Part shown: piece by piece, positions 1-64,000 of the stretch
How the letters are laid out: every line of letters starts with the position of its first letter
Position numbering within the stretch: the stretch's first letter is position 1
Program-made: the position numbers and the translations under genes
The notes under the pieces: model-generated
Seen by the model: only the letters and a program-made list of their open reading frames with translations
Database searches by the model: none
Told to the model about the DNA's origin: nothing
From: Candidatus Latescibacterota bacterium
GTDB lineage: Bacteria; Latescibacterota; UBA2968; UBA8231
Assembly (NCBI GenBank): GCA_963422735.1
Contig: OY730476.1
Location: 3,648,001 to 3,712,000 of the forward strand
Reading direction: 5' to 3'
Length of the DNA: 64,000 bases

Positions 1-2
1 AC

Positions 3-1949
3 GTGAGTTGGCTCGTCTTGGCCGCATGGGCGGCGGCCGATGCGCAGTACTCGCTCAACTTCAGCCGATCCAGTACCCGAACCTCTTGGAAGCACCGGTT
101 GCCTAGCTGGAACTACTCGACGCCCGTGCTGTTTTCGGCGGTGGAGGACTCGACTTCCAAGCTGACGATTACCGCATCGGCGAATATGGGGTTTACCCTC
201 GACGATCGCAGCGGCGGCAAGAGTTGGCAGGACAATGCCTCTGGCCGAACTTCGATCAACTATCCCATTCTCGGCCCAAAGGCCACCATCAGCCTCGGTG
301 CCAGCATGAACACCAGCAACCGAACGCTACAGAAGCAGAAGACACACAGGCGCTCCTTTAACTTTGGATTTAGGTCCAAGCCGTTGAGTAGCGGCCCATT
401 CAAGAGCCTGAGCACCAGCCTGACCCCGAGCCTAATCTCTGCCACCCGCGCTACCCGTGCTAACCTCGATAGCACTATCGAGGAGGCCGGGATCCGCTAC
501 AATGCTTCGCTGAGGGTCTCGCCCGACGTCGAGATTGCGGGCAAGAAGCTGAACAACTCGATTTCGCTAAGCAAAATAGACGATACGCTCGAGCACAACA
601 AAGATCGCAGCGAGCGGCTGAGCGGCAACGTGAGCTATACCTTCCCCGGCGAGGTGCGCGTCGGTCTAAGTATGTCTGAGAACCGCTCTCAGAAAGGCTT
701 CACGCGCCGCGCCATCAGCGCGGCCGTAGCCGGCGAGGCCGTGCTGCGCGACACGGTGGTCAGCGCCGAGCTATCGGAAACGCGCGGTACTAGCGTTTCC
801 TCCAACATAGAATTCGATTTGGGGCGCTTCAAAATAAAAAACCGCGCTTCTTACAGTCAGAACGAGCGCACCAACACCGCCAACGCGGTCCAGGACTTAG
901 ACAACCGCTTCTTCGGCACCGACCGCCTCGGCGAGAACTTTAGCTGGGATGCCTCCCTTTCGGGTAAGTTGGTCGAGAAGCTAGTTCTCAACACTAGCGT
1001 CCGCTTCAAAGGCAGCAATGTGCGCAGGCTGGCGGTGTGGGTACCCGATACCAGCCTTTGCGATAGCCACTTCACGCGCTCGGCGGACGGAACGTGCCGC
1101 GATCCAAGCTCCGACCTCGGCGACCGCAACCTCTTTCTCAACGGCTCTCTCAACTGGCCTTTATCCGATGTACACTCGCTGCGGCTGGCGACCTTTGGCG
1201 AGATCAAACGCTCGGAGAATCCAGGGGACCCCAAGCAGGATCGCGACACCTTCAACAACAGCGTTACCCTCAGCTACGACGCTACCCTGCGCTCGGGCAC
1301 CAAGCTCAACGTCGATCTCAAAAACAGCTTTTTGCACCGCGTGAACATGCACGCCACCCGCGCCGGAGACAACTCGCGCAACCGCGACATTTCGCTCAAT
1401 ATCGGCACTAACTACCAGCGTTTGGGCGCGTCCTTTTCGCACAGATTCAGCGTCTCGGCAAGGCGCACCATTTACGATTTCGACCGCCAAGTCAATCGCC
1501 GCGAGTCGTCGCGCAAAAGCAATATCCGCCGCGGCTGGAGCATGGGGCACTCGCTGCGGCGCAAGGTCTTCGACGACCTCTCGCTCAACACGCGCTACAA
1601 CTACTCGGCCGACGATGACGGCACCTTGATCTTGGAAAACGGTGCCCAGATTGTCGAAGAGGAAAACGCCAGATACTCCATCCAATTCGGCATGACCTAC
1701 TCGCCCAGCTCTGGCTACTCGGCCGGCGCAAGCTACGCCTACAAGCTCTCCCGCAAGTGGGATTACGATTATTCCACGCTCCCACAGTCGCGCTCCCTCA
1801 ACCGCTCCAATAAACACCGGACGCTGTCGGCGAACTTCAACTACAAGCCGGTCGGCAGCGACAACAAGCTCATCTTGCGCGGCAGCCGCAATCACCAGCG
1901 CAGCGGTACTTTTAACAGCTTGACTGTAACCTATACGCGATCGCTGTAA
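3..1949 (+). CDS. Putative outer-membrane beta-barrel protein (5' end may lie outside the window)
   Basis: N-terminal hydrophobic/AxA signal-like segment; Ser/Asn/Arg-rich sequence with alternating amphipathic strands; ends in a beta-signal-like LTVTYTRSL. Confidence 0.55.
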   Translation: MSWLVLAAWAAADAQYSLNFSRSSTRTSWKHRLPSWNYSTPVLFSAVEDSTSKLTITASANMGFTLDDRSGGKSWQDNASGRTSINYPILGPKATISLGASMNTSNRTLQKQKTHRRSFNFGFRSKPLSSGPFKSLSTSLTPSLISATRATRANLDSTIEEAGIRYNASLRVSPDVEIAGKKLNNSISLSKIDDTLEHNKDRSERLSGNVSYTFPGEVRVGLSMSENRSQKGFTRRAISAAVAGEAVLRDTVVSAELSETRGTSVSSNIEFDLGRFKIKNRASYSQNERTNTANAVQDLDNRFFGTDRLGENFSWDASLSGKLVEKLVLNTSVRFKGSNVRRLAVWVPDTSLCDSHFTRSADGTCRDPSSDLGDRNLFLNGSLNWPLSDVHSLRLATFGEIKRSENPGDPKQDRDTFNNSVTLSYDATLRSGTKLNVDLKNSFLHRVNMHATRAGDNSRNRDISLNIGTNYQRLGASFSHRFSVSARRTIYDFDRQVNRRESSRKSNIRRGWSMGHSLRRKVFDDLSLNTRYNYSADDDGTLILENGAQIVEEENARYSIQFGMTYSPSSGYSAGASYAYKLSRKWDYDYSTLPQSRSLNRSNKHRTLSANFNYKPVGSDNKLILRGSRNHQRSGTFNSLTVTYTRSL

Positions 1950-2024
1950 TCGCTTAACACTGGTAACAGTTTCGCAGTGGTGTTACCTTAATTAATCGCA
2001 TACTTGCCCAAGGAGATTTTCTGC

Positions 2025-2945
2025 ATGCCCCTACCCAAATGCGATAAAATCTGGTTCAATGGCCAATTGGTCGATTGGGACGACGCCAAGATCCACGTGC
2101 TCTCTCACGTAGTACACTACGGATCGAGCGTCTTTGAAGGCGTTCGCTGTTACAAGACAGCGAAAGGCTCGGCCGTATTCCGCCTCGACGAGCACGTCAA
2201 CAGGCTATTTGATTCCGCCAAGATCTACCGCATGGAAATTCCCTATACGCGAGCGGAGATCAGAGAGGCCATCCTCGAGACGATCCGCGTCAACCAACTC
2301 GCGGCCTGCTATATCCGCCCGGTCGTCTTCCGCGGCTATGAGAACTTGGGAGTTGATCCGATGGGATGCCCGGTTGACGCAGTGATCGCCGTTTGGGAGT
2401 GGGGAGAGTACCTCGGAGAGGCCGCGCTCAAAAACGGCGTTTCGGTCTGCACCTCGTCGTGGAATCGCATGGCCCCGAATACGTTCCCCGCCTTGGCCAA
2501 GGCCGGCGGCAACTACCTCAGCTCGCAGCTCGTGAGAATCGAAGCCAATGCGAACGGCTATGACGAGGGCATTGTCTTGGGAACGGATGGATTGGTGAGC
2601 GAGGGCAGCGGCGAGAACATCTTTGTCGTCAAGAACGGCTCGATTTACACGCCCGAGTCGTGTTTTGCCATCCTGCCGGGCATTACCCGCCACACCGCCA
2701 TTACTCTGATACGCGATCTGGGGATGCGAGTCGAGCAGCGCGGTATTCCGCGTGAGTTCCTCTACATCGCCGACGAGGTGTTCTTCACTGGCACGGCCGC
2801 CGAAATCACGCCGATCCGCGCCATAGACCAAGTGCAGGTCGGCTGTGGAAAGTGCGGGCCGATCACCGCGCAGATACAAGACGCCTTTTTCGCAGTGGTT
2901 CGCGTCGAAGTCGAGGATCGGCACGGGTGGCTGACCTTTGTGTGA
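2025..2945 (+). CDS. ilvE: Branched-chain amino acid aminotransferase (PLP fold IV)
   Basis: [20 protein letters not shown] (PLP Lys), [15 protein letters not shown] and FFTGTAAE motifs; AGGAGA RBS at 2011 before ATG 2025. Confidence 0.96.
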
Positions 2946-2978
2946 TGGATTGGGTATAGCTAATACAAAGGAAAGAAT

Positions 2979-4814
2979 ATGCCGAAAGTTAGAATGTTCG
3001 TAGTGGTTGCTTGGCTGGGCATCTGCGTCGTCGGCCATGCCGCAGCTGAGGAAGGGGCATGGGAGGTGATACAGAAAATTCTCATAAGTACCAAGGATAT
3101 CGTCGTGCTCGATGGCACCAAGAAGGTGCCGCTGCGCTACGAGGGAGCAGAAAAGCCGACCCCCGGCGACTGGATGGTGCGCCACCTGCTGTCCGACCCC
3201 GAAAAACTCAACCCGTACACCTCCAACGATGCCGCTGCTAGCCGGGTGCTAGATCATATCTTTGAGAGTCTGCTCGACGCCGACCATGAGCCGCCGTACA
3301 ACTTGCGGGGGTGGGTGGCCGTCGGCTATCCAGAGGTTGCCGCGGACAAACTCACGTACACGTTTGAGTTACGCGACGGGGTTTACTTCTCAGACGGCAA
3401 GCCGCTGACGGCCGCGGACGTCGTCTTCAGCATGAAGGTCATCCACAACCCCCAAGTGCTAGCTCCGCATCTGCGCAACTACTATGCTACCGTCCAAGAT
3501 GTGCAGATCGTGGGGACTAACAAAGTCCGCTTCCTTTGCCGCGAGCCTTATTTCCGCAACGCTCTGATCTTGGGCGGCCTCGACATTCTGCCCAAGCATT
3601 TCTACGACCCGGAGGGGCTAATGGACCCAGTCGAGGTCCAGAGCTTGGTGGACGGCTCTTGGGAGGCGGGGCCGCACGAGGAACGGGTTGAGCGCTTTGC
3701 CGGACAATTCAACCAAAATTTCAACCGCAAGGTACTAGGCTCGGGGCCGTATATAATCGAAGATCCAGAGCGCGATTTGGTCACTCAGCAGAAGATCGTG
3801 CTGACGCGGGATGCAAACTACTGGGGTTGGGACGTGGAAGGGCTGCTGTCGCCCGGCTTTGTCGATAAGATCGTCTTTAACATCATCAACAATACAGACG
3901 CGGCGTTCATCGAGTTGACCAACGGCCACCTCGACTACCACAACCTGCGTCCTCTGGAGTTCAAGGAAAAGAGCTGGTCGGAAGACTTTAACCGCCGCTT
4001 CCTCAAGGGCGTTAGCTACGCCGGTGGCTATATGTACATAGGATGGAACAACAGTCATCCAATTTTTGGCGATAAGCGGGTGCGCCAAGCCATGACCTAT
4101 CTGACCGACCGCGAGGGCATGGTGGAGAACATTATGTTCGGCTTGGCCGAGACAGTAGAAGGGCCGATCCACAAGTTCCGCCCGGAGTACAACCACGACC
4201 TCGCTCCGTACACCTACGACCCCGACCGCGCCCTCGACCTGCTGGCGGAGGCTGGCTGGGCGGACGCCGATGAGGACGGCATTTTCGACAAGACCATTGA
4301 CGGGGAGTTGGTGCCATTTCGCTTTGAGATTTTGGTCAACTCGGGCAACCAGACCCGCAAAGACATCGCCCTGACTCTGCAATACGAGTTGCAGGATATC
4401 GGCATTGACTGCCAAGTGCGCGAGCTAGACTGGTCGATCTTTCTGCAAAAGGTCCGAGGCAAGGAATTCGACGCCATGGTGCTGGGCTGGACCGGTAGCC
4501 TGCGTTTTGCTCCCGACGGCTACCAAATCTGGCATTCCTCGCAGACAGTAGAGAACGGTTCCAACTCGGTGAGCTTCATAAACGCCGAGGTTGATCAAAT
4601 TTTGGAAGACTACCGCCGCGAGTTCGACATGGACAAGCGCATTGAACTCTACCGCCGCTTTCAGGAAATCCTGCACGAGGAACAGCCATATACCTTCATG
4701 TGGAAATCGCGCTCGCCCCAAGCCTATAGCCGGCGCTTCAGTGGCGTTACTTGGTATCCCCCCGGCGTCCGCTTGCAAGACTGGTGGGTCGCGCAGGAAG
4801 AGCAGATGTACTAA
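2979..4814 (+). CDS. Peptide/nickel ABC transporter substrate-binding protein (family 5, OppA/AppA-like)
   Basis: Signal peptide; DPEKLNP, YTFELRDGVYFSDGKPLTAADVVFS, GSGPY, DKRVRQA and LHEEQPY motifs. Confidence 0.93.
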   Translation: MPKVRMFVVVAWLGICVVGHAAAEEGAWEVIQKILISTKDIVVLDGTKKVPLRYEGAEKPTPGDWMVRHLLSDPEKLNPYTSNDAAASRVLDHIFESLLDADHEPPYNLRGWVAVGYPEVAADKLTYTFELRDGVYFSDGKPLTAADVVFSMKVIHNPQVLAPHLRNYYATVQDVQIVGTNKVRFLCREPYFRNALILGGLDILPKHFYDPEGLMDPVEVQSLVDGSWEAGPHEERVERFAGQFNQNFNRKVLGSGPYIIEDPERDLVTQQKIVLTRDANYWGWDVEGLLSPGFVDKIVFNIINNTDAAFIELTNGHLDYHNLRPLEFKEKSWSEDFNRRFLKGVSYAGGYMYIGWNNSHPIFGDKRVRQAMTYLTDREGMVENIMFGLAETVEGPIHKFRPEYNHDLAPYTYDPDRALDLLAEAGWADADEDGIFDKTIDGELVPFRFEILVNSGNQTRKDIALTLQYELQDIGIDCQVRELDWSIFLQKVRGKEFDAMVLGWTGSLRFAPDGYQIWHSSQTVENGSNSVSFINAEVDQILEDYRREFDMDKRIELYRRFQEILHEEQPYTFMWKSRSPQAYSRRFSGVTWYPPGVRLQDWWVAQEEQMY

Positions 4815-4828
4815 CTAAGGCGCTTTCT

Positions 4829-5245
4829 GTGTCCTCCGCAGACCTCCTCCGCTGGGAGAGCCTCCCCCTGCGCCGGGAGAAGCTAGCCAAATCAATACTG
4901 CTGGTCTTACTAATCGTCGCTTCCTCAGCGGCAGCGGCTTTTGGTTTTGAGCATTGGTTTTACGGAGTGTTTTCACTCGGAGCATTGACCGTCTCGCTGT
5001 CGCGCTATTTCTTTCCTACGCGCTACGCGCTCGACAGCGAAGGGGTCAGCAGCGAACACCTCGGCCTTAAACAGCGCCGTCCTTGGGCGGAATTCCATCG
5101 AGCAGACGAGTACCGAGATGGCATTTTTTTACATCCGTCTGTCCGTCCGGGTCGGCTGGATTCCTTTCGCGGCGTTTTTGTGCGCTTCGACCAAAACCGC
5201 GAAGAAGTTGTGCGTTTCGTCCGGTGCCATGTTCCGAATCAATAG
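4829..5245 (+). CDS. Hypothetical membrane protein (2 TM plus PH-like C-terminal domain)
   Basis: GTG after TAAGG; two hydrophobic helices followed by FFPTRYALDSEGV...RRPWAEF; closely packed between neighbours. Confidence 0.7.
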   Translation: MSSADLLRWESLPLRREKLAKSILLVLLIVASSAAAAFGFEHWFYGVFSLGALTVSLSRYFFPTRYALDSEGVSSEHLGLKQRRPWAEFHRADEYRDGIFLHPSVRPGRLDSFRGVFVRFDQNREEVVRFVRCHVPNQ

Positions 5246-5564
5246 CTTAAAAGCGCAGTGGCGGCATGCTTTTGCCCTCGAAGACCCAGAGTCGAGTTGG
5301 TCTGAGGACGAGTGTGCGCTCGCCGAGCGGCTGGCTGAGTTTATAGTACGTCGCCGCATGGGAGCGGCCGCGTCCATGGCGTTGGAGGCCTGCCGCCCCC
5401 TCAACTTTTTGGGCAGCCAAGCCCTGACCTTTTTGGCTCCGTTTGCCACGTTGGTCTTTTCGCGTGACGAGTACCAGCACTTTACGCGCATGTTGGAGCG
5501 ACGCCAGTGCATAGACCTGCTCGCGAAGGCCATTGCCCAGCGCGAAGGCCAAAAGCATGGATAA
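5229..5564 (+). CDS. Hypothetical protein (small, helical)
   Basis: ATG 5229 overlaps the upstream gene and the stop overlaps the glmL-like start; LEACRPLNFLGSQAL motif. Confidence 0.7.
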   Translation: MFRINSLKAQWRHAFALEDPESSWSEDECALAERLAEFIVRRRMGAAASMALEACRPLNFLGSQALTFLAPFATLVFSRDEYQHFTRMLERRQCIDLLAKAIAQREGQKHG

Positions 5565-7338
5565 CCTCAACGTAGTTATCGCTACGGACTGTGGTAGTAC
5601 GACGACCAAGGCGATCCTGATCGAAAAGAAGGACGAAGGGTATCGCCAGACCTTTCGCGGAGAGGCCCCAACCACGGTCGAGGCCCCCTTTGAAGACGTA
5701 ACCCGGGGAGTGCTCAATGCCATTCAAGAGGTCGAAGAGCTTTCTGGACGGCAAATCCTCGATGGCGAGCGGATTATCACTCCGGCAGACGGCGATGTTG
5801 GGGTCGATATCTACATCTCGACGAGCAGTGCCGGCGGTGGGTTGCAGATGGTGGTGGCCGGCGTGGTACTGGCGATGACCGGCGAGAGCGCACAGCGCTG
5901 TGCTTTGGGTGCCGGGGCAATCGTCATGGACGCGCTCGCTGCCAACGATGGGCGCTTGCCCCACGAAAAAATAGAGCGCATCCGCCAATTGCGTCCCGAT
6001 ATGGTGCTGCTGTCGGGCGGTACGGATGGCGGCACCGTCAGCCACGTGGTCGAACTGGCCGAATTCATCAGCGCCGCCGATCCCAAACCCCGCTTTGGCG
6101 CGGGTTTCAAGCTACCGGTTATTTTTGCAGGCAATGAGGACGCGCACGAGGAGGTCGAAAAGGCACTGGGGGGGAAGATGGCCCTGACCGTTACCGAGAA
6201 TATCCGCCCAGTGCTCGAAGAGGAAAATCTGGACCCGGCGCGGCACGTCATTCACGACCTCTTTCTCGAACATGTCATGGCGCAGGCACCTGGCTACCGC
6301 AAGCTGATGGGCTGGACCGGCGCGCCGATTATGCCGACGCCCGGGGCGGTGGGCCAGATCATGCAGACCATTGCCTGCCAGCAGGAGATCAACGTCGTCG
6401 GTGTGGATATCGGTGGGGCGACAACCGATGTGTTCAGCGTCTTCGACGGCGTGTTCAACCGCACGGTCAGTGCCAATCTCGGCATGTCCTATAGCGTCTC
6501 CAACGTGTTGGTCGAGGCCGGCCTCGACCACATCATGCGCTGGGTTCCTTTCGACATTGAGGAGGTCGACCTCCGAGACCGGATCAAAAACAAGATGATC
6601 CGCCCGACGACCATCCCGCAGCTAATGCAGGAATTGCAAGTTGAGCAAGCCATTGCCCGCGAGGCCCTGCGCCTAGCCTTTGATCAACATCGGGCGTTGG
6701 CGGTGGGATTGAAGGGGGTCCAGAGCAAGCGTACGCTGGCCGATGTCTTTGAGCAGAGTGCCACCGGCGAGAGTTTAGTCGAGATGATGACGCTGGACAT
6801 GCTAGTCGGCAGCGGCGGAGTGCTCTCGCATGCGCCCCGCCGCGAGCAGAGTTGCGCCATGCTCATAGATGCCTTCCAGCCCGAGGGCCTCACCCGCTTG
6901 GCGGTCGATAGCATCTTTATGATGCCCCACTTAGGGGTGCTCTCGACTGTTGACGAGCGGGCCGCCACCGAGGTTTTCGAGCGCGATTGCCTGATCTACT
7001 TGGGCACTTGTGTGGCCCCCGTCGGCGAAGGTAAGGACGGCGAGGTCTGCCTCCAATACGAAATGCAACTGCCCAGCGAGCGTCGAACCGGCCAGTTGCA
7101 GGTCGGCCAGCTACAGTGGATGCCCTTGGCCGATGGCGAGGGGGTCGAAATCTCACTCCAGCCAGCGCGGCGTTGGGATGTGGGTGCTGGCCCGGGGCAG
7201 GCCCTAAATGCGCGGGTGTTCGGCGGGGTCGTGGGGCTAGTGCTGGACGGCCGCGGGCGGCCCATCCAGATGGCGACAGACCGCGACCGCCGTCGTCAGA
7301 TAAGCGACTGGCAGCAGGCGTTAAACTTATACGAGTAG
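5557..7338 (+). CDS. GlmL/MutL(glutamate mutase)-family ASKHA ATPase with C-terminal extension
   Basis: Phosphate-1 motif TDCGSTTTKA, SSAGGGL, PDMVLLSGGTDGG, MPTPGAV, phosphate-2 motif VDIGGATTDVFS, RTVSANLGM, adenosine motif GSGGVLSH. Confidence 0.85.
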   Translation: MDNLNVVIATDCGSTTTKAILIEKKDEGYRQTFRGEAPTTVEAPFEDVTRGVLNAIQEVEELSGRQILDGERIITPADGDVGVDIYISTSSAGGGLQMVVAGVVLAMTGESAQRCALGAGAIVMDALAANDGRLPHEKIERIRQLRPDMVLLSGGTDGGTVSHVVELAEFISAADPKPRFGAGFKLPVIFAGNEDAHEEVEKALGGKMALTVTENIRPVLEEENLDPARHVIHDLFLEHVMAQAPGYRKLMGWTGAPIMPTPGAVGQIMQTIACQQEINVVGVDIGGATTDVFSVFDGVFNRTVSANLGMSYSVSNVLVEAGLDHIMRWVPFDIEEVDLRDRIKNKMIRPTTIPQLMQELQVEQAIAREALRLAFDQHRALAVGLKGVQSKRTLADVFEQSATGESLVEMMTLDMLVGSGGVLSHAPRREQSCAMLIDAFQPEGLTRLAVDSIFMMPHLGVLSTVDERAATEVFERDCLIYLGTCVAPVGEGKDGEVCLQYEMQLPSERRTGQLQVGQLQWMPLADGEGVEISLQPARRWDVGAGPGQALNARVFGGVVGLVLDGRGRPIQMATDRDRRRQISDWQQALNLYE

Positions 7339-7341
7339 CTC

Positions 7342-8457
7342 ATGGCCCACGCTTATACTCCTGGACTGCGCGTGACGCAATATGCAGTCGTCCACAAAGA
7401 GCGGCGTTTGCCCCTCAAAGGCGAAATTGTCGTCGAGCGCGGTCAAGTGGTGCGACGAAACCAAGTTGTGGCCCGCACCGAACTGCTGGGCGAGGTGGCG
7501 ATTCTTAACTTGGTAAACCGCTTGGGCATTTCGCCGCAAGAGCTATCCGGCTACATGCTCAAAAAAGAGGGCGACCGAGTCGAAGCCGGCGAGCCACTCG
7601 CCGAAACCAAGCCGTTTATTCGATGGTTCAAGACCACCATTGAATCCCCGGTCAGCGGCACAGTCGAGAGCATTTCGCCGGTGACGGGCCAGGTGATACT
7701 AAGGCAAGCTCCTAAGCCTGTCGAAGTCTTGGCGTACGTCGATGGAGTCGTAGAGGAAATTTTTGTCGAAGAGGGCATACGCGTCGCAGCACGAGGTGCT
7801 TATATTCAGGGCATTTTTGGCGTGGGGGGTGAGTGCTGGGGTGCGCTGCACTTGGCGGTTGCGGCCCCGGATGCCATTGTCGGGCCGCTAGGCCCGGAAG
7901 TTGCGGGCAAGATTGTAGTGGTCGGCAGTCTGATTAGCGCGGAGACTGTGGAACAGGCCCGGCAGGCAGGTGCTGTGGGGTTGATCGGCGGCGGCCTGCG
8001 CGACCGCGACTTGCGCGACCTGCTCGGCCGCGATTTGGGCGTGGCCATCACCGGGACCGAGCAAATCGGCCTGACAGTGGTGGCGACCGAAGGCTTCGGC
8101 CGCGTCGCCATGGCCCGCAAGACCTTTGATATTCTGCGAGCCTGTGCCGGCATGGATGCGTCCATGGCTGGCGCGACCCAGATCCGTGCTGGCGTATTGC
8201 GGCCGGAGATTATCGTCCCCACAGCCGCTGACAAAGAGGAAGAAAAAGTGCGGCCGAGTGCTGGCGGGTTGCAGATGGGCGATTTGTTACGAGTGATTCG
8301 GATGCCTTATTTTGGGCGGATTGGGCGCGTCCGCGACTTGCCGACCGAGTTGTGCAAGGTGGAGTCCGGGGCATGGGTGCGGGTATTGGCAGTGGAGTTT
8401 GAAGGCGGGGAACAGGCGGTAGTGCCGAGGGCGAACGTAGAGCTGATTGAGGAATAA
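7342..8457 (+). CDS. Hypothetical soluble protein with barrel-sandwich-hybrid (biotinyl-lipoyl-like) segments and a C-terminal KOW motif
   Basis: KKEGDRVEAGEPLAE...SPVSGTVES hybrid motif; GDLLRVIRMPYFGRIGRV KOW-like motif; starts 3 bp after the glmL-like stop. Confidence 0.75.
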   Translation: MAHAYTPGLRVTQYAVVHKERRLPLKGEIVVERGQVVRRNQVVARTELLGEVAILNLVNRLGISPQELSGYMLKKEGDRVEAGEPLAETKPFIRWFKTTIESPVSGTVESISPVTGQVILRQAPKPVEVLAYVDGVVEEIFVEEGIRVAARGAYIQGIFGVGGECWGALHLAVAAPDAIVGPLGPEVAGKIVVVGSLISAETVEQARQAGAVGLIGGGLRDRDLRDLLGRDLGVAITGTEQIGLTVVATEGFGRVAMARKTFDILRACAGMDASMAGATQIRAGVLRPEIIVPTAADKEEEKVRPSAGGLQMGDLLRVIRMPYFGRIGRVRDLPTELCKVESGAWVRVLAVEFEGGEQAVVPRANVELIEE

Positions 8458-8461
8458 AGGC

Positions 8462-9706
8462 ATGAGAGTAAAAAACTGGGTATCTGCATTAGTCTTGGCT
8501 TGGCCGTTGGCGAGCGCGGCGGAGAATGCGGAACAGGCACTCGGCGCGTTGCTGGCACACCCTATGCCGCCGATCGAGGTCCAAGCCTTCGACACGCCCA
8601 ACGACGACGGGGGTAGCATTACGCTGACTTGGCCGCGAGATCGTCAGGTCGGTGAAAATGCGATGTATCAGGTCGCCATCGCCGATTCGCCCAGCGGGCC
8701 TTTTCGCGTCGTGGCTGAGGTAGCGGCAACGGAGAATTTGATGTCTGAGGTGCCAGCGCTCTTTGGACACGGGGACGATCTGGAGAATCACCACTATGTC
8801 AACGTCGAGGAATTCGCCGGCGCGGGCGGGAAGACGCCGCTAGAAGACGGCAAGACGTATTACTTTCACGTCGATGTGCGGTCGGCCGGGGGTGCAATTC
8901 GCGGCAAAGTGATCGTCAACGCCGAGTCCGCAGGCAATTTTTTTAATCGCGCCAAGGCCAACAATCTGGTATTGTGCCTCGTGTTCTCAGGGCTTATCAT
9001 GGGCTACATTGGCATTGCGCGGCGGCGCGAACTCAAGATCCGCCGCATCGCCGGGCTAGAGGCACTCGACGAGGCACTGGGGCGGGCGACCGAGATGGGC
9101 AAGCCGGTGCTTTTCATTCACGGCCTGCGCGGCATGGACTCGATATCAACCATTGCAGCGGTCAATATCTTGGGACGGGTCGCACGGCGTACTGCCGAAT
9201 ACGACACCGCGCTGCGAGTGGTGGCCCCAGATCCGGTGGTTATGTCTGTGAGTCAGGAGACGATGAAAGCCTCGTATATAGAGGCGGGACGGCCCGATGC
9301 CTTCAATCCCGACCACGTCTTCATCGCCGGTACTGAGCAGTTTAGCTATGCGGCAGCGGTCGAGGGCCTTATGATACGAGACCGGCCGGCGGCTCACATT
9401 ATGATGGGGTACTTCTACGCTGAGTCGCTGTTGTTGGCCGAGACGGGTTCGACGACCGGGGCGATTCAGATCGCCGGCACCGATGCCTTCACCCAGTTGC
9501 CATTCTTTATTACTACTTGCGACTATACCCTGCTCGGTGAAGAACTCTACGCAGCCAGTGCTTATCTATCAGGTGAGCCGAGGATGCTGGGATCCCTCAA
9601 AGGCCAAGACGCCGGTAAGGTCCTTATTTTGGCCGCCTTGGTGTTGGGCGCGTTTTTGGCGGTTTGGGATCTGCCCCAACTAACCCACTTCTTTACTCCT
9701 TATTGA
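8462..9706 (+). CDS. Membrane protein with signal peptide, FN3-like domain and DUF6754-like domain
   Basis: DTPNDDGGSITLTW FN3-like start; TM followed by IRRIAGLEALDEALGRATEMGKPV, GYFYAESLLLAE and LPFFITTCDYTLLGEELYAASAY; C-terminal TM. Confidence 0.75.
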   Translation: MRVKNWVSALVLAWPLASAAENAEQALGALLAHPMPPIEVQAFDTPNDDGGSITLTWPRDRQVGENAMYQVAIADSPSGPFRVVAEVAATENLMSEVPALFGHGDDLENHHYVNVEEFAGAGGKTPLEDGKTYYFHVDVRSAGGAIRGKVIVNAESAGNFFNRAKANNLVLCLVFSGLIMGYIGIARRRELKIRRIAGLEALDEALGRATEMGKPVLFIHGLRGMDSISTIAAVNILGRVARRTAEYDTALRVVAPDPVVMSVSQETMKASYIEAGRPDAFNPDHVFIAGTEQFSYAAAVEGLMIRDRPAAHIMMGYFYAESLLLAETGSTTGAIQIAGTDAFTQLPFFITTCDYTLLGEELYAASAYLSGEPRMLGSLKGQDAGKVLILAALVLGAFLAVWDLPQLTHFFTPY

Positions 9707-9715
9707 GGAGGGGCC

Positions 9716-10372
9716 ATGTTGTTTTTTAGCCGGACCTTACCACTGGCCGTCGCCTTAGTCTTTGGCCTGTTGGGCATTGCCATTTACTACATACCGCACG
9801 GCAATGCACAGGGCTTCGAGCGAGAAATGGCGAAGTGGGTGCGCATTATCTTCGCGTTTTCCTATCTGATCGGGCTCTACAGCCTGCTCAACTTGCACTG
9901 GCAGCGCATCCGCCAGCACGTCGCTGGTTGGGGCTACAGCTTCGTCGCCATCGCCAGCTTTGCGGTGATGATGTTCTTCGTCGCGTACAATGACGGGCAC
10001 GGCCCTTTTGCCGCTCAGGCCGAGGCCGGAGGCTACAATTGGCTCTTCAAGTACGTCCACCTGCCCTGTTCGGGGACCATGTTCTCGATCTTGGCTTTTT
10101 TCATTGCGTCGGCCGCGTACCGCACTTTTCGCGCCCGCACGTTCGAGGCCGCGCTTTTGCTAATTGCAGCCGTGATCGTCATGCTAGGCCGGGTGCCCAT
10201 CGGCCAGGAGCTGTCGGAGTTTTTTCCACAGGCGACCGATTGGCTGTTGAACGTGCCCAATTTGGCGGCCAAGCGCGGCATCCTGCTCGGGGTTTCGCTA
10301 GGGGCGATTGCGACCTCGCTGCGGATCATCTTCGGCATTGAGCGCGCTTACTTGGGTGGGGGAGACGAGTGA
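9716..10372 (+). CDS. Hypothetical polytopic membrane protein (~6 TM)
   Basis: GAGGAGG RBS; multiple hydrophobic helices; TMFSILAFFIASAAYRTFRAR and LRIIFGIER motifs. Confidence 0.8.
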   Translation: MLFFSRTLPLAVALVFGLLGIAIYYIPHGNAQGFEREMAKWVRIIFAFSYLIGLYSLLNLHWQRIRQHVAGWGYSFVAIASFAVMMFFVAYNDGHGPFAAQAEAGGYNWLFKYVHLPCSGTMFSILAFFIASAAYRTFRARTFEAALLLIAAVIVMLGRVPIGQELSEFFPQATDWLLNVPNLAAKRGILLGVSLGAIATSLRIIFGIERAYLGGGDE

Positions 10373-11187
10373 TGCAGATCGATCGCCGCATCATCTTCGC
10401 GTTGGTTTTTATCGGGGTGGCCGTGCCGCTATTGGCCGGGAAGCATCTGCCGATCACGCCGACCCGGGAAGTGGAGGCCGTGTACGAACAGCTCGAAAAG
10501 CACGCTGCCGGGCAAGTGGTGCTGGTCTCCTTTTCGTACGGTGCCAGCACGGCCCCGGAGATGCAGCCCATGGCGCGGGCCGTGTTGCGCCACGCCTTCC
10601 GCCGAGACCTCAAGGTGGTTGCCATTTGCCTGTGGCCGGAAGCGACCGGCTTGGCCCAAGAGGTGCTCGACGAGATGGCGGCTGAATTCGACTTGAGGTA
10701 CGGGGTGGATTACGCCTTTATGGGCTATAAGCCCGGGACCTCTAGCGTCATCCTCAACATGGGGCACGACGTACACGGGGCGTTCCCGGAGGACAATTGG
10801 GGTGCGGAGATCGGGGAGTTGGAACTGACGCGGCGATTGCACTCGCTGAGCGACTTCGATCTCGTCTTTGACTTAGGGGCCGGGGATTCGATTGAGTATT
10901 GGTGGATACCCTACGGGCAGGAGAAGTACGGCTTCCCCTTTGTCGCCGGCTGCACGGCGGTGATGGCCCCAGACCTCTACCCGTTTTTTAATTCCGGCCA
11001 ACTCGTCGGCCTGCTCGGGGGCTTGGCCGGTGCCGCCGAATACGAGACTCTGATCGGCCGCCCGGACAAGGCCAACAAGGGCATGTTCGCCCAGTCGGTG
11101 ACGCACTTGATCATTGTCGCTTTCGTGATTTTTGGCAATATCGCTTACTTCGCCAGTCGTCGGGACCGATCGCAGCAGGGGGTCTAA
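10369..11187 (+). CDS. Hypothetical membrane-anchored alpha/beta protein (N- and C-terminal TM)
   Basis: GTGA start/stop overlap; APEMQPM, YGVDYAFMGYKPG and SGQLVGLLGGLAGAAEYE motifs. Confidence 0.8.
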   Translation: MMQIDRRIIFALVFIGVAVPLLAGKHLPITPTREVEAVYEQLEKHAAGQVVLVSFSYGASTAPEMQPMARAVLRHAFRRDLKVVAICLWPEATGLAQEVLDEMAAEFDLRYGVDYAFMGYKPGTSSVILNMGHDVHGAFPEDNWGAEIGELELTRRLHSLSDFDLVFDLGAGDSIEYWWIPYGQEKYGFPFVAGCTAVMAPDLYPFFNSGQLVGLLGGLAGAAEYETLIGRPDKANKGMFAQSVTHLIIVAFVIFGNIAYFASRRDRSQQGV

Positions 11188-11190
11188 GCC

Positions 11191-11904
11191 GTGCGCGATA
11201 CCTATGTCTTTCTAGGCTTTCTCTTGCTGTTTGTCGCTGTCAATATCGGCTTAGTAGTCAACGGTACCTTGGCGGCGGACTGGACGGGCTTGGGCATCAT
11301 CACGGCGGCGGGGATGACCTTGGCACTCTATAGCTTCCTCTACAAGGACAACCCGCTTTTCAAGTTTGCCGAGCACATCTTCGTCGGCGTGGCAGCAGCC
11401 TACATATTCGGCCAGAACTGGTACCCGACGATCTACGGCGAGATTATCGCCGAATGGACCAACCCAGGGGAAGGGGAGACGCCCGATTGGTGGCTTTTGG
11501 CCCCAACGGTGCTCGGGCTCTTGATGTTGACGCGCTTTTCGCTGCGCTTTGGTTGGCTCAGCCGCTATGCTTTTGCATTTTTTGTCGGGCTCGGGGCCGG
11601 CCTGACGATTCCCCGCTATATTTCTTCCTTTATTTTGGCCCAAGTTGAGCCTACATTACAACCACTGACTTGGAGCTGGGACGGGCTCAATTTGCTGATC
11701 GTCTTGGTAGGGGTCGTCGGGGTATTGGTTTATTTCTTCTTTTCTGTCGAGCACACCGGCGCGGCGGGCCACATCTCCAAGGTGGGGATATGGTTTTTGA
11801 TGGTCTCGTTTGGGGCTTCATTTGGTTATACCATTATGGCGAGGATCTCGCTATTGATCGGGCGCGTGACCTTTCTCTTAGAAGATTGGTTGCACCTGAT
11901 GTGA
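11191..11904 (+). CDS. Hypothetical polytopic membrane protein (~7 TM)
   Basis: YSFLYKDNPLFKFAEHIFVG, YFFFSVEH and FGASFGYTIMARISLLIGR motifs; strongly hydrophobic. Confidence 0.8.
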   Translation: MRDTYVFLGFLLLFVAVNIGLVVNGTLAADWTGLGIITAAGMTLALYSFLYKDNPLFKFAEHIFVGVAAAYIFGQNWYPTIYGEIIAEWTNPGEGETPDWWLLAPTVLGLLMLTRFSLRFGWLSRYAFAFFVGLGAGLTIPRYISSFILAQVEPTLQPLTWSWDGLNLLIVLVGVVGVLVYFFFSVEHTGAAGHISKVGIWFLMVSFGASFGYTIMARISLLIGRVTFLLEDWLHLM

Positions 11905-11945
11905 AGCGGTATTGAGAACTACCCTATATATATAAGGAGGGATAT

Positions 11946-14900
11946 ATGACCAAGTTTGCAGGCGTTTTTCGCGCCCTGACCGCACTTGGCTTCTTGCTCG
12001 CGCTGAGCTTGGCTCCGGCCGAGGCCAGCACAGGCGGCAAAATCGCCGGTGTCGTCAAGGATGCCACTACCGGGAATGGGTTGCCCCATGCCAATGTCGT
12101 GGTGGTGGATACCAAACTGGGGACTACGGCGGACGAAAAGGGCCGCTTTTTTATTCTCAACGTGCCGGCGGGCACCTATACCCTCAAGGCCACGTATATC
12201 GGCTACGCGGATTATACTGTCGAGGATGTGCGGGTCTCCGCCGACCTGACCACGAATCTCGACATCGACCTGACTTCTTCGGATATCCAGGTCGAGGAGG
12301 TGATAATCCGCGCCGAGCGGCCGATCATCGACAAAAACGCCACCAACGCGGTGCGCATTGTCGGGGCCGAGGACATAGAGATACTGCCGTTCAGAGGCGT
12401 CAGCCAAGTTCTGTCCCTGCAGGCCGGCGTGGTTGATGACGAGGGTGCTTTGCACATCCGCGGCTCTCGCAGCGACGAAATTGGCTATTACGTTGATGGG
12501 GCCAGCGTCCGCAACGTAATCACCGGCAGCAGTGCTGTGGGCCTGATCGACGAAGCCCTAGAGGAAATTCAGCTACAGGCCGGCGGCTTCAACGCCGAGT
12601 ACGGCGGGGCCAACGCCGGCATCGTCTTGCAGGAACTGCGCACCGGGGGCGGCGATTGGGATTTCAAGGTCGTTGCTGAGTCGGACAATTTCACTTCCGA
12701 CTTTGAGGAGCGCTTCGGCACGTACTCCTATGGCTATTCCAACCAAGTGATAACGGCCGGCGGCCCGGTTGCGGGCAAACAAAATATCCGTGCCTTTCTC
12801 GCCGGTCAGCGGTGGAGCCGGGACTACCGACCGACCTTCTGGTCGGGGTTCGAATTCGAGAATCTGGTCGATACGGGCAACCGCCAGGGCCGCGTACATT
12901 GGGCCGAGGACGAGGAAGGCAATCCCATCCCAGACACGGTCGAGCGGCTGGAGGTCAAACCGGGCAATATCCCGCACACTGGCAGCCAGTTTCTCGACTT
13001 CAACGGCACCCTGCACTTCAACTACAATCCCATCCAGTTTCGGGTCACGGGCCTGCACTCCACCGGGGACCGAGAACTCAACATCAACCCCATCAAAAAC
13101 ATCCTCAACCAAAAGCGCCTCAACGAGAGGACGCAATCTTCGAGTTTGGTCAACTTAAAGGCCATCCACCTGCTCGACCCGAGCATGTTCTACGAGATGA
13201 ACGTCAGCCTCTACAATCAGGGGCGCGAGAGTTTCGACGGGGTTTTCAAAGATCGATGGTGGGTTTACAACGACAGCGTGGCCGTGCAGCGCGCCTTGGA
13301 AGGCGGCCCGGAGTACACCCCCTATACGACCAACGGCTCGCTGCCCGAGCCTTACGACTTGAGCGGATTTCCGTTCAACCGCCCGGGTTCGCCTACCAAC
13401 TCTGCGTCGGGGAACAGCACCGGTGCTTGGTACACCAAGGAACAAGACCGCTATTGGGGCTTGGCTGGCAGCATTACCAAGCAGACCGAGGTCCACCAAC
13501 TCAAGGCTGGTTTTGATTATCAGATGTGGACGTCGCGCCGCTACTCCATTTTCAGCCGATCGATTCGCTTGGGGATCAAAGCGAGGTACCCCAAGCTAGA
13601 CGAAGTGTACCAGCGGTACTACCGCGACGAGCTCGCCGAGGGCGAGATCCTCGACGAGCTGATCGAGCTCGCCGAGGGCCTGCCTGATGGCGAAGGCAGC
13701 CTAGAAGACCTCGAGAGATTCCTCCGCACCACCAGTGCCGGCGACTTCTATGGCTACGACGAATTCGGTCGCTCCATTGACTCGTCCGACGACCCGCTGC
13801 AAGACCCGCGCAAGCCCGTAGTCGGCTCAGCCTACATCCAGGACAAGATCGAATACAACGATCTGATCATCAACGCCGGGTTGCGCTTGGATTACTTTGA
13901 TGCGGCGAGCTGGCGCTTTGTCGATCAGGCCGCTCCGGTGTTAGACGACAAGGCGGCGACCGTGGTGATCGCCGACGAGAAAGGCACCTACATGGAGAAG
14001 ACGCCGGCATACACGGAGATCAGCCCGCGGCTGGGGTTCTCGTTCCCGGTGTCGGACCTGACGGTCTTCCACGTGCAGTACGGGCGCTTCTCGCAGATGC
14101 CGCGGATGCGCGACATGTACACTGGCGGGGCGCGGCTGGAACTCGAATTGGGCGGGCAAAACTTCATCCCTACGCCCACAGCCTTTGACGTCGAGCCGGT
14201 GCGCACGACCCAGTACGAGATCGGCTTTGAGCGTCAGTTCGCCGATTTTGCCTCGTTCGACGTGACCAGTTTTTATCGCGACATCAAGGGTCAGCTCCAG
14301 ATCCGGCGCCAAGATGTGTCGGCCAACGCGGTGAAAGCCGGCTCGTTCACTTACTTGCAGAACGGCGATTTCGCCACGACCAAGGGCATTGAGTTCCAGT
14401 TCAAGGTGCGGCGGATCAACCGCTTGCAAGCCGAGTTGAACTACACCCTGTCCGACGCCCGCGGCACCGGTTCGACCCTGACATCGGCGCAGTCGGGCGT
14501 GGAGAACGACACCGACGTGCCGACGATCATCTCCCCGCTCGACTTCAACCAGACGCACCGCGGCTCCCTGTTTTTGGACTACCGTTTTGCCGACAACGAG
14601 GCGAACTCCTTCCTCCGCAGCTTGGGGGCCAACCTGCTGGCACGCTTTACCAGCGGCTACAACTTTACACTCGTGGAGGGTTCCATCGGCCAGCGGGGGC
14701 CGGAAGAAGGCGGCATCCTCGCCAGCGACGACCCACGCTCGCGCAAGCCGGTTGAGTCCATCAACCGCTCTTCGACGCCGTGGACCTTCCAGACCAACCT
14801 GCGGGTTGACAAGGGCTTTTCGCTGATGGGGGTCAATGCGCGGATTTACACGTACGTGCAGAACTTGTTCAACCGCCAGAACGTAATTAACGTGTATGGC

Positions 14901-15104
14901 CGAACCGGCAACGACAAGGACGACGGCTTTTTGACGAACCCGGATATGAGCCAGCAGATTGTCGAGGCCAGCGGCGGCTTGCAGTACCAGCATCTCTACG
15001 AGGCGATCAACTTGCTCAACCGCCAGCACTACTGGTCCACCGAAGGCGGCGACATTTACGACATCCCGCGGCAGATACGTTTCGGGCTACAATTCGACTT
15101 CTAG
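11946..15104 (+). CDS. TonB-dependent receptor with N-terminal carboxypeptidase-regulatory-like domain
   Basis: AAGGAGG RBS; signal peptide; GKIAGVVKD...LNVPAGTY; plug LHIRGSRSDEIGYYVDG; GGFNAEYG; SPRLGFSFP; C-terminal PRQIRFGLQFDF. Confidence 0.93.
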   Translation: MTKFAGVFRALTALGFLLALSLAPAEASTGGKIAGVVKDATTGNGLPHANVVVVDTKLGTTADEKGRFFILNVPAGTYTLKATYIGYADYTVEDVRVSADLTTNLDIDLTSSDIQVEEVIIRAERPIIDKNATNAVRIVGAEDIEILPFRGVSQVLSLQAGVVDDEGALHIRGSRSDEIGYYVDGASVRNVITGSSAVGLIDEALEEIQLQAGGFNAEYGGANAGIVLQELRTGGGDWDFKVVAESDNFTSDFEERFGTYSYGYSNQVITAGGPVAGKQNIRAFLAGQRWSRDYRPTFWSGFEFENLVDTGNRQGRVHWAEDEEGNPIPDTVERLEVKPGNIPHTGSQFLDFNGTLHFNYNPIQFRVTGLHSTGDRELNINPIKNILNQKRLNERTQSSSLVNLKAIHLLDPSMFYEMNVSLYNQGRESFDGVFKDRWWVYNDSVAVQRALEGGPEYTPYTTNGSLPEPYDLSGFPFNRPGSPTNSASGNSTGAWYTKEQDRYWGLAGSITKQTEVHQLKAGFDYQMWTSRRYSIFSRSIRLGIKARYPKLDEVYQRYYRDELAEGEILDELIELAEGLPDGEGSLEDLERFLRTTSAGDFYGYDEFGRSIDSSDDPLQDPRKPVVGSAYIQDKIEYNDLIINAGLRLDYFDAASWRFVDQAAPVLDDKAATVVIADEKGTYMEKTPAYTEISPRLGFSFPVSDLTVFHVQYGRFSQMPRMRDMYTGGARLELELGGQNFIPTPTAFDVEPVRTTQYEIGFERQFADFASFDVTSFYRDIKGQLQIRRQDVSANAVKAGSFTYLQNGDFATTKGIEFQFKVRRINRLQAELNYTLSDARGTGSTLTSAQSGVENDTDVPTIISPLDFNQTHRGSLFLDYRFADNEANSFLRSLGANLLARFTSGYNFTLVEGSIGQRGPEEGGILASDDPRSRKPVESINRSSTPWTFQTNLRVDKGFSLMGVNARIYTYVQNLFNRQNVINVYGRTGNDKDDGFLTNPDMSQQIVEASGGLQYQHLYEAINLLNRQHYWSTEGGDIYDIPRQIRFGLQFDF

Positions 15105-15126
15105 CCGGTTAACAAGCGAGGACACC

Positions 15127-18100
15127 ATGAGAAAACTCATTTTTACAATGGCAGCGGTGATCGGGCTGGGAGCTGGCCCGGGGGAAGCACGCGAGACGCT
15201 CTACGGCCGTGCGGGCAAGATCCTCCAAGACGAAGACGTCGTCGTCTCGACTGAGTGGACGATGCTCAACATCAGCAACATGGCCATGTGGATCCAGAGC
15301 GATGGCGAGTCGGCTAACAACCCGATCAATGGCAACTCAGGAGTGACTTTTCCGCGCTCGATCGATCAAGTCATTTACCAAGATGGCCTGATTTGGGGCG
15401 GGCGGGTCCTCGACGGCAACGACCAAGTGCTGCGCGTTGGCGGCCAGACTTATGCCGTTGGCACGGTCCCGGGCGTCATTGAGTCGAAGGGCGTGGCTCA
15501 AGATAGCGATACGGCGCGTCTGTACCGAATTCGCCGCGACTATGCGACCGCTGATTTGCGGCTCGACGCTTCCGAGGTCCTCAACAAGGGCCTGAGCGAA
15601 GTCACCGTCGCCGATGAGGAGGCCGTGCGCACCCAATACGAGCGCGACTGGATGGAGTGGCCAGCCGAGTTGGGCGCACCCTTTTACGACAACGACGGAG
15701 ACGGGCGGTACGACCCCGCGATCGACGAGCCGGGGCTGGCCAGTGCCGACCAAGTGATCTGGTTCGCAATCAACGACTTGGATCAAGGGTCTGTCGCCAG
15801 CCTCTACGGCTCTCTGCCCATTGGCATGGAGACGCAGGTTACGCTGTGGGGCTACGCCCGCACCGACGCGCTGGGCGACGCGATTTTCAAGAAGTACAAG
15901 ATTATTTACAAGGGCACCGAGAGTACGCCGGATACGGCGCGCGTTGAGGACATGTACTTGGCCCAATGGTCAGATCCCGATTTGGGTGACTTTGGCGACG
16001 ACTTTGCCGGGGCCGACATCGACCTGAGTTTGGGCTACGTGTACAACTCGATCGAGGAAGATTCGCACTATGCGCCGTTAGGCTTGGCGCCACCGGCGGC
16101 GGGCTACGACTTTTTGCAAGGCCCGATCGTGCCGGTGTACCAGCTCGACGAAGAGGGGGCGATTGCCGTGGATGAAGAGGGCAACCCGCTGCTCGACGAG
16201 AGCGCGGTGGCGATCTTCAACGACGGCTTTAGGCCCGGCTACAAGAACTTGCCGATGACCGCTTTCGTGTACTTCGCGGCTGGTTCGTCGATCTCCGACC
16301 CGGACTTGGAGGAGTACAGCGGGACCTTACAGTGGTACAACTTGTTGCAAGGCTTCCAGCCGCAGGCCGACATTGATAACCCGGTACCGTACACCAATCC
16401 GCTGACCAACGAGGACACCAAGTTCACGCTCGACGGCGACCCAACGCGGGCCACCGGCTGGAACGACGGGGTGCCGCTGCCGGCCGGCGACCGGCGCATA
16501 GTAATGGCGACCGGCCCGTTTGAAATGGCGTTGGGCGATACTCAGGAAGTGGTAGTCGCGCTCTTGGGCGCGATCAGTACGGACCGCTTGCGCAGCGTCT
16601 CCAAACTCAAGTTCACCGACCAGTTCGTGCAGGACGCTTACAACAGCTTCTTTCAGGTGCCCAAGCCGCCGGCCCAGCCCAATGTCCGCTTGGTCGAGCT
16701 CGACAAAACAATCCTCTTGGACTGGGGCTGGGACGACGATTCGATTCAGGCCACCGAAGGCGAGGGTTCGCCCGGCTTTGACTTTGAAGGCTATAACCTC
16801 TATCAGTTGCCCTCGGCCGAAGCCACGCTCTCTCAAGGGGTCAAGGTGGCGACCTTTGACATCGAAAATGGCGTGACCACGATCTTGGGCATTGACCTCG
16901 ACGAGGCATCGGGCGTGGTGCTCGATGTGCCCCGGCAGATTGGCACTGACTTCGGAATCAAGCGCAATATCAAGATCACCCGGGACTACATCCGCAGTGG
17001 TCCGCTGGTCAACGGCCAGCGGTACTACTTCACGGTGACGGCTTACAACCGCGCCACCTCCGAAGAAGCCGCTATCACTGCGCTGGAGAGTGCGTCGCAG
17101 AACATAGTTTGCGTACCGCAGGAGCCGCCGCCGGGCATCCGCTATCTGAGCAAGCCTGGCGATGTGATTAGCGGTCAGCATGTCGCCGGCGCCAGCGACG
17201 GAACGGTCTCAGTCTCTGTGGTTGATCCGACGAGTACCACCGGTCACGACTACGCAGTCGAATACACCACCGACGCCGACGGCAATACGGTCTGGAATCT
17301 GGTTGATAAGACTAGCGGTCAGACTCTGTTGGCCGACCAGACCGATCAGGCCGGCACGGCCTTCTACGTCGGCTCCGCCGGCATTGAGGTCGCCGTCTCC
17401 GGTCCACCCGCTGGCATGAAGAGTTGGGCTGGTCCGGCGATGCCGTTCGAGGCTTGGAAGGCTTCGCCCGAGGCGGTCGACTTGACGGGCGACGGCCAGA
17501 TCAATGCCGCTGACTTTGCCCAAGCCGTCGATCATGCCAGCGACACTCGCTGGTTCACTTGGGCCGGCGGCTCGGAAGGTTGGGGGGCCGAGGGCTTCCA
17601 AGGCGCGATGACCGGCGATCCCAACCACCAGTGGTTCGCGCCGACGACGGTGCCGTCGGACAGGTTGCGCACGGTGGAGTTGCGGTTTACCGACGTCATC
17701 GAGGAGGATGGAGAAGACCAATACAAACCGGTGGACCTCAACAACGAGAACGTGTCGTGGGCCTATCGCTACCTGCGCGGTGCCGGAGGGGAGCCGCCGC
17801 CGCCCGAGGATCTGACGACGACGCAGAATCCTTGGGACTTCGGCAAGTACATTATCAATACCGAAGGCCCGGGCGTCTATGTCTATCAGGAACGCAATCC
17901 GATCGCGCTTTCAGCTTGGGACATCGAGAGCGATCCGCCGCGTCGCTTGGAAGTGGCCTTCCTCGAAAACAACCAGCCCGGCGGTCTAGTCAACGGCGTC
18001 TATGGTCCACCTTGGTACAACGTGGCGAGCAATGTCGCCAGTTCAGGGCCGCGCGAGTGGCTGTTCATCTTTGACCTCGACTACACCGAGCCGAACCAAG

Positions 18101-18648
18101 GCGAGAACAGCGACATCTTGTTGCGGAACGGTTTGATCTACGATGGGACAGAAGGAGAAGAACACCTGCCCTTCATGTGGATCATTTTCTCCGAGCGCCG
18201 ACGTGAGGATGACTTCCCATCGGATGGCGATTCCTTCCTGCTGGTCGCCAACCACGTCAACACCCCAGCCGACCGCTTCTCATTTACGGTTCAGGGGTCG
18301 GAAAGCAACGACGCTTACCTAGCCGAGGACATCGAGAAGATCAACGTCTTCCCCAATCCCTACCTCGGCGTCAACGAAGCGGAGACCAGCCGTTACAGCC
18401 ACTTCGTGACCTTCAGCCACCTGCCGCCCAAGGCGAATGTTCACATCTTCGACATGAGCGGTACGCTGGTGCGCACGATTGAGAAGGACGACCCCTCGCA
18501 GTTCATGCGCTGGGACCTGCAAAACCACAATGAGCTACCGGTGGCCAGCGGCATGTACATTGCCCATATCGAGCTGCCGGGGACCGGCATGAGCCGCGTC
18601 CTCAAGCTGGCCGTCATCCAGGAGGAGCAGTTCCTAGAAAACTTCTGA
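15127..18648 (+). CDS. Large acidic secreted protein with T9SS type-A/FlgD-Ig-like C-terminal sorting domain
   Basis: Signal peptide MRKLIF...; WSDPDLG, GPFEMALGDTQEVVVA and DFEGYNLY motifs; CTD INVFPNPY...IFDMSGTLVRTI...WDLQN...VASGMYIAHI...KLAVI. Confidence 0.8.
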   Translation: MRKLIFTMAAVIGLGAGPGEARETLYGRAGKILQDEDVVVSTEWTMLNISNMAMWIQSDGESANNPINGNSGVTFPRSIDQVIYQDGLIWGGRVLDGNDQVLRVGGQTYAVGTVPGVIESKGVAQDSDTARLYRIRRDYATADLRLDASEVLNKGLSEVTVADEEAVRTQYERDWMEWPAELGAPFYDNDGDGRYDPAIDEPGLASADQVIWFAINDLDQGSVASLYGSLPIGMETQVTLWGYARTDALGDAIFKKYKIIYKGTESTPDTARVEDMYLAQWSDPDLGDFGDDFAGADIDLSLGYVYNSIEEDSHYAPLGLAPPAAGYDFLQGPIVPVYQLDEEGAIAVDEEGNPLLDESAVAIFNDGFRPGYKNLPMTAFVYFAAGSSISDPDLEEYSGTLQWYNLLQGFQPQADIDNPVPYTNPLTNEDTKFTLDGDPTRATGWNDGVPLPAGDRRIVMATGPFEMALGDTQEVVVALLGAISTDRLRSVSKLKFTDQFVQDAYNSFFQVPKPPAQPNVRLVELDKTILLDWGWDDDSIQATEGEGSPGFDFEGYNLYQLPSAEATLSQGVKVATFDIENGVTTILGIDLDEASGVVLDVPRQIGTDFGIKRNIKITRDYIRSGPLVNGQRYYFTVTAYNRATSEEAAITALESASQNIVCVPQEPPPGIRYLSKPGDVISGQHVAGASDGTVSVSVVDPTSTTGHDYAVEYTTDADGNTVWNLVDKTSGQTLLADQTDQAGTAFYVGSAGIEVAVSGPPAGMKSWAGPAMPFEAWKASPEAVDLTGDGQINAADFAQAVDHASDTRWFTWAGGSEGWGAEGFQGAMTGDPNHQWFAPTTVPSDRLRTVELRFTDVIEEDGEDQYKPVDLNNENVSWAYRYLRGAGGEPPPPEDLTTTQNPWDFGKYIINTEGPGVYVYQERNPIALSAWDIESDPPRRLEVAFLENNQPGGLVNGVYGPPWYNVASNVASSGPREWLFIFDLDYTEPNQGENSDILLRNGLIYDGTEGEEHLPFMWIIFSERRREDDFPSDGDSFLLVANHVNTPADRFSFTVQGSESNDAYLAEDIEKINVFPNPYLGVNEAETSRYSHFVTFSHLPPKANVHIFDMSGTLVRTIEKDDPSQFMRWDLQNHNELPVASGMYIAHIELPGTGMSRVLKLAVIQEEQFLENF

Positions 18649-18685
18649 GTGAGGCCGCCCGCTCATAGAAACAGGAGACCATTCC

Positions 18686-19714
18686 ATGCTTCGACACAAG
18701 CTTTGCAGCACGGCGATTCTGCTGGCATTAGGTGCCGGCGCAGCATACGCCGACGGCCAAGACCGCGCCGGTACGGCCGCCGCCCCGGAACTACTGATTC
18801 CGGTCGGTGCCCGCGACATGGCCTTAGGCGGTGCTGCGATCGCCACCAGTTCTGGGCTAGAATCCCTGCACTGGAATCCAGCGGGTTTGCCCAAGGACGA
18901 TTCCAGCGCGAGCGCGATGTTCTCGACGATGTCCTATCTGGCGGACATGCGGATCAACTACCTCGCCACCGGGGCCGACTTTGACCGGGTCGGCTCGCTG
19001 GCCTTCGACATCAAGGCGCTGAGCTTCGGCGAAATCCCAGTGACGACCGAGGCCAATCCCGACGGCACGGGCGCAACCTTTTCGCCGACCTTTTTCACTT
19101 TGGGCCTGACCTATGCCAAGGAGCTAACCGACCGCATCGCCGTTGGTTTCACCAGCCACTACATAGTCAACCGCATCGTCCGGGTTGAGGCCACGGCCGC
19201 CTCGTTAAGCGCCGGCCTGCAATACGCCAATTTGGGCGGCATCAGCGGCTTGGACCTAGGGGTGGTGCTCAAGCACATCGGCACGCAGATGCAGTTTGAA
19301 GGCTCCGGCCTGTTGCGCCGCGGCCAGATCAGTGGCTTGCGCCGCGGAGACTCCAACTACAACGTGCAAGCCGCTTCGGCGGCCCTGCCCTCGACCTTTG
19401 AGATCGGCTTGGGCTACCGCTACGCGCCTTCTAATGCGGGCGAGCTCAATCTGTCCTCGGTCTTCCGGCACAACAATTTCGCCTACGACCAGTACCGATT
19501 GGGCGCCGAGTATCTGTTGAGCAATTTCTTCGCCCTACGCGTTGGCTTTGACTACGCGCCCAGCTCAACCGACGACTACATCTACGGCACCAGCTTCGGC
19601 TTCGGTCTGAATCTAGATGCCGGGACGTTCAAGGATTTGCGCGTTGATTACGCGTACACTACGGTCGAGTATTTCGACGCGCTCAATACCTTTACCTTCC
19701 AGTTTGGTTTCTGA
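18686..19714 (+). CDS. PorV/PorQ-family outer-membrane beta-barrel
   Basis: GTAAAPELLIPVGARDMALGGA, LHWNPAGL, LPSTFEIGLGY and RVDYAY motifs; terminal Phe. Confidence 0.85.
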   Translation: MLRHKLCSTAILLALGAGAAYADGQDRAGTAAAPELLIPVGARDMALGGAAIATSSGLESLHWNPAGLPKDDSSASAMFSTMSYLADMRINYLATGADFDRVGSLAFDIKALSFGEIPVTTEANPDGTGATFSPTFFTLGLTYAKELTDRIAVGFTSHYIVNRIVRVEATAASLSAGLQYANLGGISGLDLGVVLKHIGTQMQFEGSGLLRRGQISGLRRGDSNYNVQAASAALPSTFEIGLGYRYAPSNAGELNLSSVFRHNNFAYDQYRLGAEYLLSNFFALRVGFDYAPSSTDDYIYGTSFGFGLNLDAGTFKDLRVDYAYTTVEYFDALNTFTFQFGF

Positions 19715-19717
19715 AAT

Positions 19718-19780
19718 TTAGTGGTTAGTGGTCCGGCTACTCTCGGGGCGACGGGGAAGGGACAGACCACTAACCACTAA
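19718..19780. repeat. Hairpin with 16-bp perfect inverted repeat built from TTAGTGG 7-mers
   Basis: TTAGTGGTTAGTGGTC (19718-33) is the reverse complement of GACCACTAACCACTAA (19765-80); lies directly after the PorV-like stop. Confidence 0.85.
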
Positions 19781-19867
19781 CCACGCATGGCCCGGTTCTT
19801 TTTTTCGCCTCTCTTTCCGTCGTTCAAATGGGCGACGCAAGATGGCGGTCTCCAAAGGATATTTTTT

Positions 19868-20872
19868 ATGAGGTTTGCAGGTTGGCTGGCGGTGCTCGTC
19901 GCCATTGCCGGATGGGGATGTCAGAGTTCGACCATGACGGCGGCCAAGCTCTATATCAAGCAAGAGCAGCCCCAAAAAGCCAAAAAACAACTCGCCCTAG
20001 TTTTACAGACCGAGCCAGAGAATTGCGAGGCCCACTTGCTCATGGGCGAGCTCTTGGGGGCCGAGGGCCGCTATGGCGAAATGGCCGCTCACTTGGCGCA
20101 CGCCGAGAGCAACCCCAAGTTTCAGAGCGAGGTTGAACAAACTCGCCGCCGCTTTTGGACGCGCGAGTACAATGCCGGCGTCGCCCATGCCCAAGGCGAG
20201 GTGCCAAATTACGTCATGGCGCGGCACTCGTTTCACAACGCTACTCTCATCGACGAGAGTGCGCTCGACGCTTGGCGCAACCTCGCGTACGTCTATTATC
20301 AGATCGACAGCACGGATGCGGCCATTGCCACCTACCAGAAAATTGCGTCTGCGGATCCAGAAGATGAGCGCACCTTTTTCGGCCTAGGGTCGCTCTACTT
20401 GGAAAATGGCCACCTCGATGAAGCCATCCGCGCCTTGTCGCAGGCGGTCAAAATTAATCCCACCAACCTCAATGGCCTGACCAATCTCGCCATTGCCCAA
20501 GCCCAAGCCGAGGACTACGAGAGTGCCGAGGCCAATTATCGCAAAGTCATTGAGCTGAACCCCGATGATTTCAGGCCCTACTTCAACTTGGGCAACCTCT
20601 ACTGGCAGCAAGAAAAATACACTGCGGCTCAGCGGACCTATGAGCAGGCCCTACAGCTCGAACCCGATGACGGAGACATGCTCTACAACCTCGCCATGGT
20701 CCACTTGGCCACAGATGACATGGACGGCGCGTTGCCGCTCTTGGAACAGCTCGCCGAACAAATGCCAGACAATGCATTAGTGTGGATGCACTTGGGGACG
20801 GTTTACGCCCATAAGGAGTTGTTGGAGGAGAGCAAGGCGGCGTTTGCGCGGGCCGCGGAACTAGAGGAGTAA
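19868..20872 (+). CDS. Tetratricopeptide-repeat lipoprotein
   Basis: Lipobox-like AGWG-C; multiple TPRs (AWRNLAYVY, YFNLGNLY, LYNLAMVH). Confidence 0.85.
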   Translation: MRFAGWLAVLVAIAGWGCQSSTMTAAKLYIKQEQPQKAKKQLALVLQTEPENCEAHLLMGELLGAEGRYGEMAAHLAHAESNPKFQSEVEQTRRRFWTREYNAGVAHAQGEVPNYVMARHSFHNATLIDESALDAWRNLAYVYYQIDSTDAAIATYQKIASADPEDERTFFGLGSLYLENGHLDEAIRALSQAVKINPTNLNGLTNLAIAQAQAEDYESAEANYRKVIELNPDDFRPYFNLGNLYWQQEKYTAAQRTYEQALQLEPDDGDMLYNLAMVHLATDDMDGALPLLEQLAEQMPDNALVWMHLGTVYAHKELLEESKAAFARAAELEE

Positions 20873-20898
20873 AGCGAGCACCCGCGCTGTAATCCACT

Positions 20899-22194
20899 AT
20901 GCTGCAGTACACCATCCAGCGCATTCTGCTCGCCATCCCGACCCTCCTCGGCATCACCCTACTGACCTTCCTAATTATGCGTTTGGCACCCGGTGATCCG
21001 GTCGATCTCTTCTTGGGCGGGGAGGCCGAAGGCGAGGGGATCTCCACCGACCGCCAGACGGACATGGAGAAGACTCGCCGGGATTTGCGCCGCCAACTCG
21101 GGCTGGATCAACCTCTACACATCCAGTATTTGCACTGGCTTTCCAACTTGGTCTTGCGCGTGGAGGACCTAGGCGCATTCGAGCGCGGGGCCTTGTTGGC
21201 CGACGCCGTGCTCGACGAATTGCCAGACGCGGCGCGGGCCGAATTGGCCGCGCTTGAGGGCGCAGAGCGCAAGGAGCGCTTCTTGGAGCACTTTCGCCGC
21301 CTGCGCCCCGAGCGCGTCAACGCGCTCGTCGAGTCGCCTTTCTGGCAAAGCCGCCTTTTTTCGCCAGCCAAAAACTACGCTTATGCCGGGTCTGGCTTGG
21401 AGTTGGTGCAGGTAGGTAACTGGCGTTTGGTGACGCTGAATCTGGGGCGCTCCTTCAAAGATCAGGAACCGGTCATTGACCACATCCTCGACCGGCTGCC
21501 CATCACGCTGGAAATCAACCTCATCAGCCTAGTCTTTGCCTATCTAGTCGGCGTACCGCTGGGTATAGTGATCGCGGTCAAGCAAAATACCGCTACCGAC
21601 CGCTTGGTTACCACCGGGACCTTCATGCTGTGGTCGATGCCGTCGTTTTGGACCGGTATGCTGTTGATCTTGTTCTTCTGCAACAAGGAGTTCTTTCACT
21701 GGTTTCCAGCCTCCGGCATCCAATCCTTGGACGCTGGTGAAGACTGGGGATTTTGGCGGCTGCTGACCGACCACGCCCACCACATGGTCTTGCCGGTATT
21801 GGCTTCGACCTACGCCAGCTTCGCCGGCATCTCGCGCTATATGCGCACCAGCATGTTGGAGAATTTGCGGCAGGACTACGTGCGCACAGCCCAAGCCAAG
21901 GGCTTGCGCTACCGAGTCGTGGTGCTGCGCCACGTGCTGCGCAACTCCCTGATTCCCATTGTGACGCTGCTGGCGGGGCTTTTGCCGGGGATGATCGCGG
22001 GTTCGGTGTTTATCGAGACGATTTTTACCATTCCGGGCATGGGCTTTTTGGCTTTCCAGTCGGTCATCGTGCGCGACTATCCCATGGCCATGGCGCTCTT
22101 CACCATTGGCTCGGCCCTGTCGCTAGTGGGGATTTTGGTGGCGGATATTTTGCTCAAGGTCGTGGACCCGCGCATCGACTTCGCGAGTGTGTAG
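20899..22194 (+). CDS. oppB: Peptide ABC transporter permease (OppB/DppB) with periplasmic insertion
   Basis: YTIQRILLAIPTL, LAPGDP, LGLDQPL, EAA loop DYVRTAQAKGL, HVLRNSLIP, IETIFTIPGMG, VDPRI. Confidence 0.92.
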   Translation: MLQYTIQRILLAIPTLLGITLLTFLIMRLAPGDPVDLFLGGEAEGEGISTDRQTDMEKTRRDLRRQLGLDQPLHIQYLHWLSNLVLRVEDLGAFERGALLADAVLDELPDAARAELAALEGAERKERFLEHFRRLRPERVNALVESPFWQSRLFSPAKNYAYAGSGLELVQVGNWRLVTLNLGRSFKDQEPVIDHILDRLPITLEINLISLVFAYLVGVPLGIVIAVKQNTATDRLVTTGTFMLWSMPSFWTGMLLILFFCNKEFFHWFPASGIQSLDAGEDWGFWRLLTDHAHHMVLPVLASTYASFAGISRYMRTSMLENLRQDYVRTAQAKGLRYRVVVLRHVLRNSLIPIVTLLAGLLPGMIAGSVFIETIFTIPGMGFLAFQSVIVRDYPMAMALFTIGSALSLVGILVADILLKVVDPRIDFASV

Positions 22195-23241
22195 ATGAGC
22201 GCGGAGGCCGTTGCACAAGGGCAGTCCTACGGGCGGGTCGTCTGGAAGCAGTTCAAAAAAAACAGACCCGCTCTGCTCAGTCTCTTGGGCATCATCTTGC
22301 TGGGGATTGTGGCTTTAGTCGCCGACTTGCTGGCCGGCGACAAGCCGTACTACATGAAGTACAAGGGCGAGACCTACTTTCCGGCCTTCCGCCAATACGC
22401 AGTCTATCTGGGGGTAGTAGATTGGCCGGCGGAATTGAAGCGCCGCCGCAACTTCAAAAAGCTCGAGCTAGAGGAGGCTATCTTCCCGCCGGTGCCGTAT
22501 GCCCCGGGCGAAATTCGCTTGCGGGAGAAGTACCAGCCCCCGCAAGCCGAGCACTGGCTGGGCACGGACCGCTTGGGCCGCGACGTGCTCTCGGGGCTGA
22601 TTCACGGCACGCGCTACGCCTTGACCATCGGCCTAGTGGCCGTGGGCATATCGCTGGCCATCGGTTTGGTCTTAGGGGCGTTGGCCGGCTACTTCGGAGG
22701 CTGGATCGACTTGGCACTCTCTCGCCTTTTCGAGCTGTGGGCCGCAATCCCCAGCTTCTTCCTGATCCTGACGGTCGCGGCGTTTTTCCCGCCGAGTTTG
22801 TTCTTCGTCATGGTCATTATTGGCCTTACGAGTTGGGTCGGTATCGCCCGCTTAACGCGCTCGCAGTTTTTGCAGGTGCGCAGCTACGACTATGTGGTCG
22901 CCGCCCGCAGCCTCGGGTACTCAAACAGGCGGATCATGTTCCGCCACATCCTGCCCAACGCCGTCGGCCCGATCCTGATCCCGGCGGCCTTCGGGGTAGC
23001 AGGGGCCATTCTCTCCGAGTCGGGACTGAGCTTTTTAGGGGTGGGGGTGCCGGCAGAAGTGATCACGTGGGGTGCCCTGCTGGCTGGGGCGCGTAGCAAT
23101 GCGGCGGCGTGGTGGCTGGTGGTCGTGCCGGGCTTGGCCATTTTTGCGACCGTGACCCTGTACAACCTGCTAGGCGATGGGTTGCGCGACGCGCTAGACC
23201 CGAAGCTACGCGGCGGCTCAGGTGCCGAGGAAAGCGGGTAG
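22195..23241 (+). CDS. oppC: Peptide ABC transporter permease (OppC/DppC)
   Basis: HWLGTDRLGRDV, AGYFGG, DYVVAARSLG, HILPNA, SFLGVG, NLLGDGLRDALDPK. Confidence 0.93.
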   Translation: MSAEAVAQGQSYGRVVWKQFKKNRPALLSLLGIILLGIVALVADLLAGDKPYYMKYKGETYFPAFRQYAVYLGVVDWPAELKRRRNFKKLELEEAIFPPVPYAPGEIRLREKYQPPQAEHWLGTDRLGRDVLSGLIHGTRYALTIGLVAVGISLAIGLVLGALAGYFGGWIDLALSRLFELWAAIPSFFLILTVAAFFPPSLFFVMVIIGLTSWVGIARLTRSQFLQVRSYDYVVAARSLGYSNRRIMFRHILPNAVGPILIPAAFGVAGAILSESGLSFLGVGVPAEVITWGALLAGARSNAAAWWLVVVPGLAIFATVTLYNLLGDGLRDALDPKLRGGSGAEESG

Positions 23242-24489
23242 AGACTCGTTGGCTACGATCTGGTCGAGGGTCTGTCGCTGTCGCAGCAGATGGAGCTCGC
23301 CATCTTCGCCGAGCAGCACCTCGCATGCTTCCGGGAAGGAATTGTAGTTTTTGGCTGCCATGCCAGCGCAATAGGCCCCGCTGCCGCCGATAAAGACCAC
23401 GTCGCCGATGCGCGGCTCGGTGAGCAAACGAGGCGCCGGCTCTTCGGGGTTGCCGGATGCTGGCGTGAGGATATCTCCGCTTTCACAGCAATGGCCGGCG
23501 ATGAGGTACTCGCCTTGGCCGCGCTCCTCTGGTGTGGCCGGAACCACGACGATGGGGTGTTGCGCCCCGTACAAGCTGGGGCGCAGCACTTCGGTCATGC
23601 CGCTATCGACCTTGATAAAGGAATAGCCCTGCCGGCCGGTATCGACTACATCGACGACGCTACAGACGATGGCACCGGCGTTGCCCACCAAGAAGGTCCC
23701 AGGTTCGATTTCCAGATGCAGTTTGCGGCCGTGCTCGTGGGCGAAGCGGTCGAATTCGTCGGCGACAGGTTGGCCAGCTTCGCGCAAGTCGGTCGATACT
23801 TCGCCGGCCATGCGCCCAATCTTGAAACCGCCGCCCATGCTCACGCGCCGGACCTCGGGCAGCTTAGCGGCCACATCCAGCGTTAGCCGGGCGCAGTGCT
23901 GCCAGACTTCCGGGTCGCTGCCCGAGCCGATATGGCTGTGCAAGCCGGTGATGTGCAGGCTATGGACAGCGGCCGTTGCCAGCACTTGGTAGAGGCGTTC
24001 GTGCCAGATACCGAAGCTCGCCGAAGGGCCACCCGTATTGGTGCGGTTGCTGTGTCCTGAGCCTAAGCCTGGGTTGATGCGCACGGAGACTTCATGGCCT
24101 AGAAAGAGCCGGCCGTAGGTTTCAAGTTGATGCAGGGAACAGGCGTTGAAGAGGACGCCTTGACGCACTAGGGCTTCTAAATTGTCGGGTAGTTGTTGGG
24201 CCGTGAGCTGAATCTGGGCCGCGGGGACGCCAGCGCACATGGCCCGCAGTGCTTCGTAGCCACTGCTAGCGTCGATGTGCAGGCCAGCGCGGTTGAGAAT
24301 GCGGATCACACCGGCGGCCGGACAGGCTTTCATCGCGTAGCGAACCGTCAGGCCGTGTGCATTGGGGAAGGCCAGTGCCTTTTGGGCTTGGGATTCCAAC
24401 GTCTTTTGATCATAGACAAAAGTGGGCGTCCCAAACTGGAGTTGGACGGCGCGAACTTGGTCATCAGACAGGAGTGAAAGCCGTTCCAT
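23218..24489 (-). CDS. lysA: Diaminopimelate decarboxylase
   Basis: FGTPTFVYD, YAMKA (PLP Lys), HSHIGS, GGGF, EPGTFLV, RPSLYGAQH, CCESGD, GAYC...NYNS. Confidence 0.93.
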   Translation of the reverse strand: MERLSLLSDDQVRAVQLQFGTPTFVYDQKTLESQAQKALAFPNAHGLTVRYAMKACPAAGVIRILNRAGLHIDASSGYEALRAMCAGVPAAQIQLTAQQLPDNLEALVRQGVLFNACSLHQLETYGRLFLGHEVSVRINPGLGSGHSNRTNTGGPSASFGIWHERLYQVLATAAVHSLHITGLHSHIGSGSDPEVWQHCARLTLDVAAKLPEVRRVSMGGGFKIGRMAGEVSTDLREAGQPVADEFDRFAHEHGRKLHLEIEPGTFLVGNAGAIVCSVVDVVDTGRQGYSFIKVDSGMTEVLRPSLYGAQHPIVVVPATPEERGQGEYLIAGHCCESGDILTPASGNPEEPAPRLLTEPRIGDVVFIGGSGAYCAGMAAKNYNSFPEACEVLLGEDGELHLLRQRQTLDQIVANESLPAFLGT

Positions 24490-24503
24490 TAAATGACCCT
24501 AAC

Positions 24504-24532
24504 TTGATATTTTTCAATAGAATCCATAGGTT
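24504..24532 (+). promoter_or_regulatory. Putative sigma70 promoter for the carbamoyltransferase gene
   Basis: TTGATA-N17-TAGGTT in an AT-rich intergenic region. Confidence 0.45.
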
Positions 24533-24546
24533 ATGAACAACTTTTC

Positions 24547-24575
24547 AGTATCGCTGCTATATCCCATTTTGTCAA
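24547..24575 (-). promoter_or_regulatory. Putative sigma70 promoter for lysA
   Basis: Minus strand reads TTGACA-N17-GATACT. Confidence 0.6.
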
Positions 24576-24582
24576 GCTCCTT

Positions 24583-26406
24583 ATGGCCACCTACATCCTC
24601 GGCATTTCCGCGTTCTACCACGATAGCGCAGCCTGTTTGGTGTGCGACGGAGAAATCGTCGCCGCTGCTCAGGAGGAGCGATTCACGCGCGTTAAACACG
24701 ATCCAGAGTTTCCCGTTCGCGCCGTTGACTACTGTCTGCGGGAAGGCGGTATTGAGGCCAAAGATCTGCACTGCGTGGGGTTTTACGACAAACCCCTGCT
24801 GACCTTTGAACGCCTGCTAGAGAGTCATCTCGGCACTGCGCCGTTGGGTCTTCGCCTTTACTGGAAGAGCATGAAGGTATGGCTGGAAAAAAAACTTTGG
24901 ATCCCACAGTTAATCCAAGAGCAGCTAGGCTGCGATGTACCGGTGCTGTTCGGCGATCATCACGAGTCGCACGCTGCGTCGGCCTTCTATCCGTCTCCGT
25001 ATCGAGAAGCGGCGATAGTGACCTTGGACGGGGTCGGCGAATGGACCACTACCAGCTATGGCTACGGCCGGGATGCCGAAATTCACACGCTGGCCGACAT
25101 CAAGTTTCCCCACTCGCTGGGTCTGTTCTATTCGGCCTTTACTTATTTTGCGGGCTTCAAGGTCAACTCCGGCGAATACAAGCTGATGGGGCTAGCCCCT
25201 TATGGCGGTCCAAAATACGTCGATCTAATGCTCGATGAGATAATCGACCTGAAGGACGACGGCTCTTTCAAGCTCAACACTCGTTATTTCAACTACCTAT
25301 CCGGCTTGACGATGACTAGCCGGGCCATGAACAAGCTCTTCGGGGGGACGCCGCGGCGGCCAGAGACACCGCTGACTCAGCGAGAGATGGATATTGCACG
25401 CTCCTGTCAGGTCGTCACCGAGGAAGTCATGTTACGCATTGCCCGTACGGTGCATCGAGAAACTAAGCTCAAGAACTTGTGCATGGCCGGTGGCGTGGCA
25501 CTCAATTGCGTTGGCAACGGCCGCATCTTGCGCGAGAGTCCCTTTGAAAACATCTGGATTCAACCGGCTGCCGGCGATGCCGGTGGGGCCTTAGGCGTCG
25601 CGCTGGTGCTGTGGTATCACCACTTGGGCCACGAGCGAGTGGCAGATGGCGAAAACGATGCGATGCGGGCGTCGCTGTTAGGACCTGAGTACGGGGACGA
25701 CGAAATCTATCAGTGGATTGAGAACCAGGCCGGGGTGGCGCAAAAGCTTGCCGAGGACGAGTTGCCAGTGCGCGTGGCCGAGCTTTTGGCAGCGGGCAAG
25801 GTCGTCGGATTTTTCCAGGGGCGGATGGAATTTGGGCCACGTGCGCTCGGTGCCCGGTCAATTCTCGGCGACCCGCGCTCAATCCAGATGCAGTCGGTGA
25901 TGAACCGCAAGATCAAGTTTCGCGAGAGCTTCCGCCCCTTTGCTCCGACAATCCTGCGCGAATGCGTACACGAGTTCTTTGAGTTGGATGCCGACTCGCC
26001 CTACATGTTGCAAGTGGCTCCGATTAAGGCGGAACGGCAGATCCCCATGAGCGAGGGCCAAAAGCGGTTGTTCGGCATCGACAAGCTAAACGTGCCACGC
26101 TCGGATATTCCGGCCGTCACCCACGTCGATTACTCGGCGCGGGTGCAGACGCTGCGCCGGCAAGATCACCCTCGCTACTACGACGTGATTCGCGCCTTTC
26201 AGAGCCTGACCGGATATCCTGTGGTTGTCAACACGTCCTTCAACGTGCGCGGTGAACCCATCGTCCAAAGCCCAGAAGATGCCTATCGCTGCTTCATGCG
26301 GACCGAGATGGATTTCTTGGTCATAGGCTCTTATATCTTAGACAAGAAAGACCAGCCGCAGTGGCGGGAAGAACTGGATTGGCAAGAGGAGTTCGAGCTT
26401 GACTGA
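24583..26406 (+). CDS. NodU/CmcH-family O-carbamoyltransferase
   Basis: ILGISAFYHDSAA, AAAQEERFTR, HHESHAASAF, DGVGEW, GEYKLMGLAPYG, EFGPRALG, KFRESFRPFAP, NTSFNVRGEPIV. Confidence 0.95.
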   Translation: MATYILGISAFYHDSAACLVCDGEIVAAAQEERFTRVKHDPEFPVRAVDYCLREGGIEAKDLHCVGFYDKPLLTFERLLESHLGTAPLGLRLYWKSMKVWLEKKLWIPQLIQEQLGCDVPVLFGDHHESHAASAFYPSPYREAAIVTLDGVGEWTTTSYGYGRDAEIHTLADIKFPHSLGLFYSAFTYFAGFKVNSGEYKLMGLAPYGGPKYVDLMLDEIIDLKDDGSFKLNTRYFNYLSGLTMTSRAMNKLFGGTPRRPETPLTQREMDIARSCQVVTEEVMLRIARTVHRETKLKNLCMAGGVALNCVGNGRILRESPFENIWIQPAAGDAGGALGVALVLWYHHLGHERVADGENDAMRASLLGPEYGDDEIYQWIENQAGVAQKLAEDELPVRVAELLAAGKVVGFFQGRMEFGPRALGARSILGDPRSIQMQSVMNRKIKFRESFRPFAPTILRECVHEFFELDADSPYMLQVAPIKAERQIPMSEGQKRLFGIDKLNVPRSDIPAVTHVDYSARVQTLRRQDHPRYYDVIRAFQSLTGYPVVVNTSFNVRGEPIVQSPEDAYRCFMRTEMDFLVIGSYILDKKDQPQWREELDWQEEFELD

Positions 26407-26824
26407 GGCCAAGAGCTACTGGGGGGTTGCGGTTCCCAATCGCGGCGATTTGCGCCGATTCGGACTCGTGCTGGCGGCGTTGCTGGCATTGCTAGGCGGC
26501 TATCTGTGGTACGTGGAAGCTATAGGCTTCGCTCAGCTTGCACACGCGGCCTCGCTGGTGTTGCTCGGGGCCGGATTGGCGCTGCCCGTTGCGCTGACGC
26601 CGATCTACTTTCCCTATATGTGGCTGGCGAGGATTGTGGCCTTTGTCAATATCCACCTGCTCTTAGGGCTTATTTTCTACACGCTTTTTACGCTGATCGG
26701 CCTTAGCATGCGCCTTTTGGGGCGCGATCCGCTCGATCGCAAAATCACTCCCGATGAGGAAAGTTACTGGCAGCGCCGGGCCTCTTCTCTATTTTCCCGC
26801 GACCATTATCGCAAGCGCTTTTGA
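26399..26824 (+). CDS. SxtJ-family small membrane protein
   Basis: DLRRFGL N-terminus, three TM helices, GRDPL...SYW...Y.KRF C-terminus; overlaps the carbamoyltransferase stop. Confidence 0.8.
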   Translation: MTEAKSYWGVAVPNRGDLRRFGLVLAALLALLGGYLWYVEAIGFAQLAHAASLVLLGAGLALPVALTPIYFPYMWLARIVAFVNIHLLLGLIFYTLFTLIGLSMRLLGRDPLDRKITPDEESYWQRRASSLFSRDHYRKRF

Positions 26825-26838
26825 AGCGCGGCTAAGCC

Positions 26839-26867
26839 TTGCCCTTGTTTTGGGCAGCCGTTATATT
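26839..26867 (+). promoter_or_regulatory. Putative sigma70 promoter for the tadA-tRNA-ffs unit
   Basis: TTGCCC-N17-TATATT. Confidence 0.5.
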
Positions 26868-26902
26868 TACACCGCTTTGGAGGCCCCTTAAAACGGCCTC
26901 AA

Positions 26903-27388
26903 ATGGATTCTACGGAAGAAGTTAGCTCATTTGCCGAAGATGGTCGCTGGATGCTCGAGGCTCTGCACGAGGCCAAGCGAGCCGGCCGTCGCGGCGAGGT
27001 GCCCGTCGGGGCTGTCGTCGTCGGGGCCGGGCGGGTTTTGGGCCGGGCCGGCAACGCCATTGAAGCGGCGCAGGATCCCACGGCCCACGCGGAGATGCTG
27101 GCCTTGCGCCAAGCCGCGGCGGCACTGGGGACGCGGCGCCTGTTGGAGACGACGCTCTACGTCACTTTGGAACCTTGTGCCATGTGCGCTGGGGCTGCGG
27201 TTTTGGCCCGGGTGACGAGGCTGGTCTTCGGGGCCGCCGATCCCAAATCCGGTGCTTGCGGCTCGCTGCGCAATGTCGCGGAGGATCCTCGGCTCAATCA
27301 CCGTTGTACGGTCCGCGGTGGGGTGCTAGAGCGAGAATGTGCCGAGTTGCTCAAGGGGTTTTTTGCGGCCCTGCGAGCGGCCAAGTAA
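26903..27388 (+). CDS. tadA: tRNA adenosine(34) deaminase
   Basis: EVPVGAVVV, DPTAHAE, LYVTLEPCAMCAGA, DPKSGA, LNH. Confidence 0.95.
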   Translation: MDSTEEVSSFAEDGRWMLEALHEAKRAGRRGEVPVGAVVVGAGRVLGRAGNAIEAAQDPTAHAEMLALRQAAAALGTRRLLETTLYVTLEPCAMCAGAAVLARVTRLVFGAADPKSGACGSLRNVAEDPRLNHRCTVRGGVLERECAELLKGFFAALRAAK

Positions 27389-27393
27389 ATTGG

Positions 27394-27483
<90 letters not shown>

Positions 27484-27505
27484 TCTAAGGCAATGTGATT
27501 TTTGC

Positions 27506-27596
27506 GGAGAGATGGCCGAGTGGTCGAAGGTGCACGACTGGAAATCGTGTGTAGGGTAACCCCCTACCGAGGGTTCGAATCCCTCTCTCTCCGCCA
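27506..27596 (+). tRNA. tRNA-Ser(GGA)
   Basis: Acceptor GGAGAGA/TCTCTCC and GCCA end; anticodon arm CACGA-CTGGAAA-TCGTG; long variable arm. Confidence 0.96.
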
Positions 27597-27610
27597 TAAT
27601 TGATCCGGAT

Positions 27611-27686
27611 GGGGCAGTAGCTCAGCTGGGAGAGCGCCAGGTTCGCAATCTGGAGGTCGTGGGTTCGATCCCCATCTGCTCCACCA
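27611..27686 (+). tRNA. tRNA-Ala(CGC)
   Basis: Acceptor GGGGCAG/CTGCTCC with G3:U70; anticodon arm CCAGG-TTCGCAA-TCTGG; ACCA end; 76 nt. Confidence 0.95.
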
Positions 27687-27723
27687 TATTTTTCGGATAC
27701 CCGCTGGTAAAATGCAGAATTTT

Positions 27724-27996
27724 AGGTCGTGCTAGATGGGGAGATAGCGGTGCCCTGTACCCGCAATCCGCTATAGCGGGATTGAATTCCCATCCAGAGG
27801 TTTTCGCATCTCTTGTTCGACCAGAGCAAAGTGGCGCTGAAGATCGGATTCTGCGCAATCAAGAGCTTCTGAACCCCGTCAGGACCGGAAGGTAGCAGCG
27901 GTAGGAATGTCTCTTGGTGTGCCGCAGAGCTGTCCGGTTGGAGCCAACTGGCACTGAGCAGACCTGAGGGCGGGGTCGAAGATGGGTGCACGGCCT
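27724..27996 (+). ncRNA. ffs: Large (Alu-domain-containing) bacterial SRP RNA
   Basis: S-domain GTCAGGACCGGAAGGTAGCAGC (27878-99); 5' Alu-like GGGGAGATAGCGGTGCCCTGTACCCGCAATCCGCT; terminal pairing AGGTCGTGC/GCACGGCCT followed by a T-rich tract; tadA-ffs-dnaX synteny. Confidence 0.92.
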
Positions 27997-28044
27997 TTTA
28001 ATTTTTTATTTATCCCTTCATCTTGGCTGTGTCAAGCAACTCAA

Positions 28045-29700
28045 ATGGCCTATCAGGTAACAGCGCGCAAGTGGCGTCCTCGCCAATTCGACGAAATCGT
28101 CGGGCAGGAGCATATCACTGCCACCTTAAAGAATGCCGTCCATTCCGGACGCATCGCGCAGTGCTACCTGTTTTGCGGCCCCCGCGGCGTGGGCAAGACC
28201 ACGACTGCGCGGATCCTCGCCAAGGTTCTCAACTGCGTTGACCGCCGCGACGGCAATCCCTGCGAGGTGTGCGATTCTTGCAAGAGCATCGCCGCCTCCA
28301 CCAGCATGAACGTGCTGGAGATCGACGGGGCCTCCAACAACAGCGTCGATGACATCCGCGAGTTGCGCGAAGTGGTGCGCTACGCCGCGACTGAAGGTGT
28401 CTATAAGATCTACATCATCGACGAAGTCCACATGCTCTCAACCGCGGCGTTCAATGCGCTGTTGAAGACGCTGGAGGAGCCGCCAGAGCACGTGGTTTTC
28501 ATCTTCGCTACCACGGAGGTGCAGTCGGTCCCCGACACCATTCTCTCGCGCTGTCAGCGCTTCAATTTTCGCCGCATCTCAACCGGGCAGATCGCCGCTC
28601 ACCTCGGCACCATTGCCCAAGCCGAAGGCATCGCGGTTGAGGAGGGAGCGCTCCATCTGTTGGCTAGCCGCGCGGACGGTGCCTTGCGCGACGCCGAAAG
28701 CCTACTCGATCAAGTGGTCTCATTGGGCGCGGAGGTGTCGCAGCAAGCCGTGGTACAGGTGTTGGGTCTCGTCAACCGCGGCCTCTACTTTGAATTGCTC
28801 GACGCCATACGCGAAGCGGCACCTGCACGGGTGCTGGATATCGTCGCCCAAGCCGTTGACGAAGGGGCCGATATTGAGGAGTTCGTCTATGGCCTAGTCG
28901 AACTTTTGCGCCACCTGCTCTTCGTCAAGATACAGGGCGGGGTCGACGAGTTGGATATGGCCGAAGACGCCCGCCGCCGCTGTGGCGAGCTCGCGGCCGC
29001 CATGGCGGCCGAAGACCTGCTCCGCATGATGCAGTCGCTCTTGGATTTAGAAGCGGATATAAAGCGCTCGGTACAGCCGCGTTTCCGCGTGGAGATCGCC
29101 TTGGTGCATCTGGCGCTGATGGGCCGGTCTGTTGATGTGGGCGAGCTGCTGCGCCGCTTGCAGTCGCTCGAAAGTGCTGCGCCGCGCCCGACTGTGCCCC
29201 CGCCTCGCAGTGAACAGGCCGCGCCTCTCGCCCCAAGCGGTCTCAATGAACAGGCTGTGCCTCCGCCTCCGCCCCCAAGTGGTCGTAGCGAACAGGCTGT
29301 GCCCCCGCCCCAGCAGCAAGTCGCCGCTCCGGTTGAGTCAGGCAATGCCACTGCCGGCTTGAGCTTTGATCAGGTGCGCACCACTTGGGCCGAGCTAGTC
29401 CATGCCGTGCGCGCCGCTAAGCCGTCGCTGGCCTATTTTCTTAATGGAGCGGCTTTAGACAGTCTAGAAGGTCACGTGCTCAGGCTGAGCTTTGGTGCCG
29501 CCGACCGCTTTGCCATGAACCAAGTGAAGAACAACCGAGAGAGCGTAGAGGCGATAGCCGAGGCAAAATACGGGTGGCGGCTGCGCTTGGATGCCGTAGA
29601 AAAGAAGGACGATCGGCCGGCCCCGCGGGCGGCGAGCCAGCCCGAGTCCGACCCCACCCTGCGCTCGGTACTCGACACTTTTGACGGCGAGTTAGTCTGA
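28045..29700 (+). CDS. dnaX: DNA polymerase III subunit gamma/tau
   Basis: ARKWRP, GPRGVGKTT, Zn-binding Cys motif, EIDGASN, IIDEVHML, LLKTLEEPP, TILSRCQ. Confidence 0.97.
   Translation: MAYQVTARKWRPRQFDEIVGQEHITATLKNAVHSGRIAQCYLFCGPRGVGKTTTARILAKVLNCVDRRDGNPCEVCDSCKSIAASTSMNVLEIDGASNNSVDDIRELREVVRYAATEGVYKIYIIDEVHMLSTAAFNALLKTLEEPPEHVVFIFATTEVQSVPDTILSRCQRFNFRRISTGQIAAHLGTIAQAEGIAVEEGALHLLASRADGALRDAESLLDQVVSLGAEVSQQAVVQVLGLVNRGLYFELLDAIREAAPARVLDIVAQAVDEGADIEEFVYGLVELLRHLLFVKIQGGVDELDMAEDARRRCGELAAAMAAEDLLRMMQSLLDLEADIKRSVQPRFRVEIALVHLALMGRSVDVGELLRRLQSLESAAPRPTVPPPRSEQAAPLAPSGLNEQAVPPPPPPSGRSEQAVPPPQQQVAAPVESGNATAGLSFDQVRTTWAELVHAVRAAKPSLAYFLNGAALDSLEGHVLRLSFGAADRFAMNQVKNNRESVEAIAEAKYGWRLRLDAVEKKDDRPAPRAASQPESDPTLRSVLDTFDGELV
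29209..29310 (+). repeat. Three imperfect in-frame tandem repeats in the DnaX Pro-rich linker
   Basis: GAACAGGC recurs at 29212, 29248 and 29290, encoding SEQAAP/NEQAVP/SEQAVP. Confidence 0.7.
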
Positions 29701-29708
29701 GAGATCTC

Positions 29709-30305
29709 ATGGAACCTCTGGCCCTTGAAGACTTAATCGTCGCATTTGCCAAGCTGCCTGGTATCGGTCGCAAGACAGCGCAGCGCTTGGCGCTCTATGT
29801 GGTCAAAAGGCCGCGCGAGGAAGCCGAGTTGCTCGCCAAGGCACTCATTGCCGCCAAAGACCAGATCGAACACTGCGCCACCTGCTACAATTTCACCCAA
29901 AAGGGTGAACCCCTATGCGAAGTCTGCCGAGATACCCGGCGCGACCAGCAGTTCATCTGCGTGGTAGCCGAAGCCAGCGACGTGCTGGTCTTTGAGATGA
30001 GTCAGTTTTACTCCGGAGCGTATCACGTGCTCGGTGGGGTGCTTTCCCCTCAAGACGGAGTGCTGCCCGAGGATTTGCACATCGACACCTTGGTCGAGCG
30101 CGTGCGCCAGCAGGGCGTACAGGAGGTAATGCTCGCGCTCAATGCCACCGCCGAGGGCGATGCCACCGCTCACTTCATCGCTCAGCAACTCATGCCGCTG
30201 ACCAAGGTGTCGAGGCTGGCGCGCGGTCTGCCGGTGGGCGCGGATTTGGACTTGGCCGACAGCGTCACCCTCTCCCTCGCCTTTGCCGGCCGGTCTTCGC
30301 TGTAA
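29709..30305 (+). CDS. recR: Recombination mediator RecR
   Basis: HhH motif LPGIGRKTAQRLA; C4 zinc finger; YHVLGGVLSP; TOPRIM EGDATA; RLARGLPVG. Confidence 0.96.
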   Translation: MEPLALEDLIVAFAKLPGIGRKTAQRLALYVVKRPREEAELLAKALIAAKDQIEHCATCYNFTQKGEPLCEVCRDTRRDQQFICVVAEASDVLVFEMSQFYSGAYHVLGGVLSPQDGVLPEDLHIDTLVERVRQQGVQEVMLALNATAEGDATAHFIAQQLMPLTKVSRLARGLPVGADLDLADSVTLSLAFAGRSSL

Positions 30306-30312
30306 GGTAGTC

Positions 30313-30915
30313 ATGGACCGGCGCGATATTTTTAACTTGCCCAATGGACTGACCGCGCTCAGGATCGGTTTGACGCCGCTGTTTTTGCTGCTGCTGTTCA
30401 CCGATACTTGGTATTTGAAAAGCCTTGCCTTCGTCGTCTTCAGCGCGGCCTCGCTGACCGATTTCTACGATGGTAAACTAGCGCGCGCAGGCAACCAAGT
30501 AACGCCGCTAGGACGCTTCTTGGACCCGTTGGCCGACAAGATCTTGGTAACGTCGGCACTTGTTGCCCTAGCATTGGACGAAATGGTCAATTTTTGGCTG
30601 GTCTTGCCCATTGTCGGGCGCGACGTCCTGATCACGGGCCTGCGCCTCTACGGGCTGTACAGGGGCCGCCCCATAGTCACTTCGCGCTTGGCCAAGTGGA
30701 AGACCGCGGTCCAGCTTTTCACGGTTATCTTCATACTCTTCGTCATTGGCCTTGAGGAGGCGATGGAGCGCTTTGCCGCAGGCCATCTCTTCTTTCTCGA
30801 CGACCAGCTAATCCAGCTTTTGGCCAATGCACTGCTGGCGGGGGTGCTGTTGCTGACGCTGCTGTCGGGTTTTCACTACCTGTTTCGTGCGGGATCTTCC
30901 TACAAGGAATCCTGA
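30313..30915 (+). CDS. pgsA: CDP-diacylglycerol--glycerol-3-phosphate 3-phosphatidyltransferase
   Basis: NLPNGLTALRI; CDP-alcohol motif TDFYDGKLAR...GRFLDPLADK; AKWKTAVQ. Confidence 0.92.
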   Translation: MDRRDIFNLPNGLTALRIGLTPLFLLLLFTDTWYLKSLAFVVFSAASLTDFYDGKLARAGNQVTPLGRFLDPLADKILVTSALVALALDEMVNFWLVLPIVGRDVLITGLRLYGLYRGRPIVTSRLAKWKTAVQLFTVIFILFVIGLEEAMERFAAGHLFFLDDQLIQLLANALLAGVLLLTLLSGFHYLFRAGSSYKES

Positions 30916-31390
30916 GCGCGGCGTAGAGGAACGCGTTTTTCTGAACCGACTGATCGCCACGCTTTTTTTTGTAGGCTATGCCCCGTGGGCATCCGGTACA
31001 GCTGGTACCGCATTCGTCGCTTTGTTGTACTGGCTGTTTTTTCCCTCTTTGGGGATGCTGGATTGGTTCGGTGTGCTTTTGCTCGCCTCGGCCATTGGGG
31101 TGTACAGCGCAGACCGGGCGGCCCCGGAATGGGGCAAGGATCCTAGGCAGGTCGTCGTTGACGAGGGGGTGGGCTTTCTCTTTGCAGTTGCATTTTTGCC
31201 TCCGGGCACTGGGACGGCCATCGCGGGCTTTCTCGCCTTCCGCGCCTTCGATATTGTCAAGCCGCCCCCAGCACGGCAGTTAGAAGCCCTGCCTGGGGGG
31301 TGGGGCATTGTGGCCGACGACGTGGTCGCCGGCCTGTATAGCAATGTGGTCATTCGCTCGTCGTTCTATTTGGTTGAGTGGGTGGGCTAG
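30887..31390 (+). CDS. pgpA: Phosphatidylglycerophosphatase A (start uncertain)
   Basis: GYAPWASGTAGT, KDPRQVVVDE, FRAFDIVKP, GGWGIVADDVVAG. Confidence 0.92.
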   Translation: MRDLPTRNPERGVEERVFLNRLIATLFFVGYAPWASGTAGTAFVALLYWLFFPSLGMLDWFGVLLLASAIGVYSADRAAPEWGKDPRQVVVDEGVGFLFAVAFLPPGTGTAIAGFLAFRAFDIVKPPPARQLEALPGGWGIVADDVVAGLYSNVVIRSSFYLVEWVG

Positions 31391-31423
31391 GACCGATACT
31401 ACACTTTAATTGAGGGGATTTCC

Positions 31424-32488
31424 ATGGCGAAAGCGAACGGACACAGGGGAGACGGCAACAAGGCCAGATCGCTGGAACTGGCGATGTCGCAGATTGAAAA
31501 GCAGTACGGCAAGGGGTCGATTATGCGCCTTGGCGACGCGGGTAGGGTGCAGGAGGTGGAGGCGATCTCTACTGGATCGCTGGCTGTAGATGCAGCACTG
31601 GGCATCGGTGGCTTGCCCAAGGGGAGGATCGTCGAAATATCGGGTCCAGAGGGGTCGGGCAAGACCATGCTCTCGCTGCACGCCATCCGCGAATCGCAAA
31701 GGCAGAACGGCACGGCGGCCTTTATCGACGCCGAGCACGCCCTTGACGTCAGCTTCGCCCGACGCATCGGCGTCGATGTGGAAAATCTAATCATATCGCA
31801 GCCGGATTCGGGCGAGCAGGCCCTCGAAATCGTCGATACCTTGGTGCGCAGCGGTGCTTTCGATATCATCGTAGTCGATTCGGTGGCCGCGCTGGTGCCA
31901 CAGGCCGAGTTGGAGGGCGACATGGGCGATTCGCACGTGGGCTTGCATGCGCGGCTGATGTCCCAAGCCCTGCGCAAGCTCGCTGGCTCGATCAATCGCT
32001 CGCACACCTGTCTTATTTTTCTCAACCAGTTGCGGATGAAGATCGGCGTGATGTTCGGCAGCCCAGAGACCACCACCGGCGGGCGCGCCCTGCCTTTCTA
32101 CTCCTCGGTGCGCATCGACATCCGCCGCATCGCCCGCGTCAAAGACGGAGACCTCGATATTGGCAATCGCACTCGGGTCAAGGTTGTCAAAAACAAAGTG
32201 GCCCCCCCCTTTCGCGAAGCCGAATTCGACCTGATTTTCCACGGCGACCAGATCGGCATCTCTTGGGAGGGCGATCTGATCGATATAGGGGTTGCCAAGG
32301 GGTTTGTTGACAAGAGCGGGGCTTGGTTTTCCTACAATGGCGAGCGATTGGGTCAGGGCCGAGACAACGCCCGCACTTTTCTGCGCGAGAATTCAACAAT
32401 AGCCTCGGAGATAGAGCACAAGCTGCGCGTCGAGTTGGGCCTCGAAGCTGCGGTAGGACAAAATGAGGTTGGCGAGGCGGGCGAATAA
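31424..32488 (+). CDS. recA: Recombinase RecA
   Basis: [58 protein letters not shown]. Confidence 0.99.
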
Positions 32489-32977
32489 GTGGACGACCAA
32501 CTGCAAAAGGCTAAGGACGCCGCCTATCGCTATCTCGGCTATAGGGCGCGGTCCGTAGCAGAGGTACGCGACAAGCTACGGGAGAAGGACTTTGCCGCCG
32601 AGGTTGTCGCCGAGGTCATCTCCGACTTACAGCGCCAGAAGCTCCTCGACGACCGCGAGTTCGCCCGGTGCTGGGTCGAGGCGCGGTTGCAGCGGGCCAA
32701 TGGTGCGCGTAAACTAGCCCAAGATCTCAGGCACAAAGGCGTGGCCGCAGGCGTAGTTGACGAGGTCCTCGCCGAATACGCCCCAGCGCTCGATTCGGGC
32801 GAAAGGGCGGTCGAATTGCTGAGCAAGCAGGCTTGGCGCTACCGGGGCTTGGCACCCGACAAGGCCAAGCGTCGGATGCTAGGCTTTTTGGCCCGGCGTA
32901 GTTGCGATGAGGAAATGGCCAGAGCAGCGGTCGAACAGGTATGGAAGGAGTTAGCCGATGAAGTCGAGGGAGATTAG
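32489..32977 (+). CDS. recX: Regulatory protein RecX
   Basis: Directly after recA; AYRYLGYRARSVAEVRDKL, LDDREFA, LRHKGV. Confidence 0.9.
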   Translation: MDDQLQKAKDAAYRYLGYRARSVAEVRDKLREKDFAAEVVAEVISDLQRQKLLDDREFARCWVEARLQRANGARKLAQDLRHKGVAAGVVDEVLAEYAPALDSGERAVELLSKQAWRYRGLAPDKAKRRMLGFLARRSCDEEMARAAVEQVWKELADEVEGD

Positions 32978-35576
32978 GGAGACGTTCCTCCGTTTTTTCG
33001 AAGGTAAGAACCACGTGCGCGTACCGAGTGCGTCGATCGTACTGCAGGACGATCCCACGCTCTATTTCACCAACGCTGGCATGAATCAGTTCAAGGATGT
33101 CTTCTTGGGCTTAGGCCGGCGAGACTACACCCGGGCGGTTGATACGCAGAAGGTCTTGCGGGTCTCGGGCAAGCACAACGATCTCGACGAAGTCGGCTAC
33201 AGCCCTTGGCACCACACCTTCTTTGAGATGCTGGGCAACTGGTCCTTTGGCGACTACTTCAAAAAAGAGGCCATTGAGTGGGGCTGGGAGTTAATTACCG
33301 AGCACTTTGGCCTAGAAAAGGAGCGGCTTTGGGCCACCTCCTTTGCGGGCGACGACGCGGTAGAACCCGACTTGGAGGCCGAGGCTTTCTGGTATGAATG
33401 CACCGACCTGCTGCCGGGCCGCGTCGTTCGCTTACCGGCTAAGGAAAACTTCTGGGAAATGGGCGCTCAAGGCCCCTGCGGCCCCTGCTCTGAAATCCAT
33501 TACTACTCAGGCGACGATCTGGCGGCGCAGGAGAGCCGTATGCTCATAGACGACACGGGCGATTTGGTTGAAATATGGAACTTGGTCTTCATCCAGTATA
33601 ACCGCGACAATACGGGAGCCCTGCAACCACTGCCTGAAAAGCACGTGGATACCGGCATGGGTTTTGAGCGGATGTGCAGTCTCTTACAGGGGGCTGAGAG
33701 CAACTACGAGATCGATGTCTTTCAGCCGCTCATCGGCCGCATCGCTGAACTGACGGGCAAAGAATACGGCGGCGAGCATCGCGTCCCCATGCGGGTCATC
33801 GCCGACCACGTCCGCGCCCTCAGCTTCGCTATGGCCGACGGAGCGATGCCCGCCAACGAGGGCCGTGGGTACGTTCTGCGCCGCATCCTGCGCCGTGCCG
33901 CACGCTACGCCCGCCAGCTCGATCAGCACGACCCCTTTATTCATCAGTTAGTTGGCACGTTGGGCGAAACTATGGGCGATGTCTTCCCGGAGGTTGCCGC
34001 GAAAAAGGACCATATCGACTTGGTGATCCGTTCCGAGGAGGAGAGCTTTGGCAGGACCCTCGACCGCGGCTTGGATATCTTCGCGCGGTTCGCTGCCAAG
34101 GGACAGATTACCGGCGGCGATGCCTTCCAACTCTACGATACCTACGGCTTTCCACTCGACCTGACGGAGCTAATGGCCCGCGAGCAGGGCATCCCGCTAA
34201 ACGAGCGGGAGGAATACGATCACGCACTTGAAGCTCAGCGGCAGCGGGCGCGTCAGGGGTCCTCAACTCCTGTTTTGTTGTCCGGTGAGGCGACGGCGAG
34301 AAGCCCAACCGCGTCGGCGAACTTCGTCGGATACGACGAATTGGAAGTAGAGGCGCAGGTGGTGCAGGTGGAGCGCATCGGCGAAGGTAAAGACGACCTA
34401 GTGCGACTCGTGTTAGACCAAACCCCTTTCTACGCCGAGGCGGGGGGCCAAGTCGGCGACCGAGGGCGAATCGAGGGCAAAGGTTTTGTCGTCGAAGTTG
34501 AGAGCATCAATAAGGAGCACGGCGGTATCTACCACATCGGTCGGTTGACGGAAGGCGAAACCGAAGCGTTGGCCGGTGCAGTAGTCGCCCGCGTAGATCC
34601 CCAAGCCCGCATTGACGTCGCGCGCAATCACACCGCAACCCATCTGCTGCATGAGTCACTGCGGCAGACCCTTGGCGACCACGTAGGACAGATGGGTTCG
34701 CTGGTGGCACCGGACCGCTTGCGCTTTGACTTTTCGCATTTTGCCTCGGTTGAGCCTGAGCAGTTGCGCGAAATCGAGGAGCGAGTCAACGAGCAGATTC
34801 GCGCCGATATAGAAGTGAGTACCTTTGAAGAGGAATTGGAAAAAGCCAAGGCGATGGGGGCGCAGGCGCTCTTCGGCGAAAAATACGAGGACCAGGTCCG
34901 CGTGGTGCGGATCGGCGACTTCAGCCTAGAGCTATGCGGCGGCACCCACGTGCGCTCGACCGGCGAAATCGGTGCTTTCGATTTGGTCTCCGAAAGCGGC
35001 ATTGCCGCTGGCGTCCGGCGCAGCGAGGCTTTGACCGGCGCGGGGGCTGAGCGCGTCGCGTACCAGCGGCGGCAACTGCTAACGGCATTGGGCACCCGGC
35101 TCAATGCCGCGCCCGAAGAGTTAGCGGACAAAATCGAAGTGCTCTTGGGCCGCAACCGCCAGTTGGAGCGGTCTCTTGGCGAATTGCGGCGTCGAGTGGC
35201 GGCGCTAGAGACGAGTGATCTGTCGAGCGGAGCGTGCGAAGTGGAAGGGGTCACGGTCGTGGCGCGGCGCACCCAAGCAGAGGACGTGCCCAGCCTGCGG
35301 GCCATGGCCGACGGACTGCGCGAGAGCTTGGGCTCGGGGGTCGGCGTCTTAGGGGCGGATATCGGCGGCAAGGTTTCCTTTATCGCCGTTGTTACCGATG
35401 ACTTGATTAAGGGCCGCGGGCTGAAGGCCGGCGACATTGTGCGCGGCGTGGCGCAGCTATCCGGCGGTTCGGGTGGCGGCAAGGCGCACTTGGCCCAGGC
35501 CGGCGGACGGGACTTAGGCAAACTCGACGAGGCGCTAGAGCAAGTAGCGCACATCGTCGGGCAGCAGCTACAATAG
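32958..35576 (+). CDS. alaS: Alanine--tRNA ligase
   Basis: FTNAGMNQFK, HHTFFEMLGNWSFGDYFK, DTGMGFER, GRGYVLRRILRRA, editing motifs HTATH...ELCGGTH, GGSGGGK. Confidence 0.99.
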   Translation: MKSREIRETFLRFFEGKNHVRVPSASIVLQDDPTLYFTNAGMNQFKDVFLGLGRRDYTRAVDTQKVLRVSGKHNDLDEVGYSPWHHTFFEMLGNWSFGDYFKKEAIEWGWELITEHFGLEKERLWATSFAGDDAVEPDLEAEAFWYECTDLLPGRVVRLPAKENFWEMGAQGPCGPCSEIHYYSGDDLAAQESRMLIDDTGDLVEIWNLVFIQYNRDNTGALQPLPEKHVDTGMGFERMCSLLQGAESNYEIDVFQPLIGRIAELTGKEYGGEHRVPMRVIADHVRALSFAMADGAMPANEGRGYVLRRILRRAARYARQLDQHDPFIHQLVGTLGETMGDVFPEVAAKKDHIDLVIRSEEESFGRTLDRGLDIFARFAAKGQITGGDAFQLYDTYGFPLDLTELMAREQGIPLNEREEYDHALEAQRQRARQGSSTPVLLSGEATARSPTASANFVGYDELEVEAQVVQVERIGEGKDDLVRLVLDQTPFYAEAGGQVGDRGRIEGKGFVVEVESINKEHGGIYHIGRLTEGETEALAGAVVARVDPQARIDVARNHTATHLLHESLRQTLGDHVGQMGSLVAPDRLRFDFSHFASVEPEQLREIEERVNEQIRADIEVSTFEEELEKAKAMGAQALFGEKYEDQVRVVRIGDFSLELCGGTHVRSTGEIGAFDLVSESGIAAGVRRSEALTGAGAERVAYQRRQLLTALGTRLNAAPEELADKIEVLLGRNRQLERSLGELRRRVAALETSDLSSGACEVEGVTVVARRTQAEDVPSLRAMADGLRESLGSGVGVLGADIGGKVSFIAVVTDDLIKGRGLKAGDIVRGVAQLSGGSGGGKAHLAQAGGRDLGKLDEALEQVAHIVGQQLQ

Positions 35577-35589
35577 GCGAGCTGAATTT

Positions 35590-36360
35590 GTGACTAGCAG
35601 TGTGCTGCAACACCTACTGGACATCCGCCATCGCCGCGGTGCTGGCTACCTTCCCTTGCTGGATCCAGATCGCTTGGCTCCAGACGAATTGGAGGCTCGC
35701 GCCCAACTCTGCGTTGCGGCCGGGGCCGATGCCATCCTCATCGGCACGAGCCTGATGTTCTCGTCTCGCAACACGGTCTGTTTCCAACGCGTCCGGGCCA
35801 AGGTCAATGTACCGGTGATTAGCTTTCCCGGAAGCTCGAGCCAGGTAGTGCCTACGGCCGATGCGATCCTCTTCCTGTCGCTGGTCAGCGGGCGCAATCC
35901 CGAGCTTTTGATCGGCGAACACGTCAAGGCCGCCCCCTTGATCCGCGAGTACGGCATTGAGGCCATCCCCACCGGGTATATGCTGGTCGAGTCTGGGACT
36001 CTGACATCCGTGGAATTTATGAGCGATACTCGGCCCATTCCGCGCGACAAGATCGACATCGCCATGGCCCACGCCTTGGCGGCCGAGTACTTGGGCATGC
36101 GGCTTATTTATCTAGAGACTGGCAGCGGCGCATGCGCTTCTGTGCCCGACGAAATGGTGAGCGCGGTAGCCGATTGTGTCTCAGTGCCAGTCGTCGTCGG
36201 AGGCGGCATCCGCGACCCGGGAGTGGCGCGGGCCAAGGTGGAGGCCGGTGCGGGCTTCGTCGTCACGGGTAGCGTCGTCGAAGACGATCAGCAGTGCCTG
36301 TGTGCCCTGAGCCGAGCAGTACACGCAAAAGAGACAGGAGTAGCAATGGGCCATGGTTGA
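35590..36360 (+). CDS. Geranylgeranylglyceryl phosphate synthase family protein (group II-like)
   Basis: LLDPD, FPGS, SLVSGRNPELLIGEHV, IPTGYMLVESG, YLETGSG, VGGGIR, VVTGS. Confidence 0.9.
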   Translation: MTSSVLQHLLDIRHRRGAGYLPLLDPDRLAPDELEARAQLCVAAGADAILIGTSLMFSSRNTVCFQRVRAKVNVPVISFPGSSSQVVPTADAILFLSLVSGRNPELLIGEHVKAAPLIREYGIEAIPTGYMLVESGTLTSVEFMSDTRPIPRDKIDIAMAHALAAEYLGMRLIYLETGSGACASVPDEMVSAVADCVSVPVVVGGGIRDPGVARAKVEAGAGFVVTGSVVEDDQQCLCALSRAVHAKETGVAMGHG

Positions 36361-36625
36361 AAAAAAGGCCACGATCAACAATCCGCTGGGGATCCACGCT
36401 CGTCCGGCCGCGCTCTTGGTACAGACAGCAGCACAATTCAAGGCCGATATTTATCTGTCCAAAGGCGACGTCGATGGGGTCAACGGCAAGAGCATCATGG
36501 GCGTGATGATGCTGGCCGCCGAGCAAGGTGCCCAAGTCGCCGTCCGGGCCGAGGGCGAGGACGAGGACGCGGCCATCGAGGCCATGGTCTCACTGTTGGA
36601 GAGTACATTCGAGGGGCAAACTTGA
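36353..36625 (+). CDS. ptsH: PTS phosphocarrier HPr
   Basis: GIHARPA (His15) and NGKSIMGVMML (Ser46). Confidence 0.95.
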   Translation: MVEKKATINNPLGIHARPAALLVQTAAQFKADIYLSKGDVDGVNGKSIMGVMMLAAEQGAQVAVRAEGEDEDAAIEAMVSLLESTFEGQT

Positions 36626-38388
36626 CCACGACCAGCGCACATAGGGTTTTCGATGGCATCTGCGTTTTCCCCGGCATTGGCATTGGGCGGGCTTTCGCAT
36701 ACCACAAGCGGGCCCCGGTCATCACCCGCCGGCGCGTGGCGCAGCATCTGGTTAGGACGGAGGTCGAGCGTTTTCGCAACATACTCCACCAGGCCGGTGA
36801 CGAGATTCGGCGCATTCGCCGCTGGGTCGCCAGCGAGCAGGGAGAGGAACTGGCGCAGATATTCGACGCCCAGCTAGCCATGCTAGAGGACCCATCTATA
36901 AAAGAGCGTACCGAGGCGTTAATCCTCGGCAAGAACTATTCGGCCGAGCGGGCGTACGCCGAGGAGTTGGAGAAAGTCAAAGAGGCCTTCGGCAACATTG
37001 AAAACGAATACCTGCGGGCGCGAATAAGCGACGTAGCGGATATCGAAAATCAGGTGTTGATGCGATTAGCAGGGGGCGAGGTCAAAGCGCTCGATTCGCT
37101 CCGCGCCAACACGATTGTCCTAGCCCACGACTTGCTACCCTCCGAGATGGTGCGCCTAGAGCGCCGCCGGATCAAAGGCGTGGTGCTCGATGCTGGAGGC
37201 GCGACTTCGCATGCGGCTATTATCGCCCGCTCGTTGCAGCTACCCACAGTCGTCGGCACCGGCGACTGTTCGCGGCAAGTGGCAGACGGCGACTTGGTGG
37301 TCGTCGATGGCAACGAAGGCCAGGTCCACCTACGGCCCGATGCCCGCGGCGAGCGGTGCTATCGGGCGCGTCGTCGTCGTCAGCTCAGGCGCGAGCGCGA
37401 CCTAGAGCGGCGTCGAAATTTGCCCGCCGTTACCCGAGACGGGCAGGAAATCGTATTGATGGCTAATGTCGATGTGCATACCGAAGTGCAGATGGCGCTC
37501 GACCACGGCGCTCGCGGCGTGGGCATGTACCGCACCGAGTTCCTGTATCTCAGCTACCGCTTGCCCTCCGAGGAGGAGCAGTTCAAGGTCTATTCCACCC
37601 TCGTCGAATCGCTGGTCCCGCATCCGGTGGTGATCCGCACCATGGACTTGGGAGGCGACAAGCTGTCCCACATCTTGGAGGTGCCTCCCGAGGCCAACCC
37701 CTTCTTGGGGTGGCGCGGCATCCGCATTTGCCTCGATACCCCAGACCTGTTCAAGACGCAACTACGCGCCCTGCTCAGGGCCGGAGCACACGGCGAGGCG
37801 CAGATCTTGTTGCCGATGATCTCTAGCCTGAACGAACTGCGGCGCGTCCGGGTGTTACTGGAGGAAACCAAAGACGAGTTGCGGGCGGCGGGGCGGCCCT
37901 TTGCCGAGCATTACAAGCTGGGCATCATGGTCGAAGTGCCGTCCGTGGCCTTGATGGCCGATCACTTTGCCCGCGAAGTAGATTTTTTCAGCCTCGGCAC
38001 CAACGACCTGACCCAGTACGCGTTGGCCGTGGATCGCGGCATGAGCAAAGTGGCTTGGCTCTACGACCCGTTTCACCCGGCGGTCTTGCGCTTGATCAAA
38101 ATGGTCGCCGACAGCGGTCGGCGTACCAACACGCCCGTGAGCATCTGCGGGGAGATGGCCGGCGACCCCTTGGCTACGACGCTCTTGCTCGGGCTCGGGC
38201 TGGATTGTCTGAGTCTAAGTCCCGGGCTCATCCCGGAAGTCAAGGAGGTCATTCGCGCCATCCGCGCTGAAAAGGCGCAGCAGATCGCTAGCGAATGCTT
38301 GGCCATGGACACCGGTGCTGAGGTGCGCCAGCACTTGGAGGATGCAGTCGGCGAGTACATGCCCTTCTGGCGTCAGAGGCATCACTGA
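36622..38388 (+). CDS. ptsI: PTS enzyme I (PEP-protein phosphotransferase)
   Basis: GGATSHAAIIAR (phospho-His), GMYRTEFLY, RTMDLGGDK, EANPFLGWRGIR, SLGTNDLTQY, CGEMAGDP. Confidence 0.96.
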   Translation: MTTTSAHRVFDGICVFPGIGIGRAFAYHKRAPVITRRRVAQHLVRTEVERFRNILHQAGDEIRRIRRWVASEQGEELAQIFDAQLAMLEDPSIKERTEALILGKNYSAERAYAEELEKVKEAFGNIENEYLRARISDVADIENQVLMRLAGGEVKALDSLRANTIVLAHDLLPSEMVRLERRRIKGVVLDAGGATSHAAIIARSLQLPTVVGTGDCSRQVADGDLVVVDGNEGQVHLRPDARGERCYRARRRRQLRRERDLERRRNLPAVTRDGQEIVLMANVDVHTEVQMALDHGARGVGMYRTEFLYLSYRLPSEEEQFKVYSTLVESLVPHPVVIRTMDLGGDKLSHILEVPPEANPFLGWRGIRICLDTPDLFKTQLRALLRAGAHGEAQILLPMISSLNELRRVRVLLEETKDELRAAGRPFAEHYKLGIMVEVPSVALMADHFAREVDFFSLGTNDLTQYALAVDRGMSKVAWLYDPFHPAVLRLIKMVADSGRRTNTPVSICGEMAGDPLATTLLLGLGLDCLSLSPGLIPEVKEVIRAIRAEKAQQIASECLAMDTGAEVRQHLEDAVGEYMPFWRQRHH

Positions 38389-38407
38389 AGAAGCTTGAGA
38401 ATACACT

Positions 38408-39574
38408 ATGTCCAAATACATGTTTACTTCCGAATCTGTGTCCGAAGGGCACCCCGACAAAGTCGCCGACCAGATTTCCGACGCCGTACTCGACGCCATG
38501 CTCGCCGAAGACCCCAGCGCACGGGTCGCCTGCGAGACCCTCGTTACCACTGGCCGAGTCGTCGTCGCCGGCGAGGTTAAAAGCGAGGCTCGCCTAGACT
38601 TTGAGGCCCTCGTCAGGCAGGTCATCGCCGATATCGGCTACTGCGATCCCGAGCAGGGCTTTGACTTTCGCTCGTGCGCTATCCTCGTGGCCTTGGGCCA
38701 GCAGTCGCTCGATATAGCCCGGGGCGTCAACGAGGGCGAGGGGCTGCACAAGGAAGAGGGCGCTGGTGACCAAGGCATGATGTTTGGCTATGCCTGCCGC
38801 GAAACCCCCCAGCTCATGCCGCTGCCCATTACCCTCGCACACGCGCTGATGCAGCACCTGACGCGGCTGCGCAAGGACGAGAAAATTCCCTATCTGCGCC
38901 CGGATGCCAAGTCTCAGGTCACTGTCGAGTACGACGACGGCCAGCCCGTGCGGGTAGGGGCCGTAGTCCTCTCGACCCAACACGCCCCGGAGGCCAGGCA
39001 CGAGCAGATCGAAAAAGACATGATCGAACAGGTCGTAAAAGAAGTAATCCCCGCCCACCTGCTCGACGAAGGCACCCAATACCACGTCAACCCCACGGGC
39101 CGCTTCGTCGTTGGGGGGCCGCACGGCGACTGCGGATTGACTGGCCGCAAGATCATCGTCGATACCTACGGGGGCGCGTGCCCGCACGGCGGGGGTGCCT
39201 TTTCCGGCAAGGACCCCAGCAAGGTGGACCGCAGTGCCCACTACATGGCGCGCTACGTGGCCAAGAACGTGGTGGCCGCCCGCTTGGCCGCCCGCTGCCA
39301 AGTGCAACTGGCCTATGCCATTGGCGTGGCCGCGCCCGTATCCGTGCGGATCAAAACCTTTGGCACGGGCGTCGCGCCCGACGAGGCGATCGCCGCGGTC
39401 GTGGAAACGGTCTTCGACCTAACCCCCAAGGGCATCATTGAGGCCCTACAACTGAGGCGGCCCATCTACCGGAAAACCACCAACTACGGCCACTTTGGAC
39501 GCGAGGAGCCGGAGTTTGTGTGGGAACGGACCGACAAGGCCGAGGAGCTGCGCCGGGCCGTGGGGATCAAATAG
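38408..39574 (+). CDS. metK: S-adenosylmethionine synthetase
   Basis: [62 protein letters not shown]. Confidence 0.99.
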
Positions 39575-39594
39575 GGCCTTGAGTGTGCTAGCAG

Positions 39595-41166
39595 ATGACT
39601 GCCGTACTGTGCCGATGGCTAGGTGCGCTCCTAGGGGCCGGAGCGTTGACGGGCTGCGAGGTAAACTCCCCCCAAATTCCCAGCACCAATTTCCAGATCA
39701 GCATCCCGGTCGCCGCCGACCGGACGACGGTTCAGGACTTGGCCGATGAGCGCGCCGACTTCCTGAAGATCGACGACGAGGGCTTGCTCGCGGTAGATTT
39801 TACAGCGGATTTCAACCACCGAGAGGAAATCGGCGCTCGCCTGCGCGTCGCGCCCGTATCCACTGCCTTGGCGGTGCCGATTGGGCCGGCTGATGGTGCC
39901 ATTGCCAAGACCGAGGCCCTCGCCTTTGCCGATGACCGCATCCAAATCGCGCACGCAGTCATCGCCGAGGGCGGCCTGACGATCAAGGCGAGCAACCAGA
40001 CTGCGATCCCCTTGCAGGTCGAGCTAGTCTTGGGCGATGTAAAAAGGCCGGACGGTACCCCACATGCCTTCCTCATTGACGCGCTCGCCCCCGGCGAGAG
40101 CAAGGCGGTGTCCTTTGACTTGGCCGGCAGCACATTTGCCCCACAGCACCCCCTTGAATTGCGGTTCTCATACCGAGTGCAGGGCGAGTTCGCGGAGGCC
40201 GCGACCACAGATGAGCTACTGCTAGAGGCCGAGACCGAGAATTTGCTCCTCGGCCGCGTCGAGGGGGTGCTCAACGAGGTCGTCCTGCCGGTCGCCCCGG
40301 TCGCCCGCGCAGTCGATTTTCCCGCAGGCTTAGACCAGATTGCCTTCGGCTCGGTCTCCCTAGAAGTCGGCCTGACGTCGGGCGTTGGTTTCCGCAGCCG
40401 CATTGACCTCCAAATCGAGGGCCTCAACGGCCATGGCGAGCGGGGTTCCCTGATGGTTTCCGCAGCGTTCCAGCGCGGCGACCCAGACCACCCAGTGTCC
40501 CTCACCTTGTCGCTGGCCTCCGCAGAGCTGACCGAGTTTCTCAACCTGCTGCCGACCCAAGTCGAGGTCGCGCCGACTGTGCGCATCGGCGATGGCGAGG
40601 CTGTGGAGGTGATCGACTCCAGTCATTGGGTGCAGATCGACCACGTGCGCTTTGCAACGCAGGGCCATTTTCAGCTAGCGGAGGACACCCGCATCGAGTT
40701 TGACCCGATCTTCCGCCGCCTACAGGACGACGATGCCCGCCGCCGCATCCACTCCAGTCTCGACAGCGCTGTCGTAGTTACCGCGATTGAAAATCACCTG
40801 CCCACCGCGATCCGCGTCAGCCTGTGGGTCGCGCCGAGGGTCGAGGATGTGTACGGCAACGAAGATCTGTTCGCCGACAACGAGGCCAGCGGCTATCTGC
40901 GGATTCCCAAGCAGGGTTTCTTTGTGGTGGAGGCCGGCGATGTCGGCCCCGAAGGGCGGGTCGTGGCGAGTGCATTCAGCCACCAACGGATCGCGCTTTC
41001 GGACGAAAATGTGCAGGTCTTTCTGCAGGAGGAGGGCGTCTATACGGGCATGCTGGTCGAGTTGGAAAAGACGCAGCGCGAGATAGCGATGCGGGGGAGC
41101 GACTTCGTCGCTGTGGAGGCCGGGGCGGTGATTTTCATGGAATTCAATGAGGACTTGGTCAAGTAG
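39595..41166 (+). CDS. Hypothetical beta-rich lipoprotein
   Basis: Lipobox ALTG-C; acidic, beta-strand-rich with repeated N-x-x-P/G-x-x-x-x-V-x-L segments. Confidence 0.65.
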   Translation: MTAVLCRWLGALLGAGALTGCEVNSPQIPSTNFQISIPVAADRTTVQDLADERADFLKIDDEGLLAVDFTADFNHREEIGARLRVAPVSTALAVPIGPADGAIAKTEALAFADDRIQIAHAVIAEGGLTIKASNQTAIPLQVELVLGDVKRPDGTPHAFLIDALAPGESKAVSFDLAGSTFAPQHPLELRFSYRVQGEFAEAATTDELLLEAETENLLLGRVEGVLNEVVLPVAPVARAVDFPAGLDQIAFGSVSLEVGLTSGVGFRSRIDLQIEGLNGHGERGSLMVSAAFQRGDPDHPVSLTLSLASAELTEFLNLLPTQVEVAPTVRIGDGEAVEVIDSSHWVQIDHVRFATQGHFQLAEDTRIEFDPIFRRLQDDDARRRIHSSLDSAVVVTAIENHLPTAIRVSLWVAPRVEDVYGNEDLFADNEASGYLRIPKQGFFVVEAGDVGPEGRVVASAFSHQRIALSDENVQVFLQEEGVYTGMLVELEKTQREIAMRGSDFVAVEAGAVIFMEFNEDLVK

Positions 41167-42613
41167 GGTGCTGGTGCAAGGCAAGGGATTGAGCGTTCTA
41201 GCGGCCCTGCTCGCCGGGGCCTACGGGCAGGCGGCCGCCGTTCCCGGCGACGCCAGTCCGCGGGCTGTTGCTTTGGGCCAAGCCTATACGGCCTTGGCCC
41301 GAGGGCCGGAAGCTGTCTTCTGGAATCCGGCGAATTTAGCCCTTGCGGGCAGTGGCAGGTTTTCCTGGGACTTGCTCGGCGCGGGCCTTTGCATAGTTGC
41401 CGAAAACAATAGTTTTTCGGTCGCCACGTACAACGCCAACTTCACGGCCGCCAACGATAAAGTATCTCCCAACGACAGCCCGTACTACATCAGCCCGGTG
41501 ACCAAAAAGAGACTGTTGGCCAACATCCCAGACGCGGGCCTGCGCATGAATGGGGATATCGAGCCGACGCTCGTCGCAGGCCTCCCGCTCAACGGAGGCG
41601 TGGCGTTTGCCATCGGGGAAGTGCGCTCGGCCATTGCCGTGGGGTTTACCAGCGGGGTCGAGAGCGAAATTCCCAAAGATGTGTTAGAGCTTTTCTTTTT
41701 CGGCAACGAGTTTGCAGAGGACCGCTTGGCGGCCGGCAAGAGCGAAGGGTACGACATCAGCGACTGGAATGGATCGGGATGGGCCGTGGGCACGCTCAAT
41801 GTCGCAGCTGCGAAGCCCGCACTGCCAGTTCGTCTCGCACCCTATCTAAGCGAGCTCACAGTCGGCAGTACGCTCAAGCTCTCGATGGGCAGCTACGGAG
41901 AGATTATCGAATCCGGCGGCACCGGGCTCGTGGCCCGCGTCGGCGGTGCGGAGGCGGACGCTTGGCTGATTGCCCAGCACGCCAAAATGGGCTTAGGCGT
42001 TGGCCTCGACGTTGGCATCGCCGGCCGGAGCAAAAGCCGCAAGACGACCTTCAGCTTCAGTGTGCTCAACCTGCTCGACACGTTCTCTTGGAGTAGGGGA
42101 GTGCGCCAAGATTCCATTTTCCTCGCGACTAACGAATTGCGCATCTCCCGCTTCTTGGACGCGGACTCGCGGTCCATTGAGGAAGTATTCGACAACCCGG
42201 ATTTAGACGGCGATGGCGATCCAGACTTCACAAAACAGATCGGCCAAAAGCCTTTCTCGCGCTCGCTGCCGGCCATGCTGCGGCTCGGGGTGGCCTATCA
42301 GGCCAGGCCCCAGCTAACGGTGGTTGGCAATTGGGACCAGGCGTTCAGTTCTAAGTTTGGGATGCGGACTCGGCCGCGGCTGGCCGGCGGGGTCGAGTAC
42401 TGGCTGGCGGACTGGTTGCCTGCCCGCATTGGCCTGTCGCTGGGCGGACGGAGCAGCAGCTCGGCGATCGGCTTTGCCTTCGGCCCGTTTGTGCTGTCGT
42501 CTATGCAGATCCGCTTCTTGGAGACCAGCCTCGCCATGCGCGGCGGCCTCTTCCCAGGCATAGCGAAGGGCACCGCCATTTCCGTGATGTTCTTTCGCCT
42601 GAGCCTTGTCTGA
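41147..42613 (+). CDS. Outer-membrane barrel with FadL/PorV-like N-terminus (DUF5723-like)
   Basis: SPRAVALGQAYTALARGPEAVFWNPANLA, GVGLDVG, SLPAMLRLGVAY, GVEYWLADWLPARIG. Confidence 0.65.
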   Translation: MRTWSSRVLVQGKGLSVLAALLAGAYGQAAAVPGDASPRAVALGQAYTALARGPEAVFWNPANLALAGSGRFSWDLLGAGLCIVAENNSFSVATYNANFTAANDKVSPNDSPYYISPVTKKRLLANIPDAGLRMNGDIEPTLVAGLPLNGGVAFAIGEVRSAIAVGFTSGVESEIPKDVLELFFFGNEFAEDRLAAGKSEGYDISDWNGSGWAVGTLNVAAAKPALPVRLAPYLSELTVGSTLKLSMGSYGEIIESGGTGLVARVGGAEADAWLIAQHAKMGLGVGLDVGIAGRSKSRKTTFSFSVLNLLDTFSWSRGVRQDSIFLATNELRISRFLDADSRSIEEVFDNPDLDGDGDPDFTKQIGQKPFSRSLPAMLRLGVAYQARPQLTVVGNWDQAFSSKFGMRTRPRLAGGVEYWLADWLPARIGLSLGGRSSSSAIGFAFGPFVLSSMQIRFLETSLAMRGGLFPGIAKGTAISVMFFRLSLV

Positions 42614-42708
42614 CGGCCTCCTCGGCCTTTTCTGCCCATTCCAATGTCTTGAATGCCACAATGTCCCATTCGATGGGTTAGATGTGTCAAAAAGAGGCAT
42701 ATCGGCGA

Positions 42709-42724
42709 TGGTACGGTATTTGCA
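42709..42724 (+). promoter_or_regulatory. Sigma54 (-24/-12) promoter upstream of clpB
   Basis: TGGTACGGTATTTGCA: exact GG-N10-GC spacing, near the consensus TGGCACG-N4-TTGCW. Confidence 0.75.
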
Positions 42725-42766
42725 ATCATTCGGATAGGCAAAACCGATTTTCGAAAGGGAGCCGAC

Positions 42767-45382
42767 ATGAATACCAGCAAATTCACCCACAAATTGCAGG
42801 AAGCCGTGCAGGAAGCCCAGCACCAAGCGCTGCGCCGCCTGCACGGCGAAGTGGATGGCGAGCATCTGCTCTTGGCGCTACTCGAACAGGAAGAAGGGGT
42901 CCTGCCGCGCATTGTGCGGCGCATCGACCGAGCAGACGAGCGGTTGCACCCGGTTTTGGTGCGCTCGTTAGATCGCCGCCCCCGGGTCTCGGGCAAAGGC
43001 GTCGAAATATATGCGACGCGCCGCCTGCAAGACCTCTTGCGCCAAGCCGAGGAGGAAGCCGCTGGCCTAAAGGACGAATACGTTTCGGCCGAGCACTGCG
43101 CCTTGTCGTTTATATCGGAGGGCGAAGGCACGGCCGCCGGCCGCGCCTTGAGTGAGGCCGGCATCACGCGAGACCGCTTCTTGCAGGCTTTGGCCAAGGC
43201 GCGCGGTACCCAGCGCGTGCAGAGCGCGACGCCCGAATCTACCTATGAGGCCCTCGAACGCTACGGACTCGACTTGGTGGCGCAGGCGTGCGCCGGCCGG
43301 CTCGACCCGGTGATTGGGCGCGACGAAGAGATCCGCCGCACCATCCGCATCCTCTCGCGCAAGACCAAGAACAACCCGGTGCTCATCGGCGAGCCAGGCG
43401 TGGGCAAGACCGCGATCGTCGAGGGCTTGGCGCAGCGCATCGTGCGCGGCGATGTGCCCGAGTGGATGCAGGATCAGACGATCTTCGCGCTGGACATGGG
43501 TGCGCTGATGGCTGGGGCCAAGTACCGGGGCGAATTTGAGGAGCGGCTCAAGGCCGTGCTCGACGAAATCCGCGCCAGCGACGGGCGCATCTTGCTCTTC
43601 ATCGACGAGTTGCACACCATCGTCGGCGCTGGCAAGACCGAGGGATCGACCGACGCGGGCAATATGCTCAAGCCCATGCTCGCCCGCGGCGAGTTGCACT
43701 GCATCGGCGCGACCACGCTCGACGAACACCGCCGGCACATCGAAAAGGACGCCGCGCTGGAACGGCGCTTCCAGCCGGTGTTGATAGACGCCCCCACAGT
43801 AGAGGATTCGATCTCGATCCTGCGGGGCTTGCGCGAGCGATTCGAGATCCACCACGGCGTGCGCATCCAAGACAATGCCTTGGTAGATGCAGCCGTGCTG
43901 TCCAACCGCTACATCTCGGACCGCTTCTTGCCAGACAAGGCCATCGACCTGATCGACGAGGCGTGCGCCACCGTCCGCACGGAAATCGACTCGGTGCCAA
44001 CCGAACTGGACCAAGTGGAGCGCCGGGTCATGCAGCTAGAGATCGAGGAAGCCGCGCTGAAAAAGGAGCAGGACAAAATCAGCGAGGAGCGCCTCGAAAG
44101 CCTGTGCAAGGAATTGGCCGATCTCAAGGGCCAAGCCGGTGCCCTGCGCGCCCAATGGGAAGAGGAAAGAGCGTCCCTATTGAGCGAGCGAGCGTTGCGC
44201 GAGGAAATTGAGCAGGTGCGGCATCAAATCGAAGAAGCCGAGCGCCAATACGACTTGAACCGAGTCGCCGAGCTAAGACACGGAAAATTGCCGGATCTGG
44301 AGCGACGGCTGTCCGCGGCGCAGCAAGCGGCTGTCCGCGACGGCCCGAGGCTGCTGCGAGAGGAAGTCACCCAAGAGGAGGTGGCCGCCATTGTTTCGCG
44401 CTGGACCGGTATCCCACTACAAAGGCTGACCGAGGGCGAGCGCGAGAAGCTGGTGCGCCTCGACCAGATCCTGCACCAGCGGGTCGTGGGCCAGGACGAG
44501 GCCGTGAGCTTGGTGGCCGATGCCGTGATGCGGGCGCGCTCCGGCATCAAAGACGAGCAAAAGCCCATCGGCTCCTTCGTCTTCTTGGGGCCGACGGGCG
44601 TGGGCAAGACCGAACTGGCTAAGGCCCTCGCGCAAGCTCTCTTCGACGCCGAGGAGAACATGGTGCGCTTGGACATGAGCGAGTACATGGAAAAGCACTC
44701 GGTGTCCAAGCTATTGGGTGCTCCGCCCGGGTACGTGGGCTACGAGGAAGGCGGCCAGCTAACCGAGGCCGTGCGCCGCAAGCCCTACGCGGTGGTGCTC
44801 TTCGACGAGATCGAGAAAGCCCACCCGGACGTTTTTAACGCGCTGTTGCAGCTTTTGGACGACGGGCGGCTCACCGACGCGCAGGGCCGAGTGGTGGATT
44901 TTAAGAACGCGGTGGTGATTATGACTTCCAACATTGGGTCGGCGCACTTGGTCGAGGGCCTGACGCCGAAAGGGGAGATCGCCGAGTCCGCACGCGAGCA
45001 GGTCATGCGCGAGCTGGGGGCGCACTTTCGTCCGGAGTTTCTCAACCGGATCGACGATGTGGTGCTCTTCAAGCCGCTGACCTTGGCGGAGATCGAGGCG
45101 ATCGTCGGGCTGCTGAGTGCCGAGTTGCGCCAGCGGCTGGCCGCAAAGCGCATTGAGCTAGCGGTCGCTGCACCGGCGCGGCGGCACATTGCTCACGCGG
45201 GTTTCGACCCGGTCTATGGCGCCCGGCCGCTCAAGCGATTTTTGCAGCGCGAGATCGAAACGCGGATCGCGCGCTTGCTGGTGGCCGGCGACGTGCCCGA
45301 GGGGTCGCGGGTTGAGGTGGTACTCGACGAAGGCCAGTTGGCCGTGCGGCACCAGCCGCCGGAAGCGGGAACCGCAATTTAG
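42767..45382 (+). CDS. clpB: ATP-dependent chaperone ClpB
   Basis: Two AAA+ modules ([16 protein letters not shown]), coiled-coil M domain, [21 protein letters not shown]; AAAGGGAG RBS before ATG 42767. Confidence 0.97.
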
Positions 45383-45455
45383 CGCTTGTCGTCTTTTTTT
45401 GTGAACATTGGAAAGTATCCGTATTTTCACACCCTTTTTCAGAGAGGAAGTATCC

Positions 45456-46868
45456 ATGCGGAAGTTGTGCTTTTCCCTAATCGTTTTAAGTCTCTCCGCG
45501 GCCGGCAGCGTCCGAGCCAGCGAGAGCATACAGCTCCTGCGCCAGATGAGCGACGGCTTCGCCGAACTCGCCGCGCAGGTCAAGCCCGGCGTCGTAAAAA
45601 TCACCACGGAGGGCACTGTCAATGTCGAGGGGGGCTCCCCCTTGCGCGGCACCCCTTGGGGGGACTTCTTCGAATTGCCCGACCAGCCACGCGAACGCGA
45701 TGGCCAAGGCTCGGGAGTAATCATCAACTTTAGCGGCGATCAGTACATCCTTACCAACAACCACGTGATTCGCCACGCCGACAATATCCGCGTCGAGATG
45801 ACGGATTCGCGCTTCTTTGAAGCCGAGGTCGTCGGTCGCGATCCCCTGAGCGATATCGCCGTGCTCAAGGTCGCCGCCGAGGATTTGCCTGCGGTCGCAA
45901 TGGGCGATTCGGACCAGCTCCGGGAGGGCGAATGGGTGCTGGCCATAGGAAACCCCATGAAATTTGCCCATTCCGTAACGACTGGCATCATCAGTGCCTT
46001 GGGACGGGGACGCTTCTTTGGCGAGTACGGCTCTTTTATTCAGACCGACGCGGCGATCAATCCTGGCAACAGCGGCGGTGCGCTAGTCAACCTGCGCGGC
46101 GAGTTGATCGGGCTCAACACGGCCATCGTCAGCCGTAGCGGCGGCAATATGGGTCTTGGCTTTGCCATTCCGATCAACTTGGTCAAGGATGTGGTCGCGC
46201 AGTTGGTTGAGCACGGGAAGGTGCGGCGTGGCTTGCTCGGCGTGATTATCGACGACTTGGAACCGCTAGTGGCCGAGGCAATGGGGCTGGACCGCAAGCA
46301 TGGCGTGGTGATCGATAAAGTGACGCCGGGAGGAGCAGCAGACAAAGCGGGCGTTAAAGTTGACGATATAGTACTTGCTATTGATGGCCAACCCATGCGC
46401 AACTCAACCGAACTTCGCGACCGGATTGGACGCACGGCACCGGGGACCGAAATCGAGTTGTTGGTGTTGCGCGATAGCAAAGAGAAACGCATTAAAGTCG
46501 AGCTAGATCTGCGGACTGCGGAAGCGCTGGCCGCCGGTCACTCCCGCGATGACACAGAGGCAGAACAAGAGGTGCTGGGCCTGAAGGTACAGGAACTGAC
46601 CGATGCGCTAGCGCGGCGGCTGAGATACGAAGACGAAAACGGAGTTGTGGTCACGCGAGTGGAGCGCGGCAGCGAGGCGTCGCGGCGGGGTTTGCGCCGA
46701 TGGATGCTCATTCAGGAGATCAACTCCAAACCAGTGAAAACGGTAGGTGATTTTGAGGATGAGCTGGCGGAAATTGAACCAGGAGCCGCGTTTAGGATGC
46801 GGGTGCGTTGGCAGGGCGGTCGGCAGGGGGGGACGCGACTGGTGGGGTTGCGGATGCCTGTAAATTGA
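45456..46868 (+). CDS. degP: DegP/HtrA (Do) periplasmic serine protease with two PDZ domains
   Basis: Signal peptide; GSGVI, TNNHVI (His), SDIAVLK (Asp), INPGNSGG (Ser). Confidence 0.93.
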   Translation: MRKLCFSLIVLSLSAAGSVRASESIQLLRQMSDGFAELAAQVKPGVVKITTEGTVNVEGGSPLRGTPWGDFFELPDQPRERDGQGSGVIINFSGDQYILTNNHVIRHADNIRVEMTDSRFFEAEVVGRDPLSDIAVLKVAAEDLPAVAMGDSDQLREGEWVLAIGNPMKFAHSVTTGIISALGRGRFFGEYGSFIQTDAAINPGNSGGALVNLRGELIGLNTAIVSRSGGNMGLGFAIPINLVKDVVAQLVEHGKVRRGLLGVIIDDLEPLVAEAMGLDRKHGVVIDKVTPGGAADKAGVKVDDIVLAIDGQPMRNSTELRDRIGRTAPGTEIELLVLRDSKEKRIKVELDLRTAEALAAGHSRDDTEAEQEVLGLKVQELTDALARRLRYEDENGVVVTRVERGSEASRRGLRRWMLIQEINSKPVKTVGDFEDELAEIEPGAAFRMRVRWQGGRQGGTRLVGLRMPVN

Positions 46869-46870
46869 GT

Positions 46871-48970
46871 ATGCGCTCGCAAGCTATATGGCACCCGGCC
46901 GCGCTGGCCGTGTACATCCGCTGCGAATTCTACCTGACCGGCGCAGCAGCCAAAGGGCTGCTGCGCTGTGCTGCGAGTGGGCCGTACGAGGTGTACTTGA
47001 ACGGCGAGCGAGTGGGCAGAGGATTGGGGCCAGCGGCGGCCGAAGTGGCCATGTGGGAGCAGTTCGCGTTGGATGGTGCGCTGCGGGAGGGCGAAAATGT
47101 GCTGTTGGTCCTTGCCTTGGGCCTCGGCGCAGCAGACTGGTTCTGCGCCGAGGGAAAAATTGAGCGCAGCGATGGGGCCGAGCAGGTGCTATACACGGGT
47201 GCGCCTTGGCAGGTGCAGCCGGCCGATGCTTGGCTGGGCGCAGTCGGCTACGCAGCCGTGCTGGCACCGGCTGAGTGGGCCAAGGGGCGGTTTGCGGGAT
47301 GGCGGGAAGCGGCTGTGGTGGCCGGGGCCGAGCCGAGGGATTGGTCGCCGTTGCCCGCGGAGGAAAGCATGGTGTGGGCGCGGGAGGTGGTAGCTTTTGG
47401 CGAGGTTGCTGGCGAGGTCGCGCTCGAATGGGTCGCCTACCCCGAGGCCATGCAGACTGCCAAATGCGTACGACGGGAAGCGCTCCTGACAGCCGGCAAA
47501 ACCCAGTCCTTGTTGCAGGCAACAGACGCAGCCCGGGCCGCGTACTTAGTTTTGGACTTTGGGCGGTTGCTCAGCGGATTCCCCCATCTGCGGCTGCGGG
47601 GCCGGGCTGGCGCGGTGATCGATCTAGGTTTTGCGCGGGCGGAGGGCGCGGTGGAATCGCGCTTGCGCTACGTGTGCCGCGACGGATTGCAAGAGTGGAC
47701 ATCGCCGCAATTGGCGACGTGCCGCTATCTAGTAGTGCGGATCGGATCGTGCCCAGAAGCAGTGGAAATAGACAGTGTCTCGCTGGTGGAGCGGCGCGTG
47801 GCCGTCGCGGTGCGAGGGTGCTTTACAACCGTGGGCGAAGACTGGGAGCAGTTATGGCGGACCGGAGAGCAAACCTTAGCCGCCAGCCGCCAAGAGGTGT
47901 ACGCCCTCGGCGAGGAACGGCTCAACTGGGATCAGCTCTACGTTTGGACCATGAACGATTTGTACGCGACCGGTAGCGTGGATACGGCGCGCGCTGTGCT
48001 GGCTGGCAGCAAGGCACCGCTCGGCGGGGAACAGGCCTGTTTCCACGCGCTGTTTGTCGAGCTGGCGCAGTGCCACGGCGGCGGCCCGACTGCCGAGCGG
48101 CTAGCCAGCCTAGTGAGCAGCTTGCAAACGGCCGAGGCTGAGGCCGCGCCGGCGACCGCTGCTGTCGCTCTGCGAGCCGGGGCTTGGCAAGCGGTCGCGG
48201 CCTTGTGCCGGCGCGCCGGCGACCGCCAGCAAGCCGCCCAATGTGAACGCTCCCATCACCGAGCGCGCAAGGCATTGCAAGCCGCTTGGAGCGAAGAGCA
48301 AGGGCTTTTTACCGATGCCGCCGGGGCCGCCGATTGCAGCCGCTGGACGAATGCCTTGGTGCTCTATTTTGCTTTGGCCAATCCCAAGCAGCAGGTGCGA
48401 GTGGCGCAGCACCTATCCGGCGGTTTGGCGTCAGAAGATGATTTGTGGCAGGCGTTTTTTGTCGCCGGAGCGCTGTGGCAAGCGGGCGCAGGCGAGTCGG
48501 CTTTAGCTTACGTACAGAGAAAATGGGGCCGCTTGCTGGCACGCCCGGGAGGAACGTGGGGTGAGAAGGCCGGGTCATTGGCCGCGCAACCCGGGCCGGA
48601 GCGCTTGCTGGCGGCGCACGTGCTAGGGGTTGTGCCTAAGGCCGAGGGGATCTTGGAGGTTCGGCCGCAGTTGTCCGGGCTCGAACGCGCCGAGGGCGTC
48701 GTGCCCACGCCATACGGCGATGTCGAAGTCGCTTGGGGGGCATATAGCGGCGGCTTTTCCGCACGCCTTTCCGTGCCGCACGACGGCGAAACACACCTTT
48801 CCGTACCCCGTTGCGACAAGCGCTTCCCCCAAATCGAGATCAACGGCGAGACGGTGTGGCGCAACGAGAAGGCCCACCCCAACTCCCACGTGCAGGAGCT
48901 AATCAGCCAAGAGGAGCGGGTGGTGATGGTGTTGCGGCGGGCCGGACAGTACGAGGTCTCGGTAGAATAG
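46871..48970 (+). CDS. Alpha-L-rhamnosidase (GH78)-like protein with degenerate catalytic motifs
   Basis: YEVYLNGERVG, LREGENVL, LVLDFGR, PQLSGL...EGVVPTPYGDVEVAW; the catalytic DCPxRER segment is not recognisable. Confidence 0.6.
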   Translation: MRSQAIWHPAALAVYIRCEFYLTGAAAKGLLRCAASGPYEVYLNGERVGRGLGPAAAEVAMWEQFALDGALREGENVLLVLALGLGAADWFCAEGKIERSDGAEQVLYTGAPWQVQPADAWLGAVGYAAVLAPAEWAKGRFAGWREAAVVAGAEPRDWSPLPAEESMVWAREVVAFGEVAGEVALEWVAYPEAMQTAKCVRREALLTAGKTQSLLQATDAARAAYLVLDFGRLLSGFPHLRLRGRAGAVIDLGFARAEGAVESRLRYVCRDGLQEWTSPQLATCRYLVVRIGSCPEAVEIDSVSLVERRVAVAVRGCFTTVGEDWEQLWRTGEQTLAASRQEVYALGEERLNWDQLYVWTMNDLYATGSVDTARAVLAGSKAPLGGEQACFHALFVELAQCHGGGPTAERLASLVSSLQTAEAEAAPATAAVALRAGAWQAVAALCRRAGDRQQAAQCERSHHRARKALQAAWSEEQGLFTDAAGAADCSRWTNALVLYFALANPKQQVRVAQHLSGGLASEDDLWQAFFVAGALWQAGAGESALAYVQRKWGRLLARPGGTWGEKAGSLAAQPGPERLLAAHVLGVVPKAEGILEVRPQLSGLERAEGVVPTPYGDVEVAWGAYSGGFSARLSVPHDGETHLSVPRCDKRFPQIEINGETVWRNEKAHPNSHVQELISQEERVVMVLRRAGQYEVSVE

Positions 48971-48977
48971 CGGCGAC

Positions 48978-49628
48978 ATGGCCTCAGCATCCCTCTACCA
49001 CATCGTTCACAAGTCGCCCGACGCGCCCCCCGAGCGTGCGCCGCTGCTTCTGCTTTTGCACGGCTATGGTTCCAATGAGGAGGATCTGCTGGGCTTGGCG
49101 CCGCATTTGGATGCGCGGCTCCTTTGCGTCAGTGCCCGCGCACCCTACGCGCTCGACTTCGGCGGCTTTGCATGGTTTAATATCGAGATCGGCGCAGAGG
49201 GGGTGCGCTTTGATTTTGCCGAGGCCGAAGCGTCGCTAGTGCAAATCTTGTCCTTGGTGGAAGCGTTGCGGCGAGTGTACCGGCCCGCTCGCGTCTTCAT
49301 TGCGGGGTTCAGCCAAGGGGCTAGCATGGCCTTGGCGGCCGCGTTAAAGCGGCCTCGGGACTTTGCCGGGGCCATTGCATTGAGCGGGCTGTGCAGCCCG
49401 GAGATGCTGCCAGAGGATGCGGCGTCGGTGCGGGGCTTGCAGATCTTTATGTCGCACGGACGCTTTGATCCGGTCATCCCCATTGCCCAAGCCCGCGCCT
49501 CTAGAGATCTGCTGACTCCCCTCGGGTTGGACTTGCTGTACAAAGAATACGATATGCCCCACGCGATTGCCCAGCCGTGCTTAGAGGACTTAGACGCTTG
49601 GCTGCGGGCGCGATTGGACACCCTCTAA
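48978..49628 (+). CDS. Phospholipase/carboxylesterase (alpha/beta hydrolase)
   Basis: LLHGYGSN, GFSQGA nucleophile elbow, HGRFDPVIP, MPH. Confidence 0.92.
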   Translation: MASASLYHIVHKSPDAPPERAPLLLLLHGYGSNEEDLLGLAPHLDARLLCVSARAPYALDFGGFAWFNIEIGAEGVRFDFAEAEASLVQILSLVEALRRVYRPARVFIAGFSQGASMALAAALKRPRDFAGAIALSGLCSPEMLPEDAASVRGLQIFMSHGRFDPVIPIAQARASRDLLTPLGLDLLYKEYDMPHAIAQPCLEDLDAWLRARLDTL

Positions 49629-49633
49629 AAAAT

Positions 49634-50743
49634 TCAGGAAAGCAGGGACTCGACCCGCGCTGGCGTGAGCCGGTGGCCGAAAAGCGGCTGCGAGCGGGTT
49701 TGGGTCGAGTGCTGCCAAGTGGCGAAAAGTCCCCCGTCCGCTTCTGTCAGCACGGACACGTAGCGCGAGCAACCCGTGCCTTCCGGAGAGACGAAGAGCG
49801 GCTGGAGGTAGCTGAGGCGGTGGAGGCGCGGAAACTGGCGATTGAATCCATAGGCCAAGCCGCCCAATTCCTCGCAAGAGTATCCGCGCGGCCGGACGAC
49901 CCCTTTTGCATGCGCTTTGAGCGGGTGCATGGACTCGGCCCCGTCGTAGAAATAGAGCGAGAGCGAGGGCAAACAAGCGAACGCGCCCACCTTGGGCACA
50001 GGTAGGCGGCAGGTGACGCGCAAGGCAGCCACATCCCAGGTCGGGCCTCGGGGAAAGAAGTCGTGGCCGTGGCTCTCGCACGAATGAGCCGCGAGCACGC
50101 CGCGGCCCGAAGTGCTCGCAGACCAAGTGTAAGGATGGGCGCAATAGAACAGCAGAGACTGCCGGCCCATCCCGGCCGAGAGATTGGGGTCTTTGAGGTG
50201 CAGATAGGCTGGATCGTCGCTCGTCAGCAGCGGGGCAATCGACTCCTGTGGGTCGAGCCGGTCGATGGAGGTAGCGGCGAAGGCGTCGATGCTCCAGACG
50301 CCGGTGCCCGGCTTCTGAAAAGCAGCGACGGGCCGTGGGTAGAGGCGAACTTTCTCGGTGGAGACCAGCACTTGAACGCGACGCTTGTTCAGGCGCATAG
50401 CACTGCCCTCGATGCTGAGCACAGCCGACCCGCAGTAGAGGTCAGATTTGTCCCAAGTGCGAATCTCGACAAAGCTCCGTCCATTGTCCGTCGAGCGAAA
50501 AATGGCCAGGGCACGGCCACGGGGGCCGGCGGTCAGTCCGGTGCGGCTGTCGCCGGCGTCGCGGTAGCGGCCGATAAGCCAGAGACTGCCATCGCTGGGG
50601 TCGCGGACCGAATTGCCGCCGCCAAACCAGAAGCCATCGCAGTCCTTGGTCGGCTCGACGAGGCGTCGGCCGCGCTTTTGGTCGATGAGACGAGTGCCCA
50701 GTCGGATGAGTTTGCGTTCGAGCGCGAGGGGTAGCTTGTCCAT
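49634..50743 (-). CDS. Hypothetical protein with an Asp-box (BNR) repeat; possible glycosidase-like beta-propeller
   Basis: 369-aa ORF; GFWFGGGN, RSTDNGRSF Asp-box, KDP, RYVSV. Confidence 0.6.
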   Translation of the reverse strand: MDKLPLALERKLIRLGTRLIDQKRGRRLVEPTKDCDGFWFGGGNSVRDPSDGSLWLIGRYRDAGDSRTGLTAGPRGRALAIFRSTDNGRSFVEIRTWDKSDLYCGSAVLSIEGSAMRLNKRRVQVLVSTEKVRLYPRPVAAFQKPGTGVWSIDAFAATSIDRLDPQESIAPLLTSDDPAYLHLKDPNLSAGMGRQSLLFYCAHPYTWSASTSGRGVLAAHSCESHGHDFFPRGPTWDVAALRVTCRLPVPKVGAFACLPSLSLYFYDGAESMHPLKAHAKGVVRPRGYSCEELGGLAYGFNRQFPRLHRLSYLQPLFVSPEGTGCSRYVSVLTEADGGLFATWQHSTQTRSQPLFGHRLTPARVESLLS

Positions 50744-50758
50744 AGCAGATCTGCGCTA

Positions 50759-50788
50759 AGTATGACAAAAAAGCCACAGCAGTGTCAA
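50759..50788 (-). promoter_or_regulatory. Putative sigma70 promoter
   Basis: Minus strand TTGACA-N18-CATACT just upstream of ATG 50743. Confidence 0.4.
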
Positions 50789-50806
50789 GCAAATGACGCA
50801 TTGCCA

Positions 50807-51823
50807 TCAGGCCTGCCAACCGGCCAATTCTTGGCGGGCGATGGTTGCCATGGCGTCGAGCCAAGCCGGGTGGTCGTTGAGGCAGGGCACTAAGTGGAAC
50901 TGCTGACCGCCTCCGTAGGAGAATTGCTCGGCCCCTTCGCGGCCAATCTCGTCGAGCGTCTCAAGGCAGTCGGCGGTGAAGCCGGGGCAGATGGCGACTA
51001 AGCGCTGCACGCCCTGCCCCCCGAGGCGCGCTAGCACCTCCTCGGTATAAGGCTCTAGCCAAGGCTCTTTGCCGAAGCGCGATTGGAAGCCGCTGACCCA
51101 CTCGTCCTCTGCGAGGCTAAGCGCTGCGGCTAGCTGGCGCGCGGTTTCCTCGCACTGGCGGCGGTAGGGGTCGCCTTCATCGACGTAGCGCTGGGGAATG
51201 CCGTGGAAGGTGATTAGGTAGCGGTCGGGCGTCCAACTGAGGCGGGCGACCGCTTCGGCGACCGACTCTTTGAGCGCGTTGATGTACGCGGGGTGATCTG
51301 CGTAGGGCGGAGCGAAGCGCAGCGCGGGCATCTGGCGTTTGCGGTCGAAAAACCAAGGACAGCGCCGGCCCAGGGCAGCGCGGTTGACCGCGTCGTATAT
51401 CGAGCCGGTGGTGGCACAGGAAAACTGCGGGTACATGGGAAAGACGAGGATTCGCTCGACGCCTTCCTGCTCTAGGGACTGGACGGCGTGCGCGATGCTC
51501 GGCTCGCCGTAGCGCATGCCGAGCACGACCCGATACGCCGCGCCCAGCCGCTCTTGCAGACCGCGGGTCTGCGCTTGGGAATGGACCATGAGGGGCGAGC
51601 CTTCGTCGGTCCAGATATTGGCGTACAGAGCGGCCGAGCGCGCCGGTCGGCGGGTGAGGACAAACAGATAGAGAATGGGATACCACCTGAGCGGGTGGAG
51701 GTCAATGACGCGCGGATCGGCGAGAAATTGGCGTAGATAGGGCCGCAGGGCGCGGGCGGTGGGTGCTTGCGGTGTGCCGAGCTGGGCGACTAGGACGCCA
51801 ATTTTGGAGGAGCTAGCAGGCAT
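50807..51823 (-). CDS. hemH: Ferrochelatase
   Basis: QLGTP, FLADPRVI, SPL, MRYGEP, PMYPQFS, FHGIP, FQSRFG, PGFTADCLETLDEI, CLND. Confidence 0.96.
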   Translation of the reverse strand: MPASSSKIGVLVAQLGTPQAPTARALRPYLRQFLADPRVIDLHPLRWYPILYLFVLTRRPARSAALYANIWTDEGSPLMVHSQAQTRGLQERLGAAYRVVLGMRYGEPSIAHAVQSLEQEGVERILVFPMYPQFSCATTGSIYDAVNRAALGRRCPWFFDRKRQMPALRFAPPYADHPAYINALKESVAEAVARLSWTPDRYLITFHGIPQRYVDEGDPYRRQCEETARQLAAALSLAEDEWVSGFQSRFGKEPWLEPYTEEVLARLGGQGVQRLVAICPGFTADCLETLDEIGREGAEQFSYGGGQQFHLVPCLNDHPAWLDAMATIARQELAGWQA

Positions 51824-51865
51824 AAGCGAGCGTTTGCTGGAGGGTGTGCGGCGACTTACTTTTGA

Positions 51866-51929
51866 GAAGCTGTCTGCAAACCCTTGGCAGCCTTCGCTCG
51901 GGGCGCACTAGGAATTTCCAGACAGCTTC
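51866..51929. mobile_element. MITE-like element, copy 1 (IS5-like TIRs, 3-bp TSD TGA)
   Basis: TGA|GAAGCTGTCTGCAAA...TTTCCAGACAGCTTC|TGA; a related copy lies at 53175. Confidence 0.7.
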
Positions 51930-51979
51930 TGACAATATATCCGAGAACGCCGTCTTGAAAAGCCCGAAGGAGAGCAGAT

Positions 51980-52696
51980 ATGCGCAGCATTTTCGCAGGC
52001 ATTGAATACGCGGGGAAAAGTACGCTGGCCACCATGCTCGGGGAATACTATCGGCACCGCCGAGTCCCCATCCACGGCGACGATCACTTCACTCTCCCCG
52101 ACGCTTCGCTCAGCCCGGAGTCGCGCAAGATCTTGGTCGGCCTGCCCAACGACATGAAGGAGCGCGGACAGCGGATGCAGATCCACTACCACGTGGACAT
52201 TATCAAAAAGTACGCCTGTCCGCTGATCGTTGGCTGGCATCTAGAAGAGGCCGTGTACACTCGCTTTTACGGCGACGACTCGGATAGCTTCTACTACCCG
52301 AACTTCCACTACGGCTTCCAGCGGCTCTACGAATCGTTGGTGCTCGAGGCCCATCTGCCCGATGTGGTGCTATTCCACGTGACGGCCTCCGACGAGGAGA
52401 TCGCTCGGCGAATGCAGGACAGCCCGCACGAATATCCGGTTGTGCGCCAAGAACATGTTGCCGAGGTCAAAGTGCGCTTTGAGGAAGAGATCGCCGCGTC
52501 GCTGTTTACCCACCAGAACCGCACAATCGTCTTAGACACCACCGGCAAGACGCCCGAGGAGTCGTTCGACGAGTTGCTTTTGGCGTCTGAGCCGCTGGTG
52601 ACAATGGGCGAATTGGCCGTGCGAGCCATGGAAGTGCCGGAGGGCGAGTACGAAGTGGTGTACGAACGCGGCGTGCGCAAGATGGTGTCCAAGTAG
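51980..52696 (+). CDS. Hypothetical P-loop protein (nucleoside monophosphate kinase-like)
   Basis: N-terminal IFAGIEYAGKST Walker A; LFHVTASDEEIARRM lid-like segment; LDTTGKTPEE. Confidence 0.6.
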   Translation: MRSIFAGIEYAGKSTLATMLGEYYRHRRVPIHGDDHFTLPDASLSPESRKILVGLPNDMKERGQRMQIHYHVDIIKKYACPLIVGWHLEEAVYTRFYGDDSDSFYYPNFHYGFQRLYESLVLEAHLPDVVLFHVTASDEEIARRMQDSPHEYPVVRQEHVAEVKVRFEEEIAASLFTHQNRTIVLDTTGKTPEESFDELLLASEPLVTMGELAVRAMEVPEGEYEVVYERGVRKMVSK

Positions 52697-52788
52697 CGGA
52701 TTTTGCTCTTGCGCTGATTCCGTTGAACCTTTTTTGTTTTGGCAGTCGTCTATCTGCGTATGACCCGTGGCCAAGCGACCCATTGATA

Positions 52789-53148
52789 ATGAAAAGCCTT
52801 CGCCCCGTAACCACGTCTTTGGTCCTGCTGCTGGCTCTCGCCTGTAGCGGCTTGCAGGTTCTCTGTGCTCCATGTGTAGCAGAGGCCGCCCCTATGCCCT
52901 GCCACGTCGCCAATGCTTGCGGCGACGAGGGCCTGCAAGCGAGTTGTTGCTGTCTGCGCGCCAAAGCCAACAGTGCATCCCCTCAGTTCGTTCTCACTGC
53001 CGAGCAGCCGTCCATCCCAATGCCCGTGGTCGGCATGGCTGCGGCCGTCCCTACGCTGTCTCGTTCGTCTGCGCTGCGGTCGCTGCCCAACCGCGTCCCT
53101 CAACCACATCCCCCGCTCTTCCAACTCTACTGTTCCTTCCTGATCTAA
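52789..53148 (+). CDS. Cys-rich exported leader-like protein upstream of the metal efflux operon
   Basis: Signal peptide; CxxC, MPCH and CCC motifs; Pro-rich C-terminus PQPHPPLFQLYCSFLI. Confidence 0.65.
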   Translation: MKSLRPVTTSLVLLLALACSGLQVLCAPCVAEAAPMPCHVANACGDEGLQASCCCLRAKANSASPQFVLTAEQPSIPMPVVGMAAAVPTLSRSSALRSLPNRVPQPHPPLFQLYCSFLI

Positions 53149-53174
53149 TCCTCGCCGCACCGAGTTCGTTCTAA

Positions 53175-53236
53175 GAAACTGTCTGAAACCCCTATCGACC
53201 GCGCTTAGGGCACCCCCGGAATTTCCAGACAGCTTC
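53175..53236. mobile_element. MITE-like element, copy 2 (3-bp TSD TAA)
   Basis: TAA|GAAACTGTCTGAAAC...GGAATTTCCAGACAGCTTC|TAA; right end identical to copy 1 over 19 bp. Confidence 0.7.
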
Positions 53237-53301
53237 TAAGTCTCACACCCAACTTGCAAGGGCCTGTACGCGCATCTCGGGCCGCCGCGAGGAGTATTTG
53301 C

Positions 53302-54570
53302 ATGTACAAAAATGGAAAGGCTCTGCTGCTAGCTGGGCTGCTCGCAGGACCGGTCTGGTCGCAGGAAGAAGCAGCACTCGATCCTCGCGCCGAGCTCGCG
53401 GAGTACGCGCGCTACGCCGAACGGCACAACCCCAAGCTCAAGCAGGCTTTGGCGCGCTATCAAGCAGCCCTAGCAAAGGTGGCCCCAGCACGCGCTTGGG
53501 CCGACCCCCGCCTGACCTACGGCTATTTCGCGCGTCCGGTGGAGACGCGCACCGGCCCGCAGGAAATGCGCTTTAGCGCGGCGCAAACCTTCCCTTGGAA
53601 GGGCAAGTTGGATCTCAAGGGACAGATCGCCCAGCAAGAGGCCGAAGTCGAGGGCCAGCACTATGAGGCCGTGCGGCGATCGCTGATCTTCGAGGTCAAG
53701 GCCGCGTACTACGACTGCTACTTTTTGCAGCGAGCCATCGCCGTCACCGAGAGCAACTTGCGCCTGTTGGGCCATCTAGAAGAAGTAGGCCGCACCCGCT
53801 ATCGCGGCGGCACCGGGGAGTACGCTGCCGTACTCAAGGCGCAGGTGGAATTGGGCCGCTTAGAGGACCAGCTACGCAGCCTGCGTCAGCAGCGGCGGCC
53901 AGCCACGGCCCGATTAAATGCTGCCCTCGGCCGCACGGCGACCGCGCCGATAGCCGTGCCCGATTCGCTGCCTATGGCCGCGTCGGACCTAGACGAGGAA
54001 GTGCTAAAGGCGCGCTTGCAGGCCGCGAATCCAACGCTGCACGTGCGACGAGCGCAAGCGCGGGCGCAGTCCCTAGGCGTCGAGTTGGCCGGCAAGCGGT
54101 TTTACCCGGACCTGACCGTGAGCCTCGATTACATCCACATTGGTGGGGGCCGCGGCGAGAATCCGCTGATGGCCATGGCCACGCTCAACCTGCCCTTGTG
54201 GCGCTCGTCCTACGAGGCCGGAAAACGCACGGCCAAGCTAAGCTATCAGGCCGCCTTGCAGGGCGTTGCGGACGAGGAGAATAGGCTCGTTGCCAAGCTG
54301 GAGCTAGCCTTGTACAAACGACGCGATGCCCAAAGCCGCAGCGCCCTCTATCGAGACGGCCTGCTGCCCAAGGCCGAACAGATGCTCAACGTAACTCAAC
54401 GCGCCTTTGCCGCCGACCGCAGCGATTTTCTCGCGGTCATCGACGCCCAACGCACCCTGCTAGAGTTCCAGCTAGCGTACGAACGCGCACGCACCGACCA
54501 AGCCCTGCATTGGGCCGAGATTGAAAAGCTGGTCGGCGAACCCGCAACCACCGAGGAAATCCAACGATGA
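53302..54570 (+). CDS. TolC-family outer-membrane efflux factor (CusC-like)
   Basis: HNPKL, DPRL, QTFPWKGKL, KRFYPDL, NLPLW, DFLAVIDAQR; GAGGAG RBS. Confidence 0.9.
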   Translation: MYKNGKALLLAGLLAGPVWSQEEAALDPRAELAEYARYAERHNPKLKQALARYQAALAKVAPARAWADPRLTYGYFARPVETRTGPQEMRFSAAQTFPWKGKLDLKGQIAQQEAEVEGQHYEAVRRSLIFEVKAAYYDCYFLQRAIAVTESNLRLLGHLEEVGRTRYRGGTGEYAAVLKAQVELGRLEDQLRSLRQQRRPATARLNAALGRTATAPIAVPDSLPMAASDLDEEVLKARLQAANPTLHVRRAQARAQSLGVELAGKRFYPDLTVSLDYIHIGGGRGENPLMAMATLNLPLWRSSYEAGKRTAKLSYQAALQGVADEENRLVAKLELALYKRRDAQSRSALYRDGLLPKAEQMLNVTQRAFAADRSDFLAVIDAQRTLLEFQLAYERARTDQALHWAEIEKLVGEPATTEEIQR

Positions 54571-56042
54571 AAGCAACAAAGCAAATCATAGCTACCGGCA
54601 TTGTGGCGGGGATCGTCGGCTTGGCCGTGGGCTGGGGTTTGGGCGGCTCGGACAGCGGTCGCGCACCCTTTGCCGTTGCCGAGCAGGCCGAAACGTGGAC
54701 CTGCTCGATGCACCCGCAGATCCGCCAGCCTAGTCCGGGCCAGTGCCCAATCTGCGGGATGGATCTAATCCCGGTGGCCGCACCCGTTGTAGGCGACTCC
54801 TTGGGTCCGCGCCAGTTGCGCCTCTCGCTGGCCGCGCAGGAGCTTGCCAGCATCCAGACCGCGCCGGTTGAGCGCCGCTTCGCACCGGTCGAGACGCGGA
54901 TGGTTGGCAAGATCGCAGTAGATGAGACGCAAGTCCGCTCCATCACCGCTTGGGTAGCGGGCCGGATTGACCGGCTGTACGTGGACTATACCGGCGTGCG
55001 GGTCGAAGAGGGCGACCACATAGCCTATCTCTACAGCCCCGAGCTGTTGACCGCCCAAGAGGAACTGATCCAAGCTCTGCGCGCCCGCGAGCGATTGGTT
55101 GACAGCGGCGCGTCGGTTGGGCAGACGGCGCTGGTCGCAGCCGCGCGCGAAAAGCTGCGCCTGCTCGGGCTAAAAGAGGAGCAAATCGAGCGCGTCGAAC
55201 GCAAGCGCCAAGCCTCCGACCACCTGACGATCTATGCGCCAACTGGCGGTGTGGTGATAGAAAAGCACCTCAGCGAGGGCGCGTACGTGCAGACCGGGAC
55301 GCCGATTTACACCATCGCGGACTTGTCTCGGCTGTGGCTAGATCTCCGAGCCTACGAGTCGGACTTGTCTTGGATCCACTACGGTCAGGCCGTCGAATTC
55401 TCGGCCGAGGCCTATCCGGGCGAGGTGTTCAGCGGCCAAATATCCTTCGTCGATCCATTGCTCGATGAGCGCACACGCACGGTACGCGTGCGGGTCAACG
55501 TGGCAAATGAGCAAGGTCGGCTGAAGCCGGGGATGCTGGTGTGGGCCGTGGCCCAAGCCGAGGTAGGGGCCAACGGGCGCGCCATATCCCCCGCGCTCCT
55601 CGGCAAGTGGATCAGCCCGATGCATCCAGAGATCGTCCGCGACGCGCCCGGCACCTGCGACATTTGCGGCATGGCCCTAGTGCGCGCTGAAGAGTTGGGC
55701 TATGGCGCGGGCGACGCGCCCGGGCGCGAGATGCCGCTAGTGGTGCTGGCTTCAGCACCGCTACTGACGGGCAAACGCGCCGTGGTGTACGTCGCGCTCG
55801 GCGAGGGCCTGTACGAGGGCCGCGAGATCGTGCTCGGGCCGCGGGCAGGGGATTACTACTTAGTCCGCAAGGGACTGCGCGAGGGGGAGGAAGTAGTGGT
55901 CAATGGCGCGTTTAAAATCGACAGTGCTCTCCAGATACGCGCTCAGCCCAGCGCGATGTACCCAGCAGGCGGTGCGTCGGCGCATGGTGTGGGTAGTGCG
56001 TCCGCATCCTCTGCGTCTGAGCACCGCCACGGAGGTCACTGA
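54567..56042 (+). CDS. cusB: CusB-family RND periplasmic adaptor with two heavy-metal-binding domains
   Basis: WTCSMHPQI...CPICGMDL and SPMHPEI...CDICGMAL; YSPELLTAQEE; LKPGM; His-rich tail. Confidence 0.88.
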   Translation: MKATKQIIATGIVAGIVGLAVGWGLGGSDSGRAPFAVAEQAETWTCSMHPQIRQPSPGQCPICGMDLIPVAAPVVGDSLGPRQLRLSLAAQELASIQTAPVERRFAPVETRMVGKIAVDETQVRSITAWVAGRIDRLYVDYTGVRVEEGDHIAYLYSPELLTAQEELIQALRARERLVDSGASVGQTALVAAAREKLRLLGLKEEQIERVERKRQASDHLTIYAPTGGVVIEKHLSEGAYVQTGTPIYTIADLSRLWLDLRAYESDLSWIHYGQAVEFSAEAYPGEVFSGQISFVDPLLDERTRTVRVRVNVANEQGRLKPGMLVWAVAQAEVGANGRAISPALLGKWISPMHPEIVRDAPGTCDICGMALVRAEELGYGAGDAPGREMPLVVLASAPLLTGKRAVVYVALGEGLYEGREIVLGPRAGDYYLVRKGLREGEEVVVNGAFKIDSALQIRAQPSAMYPAGGASAHGVGSASASSASEHRHGGH

Positions 56043-59000
56043 TGGAGGGGCAAAACTCGCTACTTGCCCGCGTGGTGCGCTTCTTTCTCACGCGCAAGCT
56101 GGTCGCTGCACTCATGTTGGCCGGCCTCGTGGTGTGGGGCCTTGCGGTCGCTCCCTTTGCTTGGGAGTTGGCTTGGCTGCCGCGCGACCCCGTGCCCGTA
56201 GATGCGATCCCAGACATCGGCGAGAACCAGCAGATCGTCTTCAGCGAGTGGCCGGGTCGCTCGCCGCAAGATGTGGAAGATCAGGTGACCTATCCGCTGA
56301 CCACGGCGCTTTTGGGCGTGCCGGGCGTCGAGACGATCCGCAGTTTCTCGATGTTCGGCTTTTCGAACATCTATGTGATTTTTGCCGAAGGAGTCGATTT
56401 CTATTGGTCGCGCTCCCGCATCCTCGAAAAGCTCAATAGTCTGCCTACCGGCCTCCTGCCCGAGGGCGTACAGCCGGCCTTGGGGCCGGACGCAACGGCC
56501 TTGGGGCAGGTATTCTGGTACACGTTGGAAGGCCGCGACGAACAGGGCGCACCCGCCGGCGGCTGGGACCTGCACGAGTTGCGCCGCATTCAGGACTGGC
56601 AGGTGCGCTATGCCCTATTGGCTGCCCACGGCGTCAGCGAGGTGGCCTCGGTGGGCGGCTTCGTGCAGGAATACCAAATCGACGTCAACCCAGACGCGTT
56701 GCGCGCCTATGGAGTGCGGCTCGACGAGGTCTTCCACGCGGTCCGCATGTCCAACCGGGACGTGGGTGCGCGCACCGTAGAGCTGAATCGAGTCGAGTAC
56801 ATCATTCGCGGCATCGGCTTTGTCAAAGGATTGGCCGACCTTGAAAACGCGGTCATTAAGGCGCGGGACAATGTCCCGATTTACGTCAAAAACGTCGCGC
56901 AGGTCGCGCTGGGTCCGGCGGCGCGGCGCGGCGCGTTGGACAAGGAAGGTGCGGAGGTAGTCGGCGGCGTGGTGGTGGCGCGCTTCGGTGCCAATCCCCT
57001 AGCAGCTATTGAAAGCGTCAAAGCCAAGATCGCGGAAATCGCCCCGAGCCTGCCCAAGAAAACCTTGCCCGACGGGCGGGTCAGCCAAGTGCAGGTGATC
57101 CCTTTTTACGACCGCTCCGGGCTGATCGAGGAGACGCTGGGCACGCTGGAGCGCGCTCTGAGCGAGGAGGTACTGGTAACGGTGATCGTGGTGCTGGCGC
57201 TGGTGATGAACCTGCGCGGGGCCGCGCTGGTCTCCGGGCTGTTGCCGCTGGCCGTGCTCGCCTGCTTCGCCGCCATGAAGGTCTTTGGCATTGACGCCAA
57301 CATAGTCGCCCTCTCCGGCATTGCCATCGCCATCGGCACCATGGTCGATATGGGCATCGTCATCAGCGAGAACATTCTCAAGCACTTAGAGGATGCAGAC
57401 GCAGAGGACGACCGCTTGGAAGTGATTTTCTGCGCCACGCGCGAAGTCGGCGGTGCCGTGCTGACGGCCGTGCTCACCACGGTAGTGGGCTTTTTGCCCG
57501 TTTTCGCCATGGAAGGGGCCGAGGGCAAGCTCTTCGCGCCGCTGGCCTTTACTAAGACCTTTGCGCTGTTAGCCGCTGTGTGGCTGTCGCTGACAGCCTT
57601 GCCAGCCTTGGCACACTGTATGTTTGCAACGCGACTGCGGCGACCCGGCCTTTGGGCGGCCTGTGGCCTCGGAGTGGCCCTCGTTTTGTCGTGGTGGATC
57701 GGCCTGCTGCTGATAGCCATTGGGACGCATCACCTGCTCGCCGCCCGCGTACCGGAGGGGGTGCGCTTGTGGGTGGCGCGGGGTGCGGTGGCCGTTGTAG
57801 CCATCGGGGTCGTTGCCGTGCTGGCGGAACACTGGTTGCCCTTAGGCCCGGAAAAGGGCGGATGGCGCAATTTTCTCTTCGCCGCTGGATTGATCGGCGG
57901 CCTGTTGGCGCTTTTTCGCGTCTTGCAACATGTATTCCCCCGCGTACTCGGGTGGTGTCTGGATCACAAGGGCTTGGCTCTGCTTTTCCCCTTGTTGCTG
58001 ACGCTGGCCGGCGCGTCCGCGTGGCTGGGTTTTGCCCGCGTCTTCGGCTTTGTGCCGCCCGCCCTGCGCAACACCGCGTCCTTTGCCGCCCTCGCCGAGG
58101 CCCTGCCCGGATTGGGCAAGGAGTTTATGCCGCCTCTCGACGAAGGTTCCTTCCTGTGGATGCCGACGACCATGCCCCATGCCTCCATCGGCGAGGTGCT
58201 CGATGTCCTGCAGAAACAGAACGCGGCCATTTCGCAGATACCAGAAGTGGAGTCCGCAGTGGGGAAGCTGGGACGGGCGGAGACTCCGCTGGACCCCGCG
58301 CCGATTTCCATGATTGAGACCGTGATCAGCTATCGGGCGGAATACCTCACCGACGAGGCTGGCCGCCGCCTATTGTTCGCTTTTGACGAGCGCACCACGG
58401 ACCTTTTCCGCAACCCCGATGGTACGCCCTCGTCCGCTCCCGATGGCGTGCCCTACAAGGTGCTGGGCCACTATCTCCGCGACGCAGCCGGCCGCCTCGT
58501 GCCCGACGTGCAGGGGCGGCCTTTTCGCTTGTGGCGTCCGCCCTTAGATACCGCGCTCAACCCGGGGCGCGTCGCTTGGCCGGGAATACAGGGCCCCGAC
58601 GATATATGGGCGGAGATCACTCGGGCCGGCCAGATCCCCGGCTCTACTTCGGCACCCAAGTTACAGCCGATTGCCGCCCGGCTCGTCATGTTGCAAAGCG
58701 GGATGCGCGCCCCCATGGGCATTGAGATCAAAGGCCCTAATTTGGAGGCCATCGAGCGCGCCGGCTTGGAGATAGAGCGCTTGCTCAAGGAAGTGCCCGC
58801 GGTCGAGTCGGCGACCGTCAACGCCGACCGCATCGTCGGCAAGCCCTACTTGGAGATCCACATCGACCGCGAGGCCATTGCCCGCCACGGCATCGCCCTG
58901 CAAGAGGTACAGGACGCAATTGAGATCGCCATCGGGGGCAAGCAGGTCACGACCACGGTGGAAGGCCGGGAGCGCTATCCCGTGCGGGTGCGCTACATGC

Positions 59001-59905
59001 GCGAATTGCGCGACAGCGTCGAGGAACTGGTGCGAATTCTGGTGCCAGCACCGGACGGAGCGCAGATTCTCTTGGGCGAGCTGGCCGAGCTTCGCTACGT
59101 GCGTGGCCCCCAAGTCATCAAGAGCGAGGATACGTTTTTGCTAGGCTACGTGCTCTTCGACAAGAAGCCGGGGTACGCGGAAGTTGATGTGGTCCAAGCG
59201 TGCCGAGCGCATTTGGCCAGCAAAAGGGCCAGCGGCGATCTCGCGTTGGATACCGGCGTTAGCTACACCTTCGCCGGTAGGTACGAAAACCAACTGAGAG
59301 CGCAGCAGAAGCTCAACGTGCTGCTGCCACTCGCGCTGGCGACGATCTTCCTCCTCCTCTATTTACAGTTTGGCAACGCCGCCACGGCCCTGATGGTCTT
59401 TTCCGGGGTTGCAGTAGCTTGGGCTGGCGGCTTTGCCATGCTCTGGCTATACGGGCAGGAATGGTTTTTGGATTTCTCCGTCTTAGGCATGGAAATGCGC
59501 ACGCTTTTCCACATCCGTCCTGTGAACTTGAGTGTGGCGGTGTGGGTGGGGTTTCTCGCGCTATTTGGCATTGCTTCGGACAACGGCGTGATTGTGGCGA
59601 CCTATCTGCGCCAAGTCTTTTGCGAGCAAAAGCCAGCGACCGTCGAAGCGATGCGCCGCGCCGTACTCGCCGCTGGGGTGCGGCGCATCCGCCCCTGTCT
59701 GATGACGGCGGCTACCACGATCTTGGCACTGATCCCCGTGCTGACGGCGAGTGGACGCGGCGCAGACCTCATGCTGCCGATGGCCATTCCCACTCTCGGC
59801 GGCATGATGGCGGTGGTGCTGACCGCGCCGATTGTGCCGGTGCTGTACTGCGCGGTCGAGGAGTGGAAGCCGCGCATTGCGGCTTGGCGGTCAGAAGAGC
59901 GATAA
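56042..59905 (+). CDS. cusA: CusA/CzcA-family heavy-metal RND efflux pump (Cu/Ag type)
   Basis: DAIPDIGENQQIV, GRSPQDVEDQVTYPL, GIAIAIGTMVD, EGKLFAPLAFTK, EFMPPLDEG, RIRPCLMT. Confidence 0.92.
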   Translation: MEGQNSLLARVVRFFLTRKLVAALMLAGLVVWGLAVAPFAWELAWLPRDPVPVDAIPDIGENQQIVFSEWPGRSPQDVEDQVTYPLTTALLGVPGVETIRSFSMFGFSNIYVIFAEGVDFYWSRSRILEKLNSLPTGLLPEGVQPALGPDATALGQVFWYTLEGRDEQGAPAGGWDLHELRRIQDWQVRYALLAAHGVSEVASVGGFVQEYQIDVNPDALRAYGVRLDEVFHAVRMSNRDVGARTVELNRVEYIIRGIGFVKGLADLENAVIKARDNVPIYVKNVAQVALGPAARRGALDKEGAEVVGGVVVARFGANPLAAIESVKAKIAEIAPSLPKKTLPDGRVSQVQVIPFYDRSGLIEETLGTLERALSEEVLVTVIVVLALVMNLRGAALVSGLLPLAVLACFAAMKVFGIDANIVALSGIAIAIGTMVDMGIVISENILKHLEDADAEDDRLEVIFCATREVGGAVLTAVLTTVVGFLPVFAMEGAEGKLFAPLAFTKTFALLAAVWLSLTALPALAHCMFATRLRRPGLWAACGLGVALVLSWWIGLLLIAIGTHHLLAARVPEGVRLWVARGAVAVVAIGVVAVLAEHWLPLGPEKGGWRNFLFAAGLIGGLLALFRVLQHVFPRVLGWCLDHKGLALLFPLLLTLAGASAWLGFARVFGFVPPALRNTASFAALAEALPGLGKEFMPPLDEGSFLWMPTTMPHASIGEVLDVLQKQNAAISQIPEVESAVGKLGRAETPLDPAPISMIETVISYRAEYLTDEAGRRLLFAFDERTTDLFRNPDGTPSSAPDGVPYKVLGHYLRDAAGRLVPDVQGRPFRLWRPPLDTALNPGRVAWPGIQGPDDIWAEITRAGQIPGSTSAPKLQPIAARLVMLQSGMRAPMGIEIKGPNLEAIERAGLEIERLLKEVPAVESATVNADRIVGKPYLEIHIDREAIARHGIALQEVQDAIEIAIGGKQVTTTVEGRERYPVRVRYMRELRDSVEELVRILVPAPDGAQILLGELAELRYVRGPQVIKSEDTFLLGYVLFDKKPGYAEVDVVQACRAHLASKRASGDLALDTGVSYTFAGRYENQLRAQQKLNVLLPLALATIFLLLYLQFGNAATALMVFSGVAVAWAGGFAMLWLYGQEWFLDFSVLGMEMRTLFHIRPVNLSVAVWVGFLALFGIASDNGVIVATYLRQVFCEQKPATVEAMRRAVLAAGVRRIRPCLMTAATTILALIPVLTASGRGADLMLPMAIPTLGGMMAVVLTAPIVPVLYCAVEEWKPRIAAWRSEER

Positions 59906-59928
59906 CTTAGCACTTCGCGTCGCCGCTA

Positions 59929-59966
59929 TAGTGATCAGTGGTTAGTGATCAGTGGTCCGTCCCATC
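59929..59966 (+). repeat. 7-mer tandem repeat, related to one arm of the 19718 hairpin
   Basis: TAGTGATCAGTGGTTAGTGATCAGTGGTCCGTCCCATC resembles the reverse complement of the 19755-19784 arm (AGTGGTTAGTGGTCTGTCCCTTCC). Confidence 0.55.
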
Positions 59967-60137
59967 CGCCCTCTTGGCGACGGGTACCCGGCGACGGGCC
60001 CCGGAACATCGACGCGGGGGACCGCGCTGGTCCGGACGAAGGCTACGGGCCAGCCGAGTGAAACCGCCTACATGAAACCGGAATTTCCAACCGTAAACTA
60101 GGAAATTCCGGAAAAGAAATCTCGCCAGTAAGACGTT

Positions 60138-60749
60138 TTGATGCCGCAGAGCCGAACATCGTTGAGTTTTTCCATCACCGAGGCATCGATCGCCAAGCAA
60201 CGCGTACTCGTGGACATGCTGAACGCCGAAATTGAGCGGCTTTCCGGGGAAGCCCGCGTCGCCAAAGATGCCAAGGCCAAAACCCGGATCTTTTCCGAGG
60301 TGCTGAAGTTTCAGGAAGAAGCAGAAACCTACCAGGAGCAAATGGCCAGAGAGTCCAGCGAGTTGCTGTTGTCGCTAGATGTCGCTCCGGCGCAAACCGA
60401 CGGCCCCGATGAGATCCAGCAGAAATTAGCCGTGCTCCAGGACCAGCAAGATATTATACGGACCAAAATCGGAGAGCTTGACCGGCAAATCCGCGAAACC
60501 AGTAAAGCGATCGCTTTGCGGCGCAACATGCTGGAGTTGCTCCGCGACATTCGCCGCGGGGAAGAAGACGAATTCGATCTCGACAGCAACCTCGATAGCG
60601 CTAGGTTGGAAGGCGAAATTGCGGATGCGGAATCGGGGCTGGAAACTTGGCGCGCCAAACGGGAGAGCTGGCACGACAAAGACAAAATCCTCAGCGAGAA
60701 AGCGGCGCATCTCGCCCGAGAACTCGAGAATATGCTCAAAGGAAAGTGA
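60138..60749 (+). CDS. Hypothetical coiled-coil protein, possibly 5'-truncated
   Basis: 203-aa ORF rich in E/K/Q/L heptads; no clear RBS; in-frame TAA at 60129. Confidence 0.55.
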   Translation: MMPQSRTSLSFSITEASIAKQRVLVDMLNAEIERLSGEARVAKDAKAKTRIFSEVLKFQEEAETYQEQMARESSELLLSLDVAPAQTDGPDEIQQKLAVLQDQQDIIRTKIGELDRQIRETSKAIALRRNMLELLRDIRRGEEDEFDLDSNLDSARLEGEIADAESGLETWRAKRESWHDKDKILSEKAAHLARELENMLKGK

Positions 60750-60761
60750 CGATAGTTCCAC

Positions 60762-61840
60762 GTGTCATTGAGAATTGCAGCTATCATATGGTCGCTCGCA
60801 CTGAGCGTCCCGTGCCTAGTTCGCGCCGATTCATCGTTGCGGATCAAGCCCTTTTTTGACCTCCGCTACCAGTGCGAAGACAATGTCTTTCAGGTGCCGA
60901 CAGAACAGGGCGAACAACGGGATTTTGCCGCGTATATATGGGCAGGGGTCGATGTCAGGGCCATACTTGACCCTCGTACGCGCATCGCCGTACGCTATGA
61001 GATGGCCCCGCGTCGCTTCGCCGACGCGACCCGGAAGAATCGCTACGATCACCTGCTGTCAGGTCTTTGGCGCCGCAGGCTTTCCCGCGATGCCACGCTC
61101 CTGACCGTCGCCAACCTCGGCCTGCGGCACCAACCCAACGACCGCATCAACGAATACTTCAAGCAAGATATCAGTGGTCAACTCCAGATGCGATGGAACT
61201 CGTCGTGGTCGTCCCGGTTCGGGGCCGAGCTGCGGAACAAATACTTTCCCAACAGCAAAGGCAGCACATATAGCAGTGTCATGGTCGAAGGCGGGGTCAG
61301 ACGTCGGCTCAGCGCGATTGCACATGTTTCATCACATCCGACCTCGACGAGTACGTGGGCGGGATCCGCCAGACCGCCAGCCTCGGGTTTGAGGGCATGG
61401 CCTTGGGGCAGGTGTTGCTGAATTTGAAATATCAGTTCGAAATCGATCTAGCCACCCGCGAACTCCCGCGCCACGAACCCTTCTCTCGCGAGCCCGAGCA
61501 AGGGGGTGGATTCGGCCATCACAACGGCGACGCGGACGATGTCGATTTCAACTTCGCCAACCACCGTATAGGGTCTTTGTTCATCTGGCGATTCGCGCCG
61601 CGTTCCAACGCGAGCCTTTATGCGCGCCGTCATTTCAAGTTATACGAGGATTGGATCGTGCCCGGGGCCGGCACCAAACGGCGCGACAACCTCACCCGGT
61701 TGCGCTTCGGCTTTAAGCAGGACCTCCGCGACGACCTTGCGGCGCGGCTGGAATACGCGTTTGCGACTAACGACTCGAACGACCCCACCCGGAGCTACGC
61801 CGACAACGCCTATTCGATGGAACTGCAATACTCCTTTTAA
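60762..61840 (+). pseudogene. Frameshifted outer-membrane beta-barrel gene
   Basis: ORF 60762-61421 has the signal peptide and strands, then loses barrel character after ~61320; the overlapping ORF 61355-61840 in another frame ends in the beta-signal YSMELQYSF. Confidence 0.65.
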
Positions 61841-61879
61841 TGGCCAGACCGCGCTGCCAAACCCCAGATAAATCTGCCC

Positions 61880-61908
61880 TTGCTGCTACCAACGCCCGGC
61901 GATATAAT
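61880..61908 (+). promoter_or_regulatory. Putative sigma70 promoter
   Basis: TTGCTG-N17-TATAAT upstream of the dehydratase gene. Confidence 0.6.
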
Positions 61909-61980
61909 GTATCCCCCTTGCGGCAAGTTGCCCCTACGTAGCGAAAAACGCCCAATGTAGATTTTGAGAAGGCTTTAGAC

Positions 61981-63141
61981 GTGCAAATACAATCCATCCG
62001 CGTAGTTGATCTCCAGCTTTCGCACAACCCGCCCAAAACCGCGCCCCGCCGCCCCTCTTGGAACCAGCGCGCGCCGCGCTCGTTGCCGATCAACAAGTAC
62101 CCAGAATTCTCGCGCCTACCCGGCCAGATGCCGGGCATGGGCGGCGGTCCCGTCTGGGTCCAGGTCACGGCCGAAGACGGCACTTGGGGTTTGGGCGGCT
62201 GCTCCTTTGGTGAGCCGGTAGCCTCCATCGTCGAGCAGGTCTTCGCGCCCCTGCTGACGGGCCGCGATTGTCTGGCCACGGAATTTCTCAACGACCTGAT
62301 GTGGCGCGCCGCTCAGCGTCTCGGTCATGCTGGTTGCGCGGCCGTTGCCCAAAGCGGCATTGATCTGGCACTCTGGGACCTCAAGGGCAAGCTGCTGGGC
62401 CAGCCCGTGTACCGCCTGCTCGGCGGCCCCTGCCGCGACCATCTCGAACTCTACGCCACCGGCGACGACCTCGACTGGGGCCTCGAACTGGGGTTTCGCG
62501 CTTTCAAGGTTACCAATCCGGTCCACTACCGAGAAGGTCAGGAAGGGCTCAACCGCCTCGAGGACAAAATCGCCCAAGCGCGCGAGACCATCGGCCCCGA
62601 CTGCGAGCTGATGCTCAACGCGGTCATGTCCTACAGCGTCGAATACGCCGTCCAAGTAGCCGAGCGGCTCAAGCCCTATCAGATGCGCTGGATTGAGGAG
62701 CCGCTGATTCCCACGGATCTCGAAGGCCACATCGCGCTCAAGCGGGCCGCTCCCTACGTGCCTATTGCCACCGGCGAGGACCACCACGGCCGTCAGGCCT
62801 TCCGCCAGCTAGTCGAACACCGCTGCGTCGATGTGCTGCAACCCGACCTCAAGTGGTGTGGCGGTCTCTCCGAAGCCGTCAAGATCTACTACATCGCCGA
62901 AGCCGCCGGCCTTGTCACCATCCCCCACGGCGGTGCCAACACTGCCTACGGACAACACTTCGCCTTTGCCTTTCCCGAATCGCCGCTGGCCGAGTACTGG
63001 CTCGGCTCGGCCCCGGGCATTCCCTTGGACGAAATACCCGTCATACCGGGCACAGCCGTGCCTCAAGAGGGGTGCTTGATCCCTTCGGACGCGCCGGGTT
63101 TTGGAATGGAAATAGACGAGGACTGGATAGTACCGCGCTGA
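61981..63141 (+). CDS. Mandelate racemase/enolase-superfamily acid-sugar dehydratase (L-rhamnonate dehydratase-like)
   Basis: SGIDLALWDLKGK...PVYRLLGG, YATG, WIEEPL, ATGEDH, LQPDLKWCGG, IPHG, PGFG. Confidence 0.85.
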   Translation: MQIQSIRVVDLQLSHNPPKTAPRRPSWNQRAPRSLPINKYPEFSRLPGQMPGMGGGPVWVQVTAEDGTWGLGGCSFGEPVASIVEQVFAPLLTGRDCLATEFLNDLMWRAAQRLGHAGCAAVAQSGIDLALWDLKGKLLGQPVYRLLGGPCRDHLELYATGDDLDWGLELGFRAFKVTNPVHYREGQEGLNRLEDKIAQARETIGPDCELMLNAVMSYSVEYAVQVAERLKPYQMRWIEEPLIPTDLEGHIALKRAAPYVPIATGEDHHGRQAFRQLVEHRCVDVLQPDLKWCGGLSEAVKIYYIAEAAGLVTIPHGGANTAYGQHFAFAFPESPLAEYWLGSAPGIPLDEIPVIPGTAVPQEGCLIPSDAPGFGMEIDEDWIVPR

Positions 63142-63143
63142 AC

Positions 63144-63572
63144 ATGGCTGAACGGTTCGACTTATCCACCAGCCCGGGTGCCAGCCAGCGCCTAATTTTT
63201 GCTCTGTTGGGCATTGGCCAGTTGCTGTTGAGCACCATCGCCTTCCAGCGAGGCGGCTTCGCGTATGGACTGGCGGTGCTCGGCGGCGGGATCGCGGCGT
63301 TCTGCGCGGCGGCCTTCTTCGTCCACTGCCTCCACCGGCGCTTGGTCTGGCTAGGAACGGAGGGGGTTACCGTTGAGGAAGGGTTGCGCGGCCGGCAGAC
63401 GCTGACGTGGGCCGAGGTTAAAAAGGTGAGCCTGTCGCCGGCCGCCACTGTGTTCCACGCGGCAACGGGTGAGGATATCGTCCTCCACAACGCGGCCGGC
63501 CAACCGCGAGATATCGCCCCGTTTTTAGTGCGGTTGCGCGCTTTGGTGGCCGAGCACGAGCTACGCGATTAG
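63144..63572 (+). CDS. Hypothetical membrane protein (2 TM plus PH-like domain)
   Basis: ATG 2 bp after the dehydratase stop; two TM helices followed by EGVTV...LTWAEVKKV. Confidence 0.6.
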   Translation: MAERFDLSTSPGASQRLIFALLGIGQLLLSTIAFQRGGFAYGLAVLGGGIAAFCAAAFFVHCLHRRLVWLGTEGVTVEEGLRGRQTLTWAEVKKVSLSPAATVFHAATGEDIVLHNAAGQPRDIAPFLVRLRALVAEHELRD

Positions 63573-63661
63573 GAAAAATGGAATCCCAACAAAACGCGAC
63601 GAAGATACTGTTCGGCGACATTATGCCTTTCGTTGCGTCCTCTCCACAAACGCCAAAGTAA

Positions 63662-63693
63662 AGCCGCTACCGGATCGCGATCCGGTAGCGGCT
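63662..63693. terminator. Perfect 32-bp palindrome between convergent genes (terminator or REP-like)
   Basis: AGCCGCTACCGGATCG|CGATCCGGTAGCGGCT, flanked by short A- and T-containing tracts. Confidence 0.55.
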
Positions 63694-63726
63694 CTTGGTT
63701 GCGCCGCGATCTCGTCCCGATTGCAG

Positions 63727-63999
63727 CTAATCGGTTGCTTGTTCGGCGACAGCGAGGTGGGTTCCGATTTTGCCGACGATTTCAGTGGCGGAGTTTTGCT
63801 TGGTCACCGTTTCCAGCAGAGTGTGGTCTTGGGCATTGATGAGCAGGACGAGGCCGGTTTTGTTGTTGGCCTTGAAGTGGTCTTCTATGTTGAGGGCCGC
63901 GGCAAGCAGGCGGGCTTGGGTGGTCAACGTTGAATCGGTGACGTCCAATTCGACGAAGAGAACCGGCTGATCGGCCACCCCAGCTTGAACTTCTTTGAG
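63727..63999 (-). CDS. C-terminal part of a probable thioredoxin-fold protein (runs off the window)
   Basis: Frame open to the window edge: LKEVQAGVADQPVLFVELDVTD...NKTGLVLLINA; the CxxC-bearing region is not visible. Confidence 0.5.
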   Translation of the reverse strand, partial: LKEVQAGVADQPVLFVELDVTDSTLTTQARLLAAALNIEDHFKANNKTGLVLLINAQDHTLLETVTKQNSATEIVGKIGTHLAVAEQATD

Positions 64000-64000
64000 T

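Follow-up and report, generated by a model that had tools for sequence, protein, structure and literature searches.

An orphan ASKHA ATPase encoded with a conserved membrane-protein quartet in Latescibacterota

Eight adjacent genes of a Candidatus Latescibacterota bacterium, here designated gA to gH, represent, as judged by sequence comparison, the Latescibacterota version of a conserved system of seven genes that occurs in bacteria and on archaeal-looking contigs, together with one lineage-specific gene, gA. This system is widespread, highly conserved and so far unstudied; we found no functional study of it in the literature, in agreement with the first-pass annotation of this DNA, which knew of none. 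Its cytoplasmic unit consists of an ASKHA ATPase (gC), its constant partner (gD) and gB, a small protein. Its membrane unit is the quartet gE-gF-gG-gH, in which gE provides the cytoplasm with one Rossmann-like domain and, in bacteria, also carries a periplasmic FN3 domain. Given its gene neighbors, the likeliest role of the system would be a transport or processing step in peptide or amino-acid assimilation. The best explanation of the whole, which we hold tentatively and at somewhat less than even chances, is a seven-gene system in which an ATPase-driven swivel of gD serves such a step beside the Opp importer.

All eight genes lie on the plus strand of the window, that is, the entire 64,000-nucleotide stretch analyzed. 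The lineage-specific accessory gene gA (4829-5245) encodes a small membrane protein of 138 aa, and gB (5229-5564), part of the conserved core, a small soluble protein of 111 aa. These are followed by gC (5557-7338), a 593-aa ASKHA ATPase of an orphan PF13941 branch with a C-terminal extension; gD (7342-8457), a 371-aa soluble partner with three domains; and gE (8462-9706), a DUF6754 membrane protein with an FN3 domain. The remaining genes encode two polytopic proteins assigned to no family, gF (9716-10372; 218 aa, about 6 TM helices) and gH (11191-11904; 237 aa, 7-8 hydrophobic segments), and between them gG (10369-11187; 272 aa), with an alpha/beta domain between N- and C-terminal TM helices. 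Coordinates reflect the likeliest start codons. Successive junctions measure -17, -8, +3, +4, +9, -4 and +3 bases, so that the description of 4829-11904 as eight tightly packed or overlapping, co-directional open reading frames is confirmed. Promoter and terminator scans at the locus performed no better than on shuffles, and the limits of the operon are therefore not defined.

Because all eight genes are present and colinear in 70 of 80 related loci, the arrangement is not due to chance. The conserved unit nonetheless comprises seven genes (gB to gH) rather than the eight originally proposed, as gA turned up in close relatives only. It matches no Pfam family, has a tblastn match in 71/80 related loci (34-87% identity) and none in 74 distant metagenome loci; a word-index protein search gave 34 relatives, of which the nearest is 92% identical and the most distant of those listed about 44-54%. 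For gB, which likewise matches no Pfam family, 71/80 related loci contain a match, and a gB-like cluster, often placed between gD and gE, occurs in 23/74 metagenome loci, with 15 members recognized by phmmer.

A sample of 151 Latescibacterota genomes was searched for the ATPase and DUF6754. Each is present in 126 genomes, and both occur together in 124. Only one of the two was found in four genomes, all of which are just 57-87% complete, and neither in 23, including one entire family (0/13). In the metagenome loci, which are partly archaeal-looking and 42-54% identical to the fusion query, the full quartet of membrane genes lies near gC-gD in 32 cases, and 45 loci have one or more of the four genes nearby; most of the 29 loci with none (21) span less than 6.5 kb. 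Where present, the quartet may be upstream, downstream or divergent, and some loci carry two to three quartets. Co-occurrence among genomes, colinearity of loci and the metagenome quartets thus all bear out the earlier proposal that the ATPase is tied to a multi-subunit membrane set, in the sense of a genetic link.

The ATPase matches the Pfam MutL family (PF13941; E = 2.8e-126) over residues 15-486 of its 601-aa frame, beyond which lies a C-terminal extension of about 110 aa. It is present in a single copy in the genome and has no match among PDB sequences at E 0.01. The phosphate-1, phosphate-2 and adenosine motifs, previously described as intact, are so: phosphate-1 residues D11, G13, S14, T15, T16 and K18, the GGATT core of phosphate-2, and G418, G420 and G421 of the adenosine motif are all at least 98% conserved among 116 homologues. 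The same level of identity is reached at 167 of the 593 positions, and the mean per-position identity of about 0.70 across the 116 sequences indicates that the ATPase core is under strong constraint. The first Asp of phosphate-2 is replaced by Gly in 64/116 ATPases, all 64 from the metagenome set, which makes it questionable that every member of the family hydrolyzes ATP.

The Pfam family name and the usual database label would make gC a genuine GlmL, the reactivase for a B12-dependent mutase whose gene lies at another place in the genome. This reading is already contradicted, and we give it practically no chance. The protein scores below every NCBIfam GlmL cut-off, with 231.9 bits for GlmL (NF040745; cut-off 475), 210.9 for Or-4 (NF040744; 600) and 161.4 for glmL_fam (204). 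As first reported, the window encodes no B12 mutase, and a PF06368 (glmE) search of the genome, which is 95% complete, gave no matches. The genome has only two PF02310 matches, both far from the module and neither a mutase: one is a corrinoid protein encoded next to a URO-D-like methyltransferase, the other a MerR/CarH-like regulator. Moreover, in a genome of the same class that also carries the orphan ATPase and DUF6754, the gene for a B12-binding protein is followed directly by a canonical PF13941 paralogue of 470 aa. Across the sampled genomes, the gC gene tracks DUF6754 rather than a mutase. From these comparisons, gC is assigned to a branch of PF13941 unrelated to B12 mutases, and the system is predicted not to be a B12-mutase accessory factor.

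The partner protein gD belongs to a family with 2367 representatives at E <= 1e-3, and natural fusions to the ATPase occur (P0031, P0063 and L101). Its Pfam matches are weak (Biotin_lipoyl, RnfC_N and NQRA_N), RnfC_N reaching 27.1 bits with a cut-off of 25.6; its sole PDB sequence match is RnfC (7zc6_C, E 0.0057), and its profile gave nothing significant against solved reactivases. The predicted model (pLDDT 92, pTM 0.83) comprises a barrel-sandwich hybrid, a swivelling beta/beta/alpha domain and a C-terminal KOW/SH3-like domain. In VIA-align comparisons, residues 51-123 resemble NqrA (4u9o_A, Z 7.8, 28% identity) and RnfC (8ahx_C, Z 7.5), residues 152-294 resemble PTS Enzyme I (2wqd_A, Z 9.3, rmsd 2.7, 107 aligned), and residues 307-371 resemble KOW domains (Z 8-9). 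The swivelling domain also matches a rifampin phosphotransferase-type structure (5hv1_A, Z 8.8) and, at Z 7.7-8.6, RraA and the aconitase X small subunit, so the Enzyme I match shows fold only. Invariant charged or polar residues are R21, Q156, E250, T279, R282, R287, N365 and E367; the invariant columns of 67 gD sequences include no His.

Among the membrane proteins, gE matches DUF6754 (PF20539; E = 1.5e-110). Its model (pLDDT 91) predicts, in order, a signal or anchor segment, a periplasmic FN3 domain (residues 35-159, Z ~10), a TM helix, a cytoplasmic Rossmann-like DUF6754 domain and a C-terminal TM helix. The cytoplasmic domain (196-371) has generic Rossmann-like matches only, for example to KtrC (6i8v_A, Z 10.3). 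Archaeal-looking versions of gE are about 260 aa long and lack FN3. A crude hydropathy scan assigns six hydrophobic segments to gF, one N-terminal and one C-terminal segment to gG, with an alpha/beta domain of about 200 aa between them, and seven to eight to gH. Charges flanking the segments of gG suggest that its alpha/beta domain is periplasmic. These results fit the initial description of an FN3+DUF6754 protein, a protein of about 6 TM helices, an anchored alpha/beta protein and one of about 7 TM helices. In the same scan, gA has a single broad hydrophobic region, which could be interpreted as a hairpin, so that its description as a 2-TM protein depends on this weak method. In surveys of 40 gF members (at E <= 1), 44 gG members and 45 gH members, no consistent Pfam family emerged, and PDB comparisons, made with a profile for gF, found no relative of any of the three. 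In the ESM Atlas, gG has only unnamed clusters of its own kind. The gF and gH genes are present in 80/80 and 79/80 related loci; their translations contain one Cys (gF) and none (gH).

The neighborhood is where clues to function are found. An OppA-like peptide-binding protein (SBP_bac_5, PF00496, E = 1.5e-73; 2979-4814, plus strand) ends 14 bases upstream of gA, and an orthologue directly precedes gA in 31/80 related loci and separates gC from gD in 9/80. In these nine loci, which represent one sister family of the phylum, the module and a complete OppABCDF set are interleaved, with OppABC between gC and gD and OppDF after gH. The idea that the module is a non-ABC transporter fed by an OppA that lacks an ABC partner finds no support: the window encodes OppB (20899-22194, plus strand) and OppC (22195-23241, plus strand), with matches to BPD_transp_1, BPD_transp_1_N and OppC_N, a pair of ABC permeases that we identify by sequence as the probable cognate permease of the OppA in front of the module, and OppD/F orthologues lie 0.7 Mb away. 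The window OppB shares 69% identity with its counterpart in a sister-family locus (L070), where OppB lies interleaved with the module. Since a complete Opp is interleaved in 9/80 loci, the module appears to work beside the ABC importer, not in its place. Within the phylum, the upstream OppA and the interleaved Opp genes do support the broader proposal of a link to the use of peptides or amino acids.

A SusC/RagA-type TonB-dependent outer-membrane receptor (11946-15104, plus strand; CarbopepD_reg_2, Plug and TIGR04056) begins 41 bases after gH; such a receptor is downstream in 29/80 related loci only and is thus a neighbor in just part of the phylum. Further downstream in the window are a gene for a 1229-aa protein, the C terminus of which gives a weak FlgD_ig-type match, and a PorV-like gene. 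A class IV aminotransferase is nearby in 35/80 related loci, and a lipoate-protein-ligase-like gene, following fabH-fabD-fabG-fabF-rnc, is upstream in 15/80. Neighbors in the 74 metagenome loci include TldD/PmbA peptidase pairs (19), DUF483-like genes (18), GNAT (15), class I/II aminotransferases (11), Lhr helicases (11), arginine-deiminase-like genes (7), M20 peptidases (4) and amidohydrolases (4). An OppF-like gene directly follows gC in L125. This gene, the aminotransferases of both sets of loci, the TldD/PmbA and M20 peptidases, and the arginine-deiminase-like and amidohydrolase genes fit a peptide and amino-acid theme. Archaeal-looking loci have no clear Opp gene nearby, showing weak or general ABC matches and one weak OppA match (L108).

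The ATPase may power the membrane complex, as first inferred. Binding and hydrolysis of ATP by gC would alter the grip of the gD swivelling domain on a partner, for which the cytoplasmic domain of gE is the probable candidate, and the change at gD would be passed on to the polytopic subunits gF and gH. There is a precedent in the B12-enzyme reactivases, in which ATP hydrolysis frees a subunit from a swivelling domain. The work done may be a step of peptide or amino-acid assimilation alongside the Opp importer. Against this account, no membrane subunit resembles a transporter family or solved structure, the cytoplasmic domain of gE giving generic matches only; neighbor counts come from loci of common ancestry and so overstate independence; and Opp genes are not evident at archaeal-looking loci. 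The lipoate-protein-ligase-like, GNAT, Lhr helicase and DUF483-like neighbors are off theme, and the Gly at the first phosphate-2 Asp in 64/116 ATPases also argues against it.

Three other functions were weighed. One is a machine for envelope biogenesis or export: powered by the ATPase unit, the quartet would transport or assemble a surface polymer, lipid or protein in the outward direction. The periplasmic FN3 domain of gE, the putative periplasmic domain of gG, the receptor, FlgD_ig-type and PorV-like genes after the module, and the lipoate-ligase-like gene behind the fab cluster would all suit such a role. However, archaeal-looking versions without FN3 cannot share export across a Gram-negative outer membrane, only 26-29/80 loci have the receptor, surface-protein and PorV genes alongside the module, and no subunit belongs to a glycosyltransferase, flippase or polymerase family; we regard this function as rather unlikely. 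Somewhat more doubtful is a maintenance device resembling a reactivase or chaperone, in which one part of a membrane complex, either the quartet itself or the Opp importer, would be opened, reset or exchanged at the expense of ATP, and the module itself would move no solute. All named relatives of gC are B12-enzyme accessory factors, reactivases combine an ASKHA ATPase and a swivelling domain in the same way, as the source cited below outlines, and in 9/80 loci the genes of a complete ABC importer are interleaved with the module. Yet no cofactor-binding motif was recognized in any subunit, the searches with gC and gD revealed no sequence similarity to a solved reactivase, and most lineages have no Opp genes near the module.

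Improbable, finally, is an enzymatic role at the membrane, with ATP-dependent conversion of a small substrate. Here gC, which is related to ASKHA enzymes of the hydantoinase/oxoprolinase type, would act on a lactam- or amide-type compound, phosphorylating or opening it, and the quartet would deliver or remove that compound, in group translocation or metabolite repair. Weak matches of gC to Hydantoinase_A (E 1.6e-6) and Hydant_A_N (E 0.0024), the invariant charged or polar residues of gD, and the recurrence of amidohydrolase, arginine-deiminase-like and peptidase genes beside the module point in this direction. No HyuB-type partner is present, however, the phosphate-carrying His of PEP-utilizing swivelling domains is not conserved in the 67 gD sequences, and the first phosphate-2 Asp is missing in more than half of the ATPases.

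The favored account, an ATPase-driven swivel of gD beside Opp, can be set against known systems. Like Opp/Dpp-type ABC peptide importers, the module combines a membrane part with a cytoplasmic ATP-binding part and shares their genomic neighborhood, but no subunit has an ABC_tran or BPD_transp_1 domain in Pfam searches, and a complete Opp set coexists with it. With GlmL/MutL and Or-4, gC shares PF13941, the ASKHA fold and the three nucleotide-binding motifs. Unlike GlmL, it is about 120 aa longer owing to the C-terminal extension, has no B12 partner in the genome, always adjoins gD and is linked to DUF6754; the canonical 470-aa paralogue shares only about 35% identity with it. At its N terminus, gD has a barrel-sandwich hybrid domain in common with RnfC and NqrA, which belong to the Rnf and Na+-NQR membrane complexes as peripheral subunits, whereas their flavin/NADH-binding and Fe-S domains find no match in gD, nor do other subunits of the module match Rnf or Nqr families. 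Residues 152-294 of gD share the fold of the swivelling phosphohistidine domain of PTS Enzyme I and rifampin phosphotransferase, but without a conserved His or a Pfam PEP-utilizers match. In the portion of PMC7674605 that describes them, B12-enzyme reactivases, such as the glycerol/diol dehydratase reactivase with its alpha and beta subunits (PDB 1NBW, as cited there), have an Hsp70/actin-fold ATPase and a swivelling domain that holds a Rossmann-like partner, freed on ATP hydrolysis. Compared by these descriptions, the architecture corresponds to the ATPase of gC, the swivelling-type domain of gD and the Rossmann-like domain of gE. In the module, sequence similarity to reactivases is not detected, the swivelling domain resides on a separate, sometimes fused, protein, and the presumed client is a membrane complex instead of a soluble B12 enzyme.

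The genome, a single contig of 4.95 Mb that is 95% complete, includes the window at 3,648,001-3,712,000, in which eight plus-strand genes lie at window positions 4829-11904; their junctions range from -17 to +9 bases. In gene order, gA (138 amino acids) encodes a predicted hydrophobic hairpin, gB (111 amino acids) a soluble protein, gC (593 amino acids) an ATPase that matches Pfam MutL (PF13941, E 2.8e-126), and gD (371 amino acids) the partner of this ATPase, with weak matches to Biotin_lipoyl, RnfC_N and NQRA_N. The remaining genes, here called the membrane quartet, are gE (414 amino acids; DUF6754, E 1.5e-110), gF (218 amino acids; about six transmembrane helices), gG (272 amino acids; a transmembrane helix at both ends) and gH (237 amino acids; seven or eight hydrophobic segments). 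Only 14 bases separate gA from the preceding gene, which encodes an OppA-like binding protein, and 41 bases separate gH from the following one, which encodes a SusC/RagA-type TonB-dependent receptor. The open reading frames, junctions, domain matches and both flanks agree with the eight-gene layout that was first described, which is correct. A promoter and terminator scan gave results no better than those from shuffled sequences.

This gene set is retained as a group. Of 80 related loci, 70 carry the complete set of eight in the same order; identity across these relatives is 54-96% for the ATPase and 48-93% for the membrane proteins. Among 151 genomes of the phylum, which are kin, so that presence counts are not independent events, DUF6754 and the ATPase (counted as present at E <= 1e-20) were each found in 126 and together in 124. 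Co-occurrence of the core genes in other genomes, which the first-pass annotation had proposed to check, is confirmed. Two genomes have only the ATPase (G146 and G029) and two only DUF6754 (G026 and G031), all four being 57-87% complete; neither gene occurs in 23 genomes, including all 13 of one family.

Breadth beyond the phylum is represented here by 74 unlabelled metagenome loci, detected at 42-54% identity when contigs from metagenomes were searched with P0063, a protein in which gC and gD are naturally fused. Many of these loci have archaeal-type neighbors, such as archaeal AdoMet synthetase, a FEN1-type nuclease and Lhr helicase. In 32 loci the full quartet is close to gC-gD, and in 45 one or more of its genes are. 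The other 29 have no quartet gene; 21 of them measure less than 6.5 kb, and the long ones are L103, L108, L125, L143, L153, L167, L169 and L174. Gene order varies, with the quartet upstream, downstream or divergent, with two or three quartets, or with convergent gC-gD pairs. Such free rearrangement with retained proximity is predicted by selection for co-inheritance, and not by inherited order alone. Because gB-like genes recur in the metagenome loci and gA is absent from them, the conserved unit is gB-gH. Natural gC-gD fusions (P0031, P0063 and L101) argue that the two proteins act as one unit.

Two further features of the metagenome loci were observed. Ten loci (L111, L117, L121, L122, L126, L137, L139, L153, L156 and L157) carry two gC-gD pairs tail to tail; TldD/PmbA and Lhr helicase genes often flank them on one side, with one or two quartets on the opposite side. 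Also, a gene for a DUF5518-like membrane protein of about 130 amino acids lies divergently just 5' of gC in 30 of the 74 loci (for example, L141:2071-2463 on the minus strand), and may correspond to gA, which is lineage-specific.

The ATPase belongs to the PF13941 family over its full length (422.4 bits against a gathering threshold of 27; profile positions 1-450 of 450). However, it scores below the cut-offs of the more specific models, namely the GlmL equivalog NF040745 (231.9 bits; cut-off 475), Or-4 NF040744 (210.9 bits; cut-off 600) and glmL_fam TIGR01319 (161.4 bits; cut-off 204.05). Met_asp_mut_E (PF06368), the glmE-type family, has no match in this 95%-complete genome. Only two proteins have a B12-binding domain (PF02310). 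One is a corrinoid protein encoded next to a URO-D-like methyltransferase, the other a MerR-type regulator, and neither is a mutase subunit. On these three grounds we reject gC as GlmL, and the earlier statement that the ATPase has no B12 mutase partner, made for the window, holds genome-wide. The label "glutamate mutase L" on the orphan branch of PF13941 is wrong, and it is spreading through databases.

The residues expected of an ASKHA ATPase are present in gC: D11, G13, S14, T15, T16 and K18 in phosphate-1; D284, G286-T290 and D291 in phosphate-2; and G418, G420 and G421 in the adenosine motif. The motif names are those of the ASKHA superfamily literature. In an alignment of 116 ATPases, 167 of the 593 positions are at least 98% identical, and mean per-position identity is about 0.70 in the core versus 0.43 in the C-terminal extension. 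Conservation extends to the phosphate-1 residues, the adenosine motif and, within phosphate-2, the GGATT core. The first Asp of phosphate-2 (D284) and the Asp seven residues on (D291) are kept in 52 sequences, comprising all 45 of Latescibacterota type and 7 from metagenomes; Gly and Asn occupy these positions in the other 64, all from metagenome loci (L102-L173), in which the remaining protein is still about 70% conserved. The Gly/Asn variant may have a different catalytic arrangement or be a non-hydrolysing form, and it calls for caution in assuming one ATP chemistry shared by the whole family. In G061, G110 and G132, members of one genus, the ATPase matches in two pieces (2-297 and 299-592) within a single open frame of 659-673 amino acids, which indicates an insertion of roughly 25 amino acids near residue 298. 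A sequence comparison of gC with the PDB gave no match at E 0.01.

The family of the partner protein gD is large: at E <= 1e-3, a library clustered at the 50% identity level contains 2367 of its representatives. A structural model built from 67 diverse sequences (pLDDT 92) divides by fold comparison into three domains, for which the Z values given here indicate fold and not function, as the comparison tool itself notes. Residues 51-123 are predicted to form a barrel-sandwich hybrid resembling those of NqrA (4u9o_A; 28% identity, Z 7.8) and of RnfC (8ahx_C; Z 7.5). In agreement with this fold match, the sole match of the gD sequence to the PDB is an RnfC chain (7zc6_C; E 0.0057), and gD scores above the cut-off for RnfC_N (27.1 bits; cut-off 25.6) but below that for NQRA_N (22.5 bits; cut-off 25). 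A profile search of the PDB with gD gave nothing significant. Residues 152-294 are modeled as a swivelling beta/beta/alpha domain, most like that of PTS Enzyme I (2wqd_A; Z 9.3, rmsd 2.7, 107 aligned), with further similarity to rifampin phosphotransferase (5hv1_A; Z 8.8), RraA (Z 8.6), 5t12_A (Z 7.9) and the small subunit of aconitase X (Z 7.7). The third domain, at residues 307-371, is a KOW/SH3-like barrel (Z 8-9).

Both carrier functions that these folds bring to mind were rejected. In the 67-sequence alignment, the hairpin lysine that would carry a lipoyl or biotinyl group varies (K, R, S, G and others). No histidine occurs among its invariant or near-invariant columns, and gD has no match to PF00391. 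With this lysine unconserved and no histidine invariant, gD is not a carrier of either the lipoyl/biotinyl or the phosphohistidine type. Its invariant residues are instead R21, Q156, E250, T279, R282, R287, N365 and E367, along with several glycines. Foldseek searches with gD and gE returned only domain-level or low-TM matches, and a complex prediction that paired gD with gE residues 190-378, the cytoplasmic domain, gave a score of 0.00 in a run without controls, which is uninformative either way.

In the quartet, gE matches DUF6754 (PF20539) almost end to end (368.8 bits; gathering threshold 27; profile positions 3-256 of 257). Its model (pLDDT 91) predicts an FN3 ectodomain, a transmembrane helix, a cytoplasmic Rossmann-like domain and a last transmembrane helix. 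The cytoplasmic domain is predicted to resemble KtrC, PGK, LpxB, sirtuins and TrkA-N alike (Z 9-10), so the likeness is generic. Archaeal-looking gE proteins, of about 260 amino acids, lack the FN3 part. With 40-45 members each, gF, gG and gH had no consistent Pfam family at E <= 1, and profile searches of the PDB matched no solved chain; in the ESM Atlas, gG matched nothing but clusters of its own family, all of them unnamed. We considered whether the quartet is a duplicated two-gene module, with gE/gG and gF/gH as paralogues, and rejected this at the depth of the alignments used (24-25 sequences), for which hhalign probabilities were 0.5% and 0.3%.

An OppA gene is immediately 5' of gA in 31 of the 80 related loci. 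In 9 of the 80, Opp and module genes are interleaved in the order lipoate-ligase-like, gA, gB, gC, OppA, OppB, OppC, gD, gE, gF, gG, gH, OppD, OppF. The window itself encodes OppB (431 amino acids) and OppC (348 amino acids) at positions 20899-23241, 9 kb 3' of the module and likewise on the plus strand; a longer, spurious overlapping open reading frame (21753-23096) masks them in longest-ORF scans. These two genes are orthologous to the interleaved Opp genes of a sister family (OppB is 69% identical to its interleaved counterpart), and the OppD and OppF orthologues are 0.7 Mb away. Genome-wide, 15 matches to SBP_bac_5 and 10 to oligo_HPY were found. The module travels with an Opp permease through two different arrangements. 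Since OppB and OppC are encoded in the same window, the OppA-like protein is not an orphan that feeds the module, and the module is no substitute for an ABC permease.

Other genes lie nearby. A class IV aminotransferase is near the module in 35 of the 80 related loci. In the 74 metagenome loci, recurrent neighbors include TldD/PmbA peptidase pairs (19 loci), class I/II aminotransferase (11), an arginine-deiminase-like gene (7), M20 peptidase (4) and amidohydrolase (4), as well as genes with no peptide theme, such as DUF483-like (18), GNAT (15) and Lhr (11). Genes for fabH, fabD, fabG, fabF, RNase III and a lipoate-protein-ligase-like protein are 5' of the module in 15 of the 80 related loci (for example, L058:343-6230). 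Between the module and OppB/OppC, positions 11946-19714 (plus strand) hold the SusC/RagA-type receptor, a 1229-amino-acid protein with a weak C-terminal FlgD_ig-type match and a PorV-like gene. The three resemble a set for capturing nutrients at the outer membrane, found in only 26-29 of the 80 loci. At 24583-26824 (plus strand), a carbamoyltransferase gene (607 amino acids) and a small SxtJ-like gene (141 amino acids) share a few bases; both are unrelated to the module. Contigs at least 99% identical to the window, from a run of uncertain type guessed to be RNA (X6), span the whole stretch, including the module (4700-12000), and several have A-rich loose tails like those of libraries with poly(A) added. 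In a metatranscriptome, a 4640-base contig of about 92% identity extends across 4700-7406. Contigs cannot show transcription, and therefore neither of these was counted as evidence of expression; uncovered parts are likewise uninformative.

The first-pass annotation proposed a non-ABC transporter or transducer linked to peptide or amino-acid uptake. The link is favored by a moderate, lineage-dependent association of the module with peptide and amino-acid assimilation, and the idea that the module replaces the ABC permease is contradicted by OppB and OppC. The neighbor association fits either a transport or a processing step, short of proof. In a more far-reaching proposal, which is tentative and unlikely, the module would be an ATP-driven membrane transporter of a new class, with no relation to ABC, P-type or rotary ATPases. 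Here, gC-gD would be a reactivase-type clamp driving a four-subunit translocator for uptake of peptides or amino-acid-derived solutes. The system would have to be sufficiently ancient or mobile for many bacterial phyla and archaea to share it at about 70% ATPase identity. Set against a role in peptide and amino-acid assimilation are three other readings of the same genes. The module might be an envelope export machine, a suggestion that we also regard as doubtful. It is decidedly improbable that it serves as a reactivase-like maintenance device, and very improbable that it performs ATP-dependent chemistry on a small substrate.

A literature search outside subscription journals found no paper on the gB-gH system. 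Its ATPase core is about 70% identical across distant lineages, and the gene set occurs in most of the phylum and on archaeal-looking contigs. By sequence the system matches no solved structure, and the only Pfam names attached to it are a DUF and the label MutL/GlmL, which misleads. Should peptides or amino acids be what the complex moves or processes, it would represent a new energy-coupling principle for membrane biology, and genome-based models of the nutrition of many uncultured heterotrophs, Latescibacterota among them, would change.

Several known systems share a part with this one. An ABC importer differs in that neither ABC_tran nor BPD_transp_1 occurs in gA-gH; both are in the separate Opp genes. 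RnfC and NqrA have an N-terminal barrel-sandwich hybrid domain in common with gD. However, gD has no Pfam match to the NADH/flavin-binding and Fe-S domains of RnfC, and neither its neighbors nor the membrane subunits match Rnf/Nqr families in Pfam; with the barrel as the only common element, we rejected an Rnf/Nqr-like redox complex. The mobile domain of PEP-utilising enzymes shares the swivelling fold, but its catalytic histidine is not conserved in gD. For GlmL/MutL, a genome of the same class (G135) offers a natural contrast of subfamilies. It has a long orphan-type PF13941 protein encoded about 6 kb from DUF6754, together with a canonical one of 470 amino acids (E 1.6e-159) that, at L175:7435-9293, is encoded directly 3' of a 149-amino-acid B12-binding protein and is followed by a gene for a 619-amino-acid protein with no Pfam family.

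The remaining comparison is with B12-enzyme reactivases of the DdrA/GdrA type. Reactivase chains were absent among the 50 fold-search matches listed, which were filled by other domains. According to a review, the alpha subunit of glycerol dehydratase reactivase joins an ATPase domain of Hsp70 type to a swivelling domain, from which the beta subunit is released when ATP is hydrolysed (PMC7674605). Both ingredients appear to be present in the gC-gD unit, a resemblance of architecture. The three-domain anatomy of gD and this parallel with a B12-enzyme reactivase provide a concrete, testable hypothesis.
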